Source of the DNA: Macrostomum lignano
Taxonomy: Eukaryota
Assembly (NCBI GenBank): GCA_002269645.1
Contig: NIVC01000847.1
Coordinates: 62,001 to 126,000, forward strand
Direction: 5' to 3'
DNA: 64,000 nt
In this document: piece by piece, positions 1-64,000 of the stretch
How positions within the stretch are numbered: position 1 is the stretch's first letter
Layout of the letters: the number at the start of each line of letters is the position of its first letter
The notes under the pieces: model-generated
What the model was told of the DNA's origin: nothing
What the model saw: the letters and a program-made list of their open reading frames with translations, nothing else
The model's database searches: none
Position numbers and translations under genes: made by a program

Positions 1-226
<226 letters not shown>

Positions 227-408
227 TAGGGAATGGGGCAACATTTGCACTCTTTGTTTACTAGTGTCAATTTATTAGTCTTGATAGTAGTCTTAGTAAG
301 CATAAGTGTTGACCCGTTGAAGGCGCTACCGTGTCAAGAAGTATCAATAATTGTATAATTTGTAGCCATTTTTGGGATTTCAATCCTTCTGTCAATTGTC
401 AAGTATGA

Positions 409-1032
<624 letters not shown>

Positions 1033-1972
1033 TAGGTTATGACCTAGTTTATATACTCAACAACATTTAAAAGTGCGCAGTAAATTCTAGGTCGGTATCG
1101 ACTTTGAGCATACATGCGCCACCCCACTGATCTACACTGGTCATGCGACTTATTTTTTTTACCAAAAATGTGACTTACCTGAAAAAGAAACGCAATTTTG
1201 GGTAAACGGCAGGAGTAACTATAAATGTCTTTATTAAGATAAATGCCTCGTCACCTAATTAGTACTATCCTATTCTTTCGGGTGGGCGTTTTTATGCGAC
1301 TTACCCCTGGTCCACCACAATTCACGGTGACCGGTTCGGCCAGGTCAGCTAGCAGTTGCGCATGTATGCTTTTAAGTGACGCAACTTTTGCCACACCTTT
1401 TGCCACGGGTGAGGAGAGATTGGGAAGAGCGGAGGGCAAAGATTGGATTAATTGAAGCTTTTTAAATATCAAAATGGTTGGCCAGGTGATAGACGCTAGT
1501 CGAAAGACACTGCTTACTGGGGCAAAGGATGGCGACTTTTCAATGTTGCTGAGTGTAAATATATTCAAGACAACCAGATTTTTCTAATCTCTATTATGAA
1601 GATTAGCTTCATATTCTCTGCTCGCTACTAAGTCAGTAAGCTATCTCTGTTATAATGCACTGTGCAACAAGTCTGTTGCAAAAGCTGAGGCATGGCCATG
1701 GGTGTTTGGCCAGACCGTGCGCTACTGTCTCTTGAGCTGCTCTCGGTCTTGGCTGGTCGCGTCTCGGTAAGCAATCAACTTTAATCATTTTACTTGCTTT
1801 GCTGCCTATTCGTGACTGAATCAGGATTTTCGAGCAATTTGAGACCAGATTTGATGAGGCAATTATTTATTTACAATTGCGCTTGCTCTGTCACCATCTC
1901 CTCGGTTCTATCAGCTTAAAATTTAAGTTTGATAGTTCTGTTAAGATTGCTGCATCATTGAATAGCCTGCTA

Positions 1973-2610
1973 AGGTTGCAGCAGCCTGCCACGCGGTTTC
2001 AGGTGGGTTGCAGCAGCCTGCCACAAATTTTCAGGAAGGTTGCAGCAGCCTGCCACAAATTTTCAGGTGGGTTGCAGCAGCCTGCCACAAATTTTCAGGA
2101 AGGTTGCAGCAGCCTGCCACAAATTTTCAGGTGGGTTGCAGCAGCCTGCCACACGATTTCAGGTGGGTTACAGCAGCCTGCCACACGGTTTCAGGTGGGT
2201 TGCAGCAGCCTACCACACGGTTTCAGGTGGGTTGCAGCAGCCTGCCACACGATTTCAGGTGGGTTACAGCAGCCTGCCACATGGTTTCAGTGTGGGTTGC
2301 AGCAGCCTACCACACGGTTTCAGGTGGGTTGCAGCCTACCACACGGTTTCAGGTGGGTTACAGCAGCCTGCCACGCGGTTTCAGTGTGGGTTGCAGCAGC
2401 CTACCGCACGGTTCAGGTGGGTTGCAGCAGCCTACCGCACGGTTTCAGGTGGGTTGCAGCAGCCTACCGCGCGGTTTCAGGTGGGTTGCAGCAGCCTGCC
2501 ACACGGTTTCAGTGTGGGTTGCAGCAGCCTGCCACACGGATTCAGGTGGGTTGCAGCAGCCTGCCACACGGTTTCAGTGTGGGTTGCAGCAGCCTGCCAC
2601 ACGATTTCAC
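1973..2610. repeat. 32-bp minisatellite (GGGTTGCAGCAGCCTGCCACACGGTTTCAGGT), DDX5 intron
   Basis: Direct tandem units, period 32. Confidence 0.95.
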
Positions 2611-3469
2611 GTGGTTTCTGCAAGAGGGCTTTGTCATAAAACTGTTGCAATCGTTTTTCAATAAATAGATAACACTGGCAGATAATACAATCAGTTGTTA
2701 TTGTATCAAACACTGTACGCTCGTATGTATATTGAAGTATAGTACGGCATAATATAAGTATGCAGTATAGGCAATGTCACTCAGGCATACTGGTTGTTGA
2801 CTGTTGCATGCGTGCAGTAGCAGCAGCGTTGGCTGAAGCAGCAAAGAGCAGTCAGCGGCAGCAGAGACAGGGATGCAGGAAAATCCACAGATTGCGGCCG
2901 ATTGAGCGCACGGATGGACTTGGCCGGCGTGTGTTTTTTAATTATCATATTTAAAATCAATTACGGGTCAACCTGCAACTCCTGTCGGCTGCCCTGAGTC
3001 GCTGCTCTTCCCTGCTGTGCTCTGCGCCGACGCCTCCGCCTTGAATCGTCGCTGCCAGCCGTCTAAGCTGTCGCGATGAATAAATAAAACAAGGATGGGG
3101 CCAGTGCAGCACAGCACAGCAGCCGCCTCCAGTGACATTTTTAAATATTGCCATAACGCGTAAGTGTTATTTTTGTGTGCGGCAATATTTTTTTAGTATC
3201 GATTGAAATACTGCTTGTTAAACAATTCTGGCTGGCTATTCTTCCATAGTTAGACGATTTTCGTGTCCGATGGAAGAGCACGCCAGACTGAGCTCGGCTG
3301 TAAAAAATTGTTTAAAGAAAATTAAAATTTAAATAATCCTGTTTTCTAAGAATTATCCTGTCCTGTCAATCTCTAAGATTCGACCATGGTAATGTACTCT
3401 TTAAAAATCGCATATAATTAACCCACCTTTTCTTAGGGATTAATCCTCGATTAATTCTTCTTCATAACA

Positions 3470-4450
3470 ATCATCCTCGATTGATCCCTATTTATAACAA
3501 TCGCCCAAGATGGAACCTCTCTCTAAGAATCGTCTACAATCGATTACTCTCTTGCGGTTGCCCAAGATCAACTCCTATTTCCAAGAATCGTCTATGATCG
3601 ATCCCTCTTTCTAAGAATCGTCCGGAATTGATCCCTCTTTCTAAGAATCGTCAACGATCGATCCCTCTTTCTAAGAATCTTCCATGATCGATCCCTCTTT
3701 CTAAGAATCGTCAACGATCGATCCCTCTTTCTAAGAATCTTCCATGATCGATCCCTCTTTCTAAGAATCTTCCATGATCGATCCCTCTTTCTAAGAATCG
3801 TCCAGGATTGATCCCTCTTTCTAAGAATCGTTAACAATCGATCCCTCTTTCTAAGAATCGTTAACAATCGATCCCTCTTTCTAAGAATCGTCAACGATCG
3901 ATCCCTCTTTCTAAGAATCTTCCATGATCGATCCCTCTTTCTAAGAATCGTCAACGATCGATCCCTCTTTCTAAGAATCTTCCATGATCGATCCCTCTTT
4001 CTAAGAATCTTCCATGATCGATCCCTCTTTCTAAGAATCGTCCAGGATTGATCCCTCTTTCTAAGAATCGTTAACAATCGATCCCTCTTTCTAAGAATCG
4101 TCCAGGATCGATCCCTTTCCTAACAATCATCCTCGATCGATCCCTGTTTTTAACAATCGTCCAAGATGGACACCTCTGTCTAAGTATCGTCTACAATCGA
4201 TTACTCTCTTACAGTTGCCCAAGATCAACTATTTCTAAGAATCGTCCAATATCGATCCCTCTTTCTAAGAATCGTCCATGATCGATACCTCTCTAAGAAT
4301 AGTCCAAGATCTCCTATTTCTAAGAATCGTCCATGATCATTCCTGTTTCTAAGAATCTTCCATGATCGATTCCTATTTCTAAGAATCGCCCAATATCAAC
4401 TCTTATCTTTAGGAACTGCCCGTGATCGATCTCTCTTTCTAAGAATCGCC
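3470..4450. repeat. 30-bp minisatellite (GATCGATCCCTCTTTCTAAGAATCTTCCAT), DDX5 intron
   Basis: Homogeneous core about 3590-4110, degenerate flanks. Confidence 0.95.
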
Positions 4451-4829
4451 CAAGATTCACCCATCAATTCGATAAAGTCCGCTCAAACTGAATCGCAAAG
4501 TTCTTCCATTATGAAGAGACCAATTCAAGCTTGAATGTTTATCTGGACACAAGCTCGTGAAAATTTACGTTTTTAGAATTAGATTAAAAATTTTGACATC
4601 AAAGCGCAATCAATCGTACATGTACATCATTATATTATTTCATCAGTTGCCTGTAGCCGCAATGCAAAGCACTGAATGTACATAGGTATTGCTTATTTTT
4701 AAGCTGTTAGCTTGCCGTTCGTTCTGCGTGTTCCTCTATCGATCGGCACTGATAGCTCACCTTTCTGCTGTCGCTACTCATTCTATTAGCTAGTGTTTAA
4801 CGGTTTAGACGCTAGAGTGTGAAACTAAA

Positions 4830-5215
4830 GCTCTGATCTTGTGAAACTGGAGCTCTGATCTTGTGAAACTGGAGCTCTGATCTTGTGAAACTGAAGCTCT
4901 GTTCTTGTGAAACTGGAGCTCTAATCTTGTGAAACTGACAATCTGATCTTGTGAAACTGAAGCTGTGATCTTGTGAAACTGAAGCTGTGATCTTGTGAAA
5001 CTGAAGCTGTGATCTTGTGAAACTGAAGCTGTGATCTTGTGAAACTGAAGCTGTGATCTTGTGAAACTGAAGCTGTGATCTTGTGAAACTCGAGCTCTGG
5101 TCTTGTGAAACTGAAGCTGTGACCTTGTGAAACTCGAGCTCTGGTCTTGTGAAACTGAAGCTGTGACCTTGTGAAAGTTGAGCTCTGATCTTGTGAAACT
5201 GAATCTCTGATCTTG
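4830..5215. repeat. 22-bp minisatellite (TGTGATCTTGTGAAACTGAAGC), DDX5 intron
   Basis: Direct tandem units, period 22. Confidence 0.95.
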
Positions 5216-5358
5216 TGATGCAGGCCCTGTACCCACTTTTACTCTATTGAATCGCAACGCTCGATAAAAATAATCACTTCAGGGGAATTTTCGCCCGCAC
5301 AAATTGGTATACAATATTTAATAATTCATTAGGCATAACATACTCCCGCTTACCGCAG

Positions 5359-5592
5359 ACATTGACGACATTGCCGCCGTTGTGAACGTCGACTTTCCCA
5401 ACCAGCTGGAGGACTACATTCATCGGATTGGCCGGACAGCTCGCAGTCACAAGAGCGGCACTTCTTATAGTTTTATTACTAATAAGCACATGAAACTGGC
5501 CAAGGAACTGATTAGCATACTGCAGCAGGCCAAGCAGGAGGTTAATCCTAAGCTATTCAATCTCTGTGGCGCTAGTCAGGACTTTATGAGAG
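5359..5592 (+). CDS. DDX5: DDX5/DDX17 helicase exon (motif VI)
   Basis: Acceptor TACCGCAG|AC gives [42 protein letters not shown]...KELISILQQAKQEVNPKL; donor AGAG|GTAATT at 5593, phase 1. Confidence 0.93.
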
Positions 5593-5654
5593 GTAATTGG
5601 AGTTTGCAGTTTTATTTATTGGTATAGTTATCATAACACTTCAGCCCAAATACC

Positions 5655-7195
5655 ATTGTTAGATGTCCTTGATCTTCGTTGTTAGATGTCCTTGATCTTC
5701 ATTGTTAGATGTCCTGATCTTCATTGCTAGATGTCCTTGATCTTCATTGTTAGATGTCCTTGATCTTCATTGCTAGATGTCCTGATCTTCATTGCTAGAT
5801 GTCCTTGATCTTCATTGTTAGATGTCCTTGATCTTCATTGCTAGATGTCCTGATCTTCATTGTTAGATGTCCTTGATCTTCATTGCTAGATGTCCTGATC
5901 TTCATTGTTAGATGTCCTGATCTTCATTGTTAGATGTCCTGATCTTCATTGTTAGATGTCCTTGATCTTCATTGTTAGATGTCCTGATCTTCATTGCTAA
6001 ATGTCCTTGATCTTCATTGTTAGATGTCCTGATCTTCATTGTTAGATGTCCTTGATCTTCATTGTTAGATGTCCTGATCTTCATTGCTAGATGTCCTTGA
6101 TCTTCATTGCTAGATGTCCTTGATCTTCATTGTTAGATGTCCTTGATCTTCATTGTTAGATGTCCTTGATCTTCATTGCTAGATGTCCTTGATCTTCATC
6201 GTTAGATGTCCTTGATCTTCATTGTTAGATGTCCTTGATCTTCATTGCTAGATGTCCTTGATCTTCATTGCTAGATGTCCTTGATCTTCATTGCTAGATG
6301 TCCTTGATCTTCATTGTTAGATGTTCTTGATCTTCATTGCTAGATGTCCTTGATCTTCATTGTTAGATGTCCTTGATCTTCATTGTTAGATGTCCTTGAT
6401 CTTCATTGCTAGATGTCCTTGATCTTCATTGCTAGATGTCCTTGATCTTCATTGCTAGATGTCCTTGATCTTCATTGCTAGATGTCCTTGATCTTCATTG
6501 TTAGATGTCCTTGATCTTCATTGTTAGATGTCCTTGATCTTCATTGCTAGATGTTCTTGATCTTCATTGCTAGATGTCCTTGATCTTCATCGTTAGATGT
6601 CCTTGATCTTCATTGTTGATGTCCTGATCTTCATTGCTAGATGTCCTTGATCTTCATTGTTAGATGTCCTTGATCTTCATCGTTAGATGTTCTTGATTTT
6701 CATTGTTAGATGTCCTTGATCTTCATTGTTAGATGTCCTGATCTTCATTGTTAGATGTCCTTGATCTTCATTGTTAGATGTCCTTGATATTCATTGTTAG
6801 ATGTCCTTGATCTTCATCGTTAGATGTTCTTGATTTTCATTGCTAGATGTCCTTGATCTTCATTGCTAGATGTCCTTGATCTTCATTGTTAGATGTCCTT
6901 GATCTTCATTGCTAGATGTCCTTGATCTTCATTGTTAGATGTCCTTGATCTTCATTGTTAGATGTCCTTGATCTTCATTGTTAGATGTCCTTGATCTTCA
7001 TTGCTAGATGTCCTTGATCTTCATTGTTAGATGTCCTTGATCTTCATTGTTAGATGTCCTTGATCTTCATTGTTAGATGTCCTTGTTCTTCATTACTAGA
7101 TGTCCTTGATCTTCATTGTTAGATGTCCTTGATCTTCATTGTTAGATGTCCTTGATCTTCATTGCTAGATGTCCTTGATCTTCATTGCTAGATAT
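5655..7195. repeat. 23-bp minisatellite (TGTTAGATGTCCTTGATCTTCAT), DDX5 last intron
   Basis: Direct tandem units, period 22-23. Confidence 0.95.
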
Positions 7196-7660
7196 CCTCA
7201 ATCCCATTGCTAGATATCCTCAATCCCATTGCTAGATATCCTCAATCCATTGCTAGATATCCTCAATCCATTGCTAGATATCCTCAATCTCCATTGCTAG
7301 ATATCCTCAATCCCATTGCTAGATATCCTCAATCCATTGCTAGATATCCTCAATCTCCATTACTAGATATCCTCAATCCCATTGCTAGATATCCTCAATC
7401 TCCATTACTAGATATTCTCAATCCCATTACTAGATATCCTCAATCCCATTACTAGATATCCTCAATCTCCATTACTAGATATTCTCAATCCCATTACTAG
7501 ATATTCTCAATCCCATTACTAGATATCCTCAATCCCATTACTAGATATCCTCAATCCCATTGCTAGATATCCTCAATCCCATTACTAGATATCCTCAATC
7601 CCATTGCTAGATATCCTCAATCCCATTACTAGATATCCTCAATCCCATTGCTAGATATCA
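7186..7660. repeat. 21-23-bp minisatellite (ATTGCTAGATATCCTCAATCCC), derivative of the preceding array
   Basis: Abuts the 23-bp array and shares ATTGCTAGATRTCCT. Confidence 0.9.
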
Positions 7661-7714
7661 TTAGTCTTCATTAGCAGATATGATAGCTAATAAATAACAA
7701 TGATAACCTTGCAG

Positions 7715-8199
7715 CTAAGGGTCAGCACGGACGCCGCTACGGAGGAGGCGGTGGTGGTGCCGGAGGCGGCTACGGCGGAGGCTACGGCGGCGCTGCTAAT
7801 CGTTCAGCCGCTCCGCCTGCCGCCGCCGCCGCCGCTCCCGCTGCTGCCGCCGCGCCCTACAGCTACGGCGCCCAGCCAGCCGCCAGCTATTCTAACGGCA
7901 GCGCCGGCGCCGGCTACAACGCCGCTCAGCAGCCGCAGCCTCTGATGCGTGGCCAGGGGGCTTCGGCGCCGTCGGCAAATTCGACAACTTCAGCTGCTGT
8001 AGCCGCCGCCGCTGCCGCTCTAGAGAAGCGCATTAACAATGGCGGCTATCAGCAGCAGCAGCAGCAGAGTATTGGAGCTGCTTTGCCGCAGCCCACGCAG
8101 CCGCAGCATGGCGGAGGCTACCAAGGTTGGAGCGCCGCCGCCGCTGCGAATCCGGCGCCTCAGCAGCCGCAGAACTGGCCTGGTCAGCGTTGGAACTAA
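7715..8199 (+). CDS. DDX5: DDX5/DDX17 helicase last exon, Gly/Tyr/Ala/Gln-rich low-complexity tail
   Basis: Acceptor CCTTGCAG|CT in matching phase 1; reads AKGQHGRRYGGGGGGAGGGYGGGYGG...QQQQQQ...NWPGQRWN*, in frame with ORF 7945-8199; AATAAA at 8493 and 8578. Confidence 0.8.
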
Positions 8200-8492
8200 G
8201 CTGCCCAGTTCGCGGTCCGATCTGATGAAGAGGGGTGGGGGTGTGTGTGTGTGTGTGGACAGCGAAGTTGTCAGCAATACATTTCCGTTTTAATTAACTA
8301 GTGTTATCTCTCCGTGTGTGTATGTGTTTTTCATGTGTTTAAAATCGGCAATGAAGTCCCTATTAGCCCAGTGACTTTGCTGCAGAGTAATAATATAAAG
8401 ATCGGGCGGGAGCTCTTTTTAAAACTATATAAATAAGTTTCACTCTATATATACTACTAATTCTATTTTTAGTTGTCACGTGACGCCCAGCT

Positions 8493-8583
8493 AATAAACG
8501 TTTTATATTAAATATTATATTATAAGTGTCGTCTGTTTATCATGTTCTATTATCTATAATTGTTCTGTTTCTTTTTAAATAAA
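8493..8583 (+). terminator. Candidate poly(A) signals of the DDX5-like gene
   Basis: AATAAA at 8493-8498 and 8578-8583, 300-380 nt after the stop; T-rich tract follows the second. Confidence 0.5.
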
Positions 8584-8585
8584 AA

Positions 8586-8640
8586 ATACTAATTTAGTAC
8601 ATTTTTATGTTTGTTTATTAATCAAGTTTTCCTTGCTTAG
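8586..8640 (+). promoter_or_regulatory. Unpaired 3' splice acceptor (candidate SL trans-splice site) upstream of the Scm-like gene
   Basis: TACTAAT branch-like motif (8587-8593), T-rich tract, TTTTCCTTGCTTAG| ending at 8640; sequence switches from AT-rich to GC-rich at 8641. Confidence 0.45.
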
Positions 8641-8696
8641 GAACTTCTCCTGTCGCCCCAGCCGCCGCCGTCGTCGCCTGCAAGTGTTGCAGTCTT

Positions 8697-8712
8697 ATGT
8701 CAGCAAAACTAG
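8697..8712 (+). CDS. Scm: Scm-like gene, putative first coding micro-exon (MSAKL)
   Basis: ATG TCA GCA AAA CTA G|GTGAAA; phase 1 matches the acceptor at 10590 and gives MSAKL-V-KRLKR without a stop. Alternative start is the in-frame ATG near 10629. Confidence 0.5.
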
Positions 8713-8899
8713 GTGAAACTTTGATAATAACTGAATCTAACAACAATAGTAATAAAATAAAATAATAATATGCGTCAACAACAAGGGAAACAATGATCCG
8801 TTCGTTGTGTAATTTGTGTTCGCCTGTGTCTTCTTTCTGATGCAATCGCCTTTTTATTAGTGTAGCTGGGAATTTGGTTGGCCTTAAGCATTGCTTACT

Positions 8900-10420
8900 G
8901 TGTCTGCGTGCCCTGTCTGTGTGTCTGTCTCCTATCTGTGTGTGTCTGTCCCCTATCTGTGTGTGTCTGTCTCCTATCTGTGTGTGTCTGTCCCTATCTG
9001 TGTGTGTCTGTCTCCTATCTGTGTGTGTCTGTCCCCTATCTGTGTGTGTCTGCGTGCCCTCTCTGTGTGTCTGTCCCTATCTGTGTGTGTCTGTCCCCTA
9101 TCTGTGTGTGTCTGCGTGCCCTCTCTGTGTGTCTGTCTCCTATCTGTGTGTGTCTGTCTCCTATCTGTGTGTGTCTGTCCCCTATCTGTGTGTGTCTGCG
9201 TGCCCTCTCTGTGTGTCTGTCCCTATCTGTGTGTGTCTGTCCCCTATCTGTGTGTGTCTGCGTGCCCTCTCTGTGTGTCTGTCTCCTATCTGTGTGTGTC
9301 TGTCCCCTATCTGTGTGTGTCTGCGTGCCCTCTCTGTGTGTCTGTCCCTATCTGTGTGTGTCTGTCCCCTATCTGTGTGTGTCTGCGTGCCCTCTCTGTG
9401 TGTCTGTCCCTATCTGTGTGTGTCTGTCCCCTATCTGTGTGTGTCTGTCCCCTATCTGTGTGTGTCTGCGTGCCCTCTCTGTGTGTCTGTCTCCTATCTG
9501 TGTGTGTCTGTCCCCTATCTGTGTGTGTCTGCGTGCCCTCTCTGTGTGTCTGTCCCTATCTGTGTGTGTCTGTCCCCTATCTGTGTGTGTCTGCGTGCCC
9601 TCTCTGTGTGTCTGTCTCCTATCTGTGTGTGTCTGTCCCCTATCTGTGTGTGTCTGCGTGCCCTCTCTGTGTGTCTGTCCCTATCTGTGTGTGTCTGTCC
9701 CCTATCTGTGTGTGTCTGTCCCCTATCTGTGTGTGTCTGTCCCCTATCTGTGTGTGTCTGTCCCCTATCTGTGTGTGTCTGTCCCCTATCTGTGTGTGTC
9801 TGTCCCCTATCTGTGTGTGTCTGCGTGCCCTCTCTGTGTGTCTGTCTCCTATCTGTGTGTGTCTGTCCCCTATCTGTGTGTGTCTGCGTGCCCTCTCTGT
9901 GTGTCTGTCCCTATCTGTGTGTGTCTGTCCCCTATCTGTGTGTGTCTGTCCCCTATCTGTGTGTGTCTGTCCCTATCTGTGTGTGTGTCTGTTCTCTATC
10001 TGTGTGTGTCTGTCCCTATCTGTGTGTGTCTGTCCCCTATCTGTGTGTGTCTGTCCCCTATCTGTGTGTGTCTGTCCCTATCTGTGTGTCTGTTCTCTAT
10101 CTGTGTGTGTCTGTTCTCTATCTGTGTGTGTCTGTCCCCTATCTGTGTGTGTCTGTCTCCTATCTGTGTGTGTCTGTCCCCTATCTGTGTGTGTCTGTCC
10201 CCTATCTGTGTGTGTCTGTCCCCTATCTGTGTGTCCCTATTTCTGTGTCTGACTTCTATATCTGTGTCTGTCCCCTATCTCTGTCTGTTTGTACCCTAAA
10301 TCAATGTGTCTGTCCCCTATCTCTGTCTGTCTGTACCCTAAATCAATGTGTCTGTCCCCTAAATCAATGTGTCTGTCCCCTAAATCAATGTGTCTGTCCC
10401 CTATCCCTGTGTATCTGCCC
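8900..10420. repeat. 21-bp minisatellite (CTGTCCCCTATCTGTGTGTGT and variants), Scm intron 1
   Basis: Tandem units; source of the Cys/Val/Leu pseudo-ORFs 8874-10442. Confidence 0.95.
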
Positions 10421-10442
10421 TTCTGATTATAAAAGACTCTAA

Positions 10443-11432
<990 letters not shown>

Positions 11433-11552
11433 TAACATCAAACCCCAGGTTTATTCATTGTCCGGCCATATTAATTTGGCCTTCAATTGAAACATAAGGA
11501 ACTGAGCTTACACGAAATCGCCAACAGCCTCTCATCCACGCCAATCTCTCAG

Positions 11553-12215
11553 TGCCGCCCCTGGGCTACGCCAAGTCCATGAGCACCTGGCCTGCTTTCC
11601 TGGCCCGCATCGAGGCTGCCGGCAACTTCGCCCCGGCCGCCTGTTTCAAGCGGCCACCACCGGCTCCGGCCAGGAACACGTTCGCGCCCGGCCAGCGACT
11701 CGAGGCCGTCGATCGGAAGCATCCGCAGCTGGTCTGTCCGGCCACTGTCCGGGACATCCGGCAGGACCGGTTGCACGTCTCCTTTGACGGCTGGCGCGGC
11801 GCGTTCGATTATTGGTGCCGCTACGATAGTAGGGATATTTTCCCTGTCGGCTGGTGCTCGGCCGCCGGCTATCCGGTGCAGCCGCCCGGCTCCTCCGTCT
11901 CCTATTCGCCAACTACTACTACTAATAATACTACTAGTACAAGTAGTAGTAGTCGATTCCAGTCCAACCGAAACAAAGTCAAACAGGCGTCTGGCGCGTC
12001 CGGCGTCTCCACGGCGTCGCCGTCCGCCTTCTCGGACAGATCCTCGTCCGCTGGCAGTCCGCCGCCGCCGCCGCCGCCGCCTCAGCCGGCGCTGCAGTCC
12101 AATCCCGACAATGACGATGTTTCTATTGTTAATGAGGCGGATCAATCTGTAGCAGTTTCAGCGCACGCACCGGTGTTAGTAACTGAGTCTGAAGAGGATG
12201 CTGCGGAGCCCGATT
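11553..12215 (+). CDS. Scm: Scm-like protein, MBT repeat 2 plus Ser/Thr/Pro-rich linker exon
   Basis: Acceptor TCTCTCAG|TG; PPLGY...WPAFL...GQRLEAVDRKHPQLVCPATV...LHVSFDGWRGAFDYWCRYDSRDIFPVGWC...VQPPG; donor GATT|GTGAGT at 12216, phase 1. Confidence 0.93.
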
Positions 12216-12267
12216 GTGAGTTTTGTATTTATTTTTTCTCTCAAACCACTCGTATTTTGTATTTTTG

Positions 12268-13368
12268 ATCGGTCATTAAGCTTGGCTTCCCTATTGTCAT
12301 TGGGTCCCTCTCATCGGTCATTAAGCTTGGCTTCCCTATTGTCATTGGGTCGGGTCCCTCTAATCGGTCATTAAGCTTGGCTTCCCTATTGTCATTGGGT
12401 CCCTCTCATCGGTCATTAAGCTTGGCTTCCCTATTGTCATTGGGTCCCTCTCATCGGTCATTAAGCTTGGCTTCCCTATTGTCATTGGGTCCCTCTCATC
12501 GGTCATTAAGCTTGGCTTCCCTATTGTCATTGGGTCCCTCTCATCGGTCATTAAGCTTGGCTTCCCTATTGTCATTGGGTCCCTCTCATCGGTCATTAAG
12601 CTTGGCTTCTCTATTGTCATTGGGTCCATGCTTGGGCGCAACCTTGGGATTCACCCGGCCGTTTCTATTGGCAACACACGCATGTAAGTCGCTATTGGCT
12701 GAGAGCAGTCACGTGACTACTGTTCTGTCCAATAGCGACTTACATGCGTGTGTTGCCAATAGAAACGGCCGAGTGAATCCCAAAGTTGCGCATGTATGAT
12801 TGGGTCCCTCTAATCGGTCATTAAGCTTGGCTTCCCTATTGTCATTGGGTCCCTCTCATCGGTCATTAAGCTTGGCTTCCCTATTGTCATTGGGTCCCTC
12901 TAATCGGTCATTAAGCTTGGCTTCCCTATGGTCATTGGGTCCCTCTCATCGGTCATTAAGCTTGGCTTCCCTATTGTCATTGGGTCCCTCTCATCGGTCA
13001 TTAAGCTTGGCTTCTCTATTGTCATTGGGTCCCTCTCATCGGTCATTAAGCTTGGCTTCCCTATTGTCATTGGGTCCCTCTCATCGGTCATTAAGCTTGG
13101 CTTCCCTATTGTCATTGGGTCCCTCTCATCGGTCATTAAGCTTGGCTTCCCTATTGTCATTGGGTCCCTCTCATCGGTCATTAAGCTTGGCTTCCCTATT
13201 GTCATTGGGTCCCTCTAATCGGTCATTAAGCTTGGCTTCCCTATTGTCATTGGGTCCCTCTCATCGGTCATTAAGCTTGGCTTCCCTATTGTCATTGGGT
13301 CCCTCTCATCGGTCATTAAGCTTGGCTTCCCTATTGTCATTGGGTCCCTCTAATCGGTCATTAAGCTC
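12268..13368. repeat. 45-bp minisatellite (TCGGTCATTAAGCTTGGCTTCCCTATTGTCATTGGGTCCCTCTCA), Scm intron 3
   Basis: Highly homogeneous units, interrupted once by the 172-bp MITE. Confidence 0.95.
12627..12798. mobile_element. 172-bp palindromic MITE (hAT-like) inserted in a 45-bp minisatellite
   Basis: About 63-bp inverted arms (12636 onward vs ending 12791) with 2 mismatches; centre AGTCACGTGACT; termini CAT...ATG; 8-bp TSD ATTGGGTC at 12619-12626 and 12799-12806. Confidence 0.85.
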
Positions 13369-13415
13369 AGCTTCCAAGCCACATCATTCCCAAACCTCCC
13401 GGTTGCTTTCCGCAG

Positions 13416-13666
13416 CCGACATGTCCGGCTGGTCCAATGCTGAGGTCAGTCGCGGCCTCCGCTATTGGCGCCTGTCAGAGCTGGCGCCGCTGCTTCAGCG
13501 CCACTCTGTCGACGGCCTGGCGCTTCAATCGCTGACCGCGGACACCCTGGTGCTGGGCATGGGCGCCAGGGTCGGCCCAGCGCTCAAACTGGTCAGCCGA
13601 GTTGAGAGAGCTCGCCGACGCCAGAATCTGTTGCGCTGTCTGCGAGCTCTGCACAGAAATTCCTGA
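13416..13666 (+). CDS. Scm: Scm-like protein, SAM (SPM) domain, last exon
   Basis: Acceptor CTTTCCGCAG|CC in phase 1; DMSGWSNAEV...LLQRHSVDGLALQSLTADTLVLGMGARVGPALKL is a Scm/Ph-type SAM; stop at 13664-13666. Four exons total 1287 nt = 428 aa. Confidence 0.88.
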
Positions 13667-13909
13667 GAACTGCAGCAGCATTTCATGTCAATTCCTGCTA
13701 TTTTGTCCAGCTTATAATTCAATAGTCACTTGTGTTGTGCTCTTGTGCCGTCAGCCAAAGCCCCCAATTTGTTGCTTTTTGGGCTGCTTTTTTGCTTGTT
13801 TGTTTGTTCGTTTGTTCGGTGCAGTCTACCTCTGTGTGCTTTTTATTTAACTTGAATCTTTTGTAAATGCGTTTATCCAGAATTGCTGGTAGATGAGATA
13901 AGACAACAT

Positions 13910-14760
13910 GGAAATGTGAGATGGCACATTTCTAGACTGTGAGATGGGACATTTCTAGGCTGTGAGATGGGACATTTCTAGACTGAGGGATGGGACATTT
14001 CTAGACTGTGAGATGGGACATTTCTAGACTGTGAGATGGGACATTTCTAGACTGTGAGATGGGACATTTCTAGACTGTGAGATGGGACATTTCTAGACTG
14101 TGAGATGGGACATTTCTAGACTGTGAGATGGGACATTTCTAGACTGTGAGATGGGACATTTCTAGACTGTGAGATGGGACATTTCTAGACTGTGAGTTGG
14201 GACATTTCTAGACTGTGAGATGGGACATTTCTAGACTGTGAGATGGGACATTTCTAGACTGTGAGATGGGACATTACTAAACTGTGAGATGGGACATTTC
14301 TAGACTGAGATGGGACATTTCTAGACTGTGAGATGGGACATTTCTAGACTGAGGGATGGGACATTTCTAGACTGTGAGATGGGACATTTCTAGACTGTGA
14401 GATGGAACATTACTAAACTGTGAGATGGGACATTTCTAGACTGTGAGATGGAACATTACTAAACTGTGAGATGGGACATTTCTAGACTGTGAGATGGAAC
14501 ATTACTAAACTGTGAGATGGGACATTTCTAGACTGTGAGATGGAACATTTCTAGACTGTGAGATGGAACATTACTAAACTGTGAGATGGGACATTTCTAG
14601 ACTGAGGGATGGGACATTTCTAGACTGAGGGATGGGACATTTCTAGACTGAGGGATGGGACATTTCTAGACTGAGGGATGGGACATTTCTAGACTGTGAG
14701 ATGGGACATTACTAAACTGTGAGATGGGACATTTCTAGACTGAGATGGGACATATCTAGG
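13910..14760. repeat. 23-bp minisatellite (TGTGAGATGGGACATTTCTAGAC)
   Basis: Direct tandem units. Confidence 0.95.
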
Positions 14761-15468
14761 CTATAAAGCTCACCGTATTTAACCTGACAAGGATAGCTAA
14801 AACTCTCTGGACTTACGGTAGTGTTTGGACTAGAAGCACCCCCCCTTCAGCAGTCCCAGCCTGACAACTGAAATCATCATGTTAATTCGCTGCTGCTAGC
14901 GGACCTAACAAATTTAGTGGCTGTATATCTTTCCCTTGTTAACAATTCAATATACCTGTGCAGCTAACCGAAGCGTTTTATATACCTTTTTTGTTGGTCA
15001 TATATTTTTTACACTAACTGCCGGTGAATCCAAGCTTGTCTCGCAATCTCACGCTTTTTTGCGTAAAAGTCTCATTCATGTCCGTCTGTCTTTACCGAGC
15101 TTACAATCCTTAGTTACTATGCAATGTATTAATGTTTACTATTATTCATACTCGTGTAATATTACTGTACTAACACACTGTTGGCTGGGACACTGTTGCT
15201 CTCTCTCTCTATCGATATCGGTTTTTTCCTGTACAGACTTTTTTGTGTATTTAATACACACTCGCGTGTATTTAAATAAAAAACTGATTCTACACAATTT
15301 TAAAAACAATATAATATACTCCAGAAGTTTGAGTCATTCTAGACTTTGCGCGTCTCATTTTTTCTTTCGACTTGGTTTTTAATTCATTTTTTCCAGTCGT
15401 GCGCGTTTTATCCTACTGATACATTTATTAAGTAGGCATGCAACGCGTTTTTTGCAGTAGCTAGGTAG

Positions 15469-15769
15469 TTATGGGTTATGTCGTCTAGTGGTCAGAGCAT
15501 CAGACTAGCGACTTGAAGGTCAGGGGTTCGATTCCAGATCCCACTCGGAACAATTTGTGTCCTTGAGCAAGACACTTAACTCTGCATTGCGCCCAGTTCT
15601 GCTGGGGAAATGGAGGCAGTGTGTCCTTGAATGAAGGCCCCCAGTCCTTGGACTGAACAGCCGTACGCAGCCTTCAGATGCGCCGCGCAATAGCTGCGGC
15701 TGAGCTGTCGGTTGCACATCTGGCCCAATTGGGGCAAGTGTAATCAATTGGTATTTTTGTTGTTTTTAT
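15469..15769 (+). mobile_element. tRNA-derived SINE with CORE-like domain
   Basis: A box-like GTCGTCTAGTGG (15480), B box GGTTCGATTCC (15525-15535), TGTGTCCTTGAGCAAGACACTTAACTC (15556) resembling the CORE-SINE box, T-rich tail, possible 7-bp TSD TAGGTAG (15462 and 15770). Confidence 0.75.
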
Positions 15770-16849
15770 TAGGTAGCATGACTTTATAATTTGGCCCATC
15801 CGGGTGAAGTCAGCAGCATCTTGCTCATGTCTGCTCAGTTATGAAGCGCAGGGCCATCTAGAAGTCATAAATGTTTTAGCTAGAAGCCTTATACTGTTGA
15901 CAGAATTTGAGATAATAAAATATGAGCATGCCGGGGCATTTTTGGGATTGGGTGGAGCACCGCTCCTGCTGCTGCCTGTCTCCAATTCATAAAAACTTTA
16001 CCATCGGACTGAATCTACATGTTCGCGCCAGATGCGAGTCTACTTTAAAAGCCGACTTTCTCTTTAGTTGTCTCCTACTGACTCTTCAAGCCGCAATCTC
16101 TCGGTCCTTCTGTTTCTGCTTTCCGTGATCGCCTCGGCTTTGGCCGGGGCCCCCAGTTGTCAGCGGTTATTTATGACTGCGAAATTGGCCTCCGGGGCGG
16201 GTCCATTAGTCTCGGGGATTTTAGGTCTCTGGCGGCCCGCTGAGACTGCCCCGGCCCTGATGGGAAGTGACAGTGCCCCTGCTGGGTCCCCCCGGTAAAT
16301 CACTTGAAGTGAGTGGTCGGAGATTTCTGCGAGCCTCCTGGAGCAGAAGTTTTATTGCCTATAGGCTGCTGCTGCCGCTGCTTCAATTAAATTGTCTCAG
16401 AGGCCTCGTTGGGCCATCGGTTTTTCCAACTAATTCGCCCTGCTAATGACTCCCTGCCAACATCAAAAGACCTTCTGTTTCGAGTCCATTAAGAGCTCTC
16501 TCCGCCCACCTCCCCCAAGGGGTGGCTCTGTTGGTGTGGGAACTGGGAACTGCATGGCTGGCTGAGAAAGGCAAAGGAGAAGCTGATCAAGCAGCTTTTT
16601 TGTGTCGGGGTGGCGGGCACACAGGCAAAATGGCTGTGGCAGGCAGAGCGGGCAAAAGACGGCCTCTTATCTGACGGTTGCTTCTCAGCAGCAGTTTGGC
16701 AAAATATCGGCCTCAGTGCCTTAGCAACAAGGTGAGAACTTGGCAGTTCGAGCAGTCTGATTTAACGAGTTTATTCTGATGAGCCGAAAATGCACATAGT
16801 CTGATTGAGTAAATTTAATTTATTACAGAACACCTTTCTGTAGGCATAA

Positions 16850-17916
16850 TAGCAATCCATTCTATTCATTGGTGTAGGCTAGATTAGCAATCCATTCTAT
16901 TCCTTATTGATGCAGGCTAGATTAGCAATTCATTCTATTCCCTTATTGATGCAGGCTAGATTAGCAATCCATTCTATTCCTTCATCATTGATAGGCTAGA
17001 TTAGCAATCCATTCTATTCCTTCATCATTGATGTAGGCTAGATTAGCAATCCATTCTATTCCTTCATCATTGATGTAGGCTAGATTAGCAATCCATTCTA
17101 TTCCTTCATTATTGATGTAGGCTAGATTAGCAATCCATTCTATTCCTTCATCATTGATGTAGGCTAGATTAGCAATCCATTCTATTCCTTATTGATGCAG
17201 GCTAGATTAGCAATCCATTCTATTCCTTATTGATGCAGGCTAGATTAGCAATCCATTCTATTCCTTCATCATTGATGTAGGCTAGATTAGCAATCCATTC
17301 TATTCCATCATTGATGTAGGCTAGATTAGCAATCCATTCTATTCCTTCATCATTGATGCAGGCTAGATTAGCAATCCATTCTATTCCTTCATCATTGATA
17401 GGCTAGACTAGCAATCCATTCTATTCCTTATTGATGTAGGCTAGATTAGCAATCCATTCTATTCCTTATTGATGCAGGCTAGATTAGCAATCCATTCTAT
17501 TCCTTCATCATTGATGTAGGCTAGATTAGCAATCCATTCTACTCCTTCATTATTGATGTAGGCTAGATTAGCAATCCATTCTATTCCATCATTGATGTAG
17601 GCTAGATTAGCAATCCATTCTATTCCATCATTGATGTAGGCTAGATTAGCAATCCATTCTATTCCTTCATCATTGATGCAGGCTAGATTAGCAATCCATT
17701 CTATTCCTTCATCATTGATAGGCTAGATTAGCAATCCATTCTATTCCTTCATCACTGATGCAGGCTAGATTAGCAATCCATTCTATTCCTTCATCATTGA
17801 TGTAGGCTAGACTAGCAATCCATTCTATTCCTTCATCATTGATGCAGGCTAGATTAGCAATCCATTCTATTCCTTCATCATTGATGTAGGCTAGATTAGC
17901 AATCCATTCTATTCCT
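16850..17916. repeat. 38-42-bp minisatellite (ATTAGCAATCCATTCTATTCCTTCATCATTGATGTAGGCTAG)
   Basis: Direct tandem units with indel variants. Confidence 0.95.
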
Positions 17917-18495
17917 TGGCCTTTGAGCTACTTTACGCTCGTACGTACCAATTATTAAAACAGTTTTTTGGCAGATTCAATAAATATCTTTGTTATAACC
18001 CCTATATGGCAAGTTCAGCTTTTTCAAATTCAAAATTCAATAAAACTGCTAAAAAAGTGAATGCTCTTTTGATAAAGCTCGCACATTCAAATTTCAATAG
18101 ACTCAGTTTCCATGCCCGGAGCCGGAGTCAGAAGGCTGTAATTATGCCAATAAAAACTGACTCAAGAAAGCTTCAAACAATGTGTCGTTGAAATGCAAGG
18201 CCTAGAAAAACTCTCAATATGGCATACGGAAGCTCCCAGGGCTTCAACAATGGCGGCGCGGTTGCTTCGCCTCGAGCAGCTGCCCTCCCCTCAGCCTCGC
18301 GAAAATTGACAGGTAGTTGTTGTTGCAGAGACCTGCTTGCGTGCGGTTGCACATGATAAGAATTGGCTTTATTGTAGTAAGTTATTCTCTCTTTAGCCGA
18401 TGGGCGTGCCCGAGCCAATTCATTGTGTCATGCTGTACGCTCATTATTCCACGCTTAGGAATCATTATTTTAGGCTTCTAAAAATACATTCATGA

Positions 18496-18621
18496 GACAA
18501 TGTGTTTGTGTATATGGTTTTGTCATAGACAATGATAAATTTTAGTCACTCGTGGCTTCGCCACTCGTGAAAAATTTATCATTGTCTACCTCCAAAACCA
18601 TATACACAATCTATCATTGTC
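18496..18621. mobile_element. 126-bp imperfect palindrome, MITE-like foldback
   Basis: Nested inverted repeats GACAATG/CATTGTC, TGTGTATATGGTTTT/AAAACCATATACACA (15 bp perfect), TAGACAATGATAAATTTT/AAAATTTATCATTGTCTA (18 bp perfect), centre GTGGC-TTC-GCCAC. No TSD found. Confidence 0.55.
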
Positions 18622-19024
18622 CCCCTCTATGGATCCGGGCTAATCAAGTCTGTCTATGGTATTTCTTCCTTTTCGCATACCTGCTTGGTTGCTAAGCTGC
18701 CGCCCTGACTGATTGTCGGCATTTGCTCCACTCGGCTAGCAAAGTGTGCGAGTTAACTCCGGGGGGGAACTTTATACTTTATCACCAGCAGTGATCAATT
18801 ATTGAATAAGTTATTACGAGGCATTCGGTTTGATTATAATTGCAGGTTTGTGAACAGACTTGGGTATTGCTAATTTTAATGAGCAAGTGGGGCATGCTTT
18901 GGGAGATTTCCGACGGCAACTTTTAGTCTCTGTGTGTTTTTAAACGAATTTAAAGCAGGCAGAGAATTGAAATCAAAGTTATGAATTTCTGTGAAGCATC
19001 TCTGAATTTCGGTTACGAGCTTAT

Positions 19025-20425
19025 TCTTCAAGGTCTGTGTGAATCTTCAAGGTCTGTGTGAATCTTCAAGGTCTGTGTGAATCTTCTAGGTCTGTGTTAA
19101 TCTTCTAGGTCTGTGTGAATCTTCAAGGTCTGTGTGAATCTTCAAGGTCTGTGTGAATCTTCAAGGTCTGTGTGAATCTTCTAGGTCTGTGAGAATCTTC
19201 TAGGTCTGTGTGAATCTTCTAGGTCTGTGTGAATCTTCTAGGTCTGTGTGAATCTTCTAGGTCTGTGTGAATCTTCAAGGTCTGTGTGAATCTTCAAGGT
19301 CTGTGTGAATCTTCAAGGTCTGTGTGAATCTTCTAGGTCTGTGTTAATCTTCTAGGTCTGTGTGAATCTTCAAGGTCTGTGTGAATCTTCAAGGTCTGTG
19401 TGAATCTTCAAGGTCTGTGTGAATCTTCTAGGTCTGTGAGAATCTTCTAGGTCTGTGTGAATCTTCTAGGTCTGTGTGAATCTTCTAGGTCTGTGTGAAT
19501 CTTCTAGGTCTGTGTGAATCTTCTAGGTCTGTGTGAATCTTCTAGGTCTGTGTGAATCTTCTAGGTCTGTGTTAATCTTCTAGGTCTGTGTGAATCTTCT
19601 AGGTCTGTGTGAATCTTCTAGGTCTGTGTGAATCTTCTAGGTCTGTGTTAATCTTCTAGGTCTGTGTTAATCTTCTAGATCTGTGTGAATCTTCAAGGTC
19701 TGTGTGAATCTTCAAGGTTTGTCTGAATCTTCAAAGTTCGTGTGAATCTTCAAGGTCTGTGTGAATCTTCAAGGTCTGTGTGAATCTTCTAGGTCTGTGT
19801 GAATCTTCAAGGTCTGTGTGAATCTTCAAGGTCTGTGTGAATCTTCTAGGTCTGTGTGAATCTTCAAGGTCTGTGTGAATCTTCAAGGTCTGTGTGAATC
19901 TTCTAGGTCTGTGTGAATCTTCAAGGTTTGTCTGAATCTTCAAAGTTCGTGTGAATCTTCAAGGTCTGTGTGAATCTTCTAGGTCTGTGTTAATCTTCTA
20001 GGTCTGTGTGAATCTTCTAGGTCTGTGTGAATCTTCTAGGTCTGTGTTAATCTTCTAGGTCTGTGTTAATCTTCTAGATCTGTGTGAATCATCAAGGTCT
20101 GTGTTAATCTTCAAGGTTTGTGTGAATCTTCAAAGTTCGTGTGAATCTTCAAGGTCTGTGTGAATCTTCAAGTTTTGTGTGAATATGAAATGTCTGTGTG
20201 AATATTAAATGTCTGTGTGAATATTAAATGTCTGTGTGAATCTTCAAAGTTTGTGTGAATCGTCAAGGTTTGTGTGAATCTTCAAAGTTTGTGTGAATCG
20301 TCAAGGTTTGTGTCAATCTTCAAGGTTTGCGTGAATTTTCTAGGTCTGTGTCAATCTTCAAGGTTTGTGTGAATCTTCTAGGTCTGTGTCAATCTTCAAG
20401 GTTTCTGTGAATCTTCAAGGTTCTG
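19025..20425. repeat. 19-bp minisatellite (GGTCTGTGTGAATCTTCAA/CTA)
   Basis: Direct tandem units, period 19. Confidence 0.95.
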
Positions 20426-21439
20426 TGTGAAGCTTCGGATTGGTAAAGATAAACTTTTGAGCTGGTATCCTCTGGTCCATAACGGATTCACCGATCTTGT
20501 ACGCACAGCATGTTGTGGGCTGGAGCTGCAAAACAGTGCCTGCTCATTAGTCACAGTGCCGACAACGACATACTTATATAATTGTCTTTCAACCACACGC
20601 ATACTTATATACCTGCCTTGTCTACTAAAAGCAAAACTTGGCAAAACTGAGTGGTGTATGTTACAGCATTGTCATTAACCTGATGGGTCGAGGGCAGGGG
20701 CACCGCGTCCCATACGGCATTTAGATCAGACTCTTATCTATCATAACATGTTGTTGCATGGTCAGGCCAGATAACAACCCTTCTGTTTCTTAAACTCTCA
20801 CTCCCCCTCCAGCCCTATAAACCCCGGAACTTGGGCGCGCACCTCTCTCTCTCTCGAATAACTCTTGTTTCCAAGCCGCTTGGCAGCAAAGTGGGCGGAA
20901 CTGAAGTCGCTCCTCTAGAAGTATATCTTAACCATCTGACAGACAGACATCAGCCTTGACAGACCCGGGCTCAACTGACTGTATTATGCATAGATAGATT
21001 CTCTTAGGACTGGTGCCATCTGACTTTGTGTTCCCCTCGCTTCCACTCCAGTGGACATTGTGCGGCCGTCCTGTCTGTCTCTAAATGCGGGAATTTGGTT
21101 CTGGGAAATGAGAATTATATGCTTGCCAACACAGTTTTTGTTTTATGCGAGTCACGGAAGCCAGTCAAATTAAAATGGCTGTGGAGAACAAAACAATGGT
21201 GATGTTTGGAATTTGTTTAGTAAAAATTATAGAAATGTGTGTGCTAAAGTAAGTTGTCTGCTTGGCTTTCGTGGGGTTGGGGTTCGATTTTGGTTGAGCC
21301 CCCTCCTCCTTCAGACAAGACTCCCATTTTGCCTCTCTGTCAGCCAGTTTTCAATCCACTCTGAGTTGTGTTGAGCTTGGCTTTGTTGCAAAACATCTCT
21401 GTAGGCCTTTTGTTTGGTTGTTTATTTTCATTAAGTCAT

Positions 21440-22290
21440 GATCCCATCTGCTGACTTCCCAATTCAAGTAGTTGAGATCCCATCCGCTGACTTCCCAATT
21501 CAAGTAGTTGAGATCCCATCCGCAGACTTTTTCCAATAAAGTTAAGATCCCATCTGCAGATTTCTCCCAATAAAGTTGAAATCCCATCCGGAGACTTCTC
21601 CCAATAAAGTTGAAATCCCATCCGGAAATTTCTCCAAATAAAGTTAAAATCCCATCCGCAGACTTCTCCCAATAAAGTTGAGATCCCATCCGCAGATTTC
21701 TCCCAATAAAGTTGAGATGCCATCCACTGACTTCCCCCCAATAAAGTTGAGATCCCATCCACTGACTTCCCCCCAATAAAGTTGAGATGCCATCCACTGA
21801 CTTCCCCCCAATAAAGTTGAGATGCCATCCACTGACTTCCCCCCAATAAAGTTGAGATCCCATCCGCTGATTCTCCCAATAAAGTTGAGATCCCATCCGC
21901 TGATTTCTCCCAATCAAGTTGAAATCCCATCTGCAGACTTCTTCTAATAAAGTTGAGATCCCATCCGCAGACTTCTCCCAATAAAGTTGAGATCCCATCC
22001 GCTGATTTCTCCCAATAAAGTTGAAATCACATCCGCTGCCTTCTTTCAATAAAGTTGAGATCCCTTCCGCTGACTTCCCCCAATAAAGTTGAGATCCCAT
22101 CCGCTGATTTCTCCCAATAAAGTTGAGATCCCATCCGCTGATTTCTCCCAATAAAGTTGAGATCCCATCCGCAGATTTCTCCCAATAAAGTTGAGATCCC
22201 ATCCGCAGATTTCTCCCAATAAAGTTGAGATCCCATCCACTGACTTCCCCCAATAAAGTTGAGATCCCATCTGCAGGCTTCCCCATTAAA
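21440..22290. repeat. 34-35-bp minisatellite (CCCAATAAAGTTGAGATCCCATCCGCTGATTTCT)
   Basis: Direct tandem units. Confidence 0.95.
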
Positions 22291-22844
22291 ATTAAGATTC
22301 CCAACCAAATAGTCCTACATTTCCATTGTATCCCACTAAACTATATAAACATTGAGCATTAAATAGCAAATCTAAATTAGGCATAACCACAGCTTTTTGT
22401 ATTGTTCTCTAGCACCTAATCATCTCTATGCTTTCAATTAAATTTGCACTACGCTAATAGATAAACCTAACCTAGCAACTTGGCCTCGTGAACAACAATG
22501 ACCTGTTGCTATTTTCATAGCCAGCCCTGTTCTGTTCAAGCTTTTTAAAAAAAAACAATTTCAACACAACAAATTCTCACCTAATTGTGAGAATGCATTA
22601 TGCCACGAGTTTTCTATTTTTAGTAAGAGTTTTGGTTGGGTCGCTAATTGGCACCAATTTATCACCTTGTGCTACAAATTGACAATTTGTTAATTTTTGC
22701 TATGGCACGACAGACACCTGGCTTATAGGTGAGCTAATTCAATTATGAAGCGCTTTCGGGGTTATTGGAAATGCTCTGAGTATGGCTGTGACAGGGAGAG
22801 AGAAAAGGTAGGTTGGCTTGGGGCTAGGGATTGAGCTTAGAGAG

Positions 22845-24160
22845 AGATGGATAGTGGGAGAGGGGGAGATGGATAATGGGAGAGTGGGAGGTGGATAGTG
22901 GGAGAGGGGGAGATGGATAATGGGAGAGTGGGAGGTGGATAGTGGGAGAGGGGGAGATGGATAATGGGAGAGTGGGAGGTGGATAGTGGGAGAGGGGAGA
23001 GGGGAGAGATCAGAGAGGGAATAGATAAGGGAGATGGGAGAGATCAGAGAGGGAATAGATAAGGGAGATGGGAGAGATCAGAGAGGGAATAGATAAGGGA
23101 GATGGGAGAGATCAGAGAGGGAATAGATAAGGGAGATGGGAGAGATCAGAGAGGGAATAGATAAGGGAGATGGGAGAGATCAGAGAGGGAATAGATAAGG
23201 GAGATGGGAGAGATCAGAGAGGGAATAGATAAGGGAGAGGGGAGAGATCAGAGAGGGAATAGATAAGGGAGATGGGAGAGATTAGAGAGGGAATAGATAA
23301 GGGAGATGGGAAAGATCAGAGAGGGAATAGATAAGGGAGATGGGAGAGATTAGAGAGGGAATAGATAAGGGAGATGGGAGAGATCAGAGAGGGAATAGAT
23401 AAGGGAGATGGGAGAGATCAGAGAGGGAATAGATAAGGGAGATGGGAGAGATCAGAGAGGGAATAGATAAGGGAGATGGGAGAGATCAGAGAGGGAATAG
23501 ATAAGGGAGATGGGAGAGATTAGAGAGGGAATAGATAAGGGAGATGGGAGAGATCAGAGAGGGAATAGATAAGGGAGAGGAGAGAGATTAGAGAGGGAAT
23601 AGATAAGGGTGATGGGAGATGGGAGAGATCAGAGAGGGAATAGATAAGGGAGATGGGAGATGGGAGAGATCAGAGAGGGAATAGATAAGGGAGATTGGAG
23701 AGATTAGAGAGGGAATAGATAAGGGAGATGGGAGATGGGAGAGATCAGAGAGGGAATAGATAAGGGAGAGGGGAGAGATTAGAGAGGGAATAGATAAGGG
23801 AGATGGGAGATGGGAGAGATCAGAGAGGGAATAGATAAGGGAGATGGGAGAGGGGAGAGATCAGAGAGGGAATAGATAAGGGAGATGGGAGAGATCAGAG
23901 AGGGAATAGATAAGGGAGATGGGAGATGGGAGAGATCAGAGAGGGAATAGATAAGGGAGATGGGAGATGGGAGAGATCAGAGAGGGAATAGATAAGGGAG
24001 ATGGGAGATGGGAGAGATCAGAGAGGGAATAGATAAGGGAGATGGGAGAGATCAGAGAGGGAATAGATAGGGGAGATGGGAGAGATCAGAGAGGGAATAG
24101 ATAAGGGAGATGGGAGATGGGAGAGATCAGAGAGGGAATAGATAAGGGAGATGGGAGAGG
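22845..24160. repeat. Purine-rich 34-bp minisatellite (GAGAGATCAGAGAGGGAATAGATAAGGGAGATGG) upstream of Hmx
   Basis: Tandem units; the first 150 bp or so use a related ~40-bp unit. Confidence 0.95.
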
Positions 24161-24648
24161 AAATCAATAGGAAGTGCTTTGTTGGTACGTAAAAGCCTAA
24201 CCCAGATGAATTCTGCAATCTGAGACCGATTGCTTTTCTCCAAAGCATGTCTATTAGCGTTTCAAATCCAAGTCTGTCCGCTTATCAAACCGGCTTAATT
24301 TAGCTCCACCAGGGAAATTCGGAGCTCACAGCTCATTCGCTCCGAAGCGGCGCATCCTGAGAAGCGCCACCCGGGTAAGATTGCCGTCAGCCACCCTTCT
24401 CTGGACCAATGGCAGCCGGCCTGGCTCAGGGGCTGGGGTGGGAGGCCTGAGCATGGGGTGGGGAGTCCACTGTTGCGTCAAGGTGAGTAGGCAGGAGGGC
24501 GGGTTGGGGGGGGTTTGGCTCCACGAAAGGAGAATAAAAATTGTCGCTTAAAAGTTGCAAAGGGAAAAGAAAGCCTTAGAGAGAGAGAGAGTTTCGCCAG
24601 GACCAGCAAGGCAGCCAGCCAACTCGCTTGTACAGAAGTTCAAATTCA

Positions 24649-25366
24649 ATGGCAGCTACTCAGCAGCAACAGGCGGATGCGACTGATGCGGAACAGGATG
24701 CAGCTGGACTGCTGCCCGACCATCAGTCACCGCAGCAGAAGCCGAGCTCAGCCTCACTTGGCGGCAAACGGGCCGCCCCACAGCATAGCAACAGTCGCAG
24801 CGGCTTCAGCATCAGCAGCATCCTCCGAATGCCGGCCAACAAGCGGCCGAGAGACTCGTCGACTGTTGAGGACGGCGACTCGCCGCCGCCGCCGCCGCCG
24901 CAAGAAGACATACCGCAGTCCCTGCCGCAGCAGCAGCAGCCGCGGCTTCCCTCGCCGGTCTCCATGCCACTGGACCTGAGCGATCCCCGGTCGCATCTGG
25001 CCGCCAGTCTGGCCGCCGCTGCAGCCGCCGCGGCCGCCGGCAGCCAGGGCTTCCCTGTGCTGGCCTTCCCGCCTGGACATCCGCTGCTGCACCAGGCCTA
25101 CTTGGAGATGCAGGCCAAAGCAGCCGCTGCCGCCGCTCTCTGCCAGCCCTGCTGGTTCCCGGGTCCGCAGCCGCAGCATCTGGCAGTTCAGCAGGGTCAC
25201 CAGCTATCGCTGCCTGCGCCGCCTATGCAGCAGCAGCAGCAGCAGCAGCAGGAGCAGCTACCACCGCACAGCACCGCAGCCGCTGCCTTCCTGCGCCACT
25301 GTTTTGCTGAAGCTTCCAGCGGCGGCGGGATGATCTCAGTTAGCGGCAGCGGCCTTGGCAAAATCG
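24649..25366 (+). CDS. Hmx: Hmx/Nkx5 homeobox gene, exon 1
   Basis: ATG at 24649; eh1 Groucho-binding motif FSISSIL (24805-24825); poly-Ala/Gln/Pro tracts; donor ATCG|GTTAGT at 25367, phase 1 matching exon 2. Confidence 0.8.
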
Positions 25367-26504
25367 GTTAGTGAAATTCTCGATTCCTGCACCTTCCCTA
25401 AGAAATCGGTTGCGCAAATTCTCTAATTATTTTTGCTTTTTTTGACTTTGCGAAAGAAAGAAATGAGCTAGCTATAGGATTGCCTCGAGGGCGGGACGAT
25501 TAGCGCATTGCTGCACAACTGTCAGTGGAGTTGTTTGGCTGAGCTGCGAAGTGGCTGCAGTTGACTTCATCAACTGCACCGCCCTAGGGGCGGGGTAGAC
25601 GCGCTGGGGAATAATAGAATGATTCAATTATGCTTGAAATCGCCTCGAGGGATAAATTATAGTTTTAGGAAACTGTCAAGTAGGCATAAACTGTTAATAG
25701 AGGCAACCATAAACAGCAATGAAACACTGCTATAACCGAATATTGCAGGGAAAAAAGTTAGGTTGGTGTGTTTTCAAATTTTTTTCGATTCGTGTCTTCT
25801 CTTTTCCTGTATTTTTTTTCAACTAATTGAAAGACGCCTGGAATTGAGCACGATTACCAAAATGAGCAGTGGGTTAGATGAAAAAACACACCCCCAACTG
25901 GCTCGAAGTTTGCGTGATTCGAATTGCCCTCCTGTCTCAATAATTGAGTTTTCATAAACTCAAACTTCTGTACATTGAGCACAAAGACTCTCTACACACA
26001 AAGAGCGAGTGATCTAAGAGATTAGAATCTGTCTCAGACTCTCAGTTCGTGTTTTGGAGCAGGGCTTGAGCAGCCATTCACCGGAAGCTTAATTCTCTCT
26101 AAGAGTCAAAGTTGTTAATTTGAGCCGACATAAATTTTGTTTCGCTTCCGAAGTCTGTCTCTCTTAAGTCTCACCTCTCGATTCTCACCTGGGGGGGGGG
26201 CTGTCAAAAAAGTGGCTAATCACAGTTCTAAGCAAGCTCCGCCCAGACCCGCCACCGTCAATTAAAAACCTTGACTGACAGACAGAGGGGCTTGGTAGTC
26301 CCAGTCTTGCAAAATTAAGCACAAAGATCTTGTCAGGTTGCAATTGTAAATTTGGAATACAAAACCATCAAAAATTTGGTTCCTTTATGTATACCCTTTT
26401 TTATTAGTTTTGTTAAACTAGCTGCGATGTGTAAACTGTGCAGACTCTGGCACTCTTGCTTAAATTTATTTCCAATCACTTCTTGTCATCCTTTCCAGTT
26501 CTGT

Positions 26505-27108
26505 ACATCTCTATCCATCTGTCATCTGTCTCTATCCATCTGTCATCTGTCTCTATCCATCTGTCATCTGTCTCTATCCATCTGTCATCTGTCTCTATCC
26601 ATCTCTCATCTGTCTCTATCCATCTGTCATCTGTCTCTATCCATCTGTCATCTGTCTCTATCCATCCCTCATCTGTCTCTATCCATCTCTCATCTGTCTC
26701 TATCCATCTGTCATCTGTCTCTATCCATCCCTCATCTGTCTCTATCCATCCCTCATCTGTCTCTATCCATCTGTCATCTGTCTCTATCCATCTGTCATCT
26801 GTCTCTATCCATCTGTCATCTGTCTCTATCCATCTCTCATCTGTCTCTATCCATCTCTCATCTGTCTCTATCCATCTCTCATCTGTCTTTATCCATCTCT
26901 ATCCATCTCTATCCATCTCCTACCCAACTCTATCCATCTCCTATTCATCTCTATCCATCTCCTATCCATCTCTATCCATCTCCTATCCATCTCTATCCAT
27001 CTTTTATTCATCTCTATCCATCTCTTATCCATCTCTATCCATCTCCTATCCATCTCTATCCATATTTTATTCATCTCTATCCATCTCTTATCCATCTCTA
27101 TCCATCTC
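26505..27108. repeat. 21-bp pyrimidine-rich minisatellite (CTGTCTCTATCCATCTGTCAT), Hmx intron
   Basis: Tandem units grading into TCTCTATCCATCTCCTATCCA. Confidence 0.95.
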
Positions 27109-27165
27109 TTACAAGCTGAAAGCGATAGTGAAAGAGAGAAAAATTGTCTAAATTTTAACCAGCAG

Positions 27166-28148
27166 GTCAGCCGCAACAACAGCAGCAGCCGCAGCAGCAG
27201 AACCCGCTCACCACTGGCTACCGGCCCCCAGCTGGCCACCACGGGTCGTCGGCAAAGTCACGTCGTTCGACCAGCTCCGTCGCCGCCGCCGCTGCCGCTG
27301 CAGCTGCCGCTGCCACGGACGCAAACGACGCCTTGGACGGTGTCGGAGCGACGGCGGGGGAGCCGGCGACCGATGCGTCGGACGTGAGCGACCCCATTGG
27401 GCCCGGAGGCGATCATGTCGACGATGAGGATGCCGCTGCGGCGTCCGCGATGCTGGACGACGACGTCGACATGGACGACGAAGACGACGATGGCGTCGGC
27501 GGCGGCGGCGGCCTCGACGACTCAAAAGACGACGATGCCGCCGACTGTCGGGACGGCTCGACGGCCTCCGGCCTGGCGTCGCTGAAGCGGAAGAAGAAGA
27601 CCCGGACGGTGTTCTCCCGGTCGCAGGTGTTCCAGCTCGAGTCCACATTCGACATGAAGCGCTACCTGTCCAGCTCCGAGCGGGCCGGCCTGGCCCACGC
27701 GCTGCAGCTGACGGAGACTCAGGTGAAAATTTGGTTTCAAAACCGGCGCAACAAGTGGAAACGGCAGCTGGCCGCGGAGATCGAAGCGGCCAACTTGGCG
27801 GCGGCGAACCTGGTGGCGGCCAACCGCATGGTCCGCGTGCCCATCCTGTACCACGACCAGAAACCGCAGAGTCCCAACGCTTCAGATGCAGAATCCAACG
27901 CTGGCAGCGCCGCTGGTAACGCCGGCTCCGGTGAAGGTGTCGCCAGCGGCAGCGGCGGCGTTGGCAACGGCGGCAGCGGCGGTGTCAGCAGCGGAGGCAA
28001 CGGCGGTGCCTCCGCCACTAAGGCGGCAACAACGTTTGCCTCGGCGTCCGGCCCGACGTTCTCGGGCCCGTTCCCCAATCCGCTCTACCTGAGCGCCCCC
28101 GGCTTCAGCTCGCCAATGCGGCCTGGCGGACTTCCCGGCATGGTTTGA
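27166..28148 (+). CDS. Hmx: Hmx/Nkx5 homeobox gene, exon 2 (homeodomain about 27588-27767)
   Basis: [60 protein letters not shown] followed by the HMX-specific [10 protein letters not shown] and [10 protein letters not shown] motifs; acceptor TTTTAACCAGCAG| (27163 alternative). Two exons total 566 aa; AATAAA at 28787. Confidence 0.96.
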
Positions 28149-28219
28149 CTGCGTGACTGTTGGCCGGGGCGCCCTTTGACTTGGAGCTTATCGCTTGCTC
28201 GCTACAGCTCTCTGAATGC

Positions 28220-28605
28220 CTGCCCCGATAGCACCCACCCCAATACTCTGAACCCCTACCCCTGCCCCGATAGCACGCACCCCAAAACCCTGAACCCCTA
28301 CCCCATGCCCCCGATAGCACCCACCCCAATACTCTGAACCCCACCCCCTGCCCCCGATAGCACGCACCCCAACACTCTGAACCCCTACCCCTGCCCCGAT
28401 AGCACCCACCCCAACACTCTGAACCCCCTACCCCTGCCCCGATAGCACGCACCCCAACACTCTGAACCCCTACCCCTGCCCCGATAGCACCCACCCCAAC
28501 ACTCTGAACCCCCCTACCCCTGCCCCGATAGCACCCACCCCAACACTCTGAACCCCTACCCCTGCCCCGATAGCACCCACCCCAACACTCTGAACCCCTA
28601 CCCCA
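28220..28605. repeat. About 42-bp C-rich minisatellite (CCCTGCCCCGATAGCACCCACCCCAACACTCTGAACCCCTAC), Hmx 3' region
   Basis: Tandem units between the Hmx stop and AATAAA at 28787. Confidence 0.9.
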
Positions 28606-29269
28606 GTAGCATACACACCAGTTCATGCTGATCAGAAGAATAATATTGAATGCATATTGGTACATGCATATAGTATATGCACACAAAAGTTAATACACAC
28701 CTATATATTACTGACACACTCATAGCCCGCATACATTGATCCAACCACCCTCAGCGCTGTCTGGCTTAAACTTTAAAAACTTTTTTAATAAACATTTTTG
28801 CTTAATATTATTCGTTAACTCTGTAGTTTCTTGAATTAACTTAAACTATGTTTTGTTCTTTTCATGGCTTCTCTCTGCATAGCCTAACGCCCCTGTGTCA
28901 CTGTTGTGAACCAACAAGAGAATTAAAAATGCGATGTTTTAGTATTTGCTTCTATTCTTGTATTTACTTTTTTATTATATCATTCGGAAAAGCCGTTCGG
29001 TCGGTTCGGACAAATTGACACACATGTAAATTGTTTAAAACAAAATTTCATTCCTAAATGCCTCTCTAAGCTCTTAATATTGTTGCGTCATTCTTTAGTC
29101 AACTTCATGCTTTGGTTTAACAGCGGAGAAAGCGCGTATCCATGATATTAATATATATAAATATGATCTCAAACATAAATATAAACTTGTCGACTATATA
29201 TTGTGTTCTATAACTACGTTTTCAGCCTTTGAAATAACAAATAATTTAATTGATTATCAGATAGATATA

Positions 29270-30348
29270 GAATGGTATAAGCGCGCACTGGTATAAGCGC
29301 ACAGTCGCACACTGGTATACGGGCGCACTGGTATAAGCGCACACTGGTATAAGCGCACACTGGTATAAGCGCGCACTGGTATAAGCGCACACTGGTATAA
29401 GCGCGCACTGATATAAGCGCACACTGGTATAAGCGCACGCTGGTATAAGCGCACAGTCGCGCACTGATATAAGCGCACAGTCGCACACTGGTATACGGGC
29501 GCACTGATATAAGCGCACACTGGTATAAGCGCGCACTGGTATAAGCGCACACTGGTATAAGCGCACACTGGTATAAGCGCACGCTGGTATAAGCGCACAC
29601 TGGTATAAGCGCACACTGGTATAAGCGCACACTGGTATAAGCGCACGCTGGTATAAGCGCACAGTCGCGCACTGGTATAAGCGCACGCTGGTATAAGCGC
29701 ACACTGGTATAAGCGCACGCTGGTATAAGCGCACGCTGGTATAAGCGCACAGTCGCGCACTGGTATAAGCGCACGCTGGTATAAGCGCACGCTGGTATAA
29801 GCGCACAGTCGCGCACTGGTATAAGCGCACGCTGGTATAAGCGCACACTGGTATAAGCGCACGCTGGTATAAGCGCACGCTGGTATAAGCGCACAGTCGC
29901 GCACTGGTATAAGCGCACGCTGGTATAAGCGCACGCTGGTATAAGCGCACAGTCGCGCACTGGTATAAGCGCACGCTGGTATAAGCGCACACTGGTATAA
30001 GCGCACGCTGGTATAAGCGCACGCTGGTATAAGCGCACAGTCGCGCACTGGTATAAGCGCACGCTGGTATAAGCGCACGCTGGTATAAGCGCACAGTCGC
30101 GCACTGGTATAAGCGCACGCTGGTATAAGCGCACACTGGTATAAGCGCACGCTGGTATAAGCGCACACTGGTATAAGCGCACAGTCGCGCACTGGTATAA
30201 GCGCACGCTGGTATAAGCGCACACTGGTATAAGCGCACGCTGGTATAAGCGCACAGTCGCGCACTGGTATAAGCGCACGCTGGTATAAGCGCACACTGGT
30301 ATAAGCGCACGCTGGTATAAGCGCACAGTCGCGCACTGGTATAAGCGC
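29270..30348. repeat. 16/24-bp composite minisatellite (CTGGTATAAGCGCACR plus AGTCGCGCA variant)
   Basis: Tandem units in higher-order arrangement. Confidence 0.95.
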
Positions 30349-31004
30349 CATTAGTGCCAAATATTGTTTCATGATTTGTCAATCTTTTGGTCCAGCTTAA
30401 TGAGTTTTGAGTTCCGCTGCACCCTATGCCAAACTCTGTGCTATAAAAGTGCGCTCTTATGCAAGCATCCCAACTTCTTTGATCAATGCTTTCTAGACTT
30501 TTTCATCACTGACAAAGCGGTTCTATCATGTTACTCGGGCTTCGGAAATTGGCTCTCTTTAGTCAGTCGCAGATTCTAACTCCTTAATTAGTGTTGCAGA
30601 GTTCTAAATCATCTACCTGGTCAGGGGGAGGGGGGTAGGTGGGACTCTTGCGGATATAGAATCGACTTCCTGTCTCCTGTCAGCCCATTTTGTCTCGCCC
30701 GCTTGGCCACACTTGGACAGCTCAAGCCGGCCAATAAAAGGAGGTGAATTAATTGGGGAAATTAAAAATAGGGAACAGAAAAATTGAAATCTGATTGCCC
30801 GGAGGGTGACGGGCTGCGGAGCGGCGCAGAGATCGCTTGAGAGATAGGCAGCCGGCAGAGGCATTCCCACTGTTGTCTTATCTGGGTGCTTCATCATTTT
30901 TAATTATCAACTCGACTGTGCTCAACTCTGTAGGTACAGATTGCTTTTTGCACCTTTTTTGCTTTCCTTACTGCGTCTGGCTTTTGCTTTGTAATTTATT
31001 AACT

Positions 31005-31500
31005 CTCTCTCCTCTCCTCTCCTCTCCTCTCCTCTCCTCTCCTCTCCTCTCCTCTCCTCTCCTCTCCTCTCCTCTCCTCTCCTCTCCTCCCCTCTCCTCT
31101 CCTCTCCTCTCCTCTCCTCTCCTCTCCTCTCCTCTCCTCTCCTCTCCTCTCCTCTCCTCTCCTCTCCTCTCCTCTCCTCCCCTCTCCTCTCCTCTCCTCT
31201 CCTCTCCTCTCCTCTCCTCTCCTCTCCTCTCCTCTCCTCTCCTCCCTCTCCTCTCCTCTCCTCTCCTCTCCTCTCCTCTCCTCTCCTCTCCTCTCCTCTC
31301 CTCTCCTCTCCTCTCCTCTCCTCTCCTCTTCTCTCCTCTCCTCTCCTCTCCTCTCCTCTCATCTCCTCCCCTCTCCTATCCTCTCCTCCCCTCTCCTCTC
31401 CTCTCCTCTCCTCTCCTCTCCTCTCCTCTCCTCTCCTCTCCTCCCTCTCCTCTCCTCTCCTCCCCTCTCCTCTCCTCTCCTCTCCTCTTCTCTCCTTTCT
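31005..31500. repeat. (CTCCT)n pentanucleotide microsatellite
   Basis: About 500 bp of CTCCT. Confidence 0.97.
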
Positions 31501-32624
31501 TCTACCCTTCTTTGCTCTATTCTCCTTTCCTCTACTTTCCTTTCCTCCCTCCTCTCCTCTTTTATCTCACCTCTCTTTAATCCTCTCTATCTTCTCTCAT
31601 TCTAAGTCGCATCAATATCTCTTCCCACTGTTGCTAGTCTCATTCCAATCTCAATCATAGAAAAATCCAGCCAGACCAAGCGTCAAAAGAAGGCGCCGAC
31701 AAAGCACAATAACTTTCGCAAGAGACTTCGACAGTTTCAACACCCGCAAGTTCGATTGTTTTTTTGCAATCGATTTAACGCCAAAACATAACGAAACTTC
31801 GTAAGCTGATCTGCCTGCGTGTCCCCCTCCTTGATGGAGGAATCAATTCCGTTCTCTGCGCTGCTTCCGCCCCCGAAGCAACCTGAATCAATCGAGTTTC
31901 GAGCGGGTCACGCAGGTGGTTGATGAAGATTCAGAGGATTGTATGAGAGGCTGGGAAGAAGACTAGCTTAGGTGCGAATTATCCAGTGATTACCGTCACA
32001 CGTTGAAAAGCCATCTGATGCTCGAACTGATGCTCGGCTCTCGGGTCCCTACTTAACAAGGCCGCTAAATCAACGTAATTAAGAGCGTAGAAAGCCGAGA
32101 ATGCCTGTCTTTACCTGGCTTTTACAATCGGCAAATCTTGCCTTAATGAGGCCTCAAACAGGGCAGGGCATTAATCCCCCCCCCCTATAACCCACCCCCA
32201 TGACTGATGATGGAGGAGGCCGGGAGGAAAAAAGGCAGTCCCTGCTGCTTATCATCGAGCTCTCAGTTGCATCGCGACAAACCAATCTCTGAATGCCTTA
32301 ATCTCACTGTCCCCTCGTCTCCACTCCGCTCACCTTCTTAATTAGTCAATGTTTCGAACTGGAAAGGAGCTTCCCAGCCCCGCACCTTGGGAGTAGCTGA
32401 GACGGTGAGACGGGAAAAATTATATGACTTGGTTAGTCCAGCCCACCAGCGAAGATTTAACTAGAAATCGGTTTGACTTTTTTGATCAATTAATTGTAAA
32501 TCATTGCGTCTCCTCTCCTTCAAGCAGCTCATTGCTCATTTATTAGACATTCAAATGTGTAAATTTGCTAAATAAAAATACTCGTAAAATCTTGATCATG
32601 GTGTGATGATCTACGGACTTTGCA

Positions 32625-33150
32625 GACTGAGATCTAGAGGCTGTTTAGATTGTAATCCAGAGACTAGACATGTGATCTAAAGACTGTGATCTAGAGACTA
32701 GACAGTGACATCTAGAGACTGATCTAGAGACTAGACAATGACATCTAGAGACTGTGATCTAGCGACTGTGATCTAGAGACTAGACACTGGCATCTAGAGA
32801 CTGTGATCTAGAGACTGAGATCTAAAGACTGTGAAGATTGTAATCCAGAGACTTGAAATTAAGTGTCAAGACTAGAGACAGTTTTAGAGACTAGACACTG
32901 AGATCTAGAGACTAGACACTGAGATCTAGAGACTAGACACTGAGATCTAGGGACTAGACACTGAGATCTAGAGACTAGACACTGAGATCTAGAGACTAGA
33001 CACTGAGATCCAGAGACTGAGATCTAAAGACTGTTATCTAGAGTAATTGATCTAGAGACTGTGATTTAGAGAATGTGTAGACAGTGATCTAGAGAATGTG
33101 TAGATAGTGATCTAGAGACAGTGTCGACTGTGATCTTGCGACTGGCGACT
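32625..33150. repeat. Degenerate AGATCTAGAG-core repeat (ACTGAGATCTAGAGACTAGAC)
   Basis: Irregular tandem units. Confidence 0.85.
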
Positions 33151-33819
33151 GTAGAGACTCAATATTATCTTCATAAAATATCGCAAAAAAGTTTTCTAAC
33201 AAAAATCTTCAAAAAATGGTTTGTCGCAATTCAAGCAAGCTGGCCACGTGCTGCAGGGGGGAAAATCTGAAACTGCAGCAGACAACCGTCCCTCGGGGGA
33301 GAATGGGATAAAAATCCTCTTAGAAGCGCACGCGCCATCATTGAGCGATTGAGCAGAGAGAAGGTATTGAGTTCACGGTAGTCACAGCAGACAAGAAAGA
33401 TTAGTAGATGATGACGATTACGATGAAAAAAGGCTTAAGGGTCTGGATGCGCATCCTTCAATTGCCTGTCTGTCTGCCTTCCTAGGCTCTCCTCTTTGAT
33501 TCTTCTGTTCCCAATAAGCTTTTCCATCGTGGGGTATTGTGTTTAGCGCAAACTTTTGGCCAAAACCCCCATCATTACCAGCCATTGTGGAACACACTTA
33601 ACTCATGGGTATCGGGTTGCAGTGGGGATGGCCGGTGGGTGCAGCAAACCAGTTGGCAGTTCAGTTTCCAAGCAGGATTAGCCACTGCAACTTGTACTCA
33701 ATCGTTGATTTACTCAACATGATCAACAATCAGCATTTTGGCATTAACATCTGAATGAACCAACTTTTAACACTTTATAGCTCTCAATCAATGACTAATC
33801 ACCTCCTGAGTTCACATCT

Positions 33820-34378
33820 AGACATAAATATCGCTCGGATCTAGGCACAAATATCGCTCAGATCTAGGCACAAATATCACTCAGTTCTAGGCACAAATAT
33901 CACTCAAATCTAGACACATATACCACTCAGATTTAGGCACAAATATCACTCAGATCTAGACACAAATATCACTCAGCTCTAGGCACAAATATCACTCAGA
34001 TCTAGACACAAATATCACTCAGCTCTAGGCACAAATATCACTCAGATCTAGACACAAATATCACTCAGATCTAGGCACAAATATCACTCAGATCTAGACA
34101 CAAATATCACTCAGATCTAGGTACAAATATCACTCAGATCTAGGCACAAATATCACTCAGATCTAGACACAAATATCACTCAGATCTAGGCACAAATATC
34201 ACTCAGATCTAGGTACAAATATCACTCAGATCTAGGTACAAATATCACTCAGATCTAGGTACAAATATCACTCAGATCTAGGCACAAATATCACTCAGAT
34301 CTAGACACAAATATCACTCAGATCTAGACACAAATATCACTCAGATCTAGGCACAAATATCACTCAGATCTAGGCACC
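33820..34378. repeat. 23-bp minisatellite (CACAAATATCACTCAGATCTAGG)
   Basis: Direct tandem units, period 23. Confidence 0.95.
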
Positions 34379-35067
34379 AGTGCAGTTGGAACATCTCTCA
34401 AAAATCTAACAGCACAGCATCATTTGATTTTGTAAACAGTGACTGCTCAAGAGAGAGAGAGAGCGTGAGAAACCGGAGACACACTCGAACCTGCCCACTC
34501 GCTGTTCAACTGCCACACCGGCGGGCTCCTACTCTTTGTGTTGTCCTACCTACCTACCCACCTACCCAGCTACTTCTCCAACAAAAGATAGCGTGACCGC
34601 GGCTAAGAGACATCAGAGCCGGCGCAGATTAACAAGTTTAGAGTTAAAAGGGAGCTGGTTGTGTGCGCCGGCATAGCATCAGGGCAATATGATCTGGTTT
34701 GTTGAATCGCCTTCCCCCCTCGAGGTATTTCACACCCTGCCGCGTATCGAATCTGGATAATCGAGCAAAGCAAAGGGGAGGAAATGCACATCGATACAAA
34801 AAACTATCTTTTTGAGATTGGGACCAGCTCGAAAATCCCTAGGATGTCGTGACGGGACTGCTCCGATCGGAAGCCGCTAGTCTGAGTGCATTGTATCGGT
34901 TCTGTAGGGCTCTTCATCTCTTTCTCTTTGTATTAAATTTATTGGGGATTGAGTTTACAAAGAGATTCGAGTTTCCCTGCCCACCTCCGCATGCCATCGT
35001 TGATAGAAAATCCAATTAATTTGTTATTTTGTTAGTTTTGACACTTTTAACAGTTGGGCTTGTCGCT

Positions 35068-36060
35068 GTGGATATTGTTGTGAATGTTGTGGATATTGTT
35101 GTGGATACTCTTGTGGATATTGTTGTGAATGTTGTGGATATTGTTGTGGATATTGTTGTGGATACTCTTGTGGATATTGTTGTGAAGTTGTGGATATTGT
35201 TGTGGATATTGTTGTGGATATTGTTGTGGATACTCTTGTGGATATTGTTGTGAAGTTGTGGATATTGTTGTGGATATTGTTGTGGATATTGTTGTGGATA
35301 TTGTTGCGGATATTTTTGTGGATATTGTTGTGAATGTCGTGGATATTGTTGTGGATACTCTTGTGGATATTGTTGTGGATATTGTTGTGAATGTTGTGGA
35401 TATTGTTGTGAATGTTGTGGATATTGTTGTGAATGTTGTGGATATTGTTGAGAATGTTGTTGTGGATATTGTTGCGGATATCTTTGTGGATATTGTTGTG
35501 GATATTGTTTTGGATATTGTTGTGGATATTGTTGTGAATGTTGTGGATATTGTTGTGAATGTTGTGGATATTGTTGTGGATACTCTTGTGGATATTGTTG
35601 TGAATGTTGTGGATTTTGTTGTGAATGTTGTTGTGGATAATGTTGTGAATACTCTTGTGGATATTGTTGTGGATATTGTTGCGGATATTTTTGTGGATAT
35701 TGTTGTGAATGTTGTGAATATTGTTGTGGATACTCTTGTGGATATTGTTGTGAATGTTGTTGTGGATATTGTTATGAATGTTGTGGATATTGTTGCGGAT
35801 ACTGTTGTGGATATTGTTGTGGATATTGTGGATATTGTTGCGGATATTTTTGTGGATATTGTTCTGAATGTTGTGGATATTGTTGCGGATATTTTTGTGG
35901 ATATTGTTGTGAATGTCGTGGATATTGTTGTGGATACTCTTGTGGATATTGTTGTGGATATTGTTGTGGATATTGTTGTGGATATTGTTGTGGATATTGT
36001 TGTTGATATTCTTGTGGGTACCCTTATGGATATCCTTGTGGATATTGTTGTGGATATTGT
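35068..36060. repeat. 12-bp minisatellite (GTGGATATTGTT)
   Basis: Tandem units with 9-bp variants. Confidence 0.95.
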
Positions 36061-36797
36061 TACACATATTTTTGTGGCAACTTTGTGTTGATTCTTTTGT
36101 GACACAATTTATTTTGACTGTCAATTATTTCAGTGATGAGTGAATTAGCAAATGACTATTTTGAGTCACTTATTATCTCGTACCCCGTGTTGCCTTCAAC
36201 GCAGGAGGATCGGAGAAGTAATTACGCTTACAGACTGCTTTGCCGGTCCAATTAAAAGGCATCGGTTGCAAGATATTAAACTTGATTTCCTCAAAGCTGA
36301 CAGGAAAAGCATACACGGGAGACCATGATTGCTTTCGTGTGTGTGTGTTTTTTCCCGAAAACTCCAAGTCATATTTCAGCTCCTTGCTCGGTGGAAAAGC
36401 AAAAGCAGAGAAATTAGAGAGGCCTTCGTGTCATTAGCAGATTGTTGCTAGCCAGGGTAATCAGCCGGGGCTGTTAGCAACCATTTAAGCCTTCATCCGG
36501 GGGAGGAGGAAGCTTCCCCAAAATCCCCAGCTGCACTGACACCGCACTCCGTCCTTCCCTACCCCTCCGGCCGCAGCCCATGTTGAGGGTCTGATGATTT
36601 TTATTTTCATCCTTAATCTAGCCAATGATTTCTTCTGCAAAAGAGACTTTAGCGGCTGATTTGCTGGGCCCTGCTGCTTCCTGTTCGGTTTCTCAATCTC
36701 AGAAAATCTCAAAGGTGACCCGTCGGCCTCTCTGCAACCGGCAGGGTTATTTTCATTTTCTAAGTAATTTCTTCAATTACACAAATTATTCCTTTTT

Positions 36798-36833
<36 letters not shown>

Positions 36834-37089
36834 TCCGCGCTAATCTTTCCGCTTCTTTCTTCTTCTAGTGGAGTGAGTGGCAGAAGCTTCTCCTCTAGTT
36901 TTAACTTTCTCCTCTGTTCTCCCCCCTTTGTGCCTCTTTGTTACCTAAGCAGCCGCGCTAATCTCTTTCATTGGATTGGAAGATCCTCAGAAATTTTCTC
37001 AACTTGTGCCACACCTGTGTCGCTTTCTGCTCGGGAAAAGGCGGAAAGTTGGTTGACTTTGCTGCAACAACTGGGGGCTCCCGGTTGGC

Positions 37090-38940
37090 GCCGTTTCACT
37101 TCCATTTGACGCCATTTGATTTCCATTTGACTTCCATTTGACTTTAATTTGACCGACCACCACTTGACGCCATTTGATCACCACTTGACGCCATTTGATC
37201 ACCACTTGACGCCATTTGATCACCACTTGATGCCATTTGATCACCACTTGACGCCATTTGATCACCACTTGACGCCATTTGATCACCACTTGACGCCACT
37301 TGATCACCACTTGACTTCCATTTGACGACCACTTGACTTCCATTTGACTCCCATTTGACTCCCATTTGACTCCCATTTGACTCCCATTTGACTCCCATTT
37401 GACTCTCATTTGACTTCCATTTGACTCTCATTTGACTTCCATTTGACGCCATTTGACTCCCATTTGACTCCCATTTGACTCCCTTTTGACTTCCATTTGA
37501 CTTCCATTTGACTCCCATTTGACGCCATTTGACTTCCATTTGACTCCCATTTGACTTCCATTTGACTCTCATTTGACTCCCATTTGACTCTCATTTGACG
37601 CCATTTGACTTCCATTTGACGCCGTTTCACTTCCATTTGACGCCATTTGATTTCCATTTGACTTCCATTTGACTTTAATTTGACCGACCACCACTTGACG
37701 CCATTTGATCACCACTTGACGCCATTTGATCACCACTTGACGCCACTTGATCACCACTTGACGCCATTTGATCACCACTTGACGCCATTTGATCACCACT
37801 TGATGCCATTTGATCACCACTTGACGCCATTTGATCACCACTTGACGCCATTTGTTCACCACTTGACGCCATTTGATCACCACTTGATGCCATTTGATCA
37901 CCACTTGACGCCATTTGATCACCACTTGACGCCATTTGATCACCACTTGACCCCTTTTGACGACCACTTGACTTCCATTTGACTCCCATTTGACTCCCAT
38001 TTGACTCCCATTTGACTCCCATTTGACTCCCATTTGACTCTCATTTGACTTCCATTTGACTCTCATTTGACTTCCATTTGACGCCATTTGACTCCCATTT
38101 GACTCCCATTTGACTCCCTTTTGACTTCCATTTGACTTCCATTTGACTCCCATTTGACGCCATTTGACTTCCATTTGACTCCCATTTGACTTCCATTTGA
38201 CTCTCATTTGACTCCCATTTGACTCTCATTTGACGCCATTTGACTTCCATTTGACGCCATTTGACTTCCATTTGACGCCATTTGACTTCCATTTGACTCT
38301 CATTTGACTTCCATTTGACGCCATTTGACTTCCATTTGACGCCATTTGACTTCCATTTGACGCCATTTGACTTCCATTTGACTCTCATTTGACTTCCATT
38401 TGACGCCATTTGACTTCTATTTGACGCCTTTTGACTTCCATTTGACGCCATTTGACTTCCATTTGACTCTCATTTGACTTCCATTTGACGCCATTTGACT
38501 TCTATTTGACGCCATTTGACTTCCATTTGACGCCATTTGACTTCCATTTGACTCTCATTTGACTTCCATTTGACGCCATTTGACTTCCATTTGACTCTCA
38601 TTTGACTTCCATTTGACGCCATTTGACTTCCATTTGACTCTCATTTGACTTCCATTTGACGCCATTTGACTTCCATTTGACTCTCATTTGACTTCCATTT
38701 GACGCCATTTGACTTCCATTTGACTCTCATTTGACTTCCATTTGACGCTATTTGACTTCCATTTGACTCTCATTTGACTTCCATTTGACGCCATTTGACT
38801 TCCATTTGACGCCATTTGACTTCCATTTGACTCTCATTTGACTTCCATTTGACGCCATTTGACTTCCATTTGACTCTCATTTGACTTCCATTTGACGCCA
38901 TTTGACTTTCATTTGACTCTCATTTGACTTCCATTTGACG
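37090..38940. repeat. 10/21-bp composite minisatellite (CCATTTGACT/CCATTTGACG; TTGATCACCACTTGACGCCAT)
   Basis: Tandem units including an internal block duplication offset by 531 bp. Confidence 0.95.
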
Positions 38941-40304
38941 CTATTTGACAGCTACTATTTATTGACTTGCATCTGCATAACCCGTATTGAATTACAAACT
39001 ATGAAATCTTTCATAATTTTTGAGATTCTAAAGTCAAACAGAGTTTTTTGCAGACTAAATAAACCAACAACAAATTTTAAGGAGGCATCTCTAACTCGGC
39101 TTCTTGTCCAATGGATAGAATTGCAAAGCTGTGCAAACTGATGCCCAATGTATCTCAGACAGCAATAATCACTGATATACTCAACTCAGCGATCAGTTAA
39201 GCTTTAATGGGCCGAGTTCTGAGCACCCCGCGGGATTCTTGAGACAATTGCGTCTCAGAATTATTCGGGAGGAGGAGTGGCTGCTCAAAAGCCTCGATTT
39301 GATGGCCTCGAATTGCAGAAGCAGAAGACTAACTGCACGCGAAATTGCTTTGGCATCGGATAGCATCGATAAGATGAATAGTGGGGGCACTTAATGCACA
39401 GTTTTTGGCTCTGAGACAATAGGGGTACTTTTATAATAGATTCATGGACAGCTCAAATAGATGGACACCGCTTCCTCTAAAGTGTGGGAAATTCCCCGCC
39501 CTAATCGTGGATTTAATTCCCTTACAGTGTGAGAAATACCCCGCCCTCGTCATGGCTGAAATTCACAGTTTCAAATGCCGAACTGATTGCAGAAGCCGAG
39601 TCAGGAAGTGAAGGAAGTTGGCCTGAGCAGGCCTGAAGAAGAAATTGAGCCGAATTGAAAATTATGACGTCCGTCTGCTTGTTGAAGACCCGCGCTCTCC
39701 GGGTTATTAACGGCGCAGAAATCTGAAAGCAACATGCAACAATATACAGATGAAGAAATTTTCCTTGCCGATGTTGCTTTCGCAGGAGACAGTCGGAGAA
39801 ATGGAAGGGCCTTCCGGAGATGTTTCCCCAACTCATCACCCGGAGCTGATAGGGAGGCCCGAGATCCGTGATTGCAGTCTATTAGCCATCATTCCAGCTG
39901 ATTTGATGAGGCCAATGCCGCTGATGCCTTTTCCCAATCCCCCATAGTCTTTCTTTCCTTCTTTCCTTCAAGCAATCGGCACGGCCCTCTCCGGCGCTTC
40001 GCAGCGGGACGCCAGCCGAATCCATCACTTGGCAAGCACGAATCCTGGCCTGAGATGAAGGGTGCCATTCACTCACATCTGTGTGTGTGTGTTTGGTTTT
40101 TTGGCGACTCTGCAATTTAATCCGTTTAATTAGATCCTGTTATTATTTTAATATTGAGCTCGGCTTGGGAGCCTTGGGACATCAAGAGTCTGGCACAAGC
40201 AGATCGAGGCACGCTTTATTGAATTTGTTAAGCTTAGTTACCTGCTGCCTTGTGTAATCACTTTTTTCTGGGATTCTCAGCCTCGGTTGATCGCGGGGTG
40301 ACTT

Positions 40305-40945
40305 TCACTCCTCCAAGCCTGTAACTCCCCAAGCCTCTCACTCCTCAAGCCTGTAACTCCTAAGCCTGTCACTTCTCAAGCATGTAACTCCTCTCAAGCC
40401 TGTCACTCCTCATGCCTGTAACTCCTCAAGCCTGTCACTTCTCAAGCCTGTCACTTCTCAAGCCTGTCACTCCTTAAGTCTGTCACTCCCCAAGCCTGTC
40501 ACTCCTCAAGCATGTAACTCCTAAGCCTGTCACTTCTCAAGCATGTAACTCCTCTCAAGCCTGTCACTCCTCATGCCTGTAACTCCTCAAGCCTGTCACT
40601 TCTCAAGCCTGTCACTTCTCAAGCCTGTCACTCCTTAAGTCTGTCACTCCCCAAGCCTGTCACTCCTCAAGCATGTAACTCCTCAAGCCTGTCACTCCTC
40701 AAGCCTGTCACTCCTCAAGCATGTCACTCCTCAAGTCTGTCACTCCATAAGTCTGTCACTTCATTAGTTTTTTACTCCAACAATTAATCTGTCACTCCAT
40801 TAGTCTGTCACTCCATAAGTCTGTCACTCCATTAGTCTGTCACTCCATAAGTCTGTCACTCCATTAGTCTGTCACTCCATTTAATCTGTCATTCCATTAA
40901 TCTGTCACTCCATTAATTTGTCACTCCATTAGTCTGTCACTCTTT
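40305..40945. repeat. 16-bp minisatellite (TGTCACTCCTCAAGCC grading to TGTCACTCCATTAGTC)
   Basis: Tandem units. Confidence 0.9.
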
Positions 40946-41759
40946 CGGTATTTTGTCTCTCCCCCAGCTGGTTTCACCCCGTCCTCCATGTCATAAACCT
41001 GTCACTCCACCTGACTTCTTCAAATTTCAATGCCATCCTCCCTACTGACAAGTTTGGCAATATTTTTACTTTAATTAATAGCACACGTCAGCGGAAAGAT
41101 GATCTGCCAATCCATCCAGACTTGATTGAAGCTGCTGGACAATGATTGTCGGCCATCATGGTACAACAAATAGGCTACTAAGGCTGGCAAAGCGCTCAGG
41201 CTAGCAACAGGATCCCCCCTGTCTCCCGAAGGCGTTCGCTTGCCTGCACAGATTTTTAATAGCTAAGCAATTATGCCGAATCGCTGGGGGATAGGGGGGG
41301 GGGGGTGCATGGACTGAGGCGAGGCTAAACCAGATCGGAAGGCTGTAATTTTCTATCCAACAAGTTCCAGATCGGATTTCCGCCCGCCCAATTGATAAAA
41401 GCTTGGCGGAAGACAAAGCCAAGCAATGAGCAGTGGCTTGCAGCAGTTTGGGGACAGTTTTAGAGAGAAATTAGCAACACGAACTGGAAAAGTGGCGAGC
41501 GCAGAGCAGCAGGCCTTGTGTTCCTTCCTCCTGTTGCGTCTGGCGTGTTTCCTTACACTCAGTGTGCACCTTGCTGTTGGCTAGCAGCAGCTTCTGCTTC
41601 TAATAGCTTAAATAATTGCTGGGGAGGACGGCTTCGAGTTCGCTTCATCAGATTTGTCAGGGGGGACCGTAGGGTGTGACGAATTCGATTCCTGAGCTGG
41701 ATTGCGTTTAGGGCTCAGGCGGGTGGATTCTAGATAATTCCAGCTTGCATTCCCTGCTC

Positions 41760-42690
41760 AACTGTCACTCATATTCTGTCACTCACATTCTGTCACTCAC
41801 ATGCTGTCACTCACATTCTGTCACTGCATTTTATCACTTACATTCTGTCACTCACATGCTGTCACTCACATGCTGTCACTCACATTCTGTCACTCATATT
41901 CTGTCACTCACATTCTGTCACTCACATGCTGTCACTCTCATTCTGTCACTCACATTCTGTCACTCATATTCTGTCACTCACATTCTGTCACTCACATGCT
42001 GTCACTCACATGCTGTCACTCACATTCTGTCACTCATATTCTGTCACTCACATGCTGTCACTCTCATTCTGTCACTCACATTCTGTCACTCATATTCTGT
42101 CACTCACATGCTGTCACTCACATTCTGTCACTGCATTTTGTCACTTACATTCTGTCACTCACATGCTGTCACTCACATGCTGTCACTCACATTCTGTCAC
42201 TCGCATTCTGTCACTCGCATTCTGTCACTCACATTCTGTCACTCTTATTCTGTCACTCACATTCTATCACTTAAGTTCCGTCACTCCCGAAGTGCCACTC
42301 CAAAACTGCTAATAACATTCTGTCACTCCCGAACAGTTACTAGCGAGCTTTCACTCACAAACTTTCACCCCTAAGCTATCACTTCCAAACTGTTACTCTC
42401 AAACTGTCTCTCCCAAACTGTCACTCTCAAACTATCACTTAGAAACTGTCACTCCTAAACTGTCACTCCTAAACTGTCACTCCCGAACAGTTACTAGCGA
42501 GCTTTCACTCTCAAACTGTCTCTCTCAAACTGTCACTCTCAAACTGTCACTCTCAAACTGTCACTCTCAAACTGTCACTCTCAAACTGTCACTCTCAAAC
42601 CGTCACTCCCATACTACCATTCGAAACTATTCACTCCCAACTTGCCCATCTCCATTCAGAGGTCACTATTCAACTGTCACTCCATAAAAC
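41760..42690. repeat. 14-bp minisatellites (TGTCACTCACATTC then TGTCACTCTCAAAC)
   Basis: Tandem units sharing the TGTCACTC core. Confidence 0.92.
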
Positions 42691-43557
42691 TTGCCTCTTT
42701 TGATCGTCCCTCTAATCGCTTCAGTCTGCTTTTACTGGCCATGCCGCGTGAGCGAACTGGGCATTGTTTTTAAGCCACTTATCCACCAGGTGTGTGCCCG
42801 GACAATCACAAAGTAAAAATCGAAGCACTTAGCACTTTTTGTTGGCGCAATTCAAGTCTAAATTAGCGACTGTTTACAGTATGCCTGTTGGCAGGTGTGT
42901 TCTCCGTTAAACACAACCTGTGCATTAATATTCTCAACCCATGCTAGCTAAATATGTAATCCAACAAATGCAAGCGAAGACCCTGAGGATTCATCAGTCA
43001 TAAAAATGACTGTGACGCAATGCTTGACAGCGCGGGGGGGGGGGCGGGGCCAACTTATCGCATTAAAAGGCTGGGATTTGAGACGTGTTTGAGGATTTTT
43101 AAGGCGACCAAGGCAGGTATGGATTTATAAAAGGGAAATCTGTCATAATTGATATGGACAAAACACTGAGGGGCGTCCCTCTCGATCTGTCTGCCTGTCC
43201 CTCTTCTCTCCTCCTCAAGACAACATGGTAGATGGAGGCCCTGTTTAATCCTTTAATGATAACGGAGACGGCATTTCTGGTTGGGGTGTGAGTCAATTTT
43301 TTCAGCTAAGAAGCAGGCCTTACTAACTAAATCGAAGCAATATTCGCTTTTCCTTTGCCTGGCTGTCGAACCGACTGGCGGAAAAAATTAATTTATTTTC
43401 TTTTATGACGGAGGGGTTGGATAATTTTTCCAATTAGAAACTCGAAGCGATACACCTGTATCTGGTAATTGCTATAAGCCACCTCTTCACCAGCTTAAAA
43501 ACCAGATTAAATTGGATTTTTAATTAACTGCAGGTTGGCTAAAATTACTTCACTTGC

Positions 43558-44240
43558 AGCGCTACTCTGTGTCTGCAGTGCTACTCTGTGTCTGCAGTGC
43601 TACTCTGTGTCTGCAGTGCTACTCTGTGTCTGCAGTGCTACTCTGTGTCTGCAGTGCTACTCTGTGTCTGCAGTGCTACTCTGTGTCTGCAGTGCTACTC
43701 TGTGTCTGCAGTGCTACTCTGTGTCTGCAGTGCTACTCTGTGTCTGCAGTGCTACTCTGTGTCTGCAGTGCTACTCTGTGTCTGCAGTGCTACTCTGTGT
43801 CTGCAGTGCTACTCTGTGTCTGCAGTGCTACTCTGTGTCTGCAGTGCTACTCTGTGTCTGCAGTGCTACTCTGTGTCTGCAGTGCTACTCTGTGTCTGCA
43901 GTGCTACTCTGTGTCTGCAGTGCTACTCTGTGTCTGCAGTGCTACTCTGTGTCTGCAGTGCTACTCTGTGTCCATGCAGTGCTACTCTGTGTCTGCAGTG
44001 CTACTCTGTGTCCATGCAGTGCTACTCTGTGTCTGCAGTGCTACTCTGTGTCTGCAGTGCTACTGTGTGTCTGCAGTGCTACTCTGTGTCCATGCAGTGC
44101 TACTCTGTGTCTGCAGTGCTACTCTGTGTCTGCAGTGCTACTCTGTGTCTGCAGTGCTACTCTGTGTCTATGCAGTGCTACTCTGTGTCTGCAGTGCTAC
44201 TCTGTGTCTGCAGTGCTACTCTGTGTCTGCAGTGCTACTG
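43558..44240. repeat. 19-bp minisatellite (CTACTCTGTGTCTGCAGTG)
   Basis: Near-perfect tandem units. Confidence 0.96.
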
Positions 44241-46873
44241 TGTTCTGTCTGTCTAAAAATCTGCAACTCAGCTTTCAAATTCAGCAAATTATAACTTGCC
44301 CAGCCAGAAGGCCTATTTTGGCACAAAAAGCATGAACTAGGGAGGGGGGGCAGCCACTAACTGAGAGGCCGGTCAAACAAATAATTGGTCACTTCGAGGG
44401 CGTGGGGAAGGGCGAGATTCGATGTGCACCTGAGCTCCAGCACTAGGGAATAATAAAATATTGCAGCCCCCGCATCTCGCACAATGTCTAATCCGACAAG
44501 CCTTTTTAAAAACTACAATCGCAGCTGGGAATTAAGTCTCTATTAGGCAGATGATGATGATGAGTTGAAAGCTTTAACAGGCAAAAAAGCCAGCGCCGAT
44601 ATGGCCTCGCGTTAAATAACAGTTCTGCGCAGTGATGCCCCCCCCCCTCATAGGACTCAGCTGGATGATATTCGACTAAAAGCACTCAGCTCTCTGAGAT
44701 CAGCCTATTACGAGTAGGCCAGGGGAGCGAAGGGGATAGATGGGTAAGACAGACATTTAATCTTGAATTGTTGCTACTTCAGCAAATTACAGATCAAAGA
44801 GTTTTAAGTAGAGGCTAAACCAGCAGCCAGCCAGGTGTCCGCGTGTCTTCCTCCCCCCCCCACCCCTTGCTTTCTCAGTCTCCGGTTGAGCTTCATCGCA
44901 TCTGCTCCTCCTGCCTCTCCCCAAACTGAGTCAGCTTCGCGGCACGTTGCTGAGTTGTCGGCAGCCCCCCCCCCACTTCCCCTATCCTCCTCAATTCACT
45001 TTGCTCTCTAAGGGATCCACTGTCTTGTACGCCCGCCCCCTTATTGCCTCTCTTTAACATATATATCCCATATCTCATTTCGCCCCTCTTTTTAGCAAAG
45101 TCATCAATCGTTTGAGTGGTTTAGCTTTCAATTATCCCCAACTCCCAATCCCCGACTCATCTTCTCTCGCTGGAGCTTCTCTGCTGTTAATACCTAGGGG
45201 CCTAAAAAGCTGCTTAGCCAGTGGCAGGTGGCAACAAGAAGCAGTGAAAGATCAAGGCTTAAAGCTCGCATGTTGTCTGTATCGCTTCCAATTCTTCTCG
45301 CTCTCCTCAAAGTCTCTGATCGACCTCTCCTCTTAGTTAGAGAAGCTCCCAGTTCTAGTCGGCCATGCAGCTTCTGGACTAGAATTAAAACGTTTTTTAG
45401 TGTGCAACGGTCGTCCCTTTCCTACTTTGTTGGGCTGTTTAACAGATTTAAATTCATTATTCCGTATACTGTACTCTCGCAATTTCAGACCGAAATAATT
45501 TTACCTCATATTTGTACATGTACGTACGTGGTGCATAAATAAGTGACCCACTGCACACTTATAAAATCAGATTGAAGTGTTTCTTTCATTTGCTTCTAAA
45601 GAGTAAGGCTGTTTGATTGATATAGATGTAAATGGTAAATAGAATTTAATTCTTTTTGGAAGCTCTTGCTTGTATAATGTCTATTGACAATGCAAAATCA
45701 ATGTCGTTGCAAACTAAAAAGGCTATATGTACGTGTATCATGATTATTGAGTTATTTAACATTGACAATCAAGCAAGAATAACATTTTTTGCGAAACCAT
45801 TAGACAACATATGTAGCTCCAGAATAAGTTTATTGTTTATTGAAGTGTTCCAGCCAAAAATCTTACGTGCGTACTTTATTTATTTATTTTAAATTAGCAA
45901 TGCTTCAAATTGTTTCCGTAGATTTAAGAAACTTTCGGGTACCGGCTTTCGGTTCAAACGTTTTGTAAGACTTAACAAAATATTTTATCTCACTCTTACA
46001 GTTTTTGGAGAAAAACTAATTCTATACAACAGAAAAATATGTTAATATTGACTAAACGTTAGTGTGTACTTGACAGAACTAAAAAATGAGGCGAAATTGC
46101 ATTATTAACGATAATTTGAATGTATTTATATTTTCGTATAACTTTGTCTTTAAAAATGGCGATCATGCATATTGAGTCACAATTGTAATAAAAATTTTTC
46201 TGTTTAATTTTTAGTTCATTGAAATAGAATTATGAAAGCATACGAAAAGCTGCTTGCTACCTTATACTATAGTGCACTAAGGTCATGCTTTTGCAAATTA
46301 TAGATGCTTAGTCAATAACAATAAGTCAGAAGATCTCATTATTATAAATGGATATATCATATTTATTCATATTTAGATGTTATTGTCAGTGCATGATTTG
46401 AAATCAAGACATTTTTTGTCTGCGCATTTATTTTTTATATCCAGTAACTATAAAAGTAAATAATACTTAATACAAATAGTTGTCGTTGAAGTTTTGACTT
46501 TTATACTTTTATGACGTAGTAAAGTTAGTTGTTTATAAAGATAAAAATTATGCAAGAATTATTTGTAAATCAAATTTTCCTTTATAAATGAATGTAATAA
46601 TCATTTTGATACTATTATTTATATCAATTAGTATAAGTCAAGATTAGAACAACCAATTTTATAGTTAGAAGTTAGTGTGTCAAAAAGAAAAAATACTTTG
46701 TTTTTCTTAAAACTTGTTTTTTTTTCTTTTTCATTCATTCTGCTAAAAATATTTGCTAAAGATTTTTAGAGTTTTAAACAACCTTTGTCGTTTTTTATAT
46801 TTAAAAATTAAAGTGAAATATCATTGCCTAACCAATCAATCTTCCTTTTCTTTCATGCTAAAAAACTTGAACA

Positions 46874-47249
46874 ATGGAGAATGGTATGCCATCTCAGACC
46901 TTCACTAGTGAGGACTACAGGCCACAATATGAAGGCGTGTTCTCAAACAACAAGTCCAGTGATTTTCTGCTTAAAGTACTCTTCATTCTAGCCCTATTTC
47001 TGGTCTTATTATTCTTTACTGCCTGGTATATTACGCGCAAGAATGTGAGGTTTCCAATGGCAACAGTGTGTCGGGTGACACCAACCAGTCTGCTACTTGG
47101 GGAATTCCTGCGCCAGTTCACCGAGCCATTCGTGCTGGTTGAATTTAATAAGCGACGAGACTGGCTGTTTGTTGTCAGCCAAGCTGATGTGGTTTATAGC
47201 TCTGCATTCACCTCCAAGCTGATTTATGCAAGGCCTCACCTGGCCTTTG
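46874..47249 (+). CDS. Cytochrome-P450-fold protein, exon 1 (membrane anchor and beta1 region)
   Basis: ATG at 46874; hydrophobic anchor FLLKVLFILALFLVLLFFTAWYI, basic TRKNVRFP, then EPFVLVEF...LFVVSQADVV...IYARP; donor TTTG|GTGAGT, phase 1. Confidence 0.8.
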
Positions 47250-47319
47250 GTGAGTAATCGGCGAGTATCCAAACCTTTTGTGTAATAAAAATTGCCTGGT
47301 GTTGTTTACGATTGTTAAG

Positions 47320-47655
47320 ACCTGGTGATTATTATGATGGTTATGATGATAATTATGATAATGATGATGATTATTATTATAATTATGATGATTATGATGA
47401 TAATTATGATGATGATGATTCTGATAATGATAATGATTATGATAATACGAGTAATTATGATTATGATGATTTTGAGGATGATTATGATGATGATAATATT
47501 TATTAGCTATGATGATTATGTTAATTATGATGATGATGATTATTATTATTATTATGATTATGAAGATAATTATGATGATAATTGTGATTATGATTATGAT
47601 TATTATGATGATGATTATGCTGATGATAAGCTATCAGGACAGTGATGATGATAAT
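47320..47655. repeat. (GAT/TAT/AAT)n trinucleotide low-complexity tract, CYP-like intron 1
   Basis: GATGATTATTAT-type runs. Confidence 0.92.
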
Positions 47656-47683
47656 TATCTATCTCCCGTCCCCCTCCCCCCAG

Positions 47684-48117
47684 ACGACTGGAAGGCCACA
47701 ACGGTGTACTCTTTGAACTACGAAGAGCTCCGCGTTGTCGGCCTGCTTTCGCGATTCGCAGTGGACGATCTGCTGCACTCGCACGCTCTGCTTGGCAACT
47801 GCGTTGACGAAGCGCTCGCCTGCCTTGGCGACCGGCTACGCGGCGACGGCGACGGCGGCGGCAACAATGCAGACAGCAAAGTCTCGGCCGATAACGCCAG
47901 CGCGTTTATTGACGAGTCGGTTGTGTCCGGCATCGTCCGAGCCTACCTGCTGGACGCCGTGTTCGGCGGCTCCGACCTGTGCGATGACCTGCAGCCGCAG
48001 TTGGACAGCATCTTGGACAAGTACATGGCCTTCTTCCGCTCCGCTCACCTGCTCAATCCCAATTGCGACGGGAACAGAATGCACCGACTGCAGGAGGATC
48101 TGCACGGCGAGATCCGG
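47684..48117 (+). CDS. Cytochrome-P450-fold protein, exon 2 (helices C-G)
   Basis: Acceptor CCCCCCAG|AC in phase 1; DDWKATT, LGNCVDEALACLGDRLRG (D-helix-like), FIDESVVSGIVRAYLLDAVFG (E-helix-like); donor CGG|GTGAGA, phase 0. Confidence 0.8.
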
Positions 48118-48224
48118 GTGAGAGTTCCGTCAGATTTCGCATTGGGCTATTTTGAGTACTGCGTCACTTTTTTCTATTGCTTCTTCTTCTCTGTCTTCCC
48201 TCTTCCCTTCTTTCACCCTTTCTC

Positions 48225-49140
48225 TTTTTTCTCCCTTCATTTCCATGTCCCTTCATTTCTCCATCCCTTCATTCCTATCTCCCTTCATTCCTTTCTCCCT
48301 TCATTCCTCTCTCCCTTCATTTCCATGTCCCTTCATTCCTCCATCCCTTCATTCCTATCTCCCTTCATTCCTTTCTCCCTTCATTCCTCTCTCCCTTCAT
48401 TCCTCTCTCCCTTCATTACTCTCTCCCTTCATTCTTCTCTCCCTTCATTCTTCTCTCCCTTCATTCCTCCATCCCTTCATTCCTCTCTCCCTTCATTCCT
48501 TTCTCCCTTCATTCCTCTCTCCCTTCATTCCTCTCTCCCTTCATTATTCTCTCCCTTCATTCTTCTCTCCCTTCATTCCTCTCTCCCTTCATTACTCTCT
48601 CCCTTCATTCTTATCTCCCTTCATTCTTCTCTCCCTTCATCTCTCCCCTCATTCTTATCTCCCTTCATTCTTCTCTCCCTTCATTCATCCATCCCTTCAT
48701 TCCTCTTTCCCTTCATTACTCTCTCCCTTCATTCCTCTCTCCCTTCATCTTTCCCTTCATTCTTATCTCCCTTCATTCCTCTCTCCCTTCATTCTTCATT
48801 CCTCTCTCCCTTCATTCCTCTCTCCCTTCATTCTTATCTCCCTTCATTCCTCTTTCCCTTCATTCCTCTCTCCCTTCATTCCTCTCTCCCTTCATTACTC
48901 TCTCCCTTCATTCTTATCTCCCTTCATTTCTCTCTCCCTTCATCTCTCCCTTCATTCTTATCTCCCTTCATTCCTCTCTCTCTTCATTCCTCTCTCCCTT
49001 CATTCCTCTCTCCCTTCATTCCTCTCTCCCTTCATTCTTATCTCCCTTCATTCCTCTCTCCCTTCATTCCTCTCTCCTTTCATCTCTCCCTTCATTCCTC
49101 TCTCCCTTCATTCCTCCCTTCAATTCTCTCCCTTCATCCC
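48225..49140. repeat. 16-bp pyrimidine-rich minisatellite (CCCTTCATTCCTCTCT), CYP-like intron 2
   Basis: Tandem units. Confidence 0.95.
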
Positions 49141-49314
49141 TCCCTTTATCCCTACCTTTATCTATCCCTTTATCCCTCTATCCTTTCAGGCCATCATTCC
49201 TCTCTCCCTTCATATTCTCCCTTCATACTTCTCTCCCTTCTATTTTCCCTTGTATTTGAATTCACAAGCTCTCTATATATCTATACGACACCCCCTGCAA
49301 CCAATCGAACTCAG

Positions 49315-49614
49315 GACTTTCTGGACCACTTCATGAGCGACACGCACAATAACCTGGTAGATCGCAGCGTGCCCAGCTTCGTTGAACGCTTCATCAAAGA
49401 GAAAATGTCGTTCGATCAGTGCGGCATCACCGACACAGATTTTGTCACGGCCAATCACATGGTTCAGGAGGCGCTGGACTTTGCCTGCTTGTCTCTGGCC
49501 ATTGTGCCCGATCTGGTGCACGCCTGCCTTGTTCGGGTGGCCGCTGCACCCGACCAGTTCTTTGCCGCGGTCAGCGTGGCCGACAACGACAGCGTTGAGG
49601 CTGCACTGGAAGAG
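49315..49614 (+). CDS. Cytochrome-P450-fold protein, exon 3 (helices G-K)
   Basis: Acceptor ACTCAG|GAC, phase 0; DRSVPSFVERFIKEK (H-helix-like), FVTANHMVQEALDFACLSLAIVPDL (I-helix-like), SVEAALEE; donor GAG|GTCTGA, phase 0; 300 nt. Confidence 0.8.
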
Positions 49615-49639
49615 GTCTGAGAGGAGTGGGGGAATGAAT

Positions 49640-50410
49640 AAACGAAGCCTCTGAGGGATAGGGAATGAAGCTCTGAGGGATAGGGAATCAAGCCTCTGAG
49701 GGATAGGGAATCAAGCCTCTGAGGGATAGGGAATGAAGCCTGAGCTGAGGGATAGGGAATGAAGCCTGAGGGATAGAGAATCAAGCCTCTGAGGGATAGG
49801 GAATCAAGCTCTGAGGGATAGGGAATCAAGCTCTGAGGGATAGGGAATGAAGCCTCTGAGGGATAGGGAATGAAGCCTGAGGGATAGGGAATGAAGCCTG
49901 AGGGATAGGGAATGAAGCCTGAGAGATAGGGAAAAGGGAATGAAGCCTGAGGGATAGGGAATCAAGCCTCTGAGGGATAGGGAATGAAGCCTGAGGGATA
50001 GGGAATCAAGCTCTGAGGGATAGGGAATCAAGCCTCTGAGGGATAGGGAATCAAGCCTGAGGGATAGGGAATGAAGCCTCTGAGGGATAGGGAATGAAGC
50101 CTCTGAGGGATAGGGAATGAAGCCTCTGAGGGATAGGGAATGAAGCCTGAGGGATAGGGAATGAAGCCTGAGGGATAGGGAATGAAGCCTCTGAGGGATA
50201 GGGAATGAAGCCTCTGAGGGATAGGGAATGAAGCCTGAGGGATAGGGAATGAAGCCTCTGAGGGATAGGGAATGAAGCCTCTGAGGGATAGGGAATGAAG
50301 TCTGAGGGATAGGGAATGAAGCCTCTGAGGGATAGGGAATGAAGCCTCTGAGGGATAGGGAATGAAGCCTCTGAGGGATAGGGAATCAAGCCTCTGAGGG
50401 ATAGGGAATG
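49640..50410. repeat. 21-23-bp purine-rich minisatellite (GAGGGATAGGGAATGAAGCCTCT), CYP-like intron 3
   Basis: Tandem units. Confidence 0.95.
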
Positions 50411-50504
50411 CAGAATCCTAAGGCATGGTTGGAGCAGACAAAGGATATGAGAGAGAACTGACACTAATCTAATCCCTAAAAAGCAACCGCGGCAAACTCT
50501 GCAG

Positions 50505-50873
50505 ATAATCCGCATAGAAGATATTGGCAGCGATACGGCGGTATTTCTGAGCACAGCTGAGCTGGTGTGCGCCGGCTGCCTGCTGCCCATGGGCTCCTGC
50601 GTGGCGGTGAATCTGCACGCTGTTAACCGCGACCCGCTGGTCTTCCAGTCGGCTGGCGAACTGCACTGGGACAGGTTCGCTCAACAGCCGGAGGGCGGCG
50701 GCATCTCCGGCTCGCCGTTGCAGGCCGTCCATGCTAAATCGCCGTTCTATCGATTCGCTCTGGCCCTGGCATCGGCGCTTGTGCAAGGCGTGCTGCTCAG
50801 GTACCGGCTGAGTCCGGGCAAGCAGCCTGATAGCTTTGCCTATACGGCTAGGCGGGAGGTGCCTGAGGAGTGA
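50505..50873 (+). CDS. Cytochrome-P450-fold protein, exon 4 (ExxR, meander, degenerate heme loop)
   Basis: Acceptor CTCTGCAG|ATA joins EE|IIR (ExxR); GCLLPMGSCVAVNLHAVNRDPLVFQSAGELHWDRF matches the P450 beta-sheet/meander pattern; no Cys after WDRF; four exons total 1479 nt = 492 aa. Confidence 0.82.
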   Translation: MIRIEDIGSDTAVFLSTAELVCAGCLLPMGSCVAVNLHAVNRDPLVFQSAGELHWDRFAQQPEGGGISGSPLQAVHAKSPFYRFALALASALVQGVLLRYRLSPGKQPDSFAYTARREVPEE

Positions 50874-50949
50874 GCAACTGTAGTGCTGCAGTTTGTGTGT
50901 GCGATATCTATGAACTTCAATTTTCAAGGTCTGTTCAATTAACACACAG

Positions 50950-51478
50950 TCAGTAGATAAGCACAATTTTGTGTCAGTAGATAAGCACAGTTTTGTGTCA
51001 GTAGATAAGCACCGTTTTGTGTCAGTAGATAAGCACAGTTTTGTGTCAGTAGATAAGCACAGTTTTGTGTCAGTAGATAAGCACAGTTTTGTGTCAGTAG
51101 ATAAGCACCGTTTTGTGTCAGTAGATAAGCACAGTTTTGTGTCAGTAGATAAGCACAGTTTTGTGTCAGTAGATAAGCACCGTTTTGTGTCAGTAGATAA
51201 GCACAGTTTTGTATCAGTAGATAAGCACAGTTTTGTGTCAGTAGATAAGCACAGTTTTGTGTCAGTAGATAAGCACAATTATGTGTCAGTAGATAAGCAC
51301 AATTCTGTGTCAGTAGATAAGCACAATTCTGTGTCAGTAGATAAGCACAATTCTGTGTCAGTCAGTAGATAAGCACAATTCTGTGTCATTAGATATGCAC
51401 ATTTATGTGTCAGTAGATAAGCACAATTCTGTGTCAGTAGATAAGCACAATTCTGTGTCAGTAGATAAGCACAGTTTT
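50950..51478. repeat. 24-bp minisatellite (GTGTCAGTAGATAAGCACAGTTTT)
   Basis: Tandem units just downstream of the CYP-like stop. Confidence 0.95.
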
Positions 51479-53930
51479 CTGTCAGTAGGTTACTTGTCAC
51501 TGTTCAACTAAAATTTATCATAATTTAAGCTTGGTTGAAAGCAATTTCAATAGGCTTGGTTAATTTATTGGTGTTATTTTAGTATTATTAGCAAACCGCT
51601 GTCACATGTCCAAAATCTACATGTAGAGCATGCATGTACAATGAAGTCTATTCACCACTTTGATGTTGATGTATGGTATTATTCAGTACTTAAACTATTG
51701 TAGCTCGTAATACATGTACTGATCGAAAATCCCTGTTTTTCAGGTTTACTATTAGTATTACGATTAACTTTATGGTTTAAATTATTAGTTGCATATTAAT
51801 ACGTATTCAGTAAGCCTAATGTTTTAAATATTATTATTCAAATAATTTAGTGGTTCCTTTTTGAATGAATGATTTTTTACCTCCTGAGCTTCGAAGTTCC
51901 AAAAATAGTTTTGAACGAGGCTGCAGTAAAGTGATATATGAGTTCTAGTCTCCCCTTTCCTTCAGATCTTATGAGATTTTTGCCTTGACATTTATTACTG
52001 AGATTGATCAAGCTGAAATTGGAGCCTTGAAGTATACATATATAAATATTGTCTATGTTATTTATACACATAACTAGTCATTAAATCGCAATACGCTCGT
52101 ATTTCAATTTTTCCTCCTGCAAAGTTTTACTCTTACTTTGTTTATGCGTGTTTTTTAACTGCATCCTGCATCCATAAGTTAGCATTAGCATTAGAAGATA
52201 GTCTCAGTCATCGTCTGCGTGTCACTTTTGTTGCTTCATTTTTAATTAGTTCTTTTTTCCTGAGCTCATTAATCAATTTTATACATTAAATTACGAACAA
52301 TTAAATGTGATGTATCAATCACAGTAAAGTTTTCTGAAATCACATCCGGTATATTGCTAAATAAGTTTACGCTAAGGCAGTGTGTAAATAATTTATCTTA
52401 GCGGCTAACTTGAACAAAAGTGTGCATATATGGAGCTTCATGTATTTACATTTCGTGTTTAAGCATCTTAATCTCGACGATCCAGGAGTCCAAAATGTAC
52501 ATGCATACATGTACGTTCCTCGTCTTACAGGTAAGCTGCATGGGTAATCCGTATACATGTACATGTACACATGTATATCTGCGCTACAGCAAAAAGGCAT
52601 TCTTAAAAATTAATACACACTCATCAGTAGTCTAGGTTCTATATGGGCAGTCTAAATTTTTAGTTCATACAGGGAAAAGTGCATATTTTATATGCTATAA
52701 ACCCCTGTTATACTACAGTCGTCCTTAGTGTAAGTACATCAAATGTACGAAATTCCTACACGAATTTCACAGAGCTTTGTTAATGAATTGCTTGTTGCTT
52801 CTCTTCGAACCGTAATATACATAAGCTAGGATTCCGTAAAAAAGAAAAAATATATATCCAAAACAGCTGCAGAATTTGGCAATTGCCAATCGCGTTGCTT
52901 ACACTTGTCCGTGTATAGCAATACAATATGGCAAGATCAATCGAGAAGTCATGGTTCTTAAAAAGTCGTTAAAAAAGTAGCCGAAAAAGTATCGAAAACA
53001 TACATTATTAAGTTATGTTGTCTTGTTGCTAATTTACTGTAAAATTAGTAATAATGGTTAGATTACTTATTAACTGACATTTTAATTTGTTTTAACTTTT
53101 AATGAAAATAGTATAAATATACGTGTCTGAGCCCGCTCCTGTTGGGCGCCAAATTAATTTTTTTAGTCTTCAGTGATTCCCTGTCGCTTTGCATAAAAAT
53201 TGTGTACTTTTATGACAACCTTGAAGTAAAACTATATTTGTACTTTCTTTTAATTGTACACACATACAAATGATTTGTTCACAGGCTTTAAAATGCATTG
53301 AGTGTACCAAATGATATAATGTCTGTAAATATGAGGCGTGGAATTAAACCACATGGCGGTAAGTAGTATCACCCGGTTTTGAATGTATTTTCTATAAAAT
53401 TCTCCGAAGACCAAATATCTGTTTGTCTGTAGTAAATGTGTTTTATTTTTTATTCTCAAAATCCTACCCAAAATCTGTATTTTTTTTAAACAAACTTGTT
53501 TATCATGGGTTTAGTGACTCAGCAGCAAAGATTTTCTACACTATTTATATCAATTTATATATCTTTTTAATTTATTATTAAATTAAAAATTGTTTTAGAA
53601 CTTGTTTTAATCCATGATCAATATAACTTTAATTATTTTTATAATGCTTAAGCCTTAGGTTTCAAACCTCTTTGACAAAATAATTTTCAGTAGAAGTAAA
53701 TAATGGCAAAAAATACTTTTGCAATGACCATTCCATGGTCAAGAAGGTATACAATATGTTAATAAAGTAACAATTGTTGCAATATTCAAATTTTTCAATA
53801 TAATATATATCATTTGTCACATTCAAAAAAATGTTTTATGCTATTTGAATTGAATTGAATGTTTGAAAAAAGGGCAAGTACATGTTCACATATCACATTG
53901 TGTGAATTAACAAGATTTTACTTTATAGAC

Positions 53931-55256
53931 CAGCGGTTATCAACCTTTTTTAAGCAACCCAAATTTATTTACTTGCAACATTTTTTATGTTTGTGACCCT
54001 TTTTATAATCAATATAATGCATCATTAAGTAGAGCCCGACTGGGATAGAAAAAATCTACTTGGGCAGGATTGAATTCATAAAAGTCAGGACTTGGGATTG
54101 GTCGGGATCAGGATCAAGATCTACCATTGGAATCCAGGCTTATTTAGGTATAGGATAGCTAAAGATGCATTTATTATTATAATATATAGCTAGGCATGTG
54201 TAATAATTAGTATTATTAGTCAAGTGATAATTATATTACTATACTAGCCTAACCTTGTACTTATAGTGCTACTAGAGCATAGAGTCTAGACAACTCTGGT
54301 TTTGGTCAAGCTGAGTACTTGACTAAACTTTGGGAGTTCAAACTAAGTATTCAAGTCAAGTTTTATTGAGCAGTCAAATAGGGGGGGGCATAGCCTAGCA
54401 GTCTAGCGCAGGCTTTAGTGTGCCAGTGACCCAGGCTCAATTCCAAGTGCAGTCTCATTAATTTGGGGCTGAATTGGAATCTTGGCTTGGCTTTGCTTAT
54501 GCAATTAATGGCCTTGAGAGCCAACCTCCCCCCCCCCAAGGCACAGTGAAATATACATGCCTAATGATAAAAAAGTGAGTCTGTGCCTACATACATATCC
54601 ATGCACTTGTATGCCTGCTCAGGGGAATTAGCAAAATGGGCAGTAATGTCTCTCGTGGTTGTGTGTCACTTAATGTCAATGTCATTTAAAGTGTGCCAGG
54701 GTGCATACAACCCCCTGCTTCTAATAAAAAGAGCAGTCAAATAGAATGAAAATTTGGTACTCAGTAAATTTCAAACCTCAACCTATTTGACTATTGTCAT
54801 ATTTTTTGCAATAACTTTATAGTTTTCATTTTGTTAGTATTTCCAGTAATTATAGATAATTGAAATAACTTATTCATCTTTTTATCTTAAAAAGTGTTTA
54901 TCTTTTAGCATAAAATTGTGCTTTTCAATTACTTTTTGTTTGAGTAAGTTGATTGATTCATTTAAGTGAAGATATTCTAAGAAATCAGAATAATTTCAAA
55001 GGCTCAAACTAAATAAATGAATCAATTTGGCATATTTGCCTTAGTTAGTCCTTTCAAAATTGCTTCTAAATGATTTTTAAGATATACTTAAAATGTAAAA
55101 ACTTTTTATAATCCTGCCTGACTTTTCCTGACTCCTGACATTTACACCCAACATGGGTACTCACAATGACATACTCACATTTCTTAGTGCTGCAACCTCC
55201 AGAAAATGGTCACATGATCCCACTGGGGGTTGCAACCCACAGGTTGAAAACTACTG
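53931..55256. mobile_element. Non-autonomous hAT (Charlie/Buster-type) DNA transposon, 1326 bp
   Basis: TIRs CAGCGGTTATCAACCT and AGGTTGAAAACTACTG (13/16 match); perfect 8-bp TSD TTATAGAC at 53923-53930 and 55257-55264 with central TA; subterminal GGGGTTGCAACCCACAGGTTG. Confidence 0.88.
54382..54730 (+). mobile_element. tRNA-derived SINE nested in the hAT element
   Basis: A box-like TAGCCTAGCAG (54391), degenerate B box GGCTCAATTCC (54434), A-rich tail CTAATAAAAA; 13-14 bp TSD GAGCAGTCAAATA(G) at 54368 and 54731. Confidence 0.8.
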
Positions 55257-57594
55257 TTATAGACTATACATTATGCTACAATACATTATGCTAAGCGGCA
55301 TGCCATGTATGCTAAAAATTCCTTTGTATGCTATGCGCCATAATTTTGTGTGAAATATACTACTTTCTTGACTATAGTAACCATTTTGTCTAAAGCTGAC
55401 CATTTCAACAAAAGATTTGTTCCAAGCTTTAGTAAAGAGTTTTTATTGTTTTAAAAGAACGTTAAAAGAGAAATGATAGACTTTATAATAATAAAGACTA
55501 ATTTTATTGTGACATTTTTTGTTCTATCATAGTTTAATTCAGTTGTTTTATTAGGTGCCATTCTGTTATAGTAGGATTTCAAGTAAGGGTTTGTTTAGAA
55601 AAATTCCTCAAACAATTTTAGGACTAAAAAACCACACTGTTATATCCCTAATCTATCAATTGCATATCAATAGATTGCATGTATATAACATAGCTATTAG
55701 TACTTCATAAGTTTCTAAATTTTCTAACTGCAAATAATTTGCAGCAATGAATAATTTATTAAAAGCTTCAATCACCAAATATATATTTGGAATTATATAT
55801 GTAGCCTATCTTTTGCCAAAATGTATATCTATTTAACCAAAAAATTCACTTTTGCACCAAAAACTTCTTCACCAAAATGGGCTGCACACAATGTTTAGAT
55901 TCAGTTGTAACTTAATGATATTTAGTGTCAAATTGAAAAATTAATCATTTCAATGATTTTTGTATTAGAATCTTGAATTGAAGTAATTTGCAATCTAGAA
56001 AAAGGTCTTAAAAGTGAAATACACAATTTATATATTGATAAATTTAGTTATCTTTATAAAAACATGTTTAATGCTATGTATGCAATCTTTGTAATTATAA
56101 ACATTGTTTTCACTTTTTAACTTTTCTAATTGAAATTAAATATCAAAACCACTAGTCTGGTACTAACATTTCAAAATTGACAATTTAAAGCATTGTGTAA
56201 TATACTATATATGACATATATCAGTGTACATATACATAAAAATTGTTGATTTTTTAGGTAAATACAGAATATTCCAAACTATGGATTATATCAACCCACT
56301 TCAGCAAAGGGATTTTAGGCAAAAAACAATAATGGCATAAAATTAGTGTTTTGCCATAGCTATAGCTATAGGATCCTATGGCTAATATGGTTAAATAGTT
56401 GCCTACAGCAGCTATGGATATACCTATAGTAGATAGCTACTTCTATGGCTACGACTAAGGAAATATAATAATTATAGTCACATTCTATAGACTCCTATAG
56501 CTGTAGTTATAAATTTAAAAAATTAATAAATATTAGAAAGAGATAAAATGAAACAAAGATACTTAGTATAAACTGCATCATAGATTCAAAAGATTCAAAA
56601 ACTAAATCTAGATATTTACCTAGTCATTTCTATTGGCAACAGTCTTATTATATTAACTACTATGTTTAAATGCTGCATTTTGAAAAATAAGTTTAAATAG
56701 TAATAAAATGGCAACACTATTTTTAATAGTACTTAATAAAAAATATAATATTCTTTGATATATTAAAATATGAAATACTTTAATATGATAGCTAAATCAA
56801 ATATAATTCATAGTTAGTGCTATCTTTTTAGCTAAGACTTTAGCTACATAGCTGCTATTACTATATAAAGCACCTCAATAAGCTTTAATTGCATTGCATC
56901 TATGCTAGAAAAAAACCCATTCTGTAGCTATGATATGCCTGTAGTGCATTATGAAATAAGGTAACTCATTTGTCCAACCTTAAAAAGGTTTTCTTGTAAA
57001 TTTTCTAATATAAAAATATTGTATCTGCCATAAGTGGTGCCTATGATGCCTTAGTTCAGGGGTACCTAACCTACTATCAGCTGTGAGCCACATTAGACAG
57101 TAGCTAAGATATAAAAAATATAAGATCAGGGTGGGTATCTGCTATAAAAACAAAAACATTCAGTTTTGCTATATTTATGCTGTATTCAGCTTTGCAAGGT
57201 TTTTTGATTCAAAAGCATTAATTTTTCAAATACAGTTTTACTCAAAGCAAATAGTAAATTTCAAAGCTATCAAAATCATAGTGTCACATGGCATTTTGGG
57301 TCTGAATTCAAATTTCAAAATCAAATATGATAACCACATCTATATGTAAATTGCGTAAGTCTGCAGATTTTACATTTATAGGTTACTAAAAAAATTGAAA
57401 ATTAATAGTATTCTTAAAATGCCAAGGAGAAATATGATTTATAGACAATATGAAACTTTAACACGTTATGTGTTAAAAAATCTGAGAAATTAGAGTTGCT
57501 TACCTTATTGTACTATTGTAGACTTTATTACAAAGTTAATAATAATCCAAAGGTGACAAGGTTGAATACTTTGCATATTTAATTATAACATCAG

Positions 57595-58589
57595 GTGGCG
57601 GCAGCGGCGGCAGCTTTCACGCACTTGGCAGCAAATCTGGCGCCGCGACAGTTTCACCAGCGCCAGCAGCAGCAGCCGGCGGCGCCCCAGTTGTAGTCGG
57701 GCTGGCGCCATCCGGGGCGCCGCAGCTGGCTGGCCAGCGCCGGCCTGGCGCCAAGGAGGCCAGCTTCGAGTCGAACGCTTGGCCAGTGGATCCAACCGAG
57801 CTGGTTCGCTCAGTCGAACAGCTGGAATCTCGCGGCAGTACAGATGCCCGAGCTCAAGCTGAGATGCACCTGTGCGGAGCGCTTGTACAGTTGCGCTCGT
57901 GCAAGACTCGCCTACCGCCTATACTGACTGTGAGCCTGGCCTACCTGGCCAAGTCCAGGCCCACCAGCTTCACTCGGCCATTCATATTTGACGGTCTTTG
58001 CTCGTTCCTACGCAAGCGGGATCAGGTGTCCCGGCCGGCCGCTATGCTCTGCGTTGGCTTGTTAACTGCCGCTCTGCGCGACCAGGACGCCTGGCCGGAC
58101 TCAATCCTGCGGGCATTTGTTGAAGACTCGGTTGGCGATAGATTCTGGGTAGATCGGACCGACTGCCGCTGGCTGGTGCGCAATCTGGAGGCTTCGTTTC
58201 CCAATGCCACACCGGCTGATGCTTTGTTCACCTTTGGCGGCACACGAGGCAACGCTACTAAAGAGTTGCCGCAGACGCACACTAGCGTAAGCGTTGCCGC
58301 CACCGCCAGCGACGATGACTCGGCCCAGAGCGGCAGCAGCGGCGTTCAAGATGGCCAGCAGCAGCAACAGCCAGCAATTCAACCGCGCTACGCTAAGAAG
58401 CCGCACTGGCTAGAAGAGCTAGTTGTTGTCTGCGTCAAAGACGCTTTGCAGAAACGCGGCCAGGCTACATCTAGCGAAGCTGCTCAACGGGCCGTCATCC
58501 GGCTGATGACTGTGGCGGCTGGCTATTCAGAGATTCGATTGATGGCTGCCAACCGGTTGGAGATGTGGTTGCAGCTGGCTAAGTTACAG
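57595..58589 (+). CDS. INTS1: Integrator complex subunit 1, first identifiable coding exon
   Basis: Acceptor ATAACATCAG|; GGSFHALGSK, LCGALVQL...SLAYLAKSRP, WPDSILRAFVEDSVGDRFWVDRTDC, RLEMWLQ recall INTS1 N-terminal motifs (GDFIALGSK, LCGAVKQL, WPEIFVKVYIEDSLGERIWVD); donor CAG|GCGAGT. Start-codon exon not securely found. Confidence 0.9.
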
Positions 58590-58639
58590 GCGAGTCTGCG
58601 AGATTTCACCTGCTCGCATTTGGGATTTGTTACACCTGT

Positions 58640-59115
58640 GTTTAACCAGTGGGGTATTGGGATCTGTGCGTATAATCTAGGGTGTATTGGAATATGTAGG
58701 GTGTATTGGGATCTGTGCGTCTAATCTAGGGTGTATTGGAATATGTAGGGTGTATTGGGATCTGTGCGTCTAATCTAGGGTGTATTGGGATCTGTACACC
58801 TGCGTCTAATCTGGGGTATTGAGATCTGTACACATGTGTCTAATCTGGGGTGTATTGGGATCTGTGCACCTGTGTCTAATCTGGAGTGTATTGGGATCTG
58901 TACACCTGTGTCTAATCTGGAGTGTATTGGGATCTGTACACCTGTGTCTAATCTGGGGTGTATTGGGATCTGTACACCTGTGTCTAATCTGGGGTGTATT
59001 GGGATCTGTACACCTGTGTCTAATCTAGGGTGTATTGGGATCTGTACACCTGTGTCTAATCTGGGGTGTGTTGGGATCTGTACACCTGTGTCTAATCTAA
59101 GGTGTATTGGGATCT
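58640..59115. repeat. 36-bp minisatellite (CTGTGTCTAATCTGGGGTGTATTGGGATCTGTACAC), INTS1 GC-AG intron
   Basis: Tandem units; same unit as 61580-62900. Confidence 0.95.
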
Positions 59116-59247
59116 GCACGGTTGTGTCATCAGACATCAGAGTCACGTGAAATGCTAATTGCACATTCTTGTCAAAAGATAAACATTTGAACAAATTATT
59201 TAATTAATTAAAAAATGATAAAACATCTCGAACTGCAATTTATCCAG

Positions 59248-59723
59248 GCCGAAGCCATGGACCTGCTCACAGCTGTCTGCTGCAACTGCACAGCCCTAGC
59301 CGGCTCCCGCGACTGCGAAGTGGTCTCTAGGCTAGTTGACAAGCTGCGCTTCAAATCGCATAAAGCTGTATTCGCGCATTATTTGCAATGCCTTCGTATG
59401 CTGGTGTCAAAGCATCCGGATAATTTGCGCGCGGTGCTGGCTACTGTAGTTGCTAACGAGCTTAGTTCGGGCGTACGCAATCCCAATAATGCAGCCGTAT
59501 TGGTGGCCCTGCACACACACACTAGTAAGGACGCGTGTCGGGCACTGGCTGCGATATTCCGCGATCTGCTTGTACAGGACACCGGGCGGCATCAGCTGCG
59601 TTGCCTGTTGCGCGATCTCTATAGGCATTTGAAGGCCGATATTAGTCTGCCGGCATTTGCCAAGTCGCTACTGCTGCCTCCGGATTCTAGGGTGGCGTCT
59701 CTGCCGTTGGAGCATCGCAGGCA
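59248..59723 (+). CDS. INTS1: INTS1 exon
   Basis: Acceptor TTTATCCAG|GCC; AEAMDLLTAVCCNC...NELSSGVRNPNN...LAAIFRDLL...LLRDL; donor GGCA|GTGAGT, phase 2. Confidence 0.9.
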
Positions 59724-59779
59724 GTGAGTTCTGGAAGAGGCAGAGTAGGCAGTGTAGTTTTTTAAGGCGCAGTTGGTGT

Positions 59780-60720
59780 TGTGGTGTCTCTGAGAAACCT
59801 GGTGGTGTTGTGGGCTCTCTGAAGAACCTGGTGGTCGTGTGGTTATCTGAGAAACCTGGTGGTGGTGTGGGTTCTCTGAAGAACCTGATAGTGGTGCGCG
59901 TTCTCTGAGGAACCTGGTGGTGGTGTGGGTTCTCTGAAGAACCTGATAGTGGTGTGGTTATCTGAGAAACCTGGTGGTGATGGGGGTTCTCTGAGAAACC
60001 TGGTGGTGTTGTGCGCTCTCTGAAGAACCTGGTGGTCGTGTGGTTATCTGAGAAACCTGGTGGTGGTGTGGGTTCTCTGAAGAACCTGGTGGTGGTGTGG
60101 GTTCTCTGAAGAACCTGGTGGTGGTGTGGGTTCTCTGAGAAACCTAGTGGTGGTGTGGGTTCTCTGAGAAACCTGGTGGTGGTGTGGGTTCTCTGAAGAA
60201 CCTGATAGTGGTGCGCGTTCTCTGAGCAACCTGGTGGTGGTGTGGGTTCTCTGAAGAACCTGATAGTGGTGTGGTTATCTGAGAAACCTGGTGGTGGTGT
60301 GGGTTCTCTGAAGAACCTGATAGTGGTGCGTGTTCTCTGAGGAACCTGGTGGCGGTGTGGGTTCTCTGAAGAACCTGGTGGTGGTGTGGGTTCTCTGAGG
60401 AACCTGGTGGTGGTGTGGGTTCTCTGAAGAACCTGGTGGTGGTGTGGGTTCTCTGAAGAACCTGGTGGTGGTGTGGGTTCTCTGAGAAACCTAGTGGTGG
60501 TGTGGGTTCTCTGAAGAACCTGGTGGTGGTGTGGGTTCTCTGAAGAACCTGGTGGTGGTGTGGGTTCTCTGAGAAACCTAGTGGTGGTGTGGGTTCTCTG
60601 AAGAACCTGATAGTGGTGCGCGTTCTCTGAGGAACCTTGTGTTGGTGTGGGTTCTCTGAAGAACCTGATAGTGGTGCGCGTTCTCTGAGGAACCTGGTGG
60701 TGGTGTGGGTTCTCTGAGGT
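59780..60720. repeat. 29-bp minisatellite (CTCTGAAGAACCTGGTGGTGGTGTGGGTT), INTS1 intron
   Basis: Tandem units, period 29. Confidence 0.95.
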
Positions 60721-60852
60721 GACAGAGGACAGGTAGATGATATTGTGGTCTGGGTCTGGCGGGTGTTAAGTGCTATTAAGGGCCGTCTCATTCAACTGCT
60801 TAAGATTTTGCTCTGTATTTCAACGTTCAACCCATCCACCGTCGACTCCCAG

Positions 60853-61546
60853 ATACGCTGAGAGCCTTCTAGACCTGCTCTGCGTCTGCCAGATGGTCAG
60901 CGCCGCCCAGCCGGCAGTGCGTGAGGCTGTCGCGCGCAGACGAGAGTCGGACGAGCCAGCGCCGGCCCTCACTCGCACTACGCCACCGTGGCCAAGCTGC
61001 ACCGCCTAGCCCTGCACTGGCTAGCTGTCGGGCTGCCCAATCTGCTTCCAAAAGATCAACTGCCGCCGTCCCTGCTTAGCCTGTTCGCCAGGCGGGCCTG
61101 CTTCCTGCCGGTGCCCGACCCTGCTCCGCCGGAGACTCCGCCAGCCAGCTGGGACCATCCGGCAGACCACTGGCCACCTGAGCAGGACAGGCAGCTGGTG
61201 CTGCGGCTCTGCTCCGAGGTGCCGCTGCACAGCGATACCATTACAGCCGCACTGCGCCTGGGCATCGACCGGCTGGTACAGCCGACGTTCGAAGCTCTTA
61301 ACCTGGCCTCCGACTTGGTGTTCCGTTCCGCCGCTGCGCTGGTCTCGTCCGACTGCTGTCCGGCTCCGGCCGGGCCCGACGTTGCTCAGAGCCTGTTCGA
61401 TGCCTGCATCTATCAGCAGCCGGACGATCGGCTGTTGGCTGGCGGCTCCGCGTTCGCCTCCGCCCCGGCTTATTGGTCTGCATCGCTGGCGCTGGTCTTT
61501 CTGGCCGCCTTTAATCCGATACGTTGGGCCGGCTGGTCTGGGATAG
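60853..61546 (+). CDS. INTS1: INTS1 exon with two apparent 1-nt deletions (about 60972 and 61518)
   Basis: Acceptor CTCCCAG|A, phase 2; YAESLLDLL...VREA, frame change, HWPPEQDRQLVLRLCSEVPL...YWSASLALVFLAAFNP, second frame change to (D)TLGRLVWDR; donor ATAG|GTGCGT. Confidence 0.85.
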
Positions 61547-61579
61547 GTGCGTGCATTTACTTCTGATTGTGCTGTTGTC

Positions 61580-62900
61580 ATCGGTGCACCTGTGTCTTAT
61601 CTGGGGTGTATTGGGATCTGTGCACCTGTGTCTAATCTGGGGTGTATTGGGATCTGTACACCTGTGTCTAATCTGGGGTGTATTGGGATCTGTACACCTG
61701 TGTCTAATCTGGGGTGTGTTGGGATCTGTACACCTGTGTCTTATCTGGGGTGTATTGGGATCTGTGCACCTGTGTCTAATCTGGGGTGTATTGGGATCTG
61801 TACACCTGTGTCTAATCTGGGGTGTATTGGGATCTGTACACCTGTGTCTAATCTGAGGTGTGTTGGGATCTGTACACCTGTGTCTAATCTGGGGTGTGTT
61901 GGGATCTGTACACCTGTGTCTAATCTGGGGTGTATTGGGATCTGTACACCTGTGTCTAATCTGGAGTGTATTGGGATCTGTACACCTGTGTCTAATCTGG
62001 GGTGTGTTGGGATCTGTACACCTGTGTCTAATCTGGGGTGTGTTGGGATCTGTACACCTGTGTCTAATCTGGGGTGTATTGGGATCTGTACACCTGTGTC
62101 TAATCTGGAGTGTATTGGGATCTGTACACCTGTGTATAATCTGGGGTGTATTGGGATCTGTACACCTGTGTCTAATCTGGGGTGTATTGGGATCTGTACA
62201 CCTGTGTCTAATCTGGAGTGTATTGGGATCTGTACACCTGTGTCTAATCTGGGGTGTGTTGGGATCTGTACACCTGTGTCTAATCTGGGGTGTATTGGGA
62301 TCTGTACACCTGTGTCTAATCTGGGGTGTGTTGGGATCTGTACACCTGTGTCTAATCTGGGGTGTGTTGGGATCTGTACACCTGTGTCTAATCTGGGGTG
62401 TATTGGGATCTGTACACCTGTGTCTAATCTGGGGTGTGTTGGGATCTGTACACCTGTGTCTAATCTGGGGTGTATTGGGATCTGTACACCTGTGTCTAAT
62501 CTGGGGTGTATTGGGATCTGTACACCTGTGTCTAATCTGGGGTGTATTGGGATCTGTACACCTGTGTCTAATCTGGAGTGTATTGGGATCTGTACACCTG
62601 TGTCTAATCTGAGGTGTGTTGGGATCTGTACACCTGTGTCTAATCTGGGGTGTGTTGGGATCTGTACACCTGTGTCTAATCTGGGGTGTATTGGGATCTG
62701 TACACCTGTGTCTAATCTGGGGTGTATTGGGATCTGTACACCTGTGTCTAATCTGGGGTGTATTGGGATCTGTACACCTGTGTCTAATCTGGGGTGTATT
62801 GGGATCTGTACACCTGTGTCTAATCTGGGGTGTATTGGGATCTGTACACCTGTGTCTAATCTGGGGTGTATTGGGATCTGTACACCTGTGTCTAATCTAG
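61580..62900. repeat. 36-bp minisatellite (same unit as 58640-59115), INTS1 intron
   Basis: Highly homogeneous tandem units. Confidence 0.96.
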
Positions 62901-63015
62901 GGCGTAATCTAGTGTGTAATATCCTAGTAGCATAAGTGTTTTCCGCACTGCATGGGATCGTTGCTAAGTACTTACCGATGGTAACTTGAATCTGACCTGT
63001 TGCCGAACCATGCAG

Positions 63016-63372
63016 GTACCCAACAGTGCGCTGCCTACTAGAGATGGTGATGACCTGTATGTACGAGTTCCCTTGTCAGTCTCTGCTCCTCCGCGAGGGC
63101 CTCAGCGCCGATGCCGTTCGAATGCGCGAATTGCGCGCTCTTGAAGCTGAGAAAACTGGCGTTGTTAGACTGGAGATGCAGCTGGCTGGCACCGACATCA
63201 CGAGGCCAGCTCTAGGCTGCTCGGCTGGCTGATGGACTGCGCGCCCTGCGGACCAGCCAGGCAGCCACCCGCCTGGGCTATTGACCAGCTGCGCAAGCTC
63301 AATGCACAGTACGGCATTGGATTGCGTCTGTGCCGGTCCAGAGATCCCGACTTCCTGTTGGATCTTATACAG
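63016..63372 (+). CDS. INTS1: INTS1 exon with one apparent 1-nt deletion (about 63202); gene continues beyond window
   Basis: Acceptor CCATGCAG|G; YPTVRCLLEMVMT...RELRALEAEK, frame change, (E)ASSRLL...LRLCRSRDPDFLLDLIQ; donor CAG|GTAAGT at 63373. Confidence 0.88.
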
Positions 63373-63384
63373 GTAAGTTGTTAG

Positions 63385-64000
63385 TTATGCTGTTGATGAA
63401 TGTGTCGGTCATGTTGCTGATGAATATGTCGGTCATGTTGCTGATGAATATGTCGGTTATGTTGTTGATAAATATGTCGGTCATGCTGTTGATGAATGTG
63501 TCGGTCATGTTGCTGATGAATATGTCGGTCATGTTGTTGATAAATATGTCGGTCATGCTGTTGATGAATGTGTCGGTCATGTTGCTGATGAATATGTCGG
63601 TCATGTTGTTGATAAATATGTCGGTCATGCTGTTGATGAATGTGTCGGTCATGTTGCTGATGAATATGTCGGTCATGTTGTTGATAAATATGTCGGTCAT
63701 GCTGTGATAAATGTGTCGGTCATGTTGCTGATGAATGTGTCGGTCATGTTGCTGATGAATGTCGGTCATGTTGCTGATGAATATGTCGGTCATTGTTGAT
63801 GAATATGTCGGTCATGTTGCTGATGAATATGTCGGTCATGTTGTCGAAGAATATGTCGGTCATGTTGCTGAATGTCGGTCATGTTGTTGATGAATATGTC
63901 GGTCATTTTGCTGAGAATATGTCGGTCATTTTGCTGAGGAATATGTCGGTCATTTTGCTGAGGAATATGTCGGTCATGTCGCTGAATATGTTGGTCATGT
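63385..64000. repeat. 24-bp minisatellite (ATGAATATGTCGGTCATGTTGCTG), INTS1 intron
   Basis: Tandem units running to the window end. Confidence 0.95.

What the first reader, a model, noticed from the sequence alone, without database searches (positions are those of the whole stretch)
8199..8712. Candidate DDX5-Scm operon resolved by spliced-leader trans-splicing
Seen: the helicase AATAAA (8578) is followed within about 60 nt by a branch-like TACTAAT, a T-rich tract and a strong acceptor TTTTCCTTGCTTAG (8640). A GC-rich 56-nt leader follows, then ATG TCA GCA AAA CTA G|GT, which splices in phase into the Scm MBT exon. There is almost no room for a separate promoter and no obvious donor in the gap. 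Established: SL trans-splicing and polycistronic transcripts occur in flatworms and nematodes, and nematode intercistronic regions consist of a poly(A) signal, a U-rich element and an acceptor within roughly 100 nt. Inference: an RNA helicase and a Polycomb gene are co-transcribed and the Scm mRNA is capped by a spliced leader at 8641.
Basis: partly seen in the sequence, partly recalled or inferred. Interest (0 to 1): 0.7.

Follow-up and report, generated by a model that had tools for sequence, protein, structure and literature searches.

The report
Flatworm helicase–Scm gene spacer, misread exon
The motifs are really there, in the spacer between a DDX5-type helicase gene and a short Scm-like gene of the flatworm Macrostomum lignano, but public transcript-based gene models and paralog comparison put the Scm mRNA start about 1.9 kb further downstream, so this is an ordinary, already annotated gene boundary in a species where trans-splicing and operons are well documented.

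Summary
The window is Macrostomum lignano scaffold NIVC01000847.1 (window position + 62000).

- **Start codon:** the Scm-like coding sequence starts at ATG 10629, not 8697. Older paralogs begin at the homologous Met, and third-position GC jumps from 0.39-0.44 to about 0.70 there.
- **Transcript 5' end:** GenBank transcript-based models for this locus and two 94-97% copies start at 10509 or 10515. They read straight through the proposed acceptor at 10590. No model contains 8641-8712.
- **What sits at those ends:** a cluster of CAG acceptors lies just upstream. TTCCAG|10505 matches the published M. lignano trans-splice motif exactly. A TATAAAAG box lies at 10428.
- **Operon question:** co-transcription with the helicase remains possible. 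After subtracting the 1.5-kb minisatellite the spacer is about 0.2-0.4 kb. An older paralogous locus also has helicase followed by Scm.
- **Limit:** no reads were reachable, so spliced-leader (SL) use and the promoter are undecided.

SL trans-splicing (30% of genes) and operons (15%) are already described genome-wide in this species. Interest is low.

The parts
7715..8199 (+). Last coding exon of the DDX5/DDX17-type DEAD-box helicase. The stop TAA is at 8197-8199. Earlier exons include about 17-226, 523-about 980 and 5359-5592.
   Evidence: ORFs and splice junctions. The annotated helicase CDS is 667 aa and ends at L003 7691, which is window 8199. Pfam finds DEAD and Helicase_C. The best solved-structure matches are DDX17 (8.9e-86) and Dbp2.
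8200..8640 (+). AT-rich helicase 3'UTR with several poly(A)-signal hexamers: AATAAA at 8493 and 8578, ATTAAA at 8507.
   Evidence: Which hexamer is used could not be tested.
8641..8712 (+). It comprises a 56-nt GC-rich island (GC 0.64), ATG 8697 and TCAGCAAAACTAG, followed by donor-like GTGAAA at 8713. It is absent from every public gene model. It is most simply helicase distal 3'UTR or spacer, or possibly a minor 5' exon.
   Evidence: There is one difference among the three copies, G to T at 8712. No annotated protein starts with MSAKL.
8751..8761 (+). Two overlapping AATAAA hexamers (8751 and 8756), followed by a GT-rich stretch at about 8800-8840. This is a possible distal helicase poly(A) site, which would make 8641-8712 plain 3'UTR.
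   Evidence: The sequence is shown; its use as a poly(A) site is inferred.
8911..10425 (+). Minisatellite with a 21-nt unit (TGTGTGTCTGTCCCCTATCTG) and a 146-nt higher-order period, about 72 copies. It fills most of the spacer.
   Evidence: Tandem Repeats Finder.
10428..10435 (+). TATAAAAG, a consensus TATA box about 75-85 nt upstream of the annotated Scm 5' ends. It is conserved in copy L002.
   Evidence: There are only 4 such octamers on the + strand of the 64-kb window. Promoter activity was not tested.
10499..10517 (+). Cluster of CAG acceptors: TTCCAG|10505, CTCAG|10510 and TATCAG|10518. TTCCAG is the only exact [T/C]TNCAG match between 10430 and 10629. This is the candidate spliced-leader acceptor for the Scm-like mRNA.
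   Evidence: The motif comes from PMC8629364. The annotated 5' ends at 10509 and 10515 lie within or just after the cluster. Use as a spliced-leader site is inferred.
10509..10947 (+). First annotated exon of the Scm-like gene (BOX15_Mlig002742g1, PAA76027.1, marked 5'-partial). The conserved start codon is ATG 10629-10631, and the donor is G|GTGAGC at 10948.
   Evidence: N-terminal alignment with paralogs. Third-position GC is 0.44 upstream and 0.71 downstream of 10629.
11553..12215 (+). Scm-like exon 2, carrying the second MBT repeat and a low-complexity linker. The preceding intron, 10948-11552, holds a 17-nt minisatellite.
13416..13666 (+). Scm-like exon 3, carrying a SAM-like C-terminus. 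The stop TGA is at 13664-13666. The preceding intron, 12216-13415, holds a 45-nt minisatellite.

Best explanation
The finding lies in the 2.4-kb spacer between two annotated M. lignano genes. These are a DDX5/DDX17-type helicase (stop at 8199) and a short Scm-like paralog of 410 aa with two MBT repeats and a SAM-like tail.

The Scm-like mRNA does not begin at 8641. Its genome-encoded 5' end lies at about 10505-10515 and its start codon is ATG 10629. The segment 8641-8712 is not part of the main transcript. It is most simply helicase distal 3'UTR or spacer.

Most likely mechanism (inferred, not shown):
1. A short outron is transcribed from the gene's own TATA-box promoter (TATAAAAG at 10428).
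2. The outron is removed by spliced-leader trans-splicing at the TTCCAG/CTCAG acceptors (10504/10509).
3. This also discards the in-frame upstream ATG at 10476.

The gene structure and the start codon are shown. Spliced-leader use and the promoter are inferred.
For: - **Locus identity:** the window equals NIVC01000847.1 at window position + 62000. L003 coordinates + 508 give window coordinates.
- **Annotated 5' ends:** the public CDS starts at window 10509 with [11 protein letters not shown]...[21 protein letters not shown], reading through 10590. The two other copies start 6 nt further down. Three 5' ends within 7 nt argue against random intron retention.
- **Start codon:** paralogs start MSAATATLADIQSDFDW and MRPEMTTLADIQSDFDW, aligned to [14 protein letters not shown] at 10629.
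- **Codon composition:** third-position GC is 0.39-0.44 upstream of 10629 and 0.68-0.73 in the coding exons.
- **Acceptor motif:** TTCCAG|10505 is the only exact [T/C]TNCAG match in 10430-10629 (motif).
- **Promoter signal:** TATAAAAG at 10428 is one of 4 on the + strand of 64 kb.
- **Splice-site style:** all four confirmed acceptors in the two genes are CAG, while 8640 is TAG. The two confirmed Scm donors are GTGAG and 8713 is GTGAA.
- **Pipeline check:** the annotation pipeline resolved the other minisatellite-filled introns of this gene, so it could have found 8712-10591 if that splice were dominant (method).
Against: - No RNA reads, spliced-leader reads, poly(A) tags or transcription-start data could be reached.
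- None of the annotated 5' ends follows an AG exactly, so they are assembly ends rather than spliced-leader-defined boundaries. The models are flagged 5'-partial and may be incomplete.
- The 8640 acceptor is unusually strong, and 8641-8712 is a sharp GC island flanked by AG and GT.
- Among the three copies, 8602-8827 shows 1 change, against about 16 events in 8200-8601. Something there may be functional.
- The TATA box is 75-85 nt from the annotated ends, not about 30 nt.
Confidence: 0.4

Rival explanations
1. True operon with the proximal acceptor. Polymerase reads through the helicase poly(A) sites and the 1.5-kb minisatellite. The Scm-like mRNA is then released by spliced-leader trans-splicing at 10504/10509, or at 10517 or 10590. 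The reader's operon idea would hold, but with a different acceptor and a repeat-inflated spacer.
For: - The two genes are same-strand neighbours with nothing annotated between them.
- The raw gap from the helicase poly(A) signals (8578-8756) to 10505 is 1.7-1.9 kb. Subtracting the 1,515-nt array leaves about 0.2-0.4 kb. That is below the 1-kb repeat-adjusted operon threshold of PMC8629364, which also reports that repeats inflate operon spacers.
- The older paralogous locus L004 keeps helicase followed by Scm on one strand. Its spacer is 1.1 kb with a minisatellite, and a perfect CTACAG acceptor lies 70 nt before the ATG.
- The low cluster number Mlig002742 sits next to multi-gene units such as Mlig002782.g6. 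This hints that the transcriptional unit assembled here is long. That is inference only.
Against: - A consensus TATA box sits just upstream of the 5' end.
- A gap of 0.2-0.4 kb is in the tail of the published distribution, not at the 100-bp mode.
- Retained adjacency after duplication needs no operon.
- The third paralog group (L005, L006) has no helicase within 10 kb.
- Two annelid Scm loci have no helicase neighbour.
- No read evidence was available.
Confidence: 0.3
2. The helicase and Scm are co-transcribed, the spliced leader is added at 8641, exon 8641-8712 splices to 10591, and translation starts at ATG 8697 or further downstream.
For: - All motifs are present.
- The acceptor is strong and is the only one of its class in 8000-11000. 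8713 is the only GTRAR donor in 8190-8900, and the segment is a GC island.
- The 62-nt spacing from poly(A) signal to acceptor fits the roughly 100-bp operon mode.
- The proposed intron would carry a minisatellite, as every other intron of the two genes does.
- 8602-8827 is well conserved among the copies.
Against: - All three public transcript-based models start inside the proposed intron and read through 10590. None contains 8641-8712 or starts with MSAKL.
- The conserved start is ATG 10629, and the proposed extension has non-coding third-position GC.
- The acceptor is TAG rather than the [T/C]TNCAG trans-splice motif.
- The donor lacks +5 G, and it has -1 T in two of the three copies.
- A spliced leader joined at 8641 would open a 24-codon upstream ORF overlapping ATG 8697.
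Confidence: 0.1
3. A plain capped gene. The Scm-like mRNA starts at a conventional transcription start near 10455-10515, driven by the TATA box, with no spliced leader at all.
For: - TATAAAAG at 10428.
- The annotated ends are ragged and not placed after an AG, as expected where the pipeline had no spliced-leader peak.
- About 60-70% of M. lignano genes are not trans-spliced.
Against: - A start about 30 nt after the TATA box would include the in-frame ATG 10476 and add 51 residues of non-coding composition. None of the three models reaches that ATG.
- The three 5' ends cluster right behind a perfect trans-splice motif.
- Genes conserved with human are enriched for trans-splicing, at 45%.
Confidence: 0.12
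4. 8641-8712 is a real first exon with its own capped start at about 8600-8640, or a shared acceptor that is also cis-spliced from helicase exon 5359-5592. The second case would give an in-frame helicase-Scm chimera.
For: - The AT-rich TAAATAAAAAA at 8576 could act as a TATA-like element.
- Joining 5592 to 8641 and 8712 to 10591 gives an open frame...[37 protein letters not shown]....
- Sharing of acceptors between cis- and trans-splicing is common in parasitic flatworms (PMC12582326).
Against: - No annotated isoform of either kind exists.
- Phase compatibility is a 1-in-3 chance.
Confidence: 0.05

Closest known systems
Spliced-leader trans-spliced genes and operons of Macrostomum lignano (Wudarski et al. 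2017, PMC5730564; Ustyantsev and Berezikov 2021, PMC8629364)
   Same: - Same species and same genome assembly.
- Same-strand gene pair.
- The repeat-adjusted spacer is below the published 1-kb operon threshold.
- A perfect [T/C]TNCAG motif lies just before the annotated 5' end.
- A minisatellite inflates the spacer, as the authors describe for operons.
   Different: - Spliced-leader addition to this gene was not shown here.
- The spacer is not at the 100-bp mode.
- A TATA box lies directly upstream.
- Neither gene identifier appears in any searchable paper text.
Caenorhabditis elegans SL2-type operon intercistronic region (poly(A) signal, U-rich element and acceptor within about 100 nt; Blumenthal and Gleason 2003, as cited in PMC8629364)
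   Same: The stretch 8578-8640 reproduces the layout: AATAAA, a T-rich tract, then a strong acceptor 62 nt later.
   Different: - M. lignano has a single spliced leader and no SL2 class.
- The acceptor at 8640 is not joined to the downstream gene in any public model.
Scm / SCMH1 / SCML2 Polycomb-group proteins
   Same: - Two MBT repeats score 148.8 bits.
- Identity to animal Scm proteins is 45-59% over the MBT region.
- The tail is SAM-like.
   Different: - There is no SLED domain and no MYM/FCS zinc finger.
- SAM scores just below the Pfam cut-off, 22.1 against 23 bits.
- The protein is 410 aa, against 590-740 aa for typical family members.
- It looks like a shortened Macrostomum-specific paralog. 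The longer paralog P0003 keeps SLED and SAM.
DDX5 / DDX17 / yeast Dbp2 DEAD-box helicases
   Same: - The best solved-structure matches are DDX17 (8.9e-86) and Dbp2 (8.2e-73).
- DEAD and Helicase_C domains are present.
- The C-terminal tail is Gly/Tyr- and Gln-rich.
   Different: The N-terminal part of the gene lies outside the window and was not examined.

Membership tests
M. lignano spliced-leader-resolved operon (criteria of PMC8629364) | Adjacent genes on the same strand with no opposite-strand gene between them | tested here: met
   The helicase CDS ends at 8199 and the Scm-like CDS starts at 10509 (or 10629), both on the + strand. Nothing is annotated between them.
M. lignano spliced-leader-resolved operon (criteria of PMC8629364) | Repeat-adjusted intergenic distance below 1 kb | tested here: met
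   The distance from about 8600-8780 to 10505 is 1.7-1.9 kb. Subtracting the 1,515-nt array at 8911-10425 leaves about 0.2-0.4 kb. The exact transcript ends are unknown.
M. lignano spliced-leader-resolved operon (criteria of PMC8629364) | The downstream gene's mRNA carries the 35-nt spliced leader | not testable with these tools
   No M. lignano transcript contigs were found. Spliced proteins cannot be looked up. The stored supplement lacks these genes. The annotated 5' ends do not sit exactly after an AG.
M. lignano spliced-leader-resolved operon (criteria of PMC8629364) | A single precursor transcript spanning both genes | not testable with these tools
   The only evidence is indirect: the naming hint that Mlig002742 is a long transcriptional unit.
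   Three transcript-derived GenBank models start at 10509 or 10515 and read through 10590. No model includes 8641-8712.
   Paralog N-termini align to ATG 10629. Third-position GC of the extension is 0.39, against 0.68-0.73 in the coding exons.
   Site 8640 reads GCTTAG. The exact matches lie at 10504, 8385 and 8692.
Scm/SCMH1 Polycomb family | Two MBT repeats, a SLED domain and a C-terminal SAM (SPM) domain | tested here: inconclusive
   The two MBT repeats are met at 148.8 bits. SAM_1 scores 22.1 bits, just under the 23-bit cut-off. SLED is not detected. The paralog P0003 has all three.
DDX5/DDX17/Dbp2 subfamily | A DEAD-box core most similar to DDX5/DDX17/Dbp2 | tested here: met
   Best matches are DDX17 at 8.9e-86 and Dbp2 at 8.2e-73, with DDX3X next at 9.3e-56. 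Pfam finds DEAD and Helicase_C.

The most novel reading that the evidence does not exclude
8641-8712 could be a genuine minor exon whose acceptor is shared between spliced-leader trans-splicing and cis-splicing from the helicase. The path would be 5592 to 8641, then 8712 to 10591, and it is in frame. The locus would then produce, besides two separate mRNAs, a helicase-core-MBT chimeric protein that physically links an RNA helicase to a Polycomb reader. The helicase-Scm linkage has been kept in two diverged paralogous loci.
Probability: 0.04. Interest if true: 0.45.

Novelty: already known. Interest (0 to 1): 0.15.

Why it matters
It matters little beyond annotation.
- Spliced-leader trans-splicing and operons have already been catalogued genome-wide in M. 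lignano, and this locus is already annotated in GenBank.
- If the helicase and the Scm-like gene were shown to be co-transcribed, it would add one more two-gene operon to about ten thousand operon genes. There would be a modest twist: the pairing survives in two paralogous loci.
- The practical value here is a corrected gene model: start codon at 10629, a 410-aa product, and a 5' end near 10505-10515. The GenBank CDS is a 5'-partial artefact of an open upstream frame.
- It is also a caution. A textbook operon spacer motif can appear in a 3'UTR without being used by the neighbouring gene.

Tried and rejected
1. **Transcript contigs.** I looked for transcript-derived contigs of either gene, to read a spliced leader or a poly(A) end directly.
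   - Protein searches with the Scm N-terminus and the helicase C-terminus returned no M. lignano transcript proteins.
2. **Literature by gene identifier.** No paper text holds Mlig002742 or Mlig030406.
   - The stored, truncated expression table of PMC5816591 carries TRANSSPLICED flags but does not include these genes or any SCMH1/DDX5 entry.
   - PMC8629364 has no stored supplements.
3. **Gene-name suffixes.** I first read 'g1/g2' as positions within an operon. This is wrong: Mlig030406g1 and g2 are the same gene on two scaffolds.
4. **Spacer homology.** I searched for homology between this spacer and the spacer of paralog locus L004. Only 9-14-nt chance matches turned up, including ATGTCAGCA at both 8697 and the L004 start codon (E about 9).
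5. **Deeper synteny.** Two annelid Scm loci have no helicase neighbour.
6. **Window scans.** There is no spliced-leader RNA gene and no Rfam family in the window.
7. **Coordinate correction.** I first placed the conserved ATG at 10630. It is at 10629-10631.

Full report
**Identity of the sequence**

[quoted passage not shown] One of them is PAA76027.1 (BOX15_Mlig002742g1, P0121). It lies on NIVC01000847.1 of assembly GCA_002269645.1 (Mlig_3_7). Locus L003 from that record matches the window with a constant offset of 508 at every motif compared. So window position p equals record position 62000 + p.

The upstream gene is a DEAD-box helicase (Pfam DEAD and Helicase_C). Its closest solved relatives are DDX17 and yeast Dbp2. 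The downstream gene has two MBT repeats and a SAM-like tail. It resembles animal Scm, SCMH1 and SCML2.

**The observation**

Every element is at the stated coordinate:
- helicase stop at 8197-8199;
- AATAAA at 8578;
- TACTAAT at 8587;
- TTTTCCTTGCTTAG ending at 8640;
- a 56-nt GC-rich stretch at 8641-8696, with GC 0.64 against 0.25 before and 0.34 after;
- ATG at 8697;
- donor GT at 8713.

Joining 8712 to 10591 stays in frame with the MBT exon.

The acceptor is strong. Only 45 sites with at least 11 of 12 pyrimidines before AG exist on the + strand of the window, and 8640 is the only one in 8000-11000. Site 8713 is the only GTRAR donor in 8190-8900.

Even so, with 50 AATAAA hexamers on the strand and 0.7 such acceptors per kb, one poly(A)-signal-plus-acceptor pairing in the window is expected by chance. 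The donor, the phase and the in-frame ATG add little. Its statistical weight is modest.

**Where the coding sequence starts**

Two older M. lignano paralogs are about 70% identical over the MBT region. They begin MSAATATLADIQSDFDW and MRPEMTTLADIQSDFDW. These align to [14 protein letters not shown], encoded from ATG 10629-10631.

Third-position GC points the same way:

| Segment | Third-position GC |
|---|---|
| Three Scm coding exons | 0.68-0.73 |
| Helicase last exon | 0.66 |
| Open frame 10443-10628 | 0.44 |

The start codon is therefore 10629 and the product is 410 aa. The in-phase ATG at 8697 is best read as coincidence.

**Where the transcript starts**

The Mlig_3_7 annotation was built from RNA-seq with StringTie, TACO and a de novo assembly. 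Gene boundaries were cut at mapped spliced-leader and poly(A) signals where such data existed (PMC5730564).

At this locus the annotated CDS is 5'-partial. Two other genomic copies are 94-97% identical (L001 and L002). Their models start 6 nt further down.

The same pipeline correctly spliced the two other minisatellite-filled introns of this gene. No protein beginning MSAKL exists in the cluster.

None of these ends follows an AG exactly, so they are assembly ends rather than spliced-leader-defined ends. They do fall within 7 nt of each other. They also fall inside or just behind a cluster of CAG acceptors: TTCCAG|10505, CTCAG|10510 and TATCAG|10518. TTCCAG is the only exact match in 10430-10629 to the published trans-splice acceptor motif [T/C]TNCAG. 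A consensus TATAAAAG sits at 10428, one of four on this strand in 64 kb.

**Is the pair an operon?**

M. lignano has one 35-nt spliced leader. About 30% of its genes are trans-spliced and about 15% are in operons. The repeat-adjusted intercistronic mode is near 100 bp and the operon threshold is 1 kb. The authors note that repeats inflate operon spacers (PMC8629364).

Points in favour of an operon:
- The spacer from the helicase poly(A) signals (AATAAA at 8493, 8578, 8751 and 8756; ATTAAA at 8507) to 10505 is 1.7-1.9 kb.
- Of that spacer, 1,515 nt is one minisatellite at 8911-10425. The adjusted distance of about 0.2-0.4 kb would pass the published criterion if the downstream gene is trans-spliced.
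- The older paralogous locus L004 also has a helicase directly upstream of its Scm paralog on the same strand. That helicase is 73-88% identical to this one. The spacer there is 1.1 kb with a minisatellite, and a perfect CTACAG acceptor lies 70 nt before the ATG.

Points against an operon:
- The third paralog group has no helicase within 10 kb.
- Two annelid Scm loci have no helicase neighbour.
- Retained adjacency after duplication does not require co-transcription.
- The TATA box argues for an own promoter.

I could not reach any reads. The operon question therefore stays open.

My estimates:

| Model | Probability |
|---|---|
| Proximal spliced-leader site fed by the gene's own promoter | 0.4 |
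| Proximal spliced-leader site fed by helicase read-through (operon) | 0.3 |
| Capped start without spliced leader | 0.12 |
| Independent start at, or cis-splicing into, 8641 | 0.05 |

**What 8641-8712 may be**

The simplest reading is helicase distal 3'UTR or spacer. Two AATAAA hexamers at 8751 and 8756 are followed by a GT-rich stretch at about 8800-8840.

Two things keep a minor-exon reading alive. First, the sharp GC island lies between a strong AG and a GT. Second, the three copies differ by about 16 events in 8200-8601 but by only one in 8602-8827. That one change is G to T at the donor -1 position, in both other copies.

A spliced leader joined at 8641 would open a 24-codon upstream ORF overlapping ATG 8697.

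**Comparison with what is known, and verdict**

The layout at 8578-8640 looks like a nematode-type intercistronic region. It fails the test that matters, which is use by the downstream mRNA. The species has no SL2 class.

The locus as a whole fits the known M. lignano picture of trans-spliced genes and repeat-inflated operon spacers. It is already annotated, so novelty is nil to slight.

The useful outputs are a corrected gene model and a clear, cheap test: map spliced-leader reads at record positions 70641 versus 72505-72518.

Noticed in passing
window 1974-2614, 3465-4456, 4818-5218, 5654-7672, 8911-10425, 10962-11406, 12268-13375, 13915-14759: Every intron of both genes, the spacer between them, and the region after the Scm stop each carry a different minisatellite. 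Units are 17-45 nt and arrays run up to 2 kb. ORF listings suggest many more arrays across the rest of the window, for example around 21-22, 26-27, 29-31.6, 35-38.4, 41.7-44.3, 48-51.4 and 58.8-63.8 kb.
   Followed up: partly
window 8602-8827, compared with L001 and L002: Among the three near-identical genomic copies this 226-nt stretch shows a single difference, at 8712. The helicase 3'UTR just upstream (8200-8601) shows about 16 substitution or indel events. The conserved block spans the candidate exon and 115 nt beyond it. No explanation was established.
   Followed up: partly
window 5359-5592, 8641-8712 and 10591-10947: Skipping the helicase's last exon and joining 5592 to 8641, then 8712 to 10591, would give an uninterrupted helicase-Scm reading frame. 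This is a 1-in-3 coincidence by phase, and no transcript evidence exists for it.
   Followed up: partly
window 10629-13666; paralogs P0003 (L004) and P0004 (L005, L006): The Scm-like gene here is a shortened paralog of 410 aa with no SLED domain. It is present in three 94-97% identical copies on scaffolds NIVC01000846, NIVC01000847 and NIVC01000848. Longer paralogs of 671-722 aa keep SLED and/or SAM. The GenBank CDS of all three short copies is a 5'-partial read-through of an open upstream frame.
   Followed up: yes
L004 1-19015: The older paralogous locus has three same-strand genes in a row: helicase, Scm and a Ras-family GTPase. The spacers are 1.1 and 1.3 kb. It is another candidate polycistronic cluster.
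   Followed up: no
window about 24600-28150 (+): There is a homeobox gene here (Pfam Homeodomain 1.2e-21 in ORF 27333-28148). From memory, the homeodomain sequence resembles the HMX/NK5 class. The class was not tested.
   Followed up: partly
window about 57786-61600 (+): Exons of an Integrator complex subunit 1 (INTS1) homolog lie here (Pfam INTS1_RP2B-bd, 3.4e-22 and 3.7e-11). They are interleaved with minisatellites.
   Followed up: partly
UniRef A0A1I8IN40 (P0123): An older gene prediction for this Scm-like gene is frame-shifted at its start ([12 protein letters not shown]..., which is 10630 onward in the wrong frame). The source names it 'Doublecortin domain-containing protein', which looks like a mis-annotation.
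   Followed up: no

What the first reader, a model, noticed from the sequence alone, without database searches (positions are those of the whole stretch)
46874..50873. Intact cytochrome-P450-fold gene that has lost its heme and catalytic residues (candidate P450 pseudoenzyme, Ser at the axial Cys position)
Seen: four exons with canonical, phase-compatible splice sites give an uninterrupted 492-aa ORF, the usual microsomal P450 length, with an N-terminal TM anchor. Established: P450s need the FxxGxRxC heme loop, the C-helix WxxxR, the I-helix AGx(E/D)T acid-alcohol pair, and the structural ExxR/PERF triad. By-eye alignment: ExxR is kept (EE|IIR, formed across the exon 3-4 junction) and PERF is kept as WDRF. 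The heme loop PFSAGKRIC aligns gap-free to PLQAVHAKS (50715-50741; Cys replaced by Ser, TCG), and no Cys occurs anywhere after WDRF. WxxxR becomes WKATT and FFAGTETT becomes FVTANHMV. Inference: the fold is preserved while heme chemistry is lost, as expected for a non-catalytic ER-anchored lipid/sterol binder, sensor or scaffold rather than a decaying pseudogene. Cys-to-Ser axial ligation is known from engineered P411 enzymes, but loss of both propionate-binding Arg residues makes a heme-free protein more likely.
Basis: partly seen in the sequence, partly recalled or inferred. Interest (0 to 1): 0.85.

Follow-up and report, generated by a model that had tools for sequence, protein, structure and literature searches.

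The report
Cysteine-less P450-like gene in flatworm
This is an intact, transcript-annotated gene of the flatworm Macrostomum lignano for a membrane-anchored relative of cytochrome P450 that has lost the iron-binding cysteine and every other conserved heme contact I could map, so it is probably a heme-free "pseudoenzyme", a kind so far described only in bacteria.

Summary
Four GT..AG exons (46874-47249, 47684-48117, 49315-49614, 50505-50873, + strand) give a 492-aa ORF identical to GenBank PAA76028.1, a "hypothetical protein" of Macrostomum lignano whose annotation was built from RNA-seq. It is a very divergent P450 homologue: Pfam p450 23.7 bits against a cut-off of 22.8, and hhalign 97.7% over residues 76-433.

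Its only close relative in 1.84 billion representatives is P0005, from an unidentified eukaryote. P0005 keeps a normal heme loop (PFSIGSRKC). The flatworm protein has PLQAVHAKS there, with Ser449 (TCG, 50739-50741) at the Cys position.

Six heme-contact positions that P0005 keeps are replaced: C-helix Arg to G145, beta1-4 Arg to F384, loop Phe/Gly/Arg/Cys to L442/V445/A447/S449. ExxR and WDRF are kept.

No alternative Cys-loop exon exists nearby. Three near-identical genomic copies differ at 6 synonymous and 2 nonsynonymous sites. Neutral decay long enough to erase all these residues would almost certainly have broken the ORF.

Best reading: a heme-free, membrane-anchored P450-fold pseudoenzyme (confidence about 0.55). 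Its function is unknown, AlphaFold failed, and no orthologues were available.

The parts
46874..47249 (+). Exon 1 (aa 1-125 plus the first base of codon 126): N-terminal tail, TM anchor, beta1 region
   Evidence: ATG at 46874 and GT donor at 47250. Identical to PAA76028.1.
46925..47041 (+). Pre-TM motif plus TM helix, aa 18-56 (QYEGVFSNNKSSDFLLKV...; TM about 31-53, 46964-47032). This is the best-conserved stretch shared with P0005.
   Evidence: 41% identity to P0005 against about 25% elsewhere. Hydropathy maximum at residue 31.
47684..48117 (+). Exon 2 (aa 126-270). It holds the C-helix equivalent at 138-150 (47719-47757), where G145 stands at the conserved heme-propionate Arg.
   Evidence: AG acceptor and GT donor. 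In alignment A2 the column of G145 is R in P0005, P0006 and P0007. hhalign agrees.
49315..49614 (+). Exon 3 (aa 271-370). It holds the I-helix, and it ends with E370, the Glu of ExxR.
   Evidence: Splice sites. Profile alignments.
49489..49506 (+). I-helix oxygen-activation position: L329-S-L-A-I-V334 in place of (A/G)Gx(E/D)T(T/S)
   Evidence: Aligned to AGHETT and AGYATT of bona fide P450s.
50505..50873 (+). Exon 4 (aa 371-492 plus TGA): rest of the K-helix (R373), beta1-4, meander, degenerate heme loop, L-helix
   Evidence: AG acceptor at 50503-50504 and stop at 50871-50873.
50544..50546 (+). F384 (TTT) at the conserved beta1-4 Arg that binds a heme propionate in P450s
   Evidence: The A2 column is F in P0001 and P0002 but R in P0005, P0006 and P0007.
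50667..50678 (+). WDRF (aa 425-428), the PERF-type meander motif, retained
   Evidence: It aligns to WQRF of P0005 and to LDR of bacterial P450s.
50715..50747 (+). Degenerate Cys-pocket PLQAVHAKSPF (aa 441-451): L442, V445, A447 and S449 in place of Phe, Gly, Arg and Cys. The S449 codon TCG is at 50739-50741.
   Evidence: Gap-free alignment to PFSIGSRKCPA of P0005. The P0005 loop aligns to the CYP51 heme loop. The Pfam match of P0001 stops at profile position 390 of 462, before the loop, while that of P0005 runs through it. The loop amino-acid sequence is identical in all three genomic copies, whose only DNA difference there is the synonymous K448 AAA/AAG.
47250..47683 (+). Intron 1, mostly a TGATGA/TGATTA microsatellite (47326-47627)
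48118..49314 (+). Intron 2, mostly a 16-bp minisatellite (48230-49251)
49615..50504 (+). Intron 3, mostly a 23-bp minisatellite (49644-50410). Read-through of its donor gives Val then a stop (GTC TGA, 49615-49620).

Best explanation
The locus is a real, expressed M. lignano gene. It encodes a very divergent, lineage-restricted member of the P450 fold family, anchored in a membrane by one N-terminal helix. By analogy with microsomal P450s this is probably the ER, with the N-terminus in the lumen and the globular domain in the cytosol. That topology is inferred from the negative N-tail and the TRKNVR stretch after the helix.

The protein keeps the structural scaffold signature, the E370/R373/R427 "ERR triad". 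It has lost the thiolate ligand, three conserved Arg residues that neutralise the heme propionates in P450s, the Phe and Gly of the Cys pocket, and the I-helix acid-alcohol pair. It therefore most likely binds no heme and cannot do P450 monooxygenation.

Because the reading frame has been kept long after these losses, it is probably maintained for a non-catalytic job. It would use the P450 scaffold or cavity to bind a hydrophobic ligand or a partner protein, acting as a scaffold, chaperone or regulator. This is what the bacterial heme-free P450 homologues EryCII and DesVIII do for glycosyltransferases.

Shown here: the gene structure, P450 homology, the residue losses, and that annotation of this assembly is transcript-based. 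Inferred: absence of heme, topology, selection, and the binding or scaffold role.
For: - Gene model and identity to PAA76028.1.
- The GenBank annotation of this assembly derives from StringTie/TACO RNA-seq assemblies with an expression filter.
- P450 homology over residues 76-433.
- The nearest relative, P0005 (E 3e-13, full-length, 24% identity), keeps F, G, R and C of the heme loop plus the beta1-4 and C-helix Arg. P0001 has L442, V445, A447, S449, F384 and G145 at those columns.
- The Pfam alignment stops before the heme loop in P0001 but includes it in P0005.
- There is no Cys after C402, and no alternative Cys-loop exon nearby.
- All three genomic copies keep the 492-codon ORF with no indels. 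Their 8 variable CDS sites split 6 synonymous to 2 nonsynonymous. The binomial P is 0.003-0.012 against the neutral expectation, and dN/dS is about 0.1. Both replacements lie in a Gly/Asp-rich loop and in the C-terminal tail.
- GC3 is 0.70 against GC2 0.39.
- Under drift, the chance of replacing 4 or 6 key residues without creating a stop in 492 codons is at most 3e-5 or 2e-6.
- A stable heme-free P450 fold with a scaffold function has a precedent (PMC3391682; PMC11703216).
Against: - There is no orthologue from another Macrostomum species, so there is no real dN/dS and no dating of the Cys loss.
- The three copies are about 99.5% identical. In this redundant neopolyploid assembly they may be alleles, homeologs or haplotigs, so 8 differences is a small sample.
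- Overall CDS divergence between the window and L001 (0.54%) is about the same as in the unique non-coding flanks (about 0.56%).
- AlphaFold2 gave only pLDDT 36-37, so the fold and the state of the heme pocket were not seen.
- The Pfam score is only just above threshold.
- I found no expression level, tissue or phenotype data for this gene.
- Older gene models end at exon 3, so a truncated isoform is possible.
- Heme binding was not measured.
Confidence: 0.55

Rival explanations
1. Dying gene. This would be a transcribed but functionless relic that lost heme binding and is drifting. Its frame is still open by luck, or because the loss is recent.
For: The family is tiny: M. lignano plus one unidentified eukaryote. 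Similarity to P450s is marginal. Free-living flatworms carry dozens of diverged CYPs, so redundancy is plausible. CDS and flank divergence are similar between the window and L001. No expression or phenotype data were found.
Against: Six of six conserved heme contacts are replaced, yet there is no stop or indel in 492 codons in any of three copies. The joint probability under drift is at most 3e-5 to 2e-6. Differences among the copies are biased 6 to 2 towards synonymous. ExxR, WDRF and the N-terminal motif are conserved with a relative only 24% identical. Codon-position GC periodicity is strong.
Confidence: 0.2
2. It is still a heme protein with a non-thiolate ligand. Ser449 alkoxide would ligate the iron, as in the natural bacterial P450-G9 or engineered P411, or the nearby His446 would. 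The chemistry would be altered rather than lost.
For: Ser lies exactly at the axial position. A native Ser-ligated P450 with a typical fold exists (PDB 9CJG; PMC11703216), and it appears among the weak PDB matches. His446 and Lys448 sit in the loop.
Against: All three conserved propionate-binding Arg positions are uncharged (G145, F384, A447). The loop Phe and Gly that shape the Cys pocket are gone. The loop is unrecognisable to the Pfam profile. Established P450 structural knowledge says these residues hold the heme. Loss of all of them together is what one expects when no heme is bound.
Confidence: 0.1
3. It is a neofunctionalised enzyme. The P450 scaffold would have been reused for a heme-independent catalytic activity rather than for a binding or scaffold role.
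For: The same evidence of maintenance as for the main explanation. The relative P0005 already lacks the I-helix acid-alcohol pair (GGQPLA), so the lineage was atypical before the heme was lost.
Against: No candidate catalytic residues or cofactor motifs were identified. I know of no precedent for heme-independent catalysis on a P450 fold, and the searches found none.
Confidence: 0.1
4. It is a gene-model artefact. The true mRNA would use another 3' exon that carries a normal Cys loop, or the Ser would be an assembly error.
For: Older UniRef models of the same gene stop after exon 3.
Against: No F..G.[RHK].C or F..G...C motif occurs in any + strand frame between the gene and about 58 kb. Exon 4 carries the expected K-helix Arg, the AVNRDP strand and WDRF, in register with the intronless P0005 and with no gap at the junction. 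The Ser codon is the same in three independent contigs. The model is transcript-derived.
Confidence: 0.03

Closest known systems
P0005: unnamed 508-aa protein from ENA assembly ERZ25070786, contig ctg124097l (L003:190-1716), the only close relative found
   Same: Full-length homologue (E 3e-13; BLASTP 1e-14, 24% identity over 437 aa). It shares the conserved pre-TM/TM motif, ExxR, W(D/Q)RF and an atypical I-helix without the acid-alcohol pair.
   Different: It keeps a canonical heme loop (PFSIGSRKC) and the propionate-binding Arg residues, so it probably binds heme. It scores 49.9 bits on Pfam p450. Its gene has no introns. It has a 27-residue insertion before the loop. Its organism is unknown: a eukaryote, judged from a neighbouring nucleotide-sugar transporter gene split into separate ORFs and transposon fragments.
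PDGAF family (P450-derived glycosyltransferase activating factors: EryCII, DesVIII; PDB 2YJN)
   Same: P450 fold, axial Cys absent, no heme, non-catalytic scaffold or allosteric activator. The I, J, K and L helices are conserved (PMC3391682; PMC11703216). This is the best functional analogy.
   Different: They are bacterial, soluble and encoded next to a partner glycosyltransferase in antibiotic gene clusters, and they carry an extra N-terminal helix. The flatworm protein has a TM anchor and no such neighbour. 2YJN is not among the 60 listed PDB matches.
Non-canonical CYPs (ncCYPs) of bacteria, especially the natural Ser-ligated P450-G9 (PDB 9CJG)
   Same: A natural P450 homologue with Ser at the aligned axial position (PMC11703216).
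   Different: P450-G9 binds heme through a Ser alkoxide. The 880 ncCYPs reported are all bacterial. Here the other heme contacts are gone as well.
Engineered P411 (P450 BM3 C400S)
   Same: Cys-to-Ser change at the axial position.
   Different: It is a single engineered change in an otherwise intact heme pocket, and it remains a heme enzyme (from my own knowledge and).
Atypical P450s without the I-helix acid-alcohol pair (CYP74 allene oxide synthase, CYP8A1 prostacyclin synthase, CYP5A1); from my own knowledge, not tested here
   Same: They lack the (E/D)T pair, as do both P0001 and P0005.
   Different: They keep the Cys ligand and the heme, and no detectable specific sequence relationship was found.

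Membership tests
Cytochrome P450 superfamily (Pfam PF00067, P450 fold) | Profile match at or above the curated threshold, with homology over the whole domain | tested here: met
   23.7 bits against a cut-off of 22.8. hhalign 97.7%, E 2.4e-12, residues 76-433. 96 PDB matches at E<=0.01, and the 60 listed are all P450s.
Cytochrome P450 superfamily (Pfam PF00067, P450 fold) | K-helix ExxR and meander PERF-type Arg (the ERR triad) | tested here: met
   E370-I-I-R373 and W425-D-R427-F.
Cytochrome P450 superfamily (Pfam PF00067, P450 fold) | Three-dimensional P450 fold | tested here: inconclusive
   AlphaFold2 gave pLDDT 36.9 and 36.1. Foldseek on that model is meaningless.
Cytochrome P450 sensu stricto (heme-thiolate protein) | Axial Cys within FxxGxRxCxG | tested here: not met
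   The sequence is PLQAVHAKSPF, with S449 at the Cys column. F, G and R are also replaced. No Cys follows C402.
Cytochrome P450 sensu stricto (heme-thiolate protein) | Heme-propionate Arg residues in the C-helix and in beta1-4 | tested here: not met
   G145 and F384 stand where P0005, P0006 and P0007 all have Arg. The C-helix register has low confidence.
Cytochrome P450 sensu stricto (heme-thiolate protein) | I-helix (A/G)Gx(E/D)T(T/S) oxygen-activation motif | tested here: not met
   L329-S-L-A-I-V334.
Cytochrome P450 sensu stricto (heme-thiolate protein) | Bound heme with a 450-nm ferrous-CO band | not testable with these tools
   This needs recombinant protein.
PDGAF (EryCII/DesVIII-type heme-free P450 homologues) | P450 homologue lacking the axial Cys | tested here: met
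PDGAF (EryCII/DesVIII-type heme-free P450 homologues) | Specific sequence similarity to EryCII or DesVIII | tested here: inconclusive
   2YJN is not among the 60 listed matches out of 67 and 96. No direct pairwise test was possible.
PDGAF (EryCII/DesVIII-type heme-free P450 homologues) | Encoded beside a partner glycosyltransferase in a bacterial biosynthetic cluster | tested here: not met
   This is an animal locus. The neighbours are prominin-like and INTS1 genes.
Ser-ligated non-canonical CYP (P450-G9 type) | Ser at the axial position | tested here: met
   S449.
Ser-ligated non-canonical CYP (P450-G9 type) | Heme actually bound, with the pocket otherwise intact | tested here: not met
   By sequence, the pocket residues are lost.

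The most novel reading that the evidence does not exclude
This would be the first animal, membrane-anchored counterpart of the bacterial heme-free P450-fold proteins. On this reading it is a P450 pseudoenzyme kept by selection after complete loss of the heme site. Its conserved pre-TM/TM motif (Y.GVFS...S.DF..KV) and its P450 scaffold would serve to bind a lipid or a partner. One speculative example is modulation of other P450s or their reductase at the ER membrane.
Probability: 0.45. Interest if true: 0.6.

Novelty: new variant of a known kind. Interest (0 to 1): 0.45.

Why it matters
P450s are defined by their cysteine-ligated heme. Homologues without it have been characterised only in bacteria: the PDGAF chaperones and the recently reported ncCYPs. 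In animals, such sequences are usually written off as pseudogenes.

A Cys-less P450 homologue that is maintained in an animal would show that the P450 scaffold can be reused for non-redox work in metazoans. M. lignano has RNAi and transgenesis, so the function could be tested directly.

The pair formed by P0001 (heme contacts lost) and P0005 (heme contacts kept) is also a natural before-and-after comparison. It shows which residues change when a P450 gives up its heme.

Tried and rejected
- AlphaFold2 was run twice, on a 2-sequence and a 5-sequence alignment. It gave pLDDT 36.9 and 36.1. Foldseek against the PDB on the second model returned only noise: TTYH channels and designed helical bundles, E>=0.13. 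No structural conclusion is drawn.
- Three word-indexed searches of 5.8 billion proteins (P0001, the A1 profile, P0005) found no orthologues. Apart from the queries' own clusters, the only hit was one weak JGI P450 (P0007, E 0.36).
- The exhaustive search of 1.84 billion representatives found only P0005 and one bacterial-type P450.
- Two scans of JGI metagenome contigs, one with protein patterns and one with a degenerate N-terminal motif, found nothing.
- The organism of P0005 could not be identified.
- Supplements of three M. lignano expression papers hold none of the three gene ids, and no supplement text was held for a fourth. A full-text search for Mlig016456 found nothing.
- Literature searches for eukaryotic Cys-less or heme-free P450 homologues found nothing relevant.
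- Rfam and tRNA scans of the window were empty.
- The idea of an alternative Cys-loop exon or frame was rejected.
- CYP2-clan assignment was rejected because no clan-specific similarity was seen.
- Comparing exon with intron or flank divergence among the three copies was tried, but it is too weak to decide anything.

Full report
**What is there**

The window is Macrostomum lignano scaffold NIVC01000847.1, bases 62001-126000. The exons are 46874-47249, 47684-48117, 49315-49614 and 50505-50873 on the + strand. All have GT donors and AG acceptors, and together they give 1479 nt, or 492 codons plus TGA.

The product is identical to GenBank PAA76028.1, "hypothetical protein BOX15_Mlig016456g1". GenBank annotation of this assembly was not made ab initio. 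It comes from a genome-guided RNA-seq transcriptome (StringTie/TACO plus a de novo assembly, with an expression filter; PMC5730564). So the three junctions have indirect transcript support. I could not see read counts.

The junctions are also supported by homology. The intronless relative P0005 aligns across all three junctions without gaps.

Residues 31-53 form a strong hydrophobic helix. A negatively charged N-tail precedes it and TRKNVR follows it, which suggests the microsomal-P450 type of signal anchor. That topology is an inference.

**Is it a P450?**

Yes, but only just by single-sequence criteria.
- Pfam p450 scores 23.7 bits against a gathering score of 22.8, E 2.4e-5. The match covers residues 219-430 and profile positions 158-390 of 462.
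- phmmer against the PDB returns P450s as its best matches, but only at E around 2e-3.
- A two-sequence profile (P0001 plus P0005) improves this. It gives 96 PDB matches at E<=0.01, and the 60 listed are all P450s, the best at 1.6e-6.
- hhalign of that profile against two ordinary P450s gives probability 97.7%, E 2.4e-12, over 312 columns. These cover residues 76-433, from the beta1 sheet to the meander.

Homology to the P450 fold is therefore established by sequence.

AlphaFold2 gave pLDDT 36.9 and 36.1 with the only alignments I could supply, and Foldseek on that model was noise. No clan can be assigned. The best matches mix bacterial CYP105/107-like enzymes with CYP1A and CYP17, so "CYP2 clan" is unsupported.

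**Relatives**

The family is almost empty. An exhaustive HMMER pass over 1.84 billion representatives found, besides the protein itself, only two hits.
- P0005 is 508 aa, E 3e-13.
- P0006 is a bacterial-type P450, E 5.6e-5.

Word-indexed searches added no orthologues. Two metagenome scans also found nothing.

P0005 comes from ENA assembly ERZ25070786 and is encoded by an uninterrupted ORF (L003:190-1716). Its contig also carries a nucleotide-sugar transporter gene split into separate ORFs and transposon fragments, so it is eukaryotic, but the species is unknown.

P0005 aligns to P0001 end to end (24% identity over 437 residues, BLASTP 1e-14). The best-conserved part is, unusually, the pre-TM/TM segment, at 41% identity with the pattern Y.GVFS...S.DF..KV.

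**The heme site**

P0005 has a textbook Cys pocket, PFSIGSRKCPA. HMMER aligns it to the CYP51 heme loop PFGGGRHRCIG, and Pfam scores P0005 at 49.9 bits through that loop.

MAFFT aligns P0001 PLQAVHAKSPF to it without gaps. The L-helix that follows (RFALALASAL) also fits.

I read the alignment columns against P0005 and two bona fide P450s. Every conserved heme contact I could map is replaced in P0001 and kept in P0005:

| Conserved heme contact | Residue in P0001 |
|---|---|
| C-helix Arg | G145 |
| beta1-4 Arg | F384 |
| Loop Phe | L442 |
| Loop Gly | V445 |
| Loop Arg | A447 |
| Loop Cys | S449 |

That these positions hold the heme comes from established P450 structural knowledge, for example Arg112, Arg299, His355 and Cys357 in P450cam.

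The I-helix AGx(E/D)TT position is L329-S-L-A-I-V334. P0005 also lacks the acid-alcohol pair there (GGQPLA).

ExxR (E370, R373) and WDRF (R427) are retained. There is no Cys after C402.

- FVTANHMV (313-320) lies about 14 residues N-terminal to the true AGxxT position.
- WKATT (128-132) lies upstream of the C-helix (about 138-150).

A minor caveat: one HMMER alignment to CYP105AS1 pairs EGGGISGS (433-440) with FGGGIHxC, which would make S440 the Cys equivalent. The spacing, the L-helix register and P0005 all favour S449, and either way the residue is Ser.

No exon or frame encoding F..G.[RHK].C or F..G...C exists on the + strand between the gene and the INTS1 gene downstream.

**Dead or maintained?**

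The assembly holds three copies: the window, L001 and L002, on three scaffolds. Each keeps the four exons and the 492-codon frame with no indels.

Across the three CDSs there are 8 variable sites, 6 synonymous and 2 nonsynonymous. The replacements are G184D, in a Gly/Asp-rich loop, and D479G, in the C-terminal tail. Against a neutral expectation of 70-76% nonsynonymous, the binomial P is 0.003-0.012. dN/dS is roughly 0.1.

This is suggestive only, for three reasons.
- The sample is eight sites.
- The copies may be alleles or homeologs in a redundant neopolyploid assembly.
- CDS divergence between the window and L001 (0.54%) equals that of the unique non-coding flanks.

A second argument does not depend on the copies. 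Parsimony, given P0005 and P450s in general, says the ancestor had the heme residues. Replacing all four loop residues, or all six contacts, by drift needs so many substitutions that a 492-codon frame would acquire stop codons. The joint probability, maximised over time and ignoring indels, is 3e-5 for four residues and 2e-6 for six.

Together with strong codon-position GC periodicity (GC3 0.70, GC2 0.39), this favours an ORF maintained after heme loss.

**How it probably works**

My best reading, at confidence about 0.55, is a heme-free, membrane-anchored P450-fold pseudoenzyme that binds a ligand or a partner rather than catalysing oxidation.

Removal of all three positive charges that pair with the heme propionates is what one expects for an empty pocket. 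It argues against the main chemical rival, Ser- or His-ligated heme (about 0.1), even though a natural Ser-ligated P450 now exists (P450-G9, PDB 9CJG; PMC11703216).

The remaining rivals are:
- a transcribed relic on its way to decay (about 0.2);
- a heme-independent new enzyme (about 0.1);
- a gene-model artefact (about 0.03).

**Comparison with what is known**

The closest working analogy is the bacterial PDGAF family (EryCII, DesVIII). These are P450 folds without Cys or heme that act as scaffolds and allosteric activators of glycosyltransferases (PMC3391682). Membership fails on gene context and is unproven on sequence.

The 880 non-canonical CYPs surveyed by Nguy et al. are all bacterial. 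My literature searches found no described eukaryotic Cys-less P450 pseudoenzyme. That is absence of evidence in a limited library, not proof of absence.

The protein is already in GenBank and UniProt as an uncharacterised protein with a Pfam p450 tag, so the sequence is not new. The reading of it as a heme-less P450 homologue appears to be.

**Verdict**

I rate it a new variant of a known kind, of moderate interest (0.45). It rests on a single species, a family of two proteins, and no experimental or orthologue data.

Noticed in passing
window 47326-47627, 48230-49251, 49644-50410, 50949-51488, 44000-44247: Every intron of the gene, its 3' flank and a stretch upstream consist largely of different micro- or minisatellite arrays. 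The units are 6-12 bp TGATGA/TGATTA, 16-bp TCTCCCTTCATTCCTC (about 56 copies), 23-bp GAAGCCTCTGAGGGATAGGGAAT (34 copies), 24-bp GTCAGTAGATAAGCACAGTTTTGT (22 copies) and a 19-bp array. The total intron lengths (intron 2 plus intron 3) differ between the three genomic copies.
   Followed up: partly
window 46925-47041 (aa 18-56): The pre-TM/TM segment (Y.GVFS...S.DF..KV plus the helix) is the most conserved part shared by P0001 and its only relative P0005, at 41% identity against about 25% elsewhere. This is unusual for P450 N-termini and hints at a functional membrane or luminal motif.
   Followed up: partly
window 49612-49620: Read-through of the exon-3 donor gives ...EEV then a stop (GTC TGA). 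Two older UniRef models of the gene (A0A1I8I0X7, A0A1I8JAY6) end exactly there and carry unrelated "vacuolar protein sorting" names. An intron-3-retaining isoform would lack the K-helix Arg and everything after it.
   Followed up: no
L003:190-1716: The only relative, P0005, is encoded without introns in an unidentified eukaryote. It has a 27-residue acidic, polar insertion just before an intact heme loop, and it lacks the I-helix acid-alcohol pair (GGQPLA). This suggests the lineage was already an atypical P450, possibly not a monooxygenase, before the flatworm copy lost its heme.
   Followed up: partly
L001, L002 (GCA_002269645.1 NIVC01000846.1 and NIVC01000848.1): Two further copies of the whole locus, about 99% identical including the flanks, exist on other scaffolds. 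Each has an INTS1 gene downstream. This is consistent with the redundancy of the neopolyploid M. lignano assembly. INTS1 is annotated downstream in those copies but not within the 10 kb fetched downstream of the window's copy (L004), although the window has INTS1-like ORFs from about 57.8 kb.
   Followed up: partly
window 10476-13666 (+), 35024-36124 (-), 57786-58724 (+): Other genes are visible as long ORFs with Pfam hits: an MBT repeat plus SAM domain (an L3MBTL/Scm-like gene), a weak prominin-like match, and the Integrator subunit 1 RP2B-binding domain. No tRNA or Rfam RNA was found anywhere in the window.
   Followed up: no
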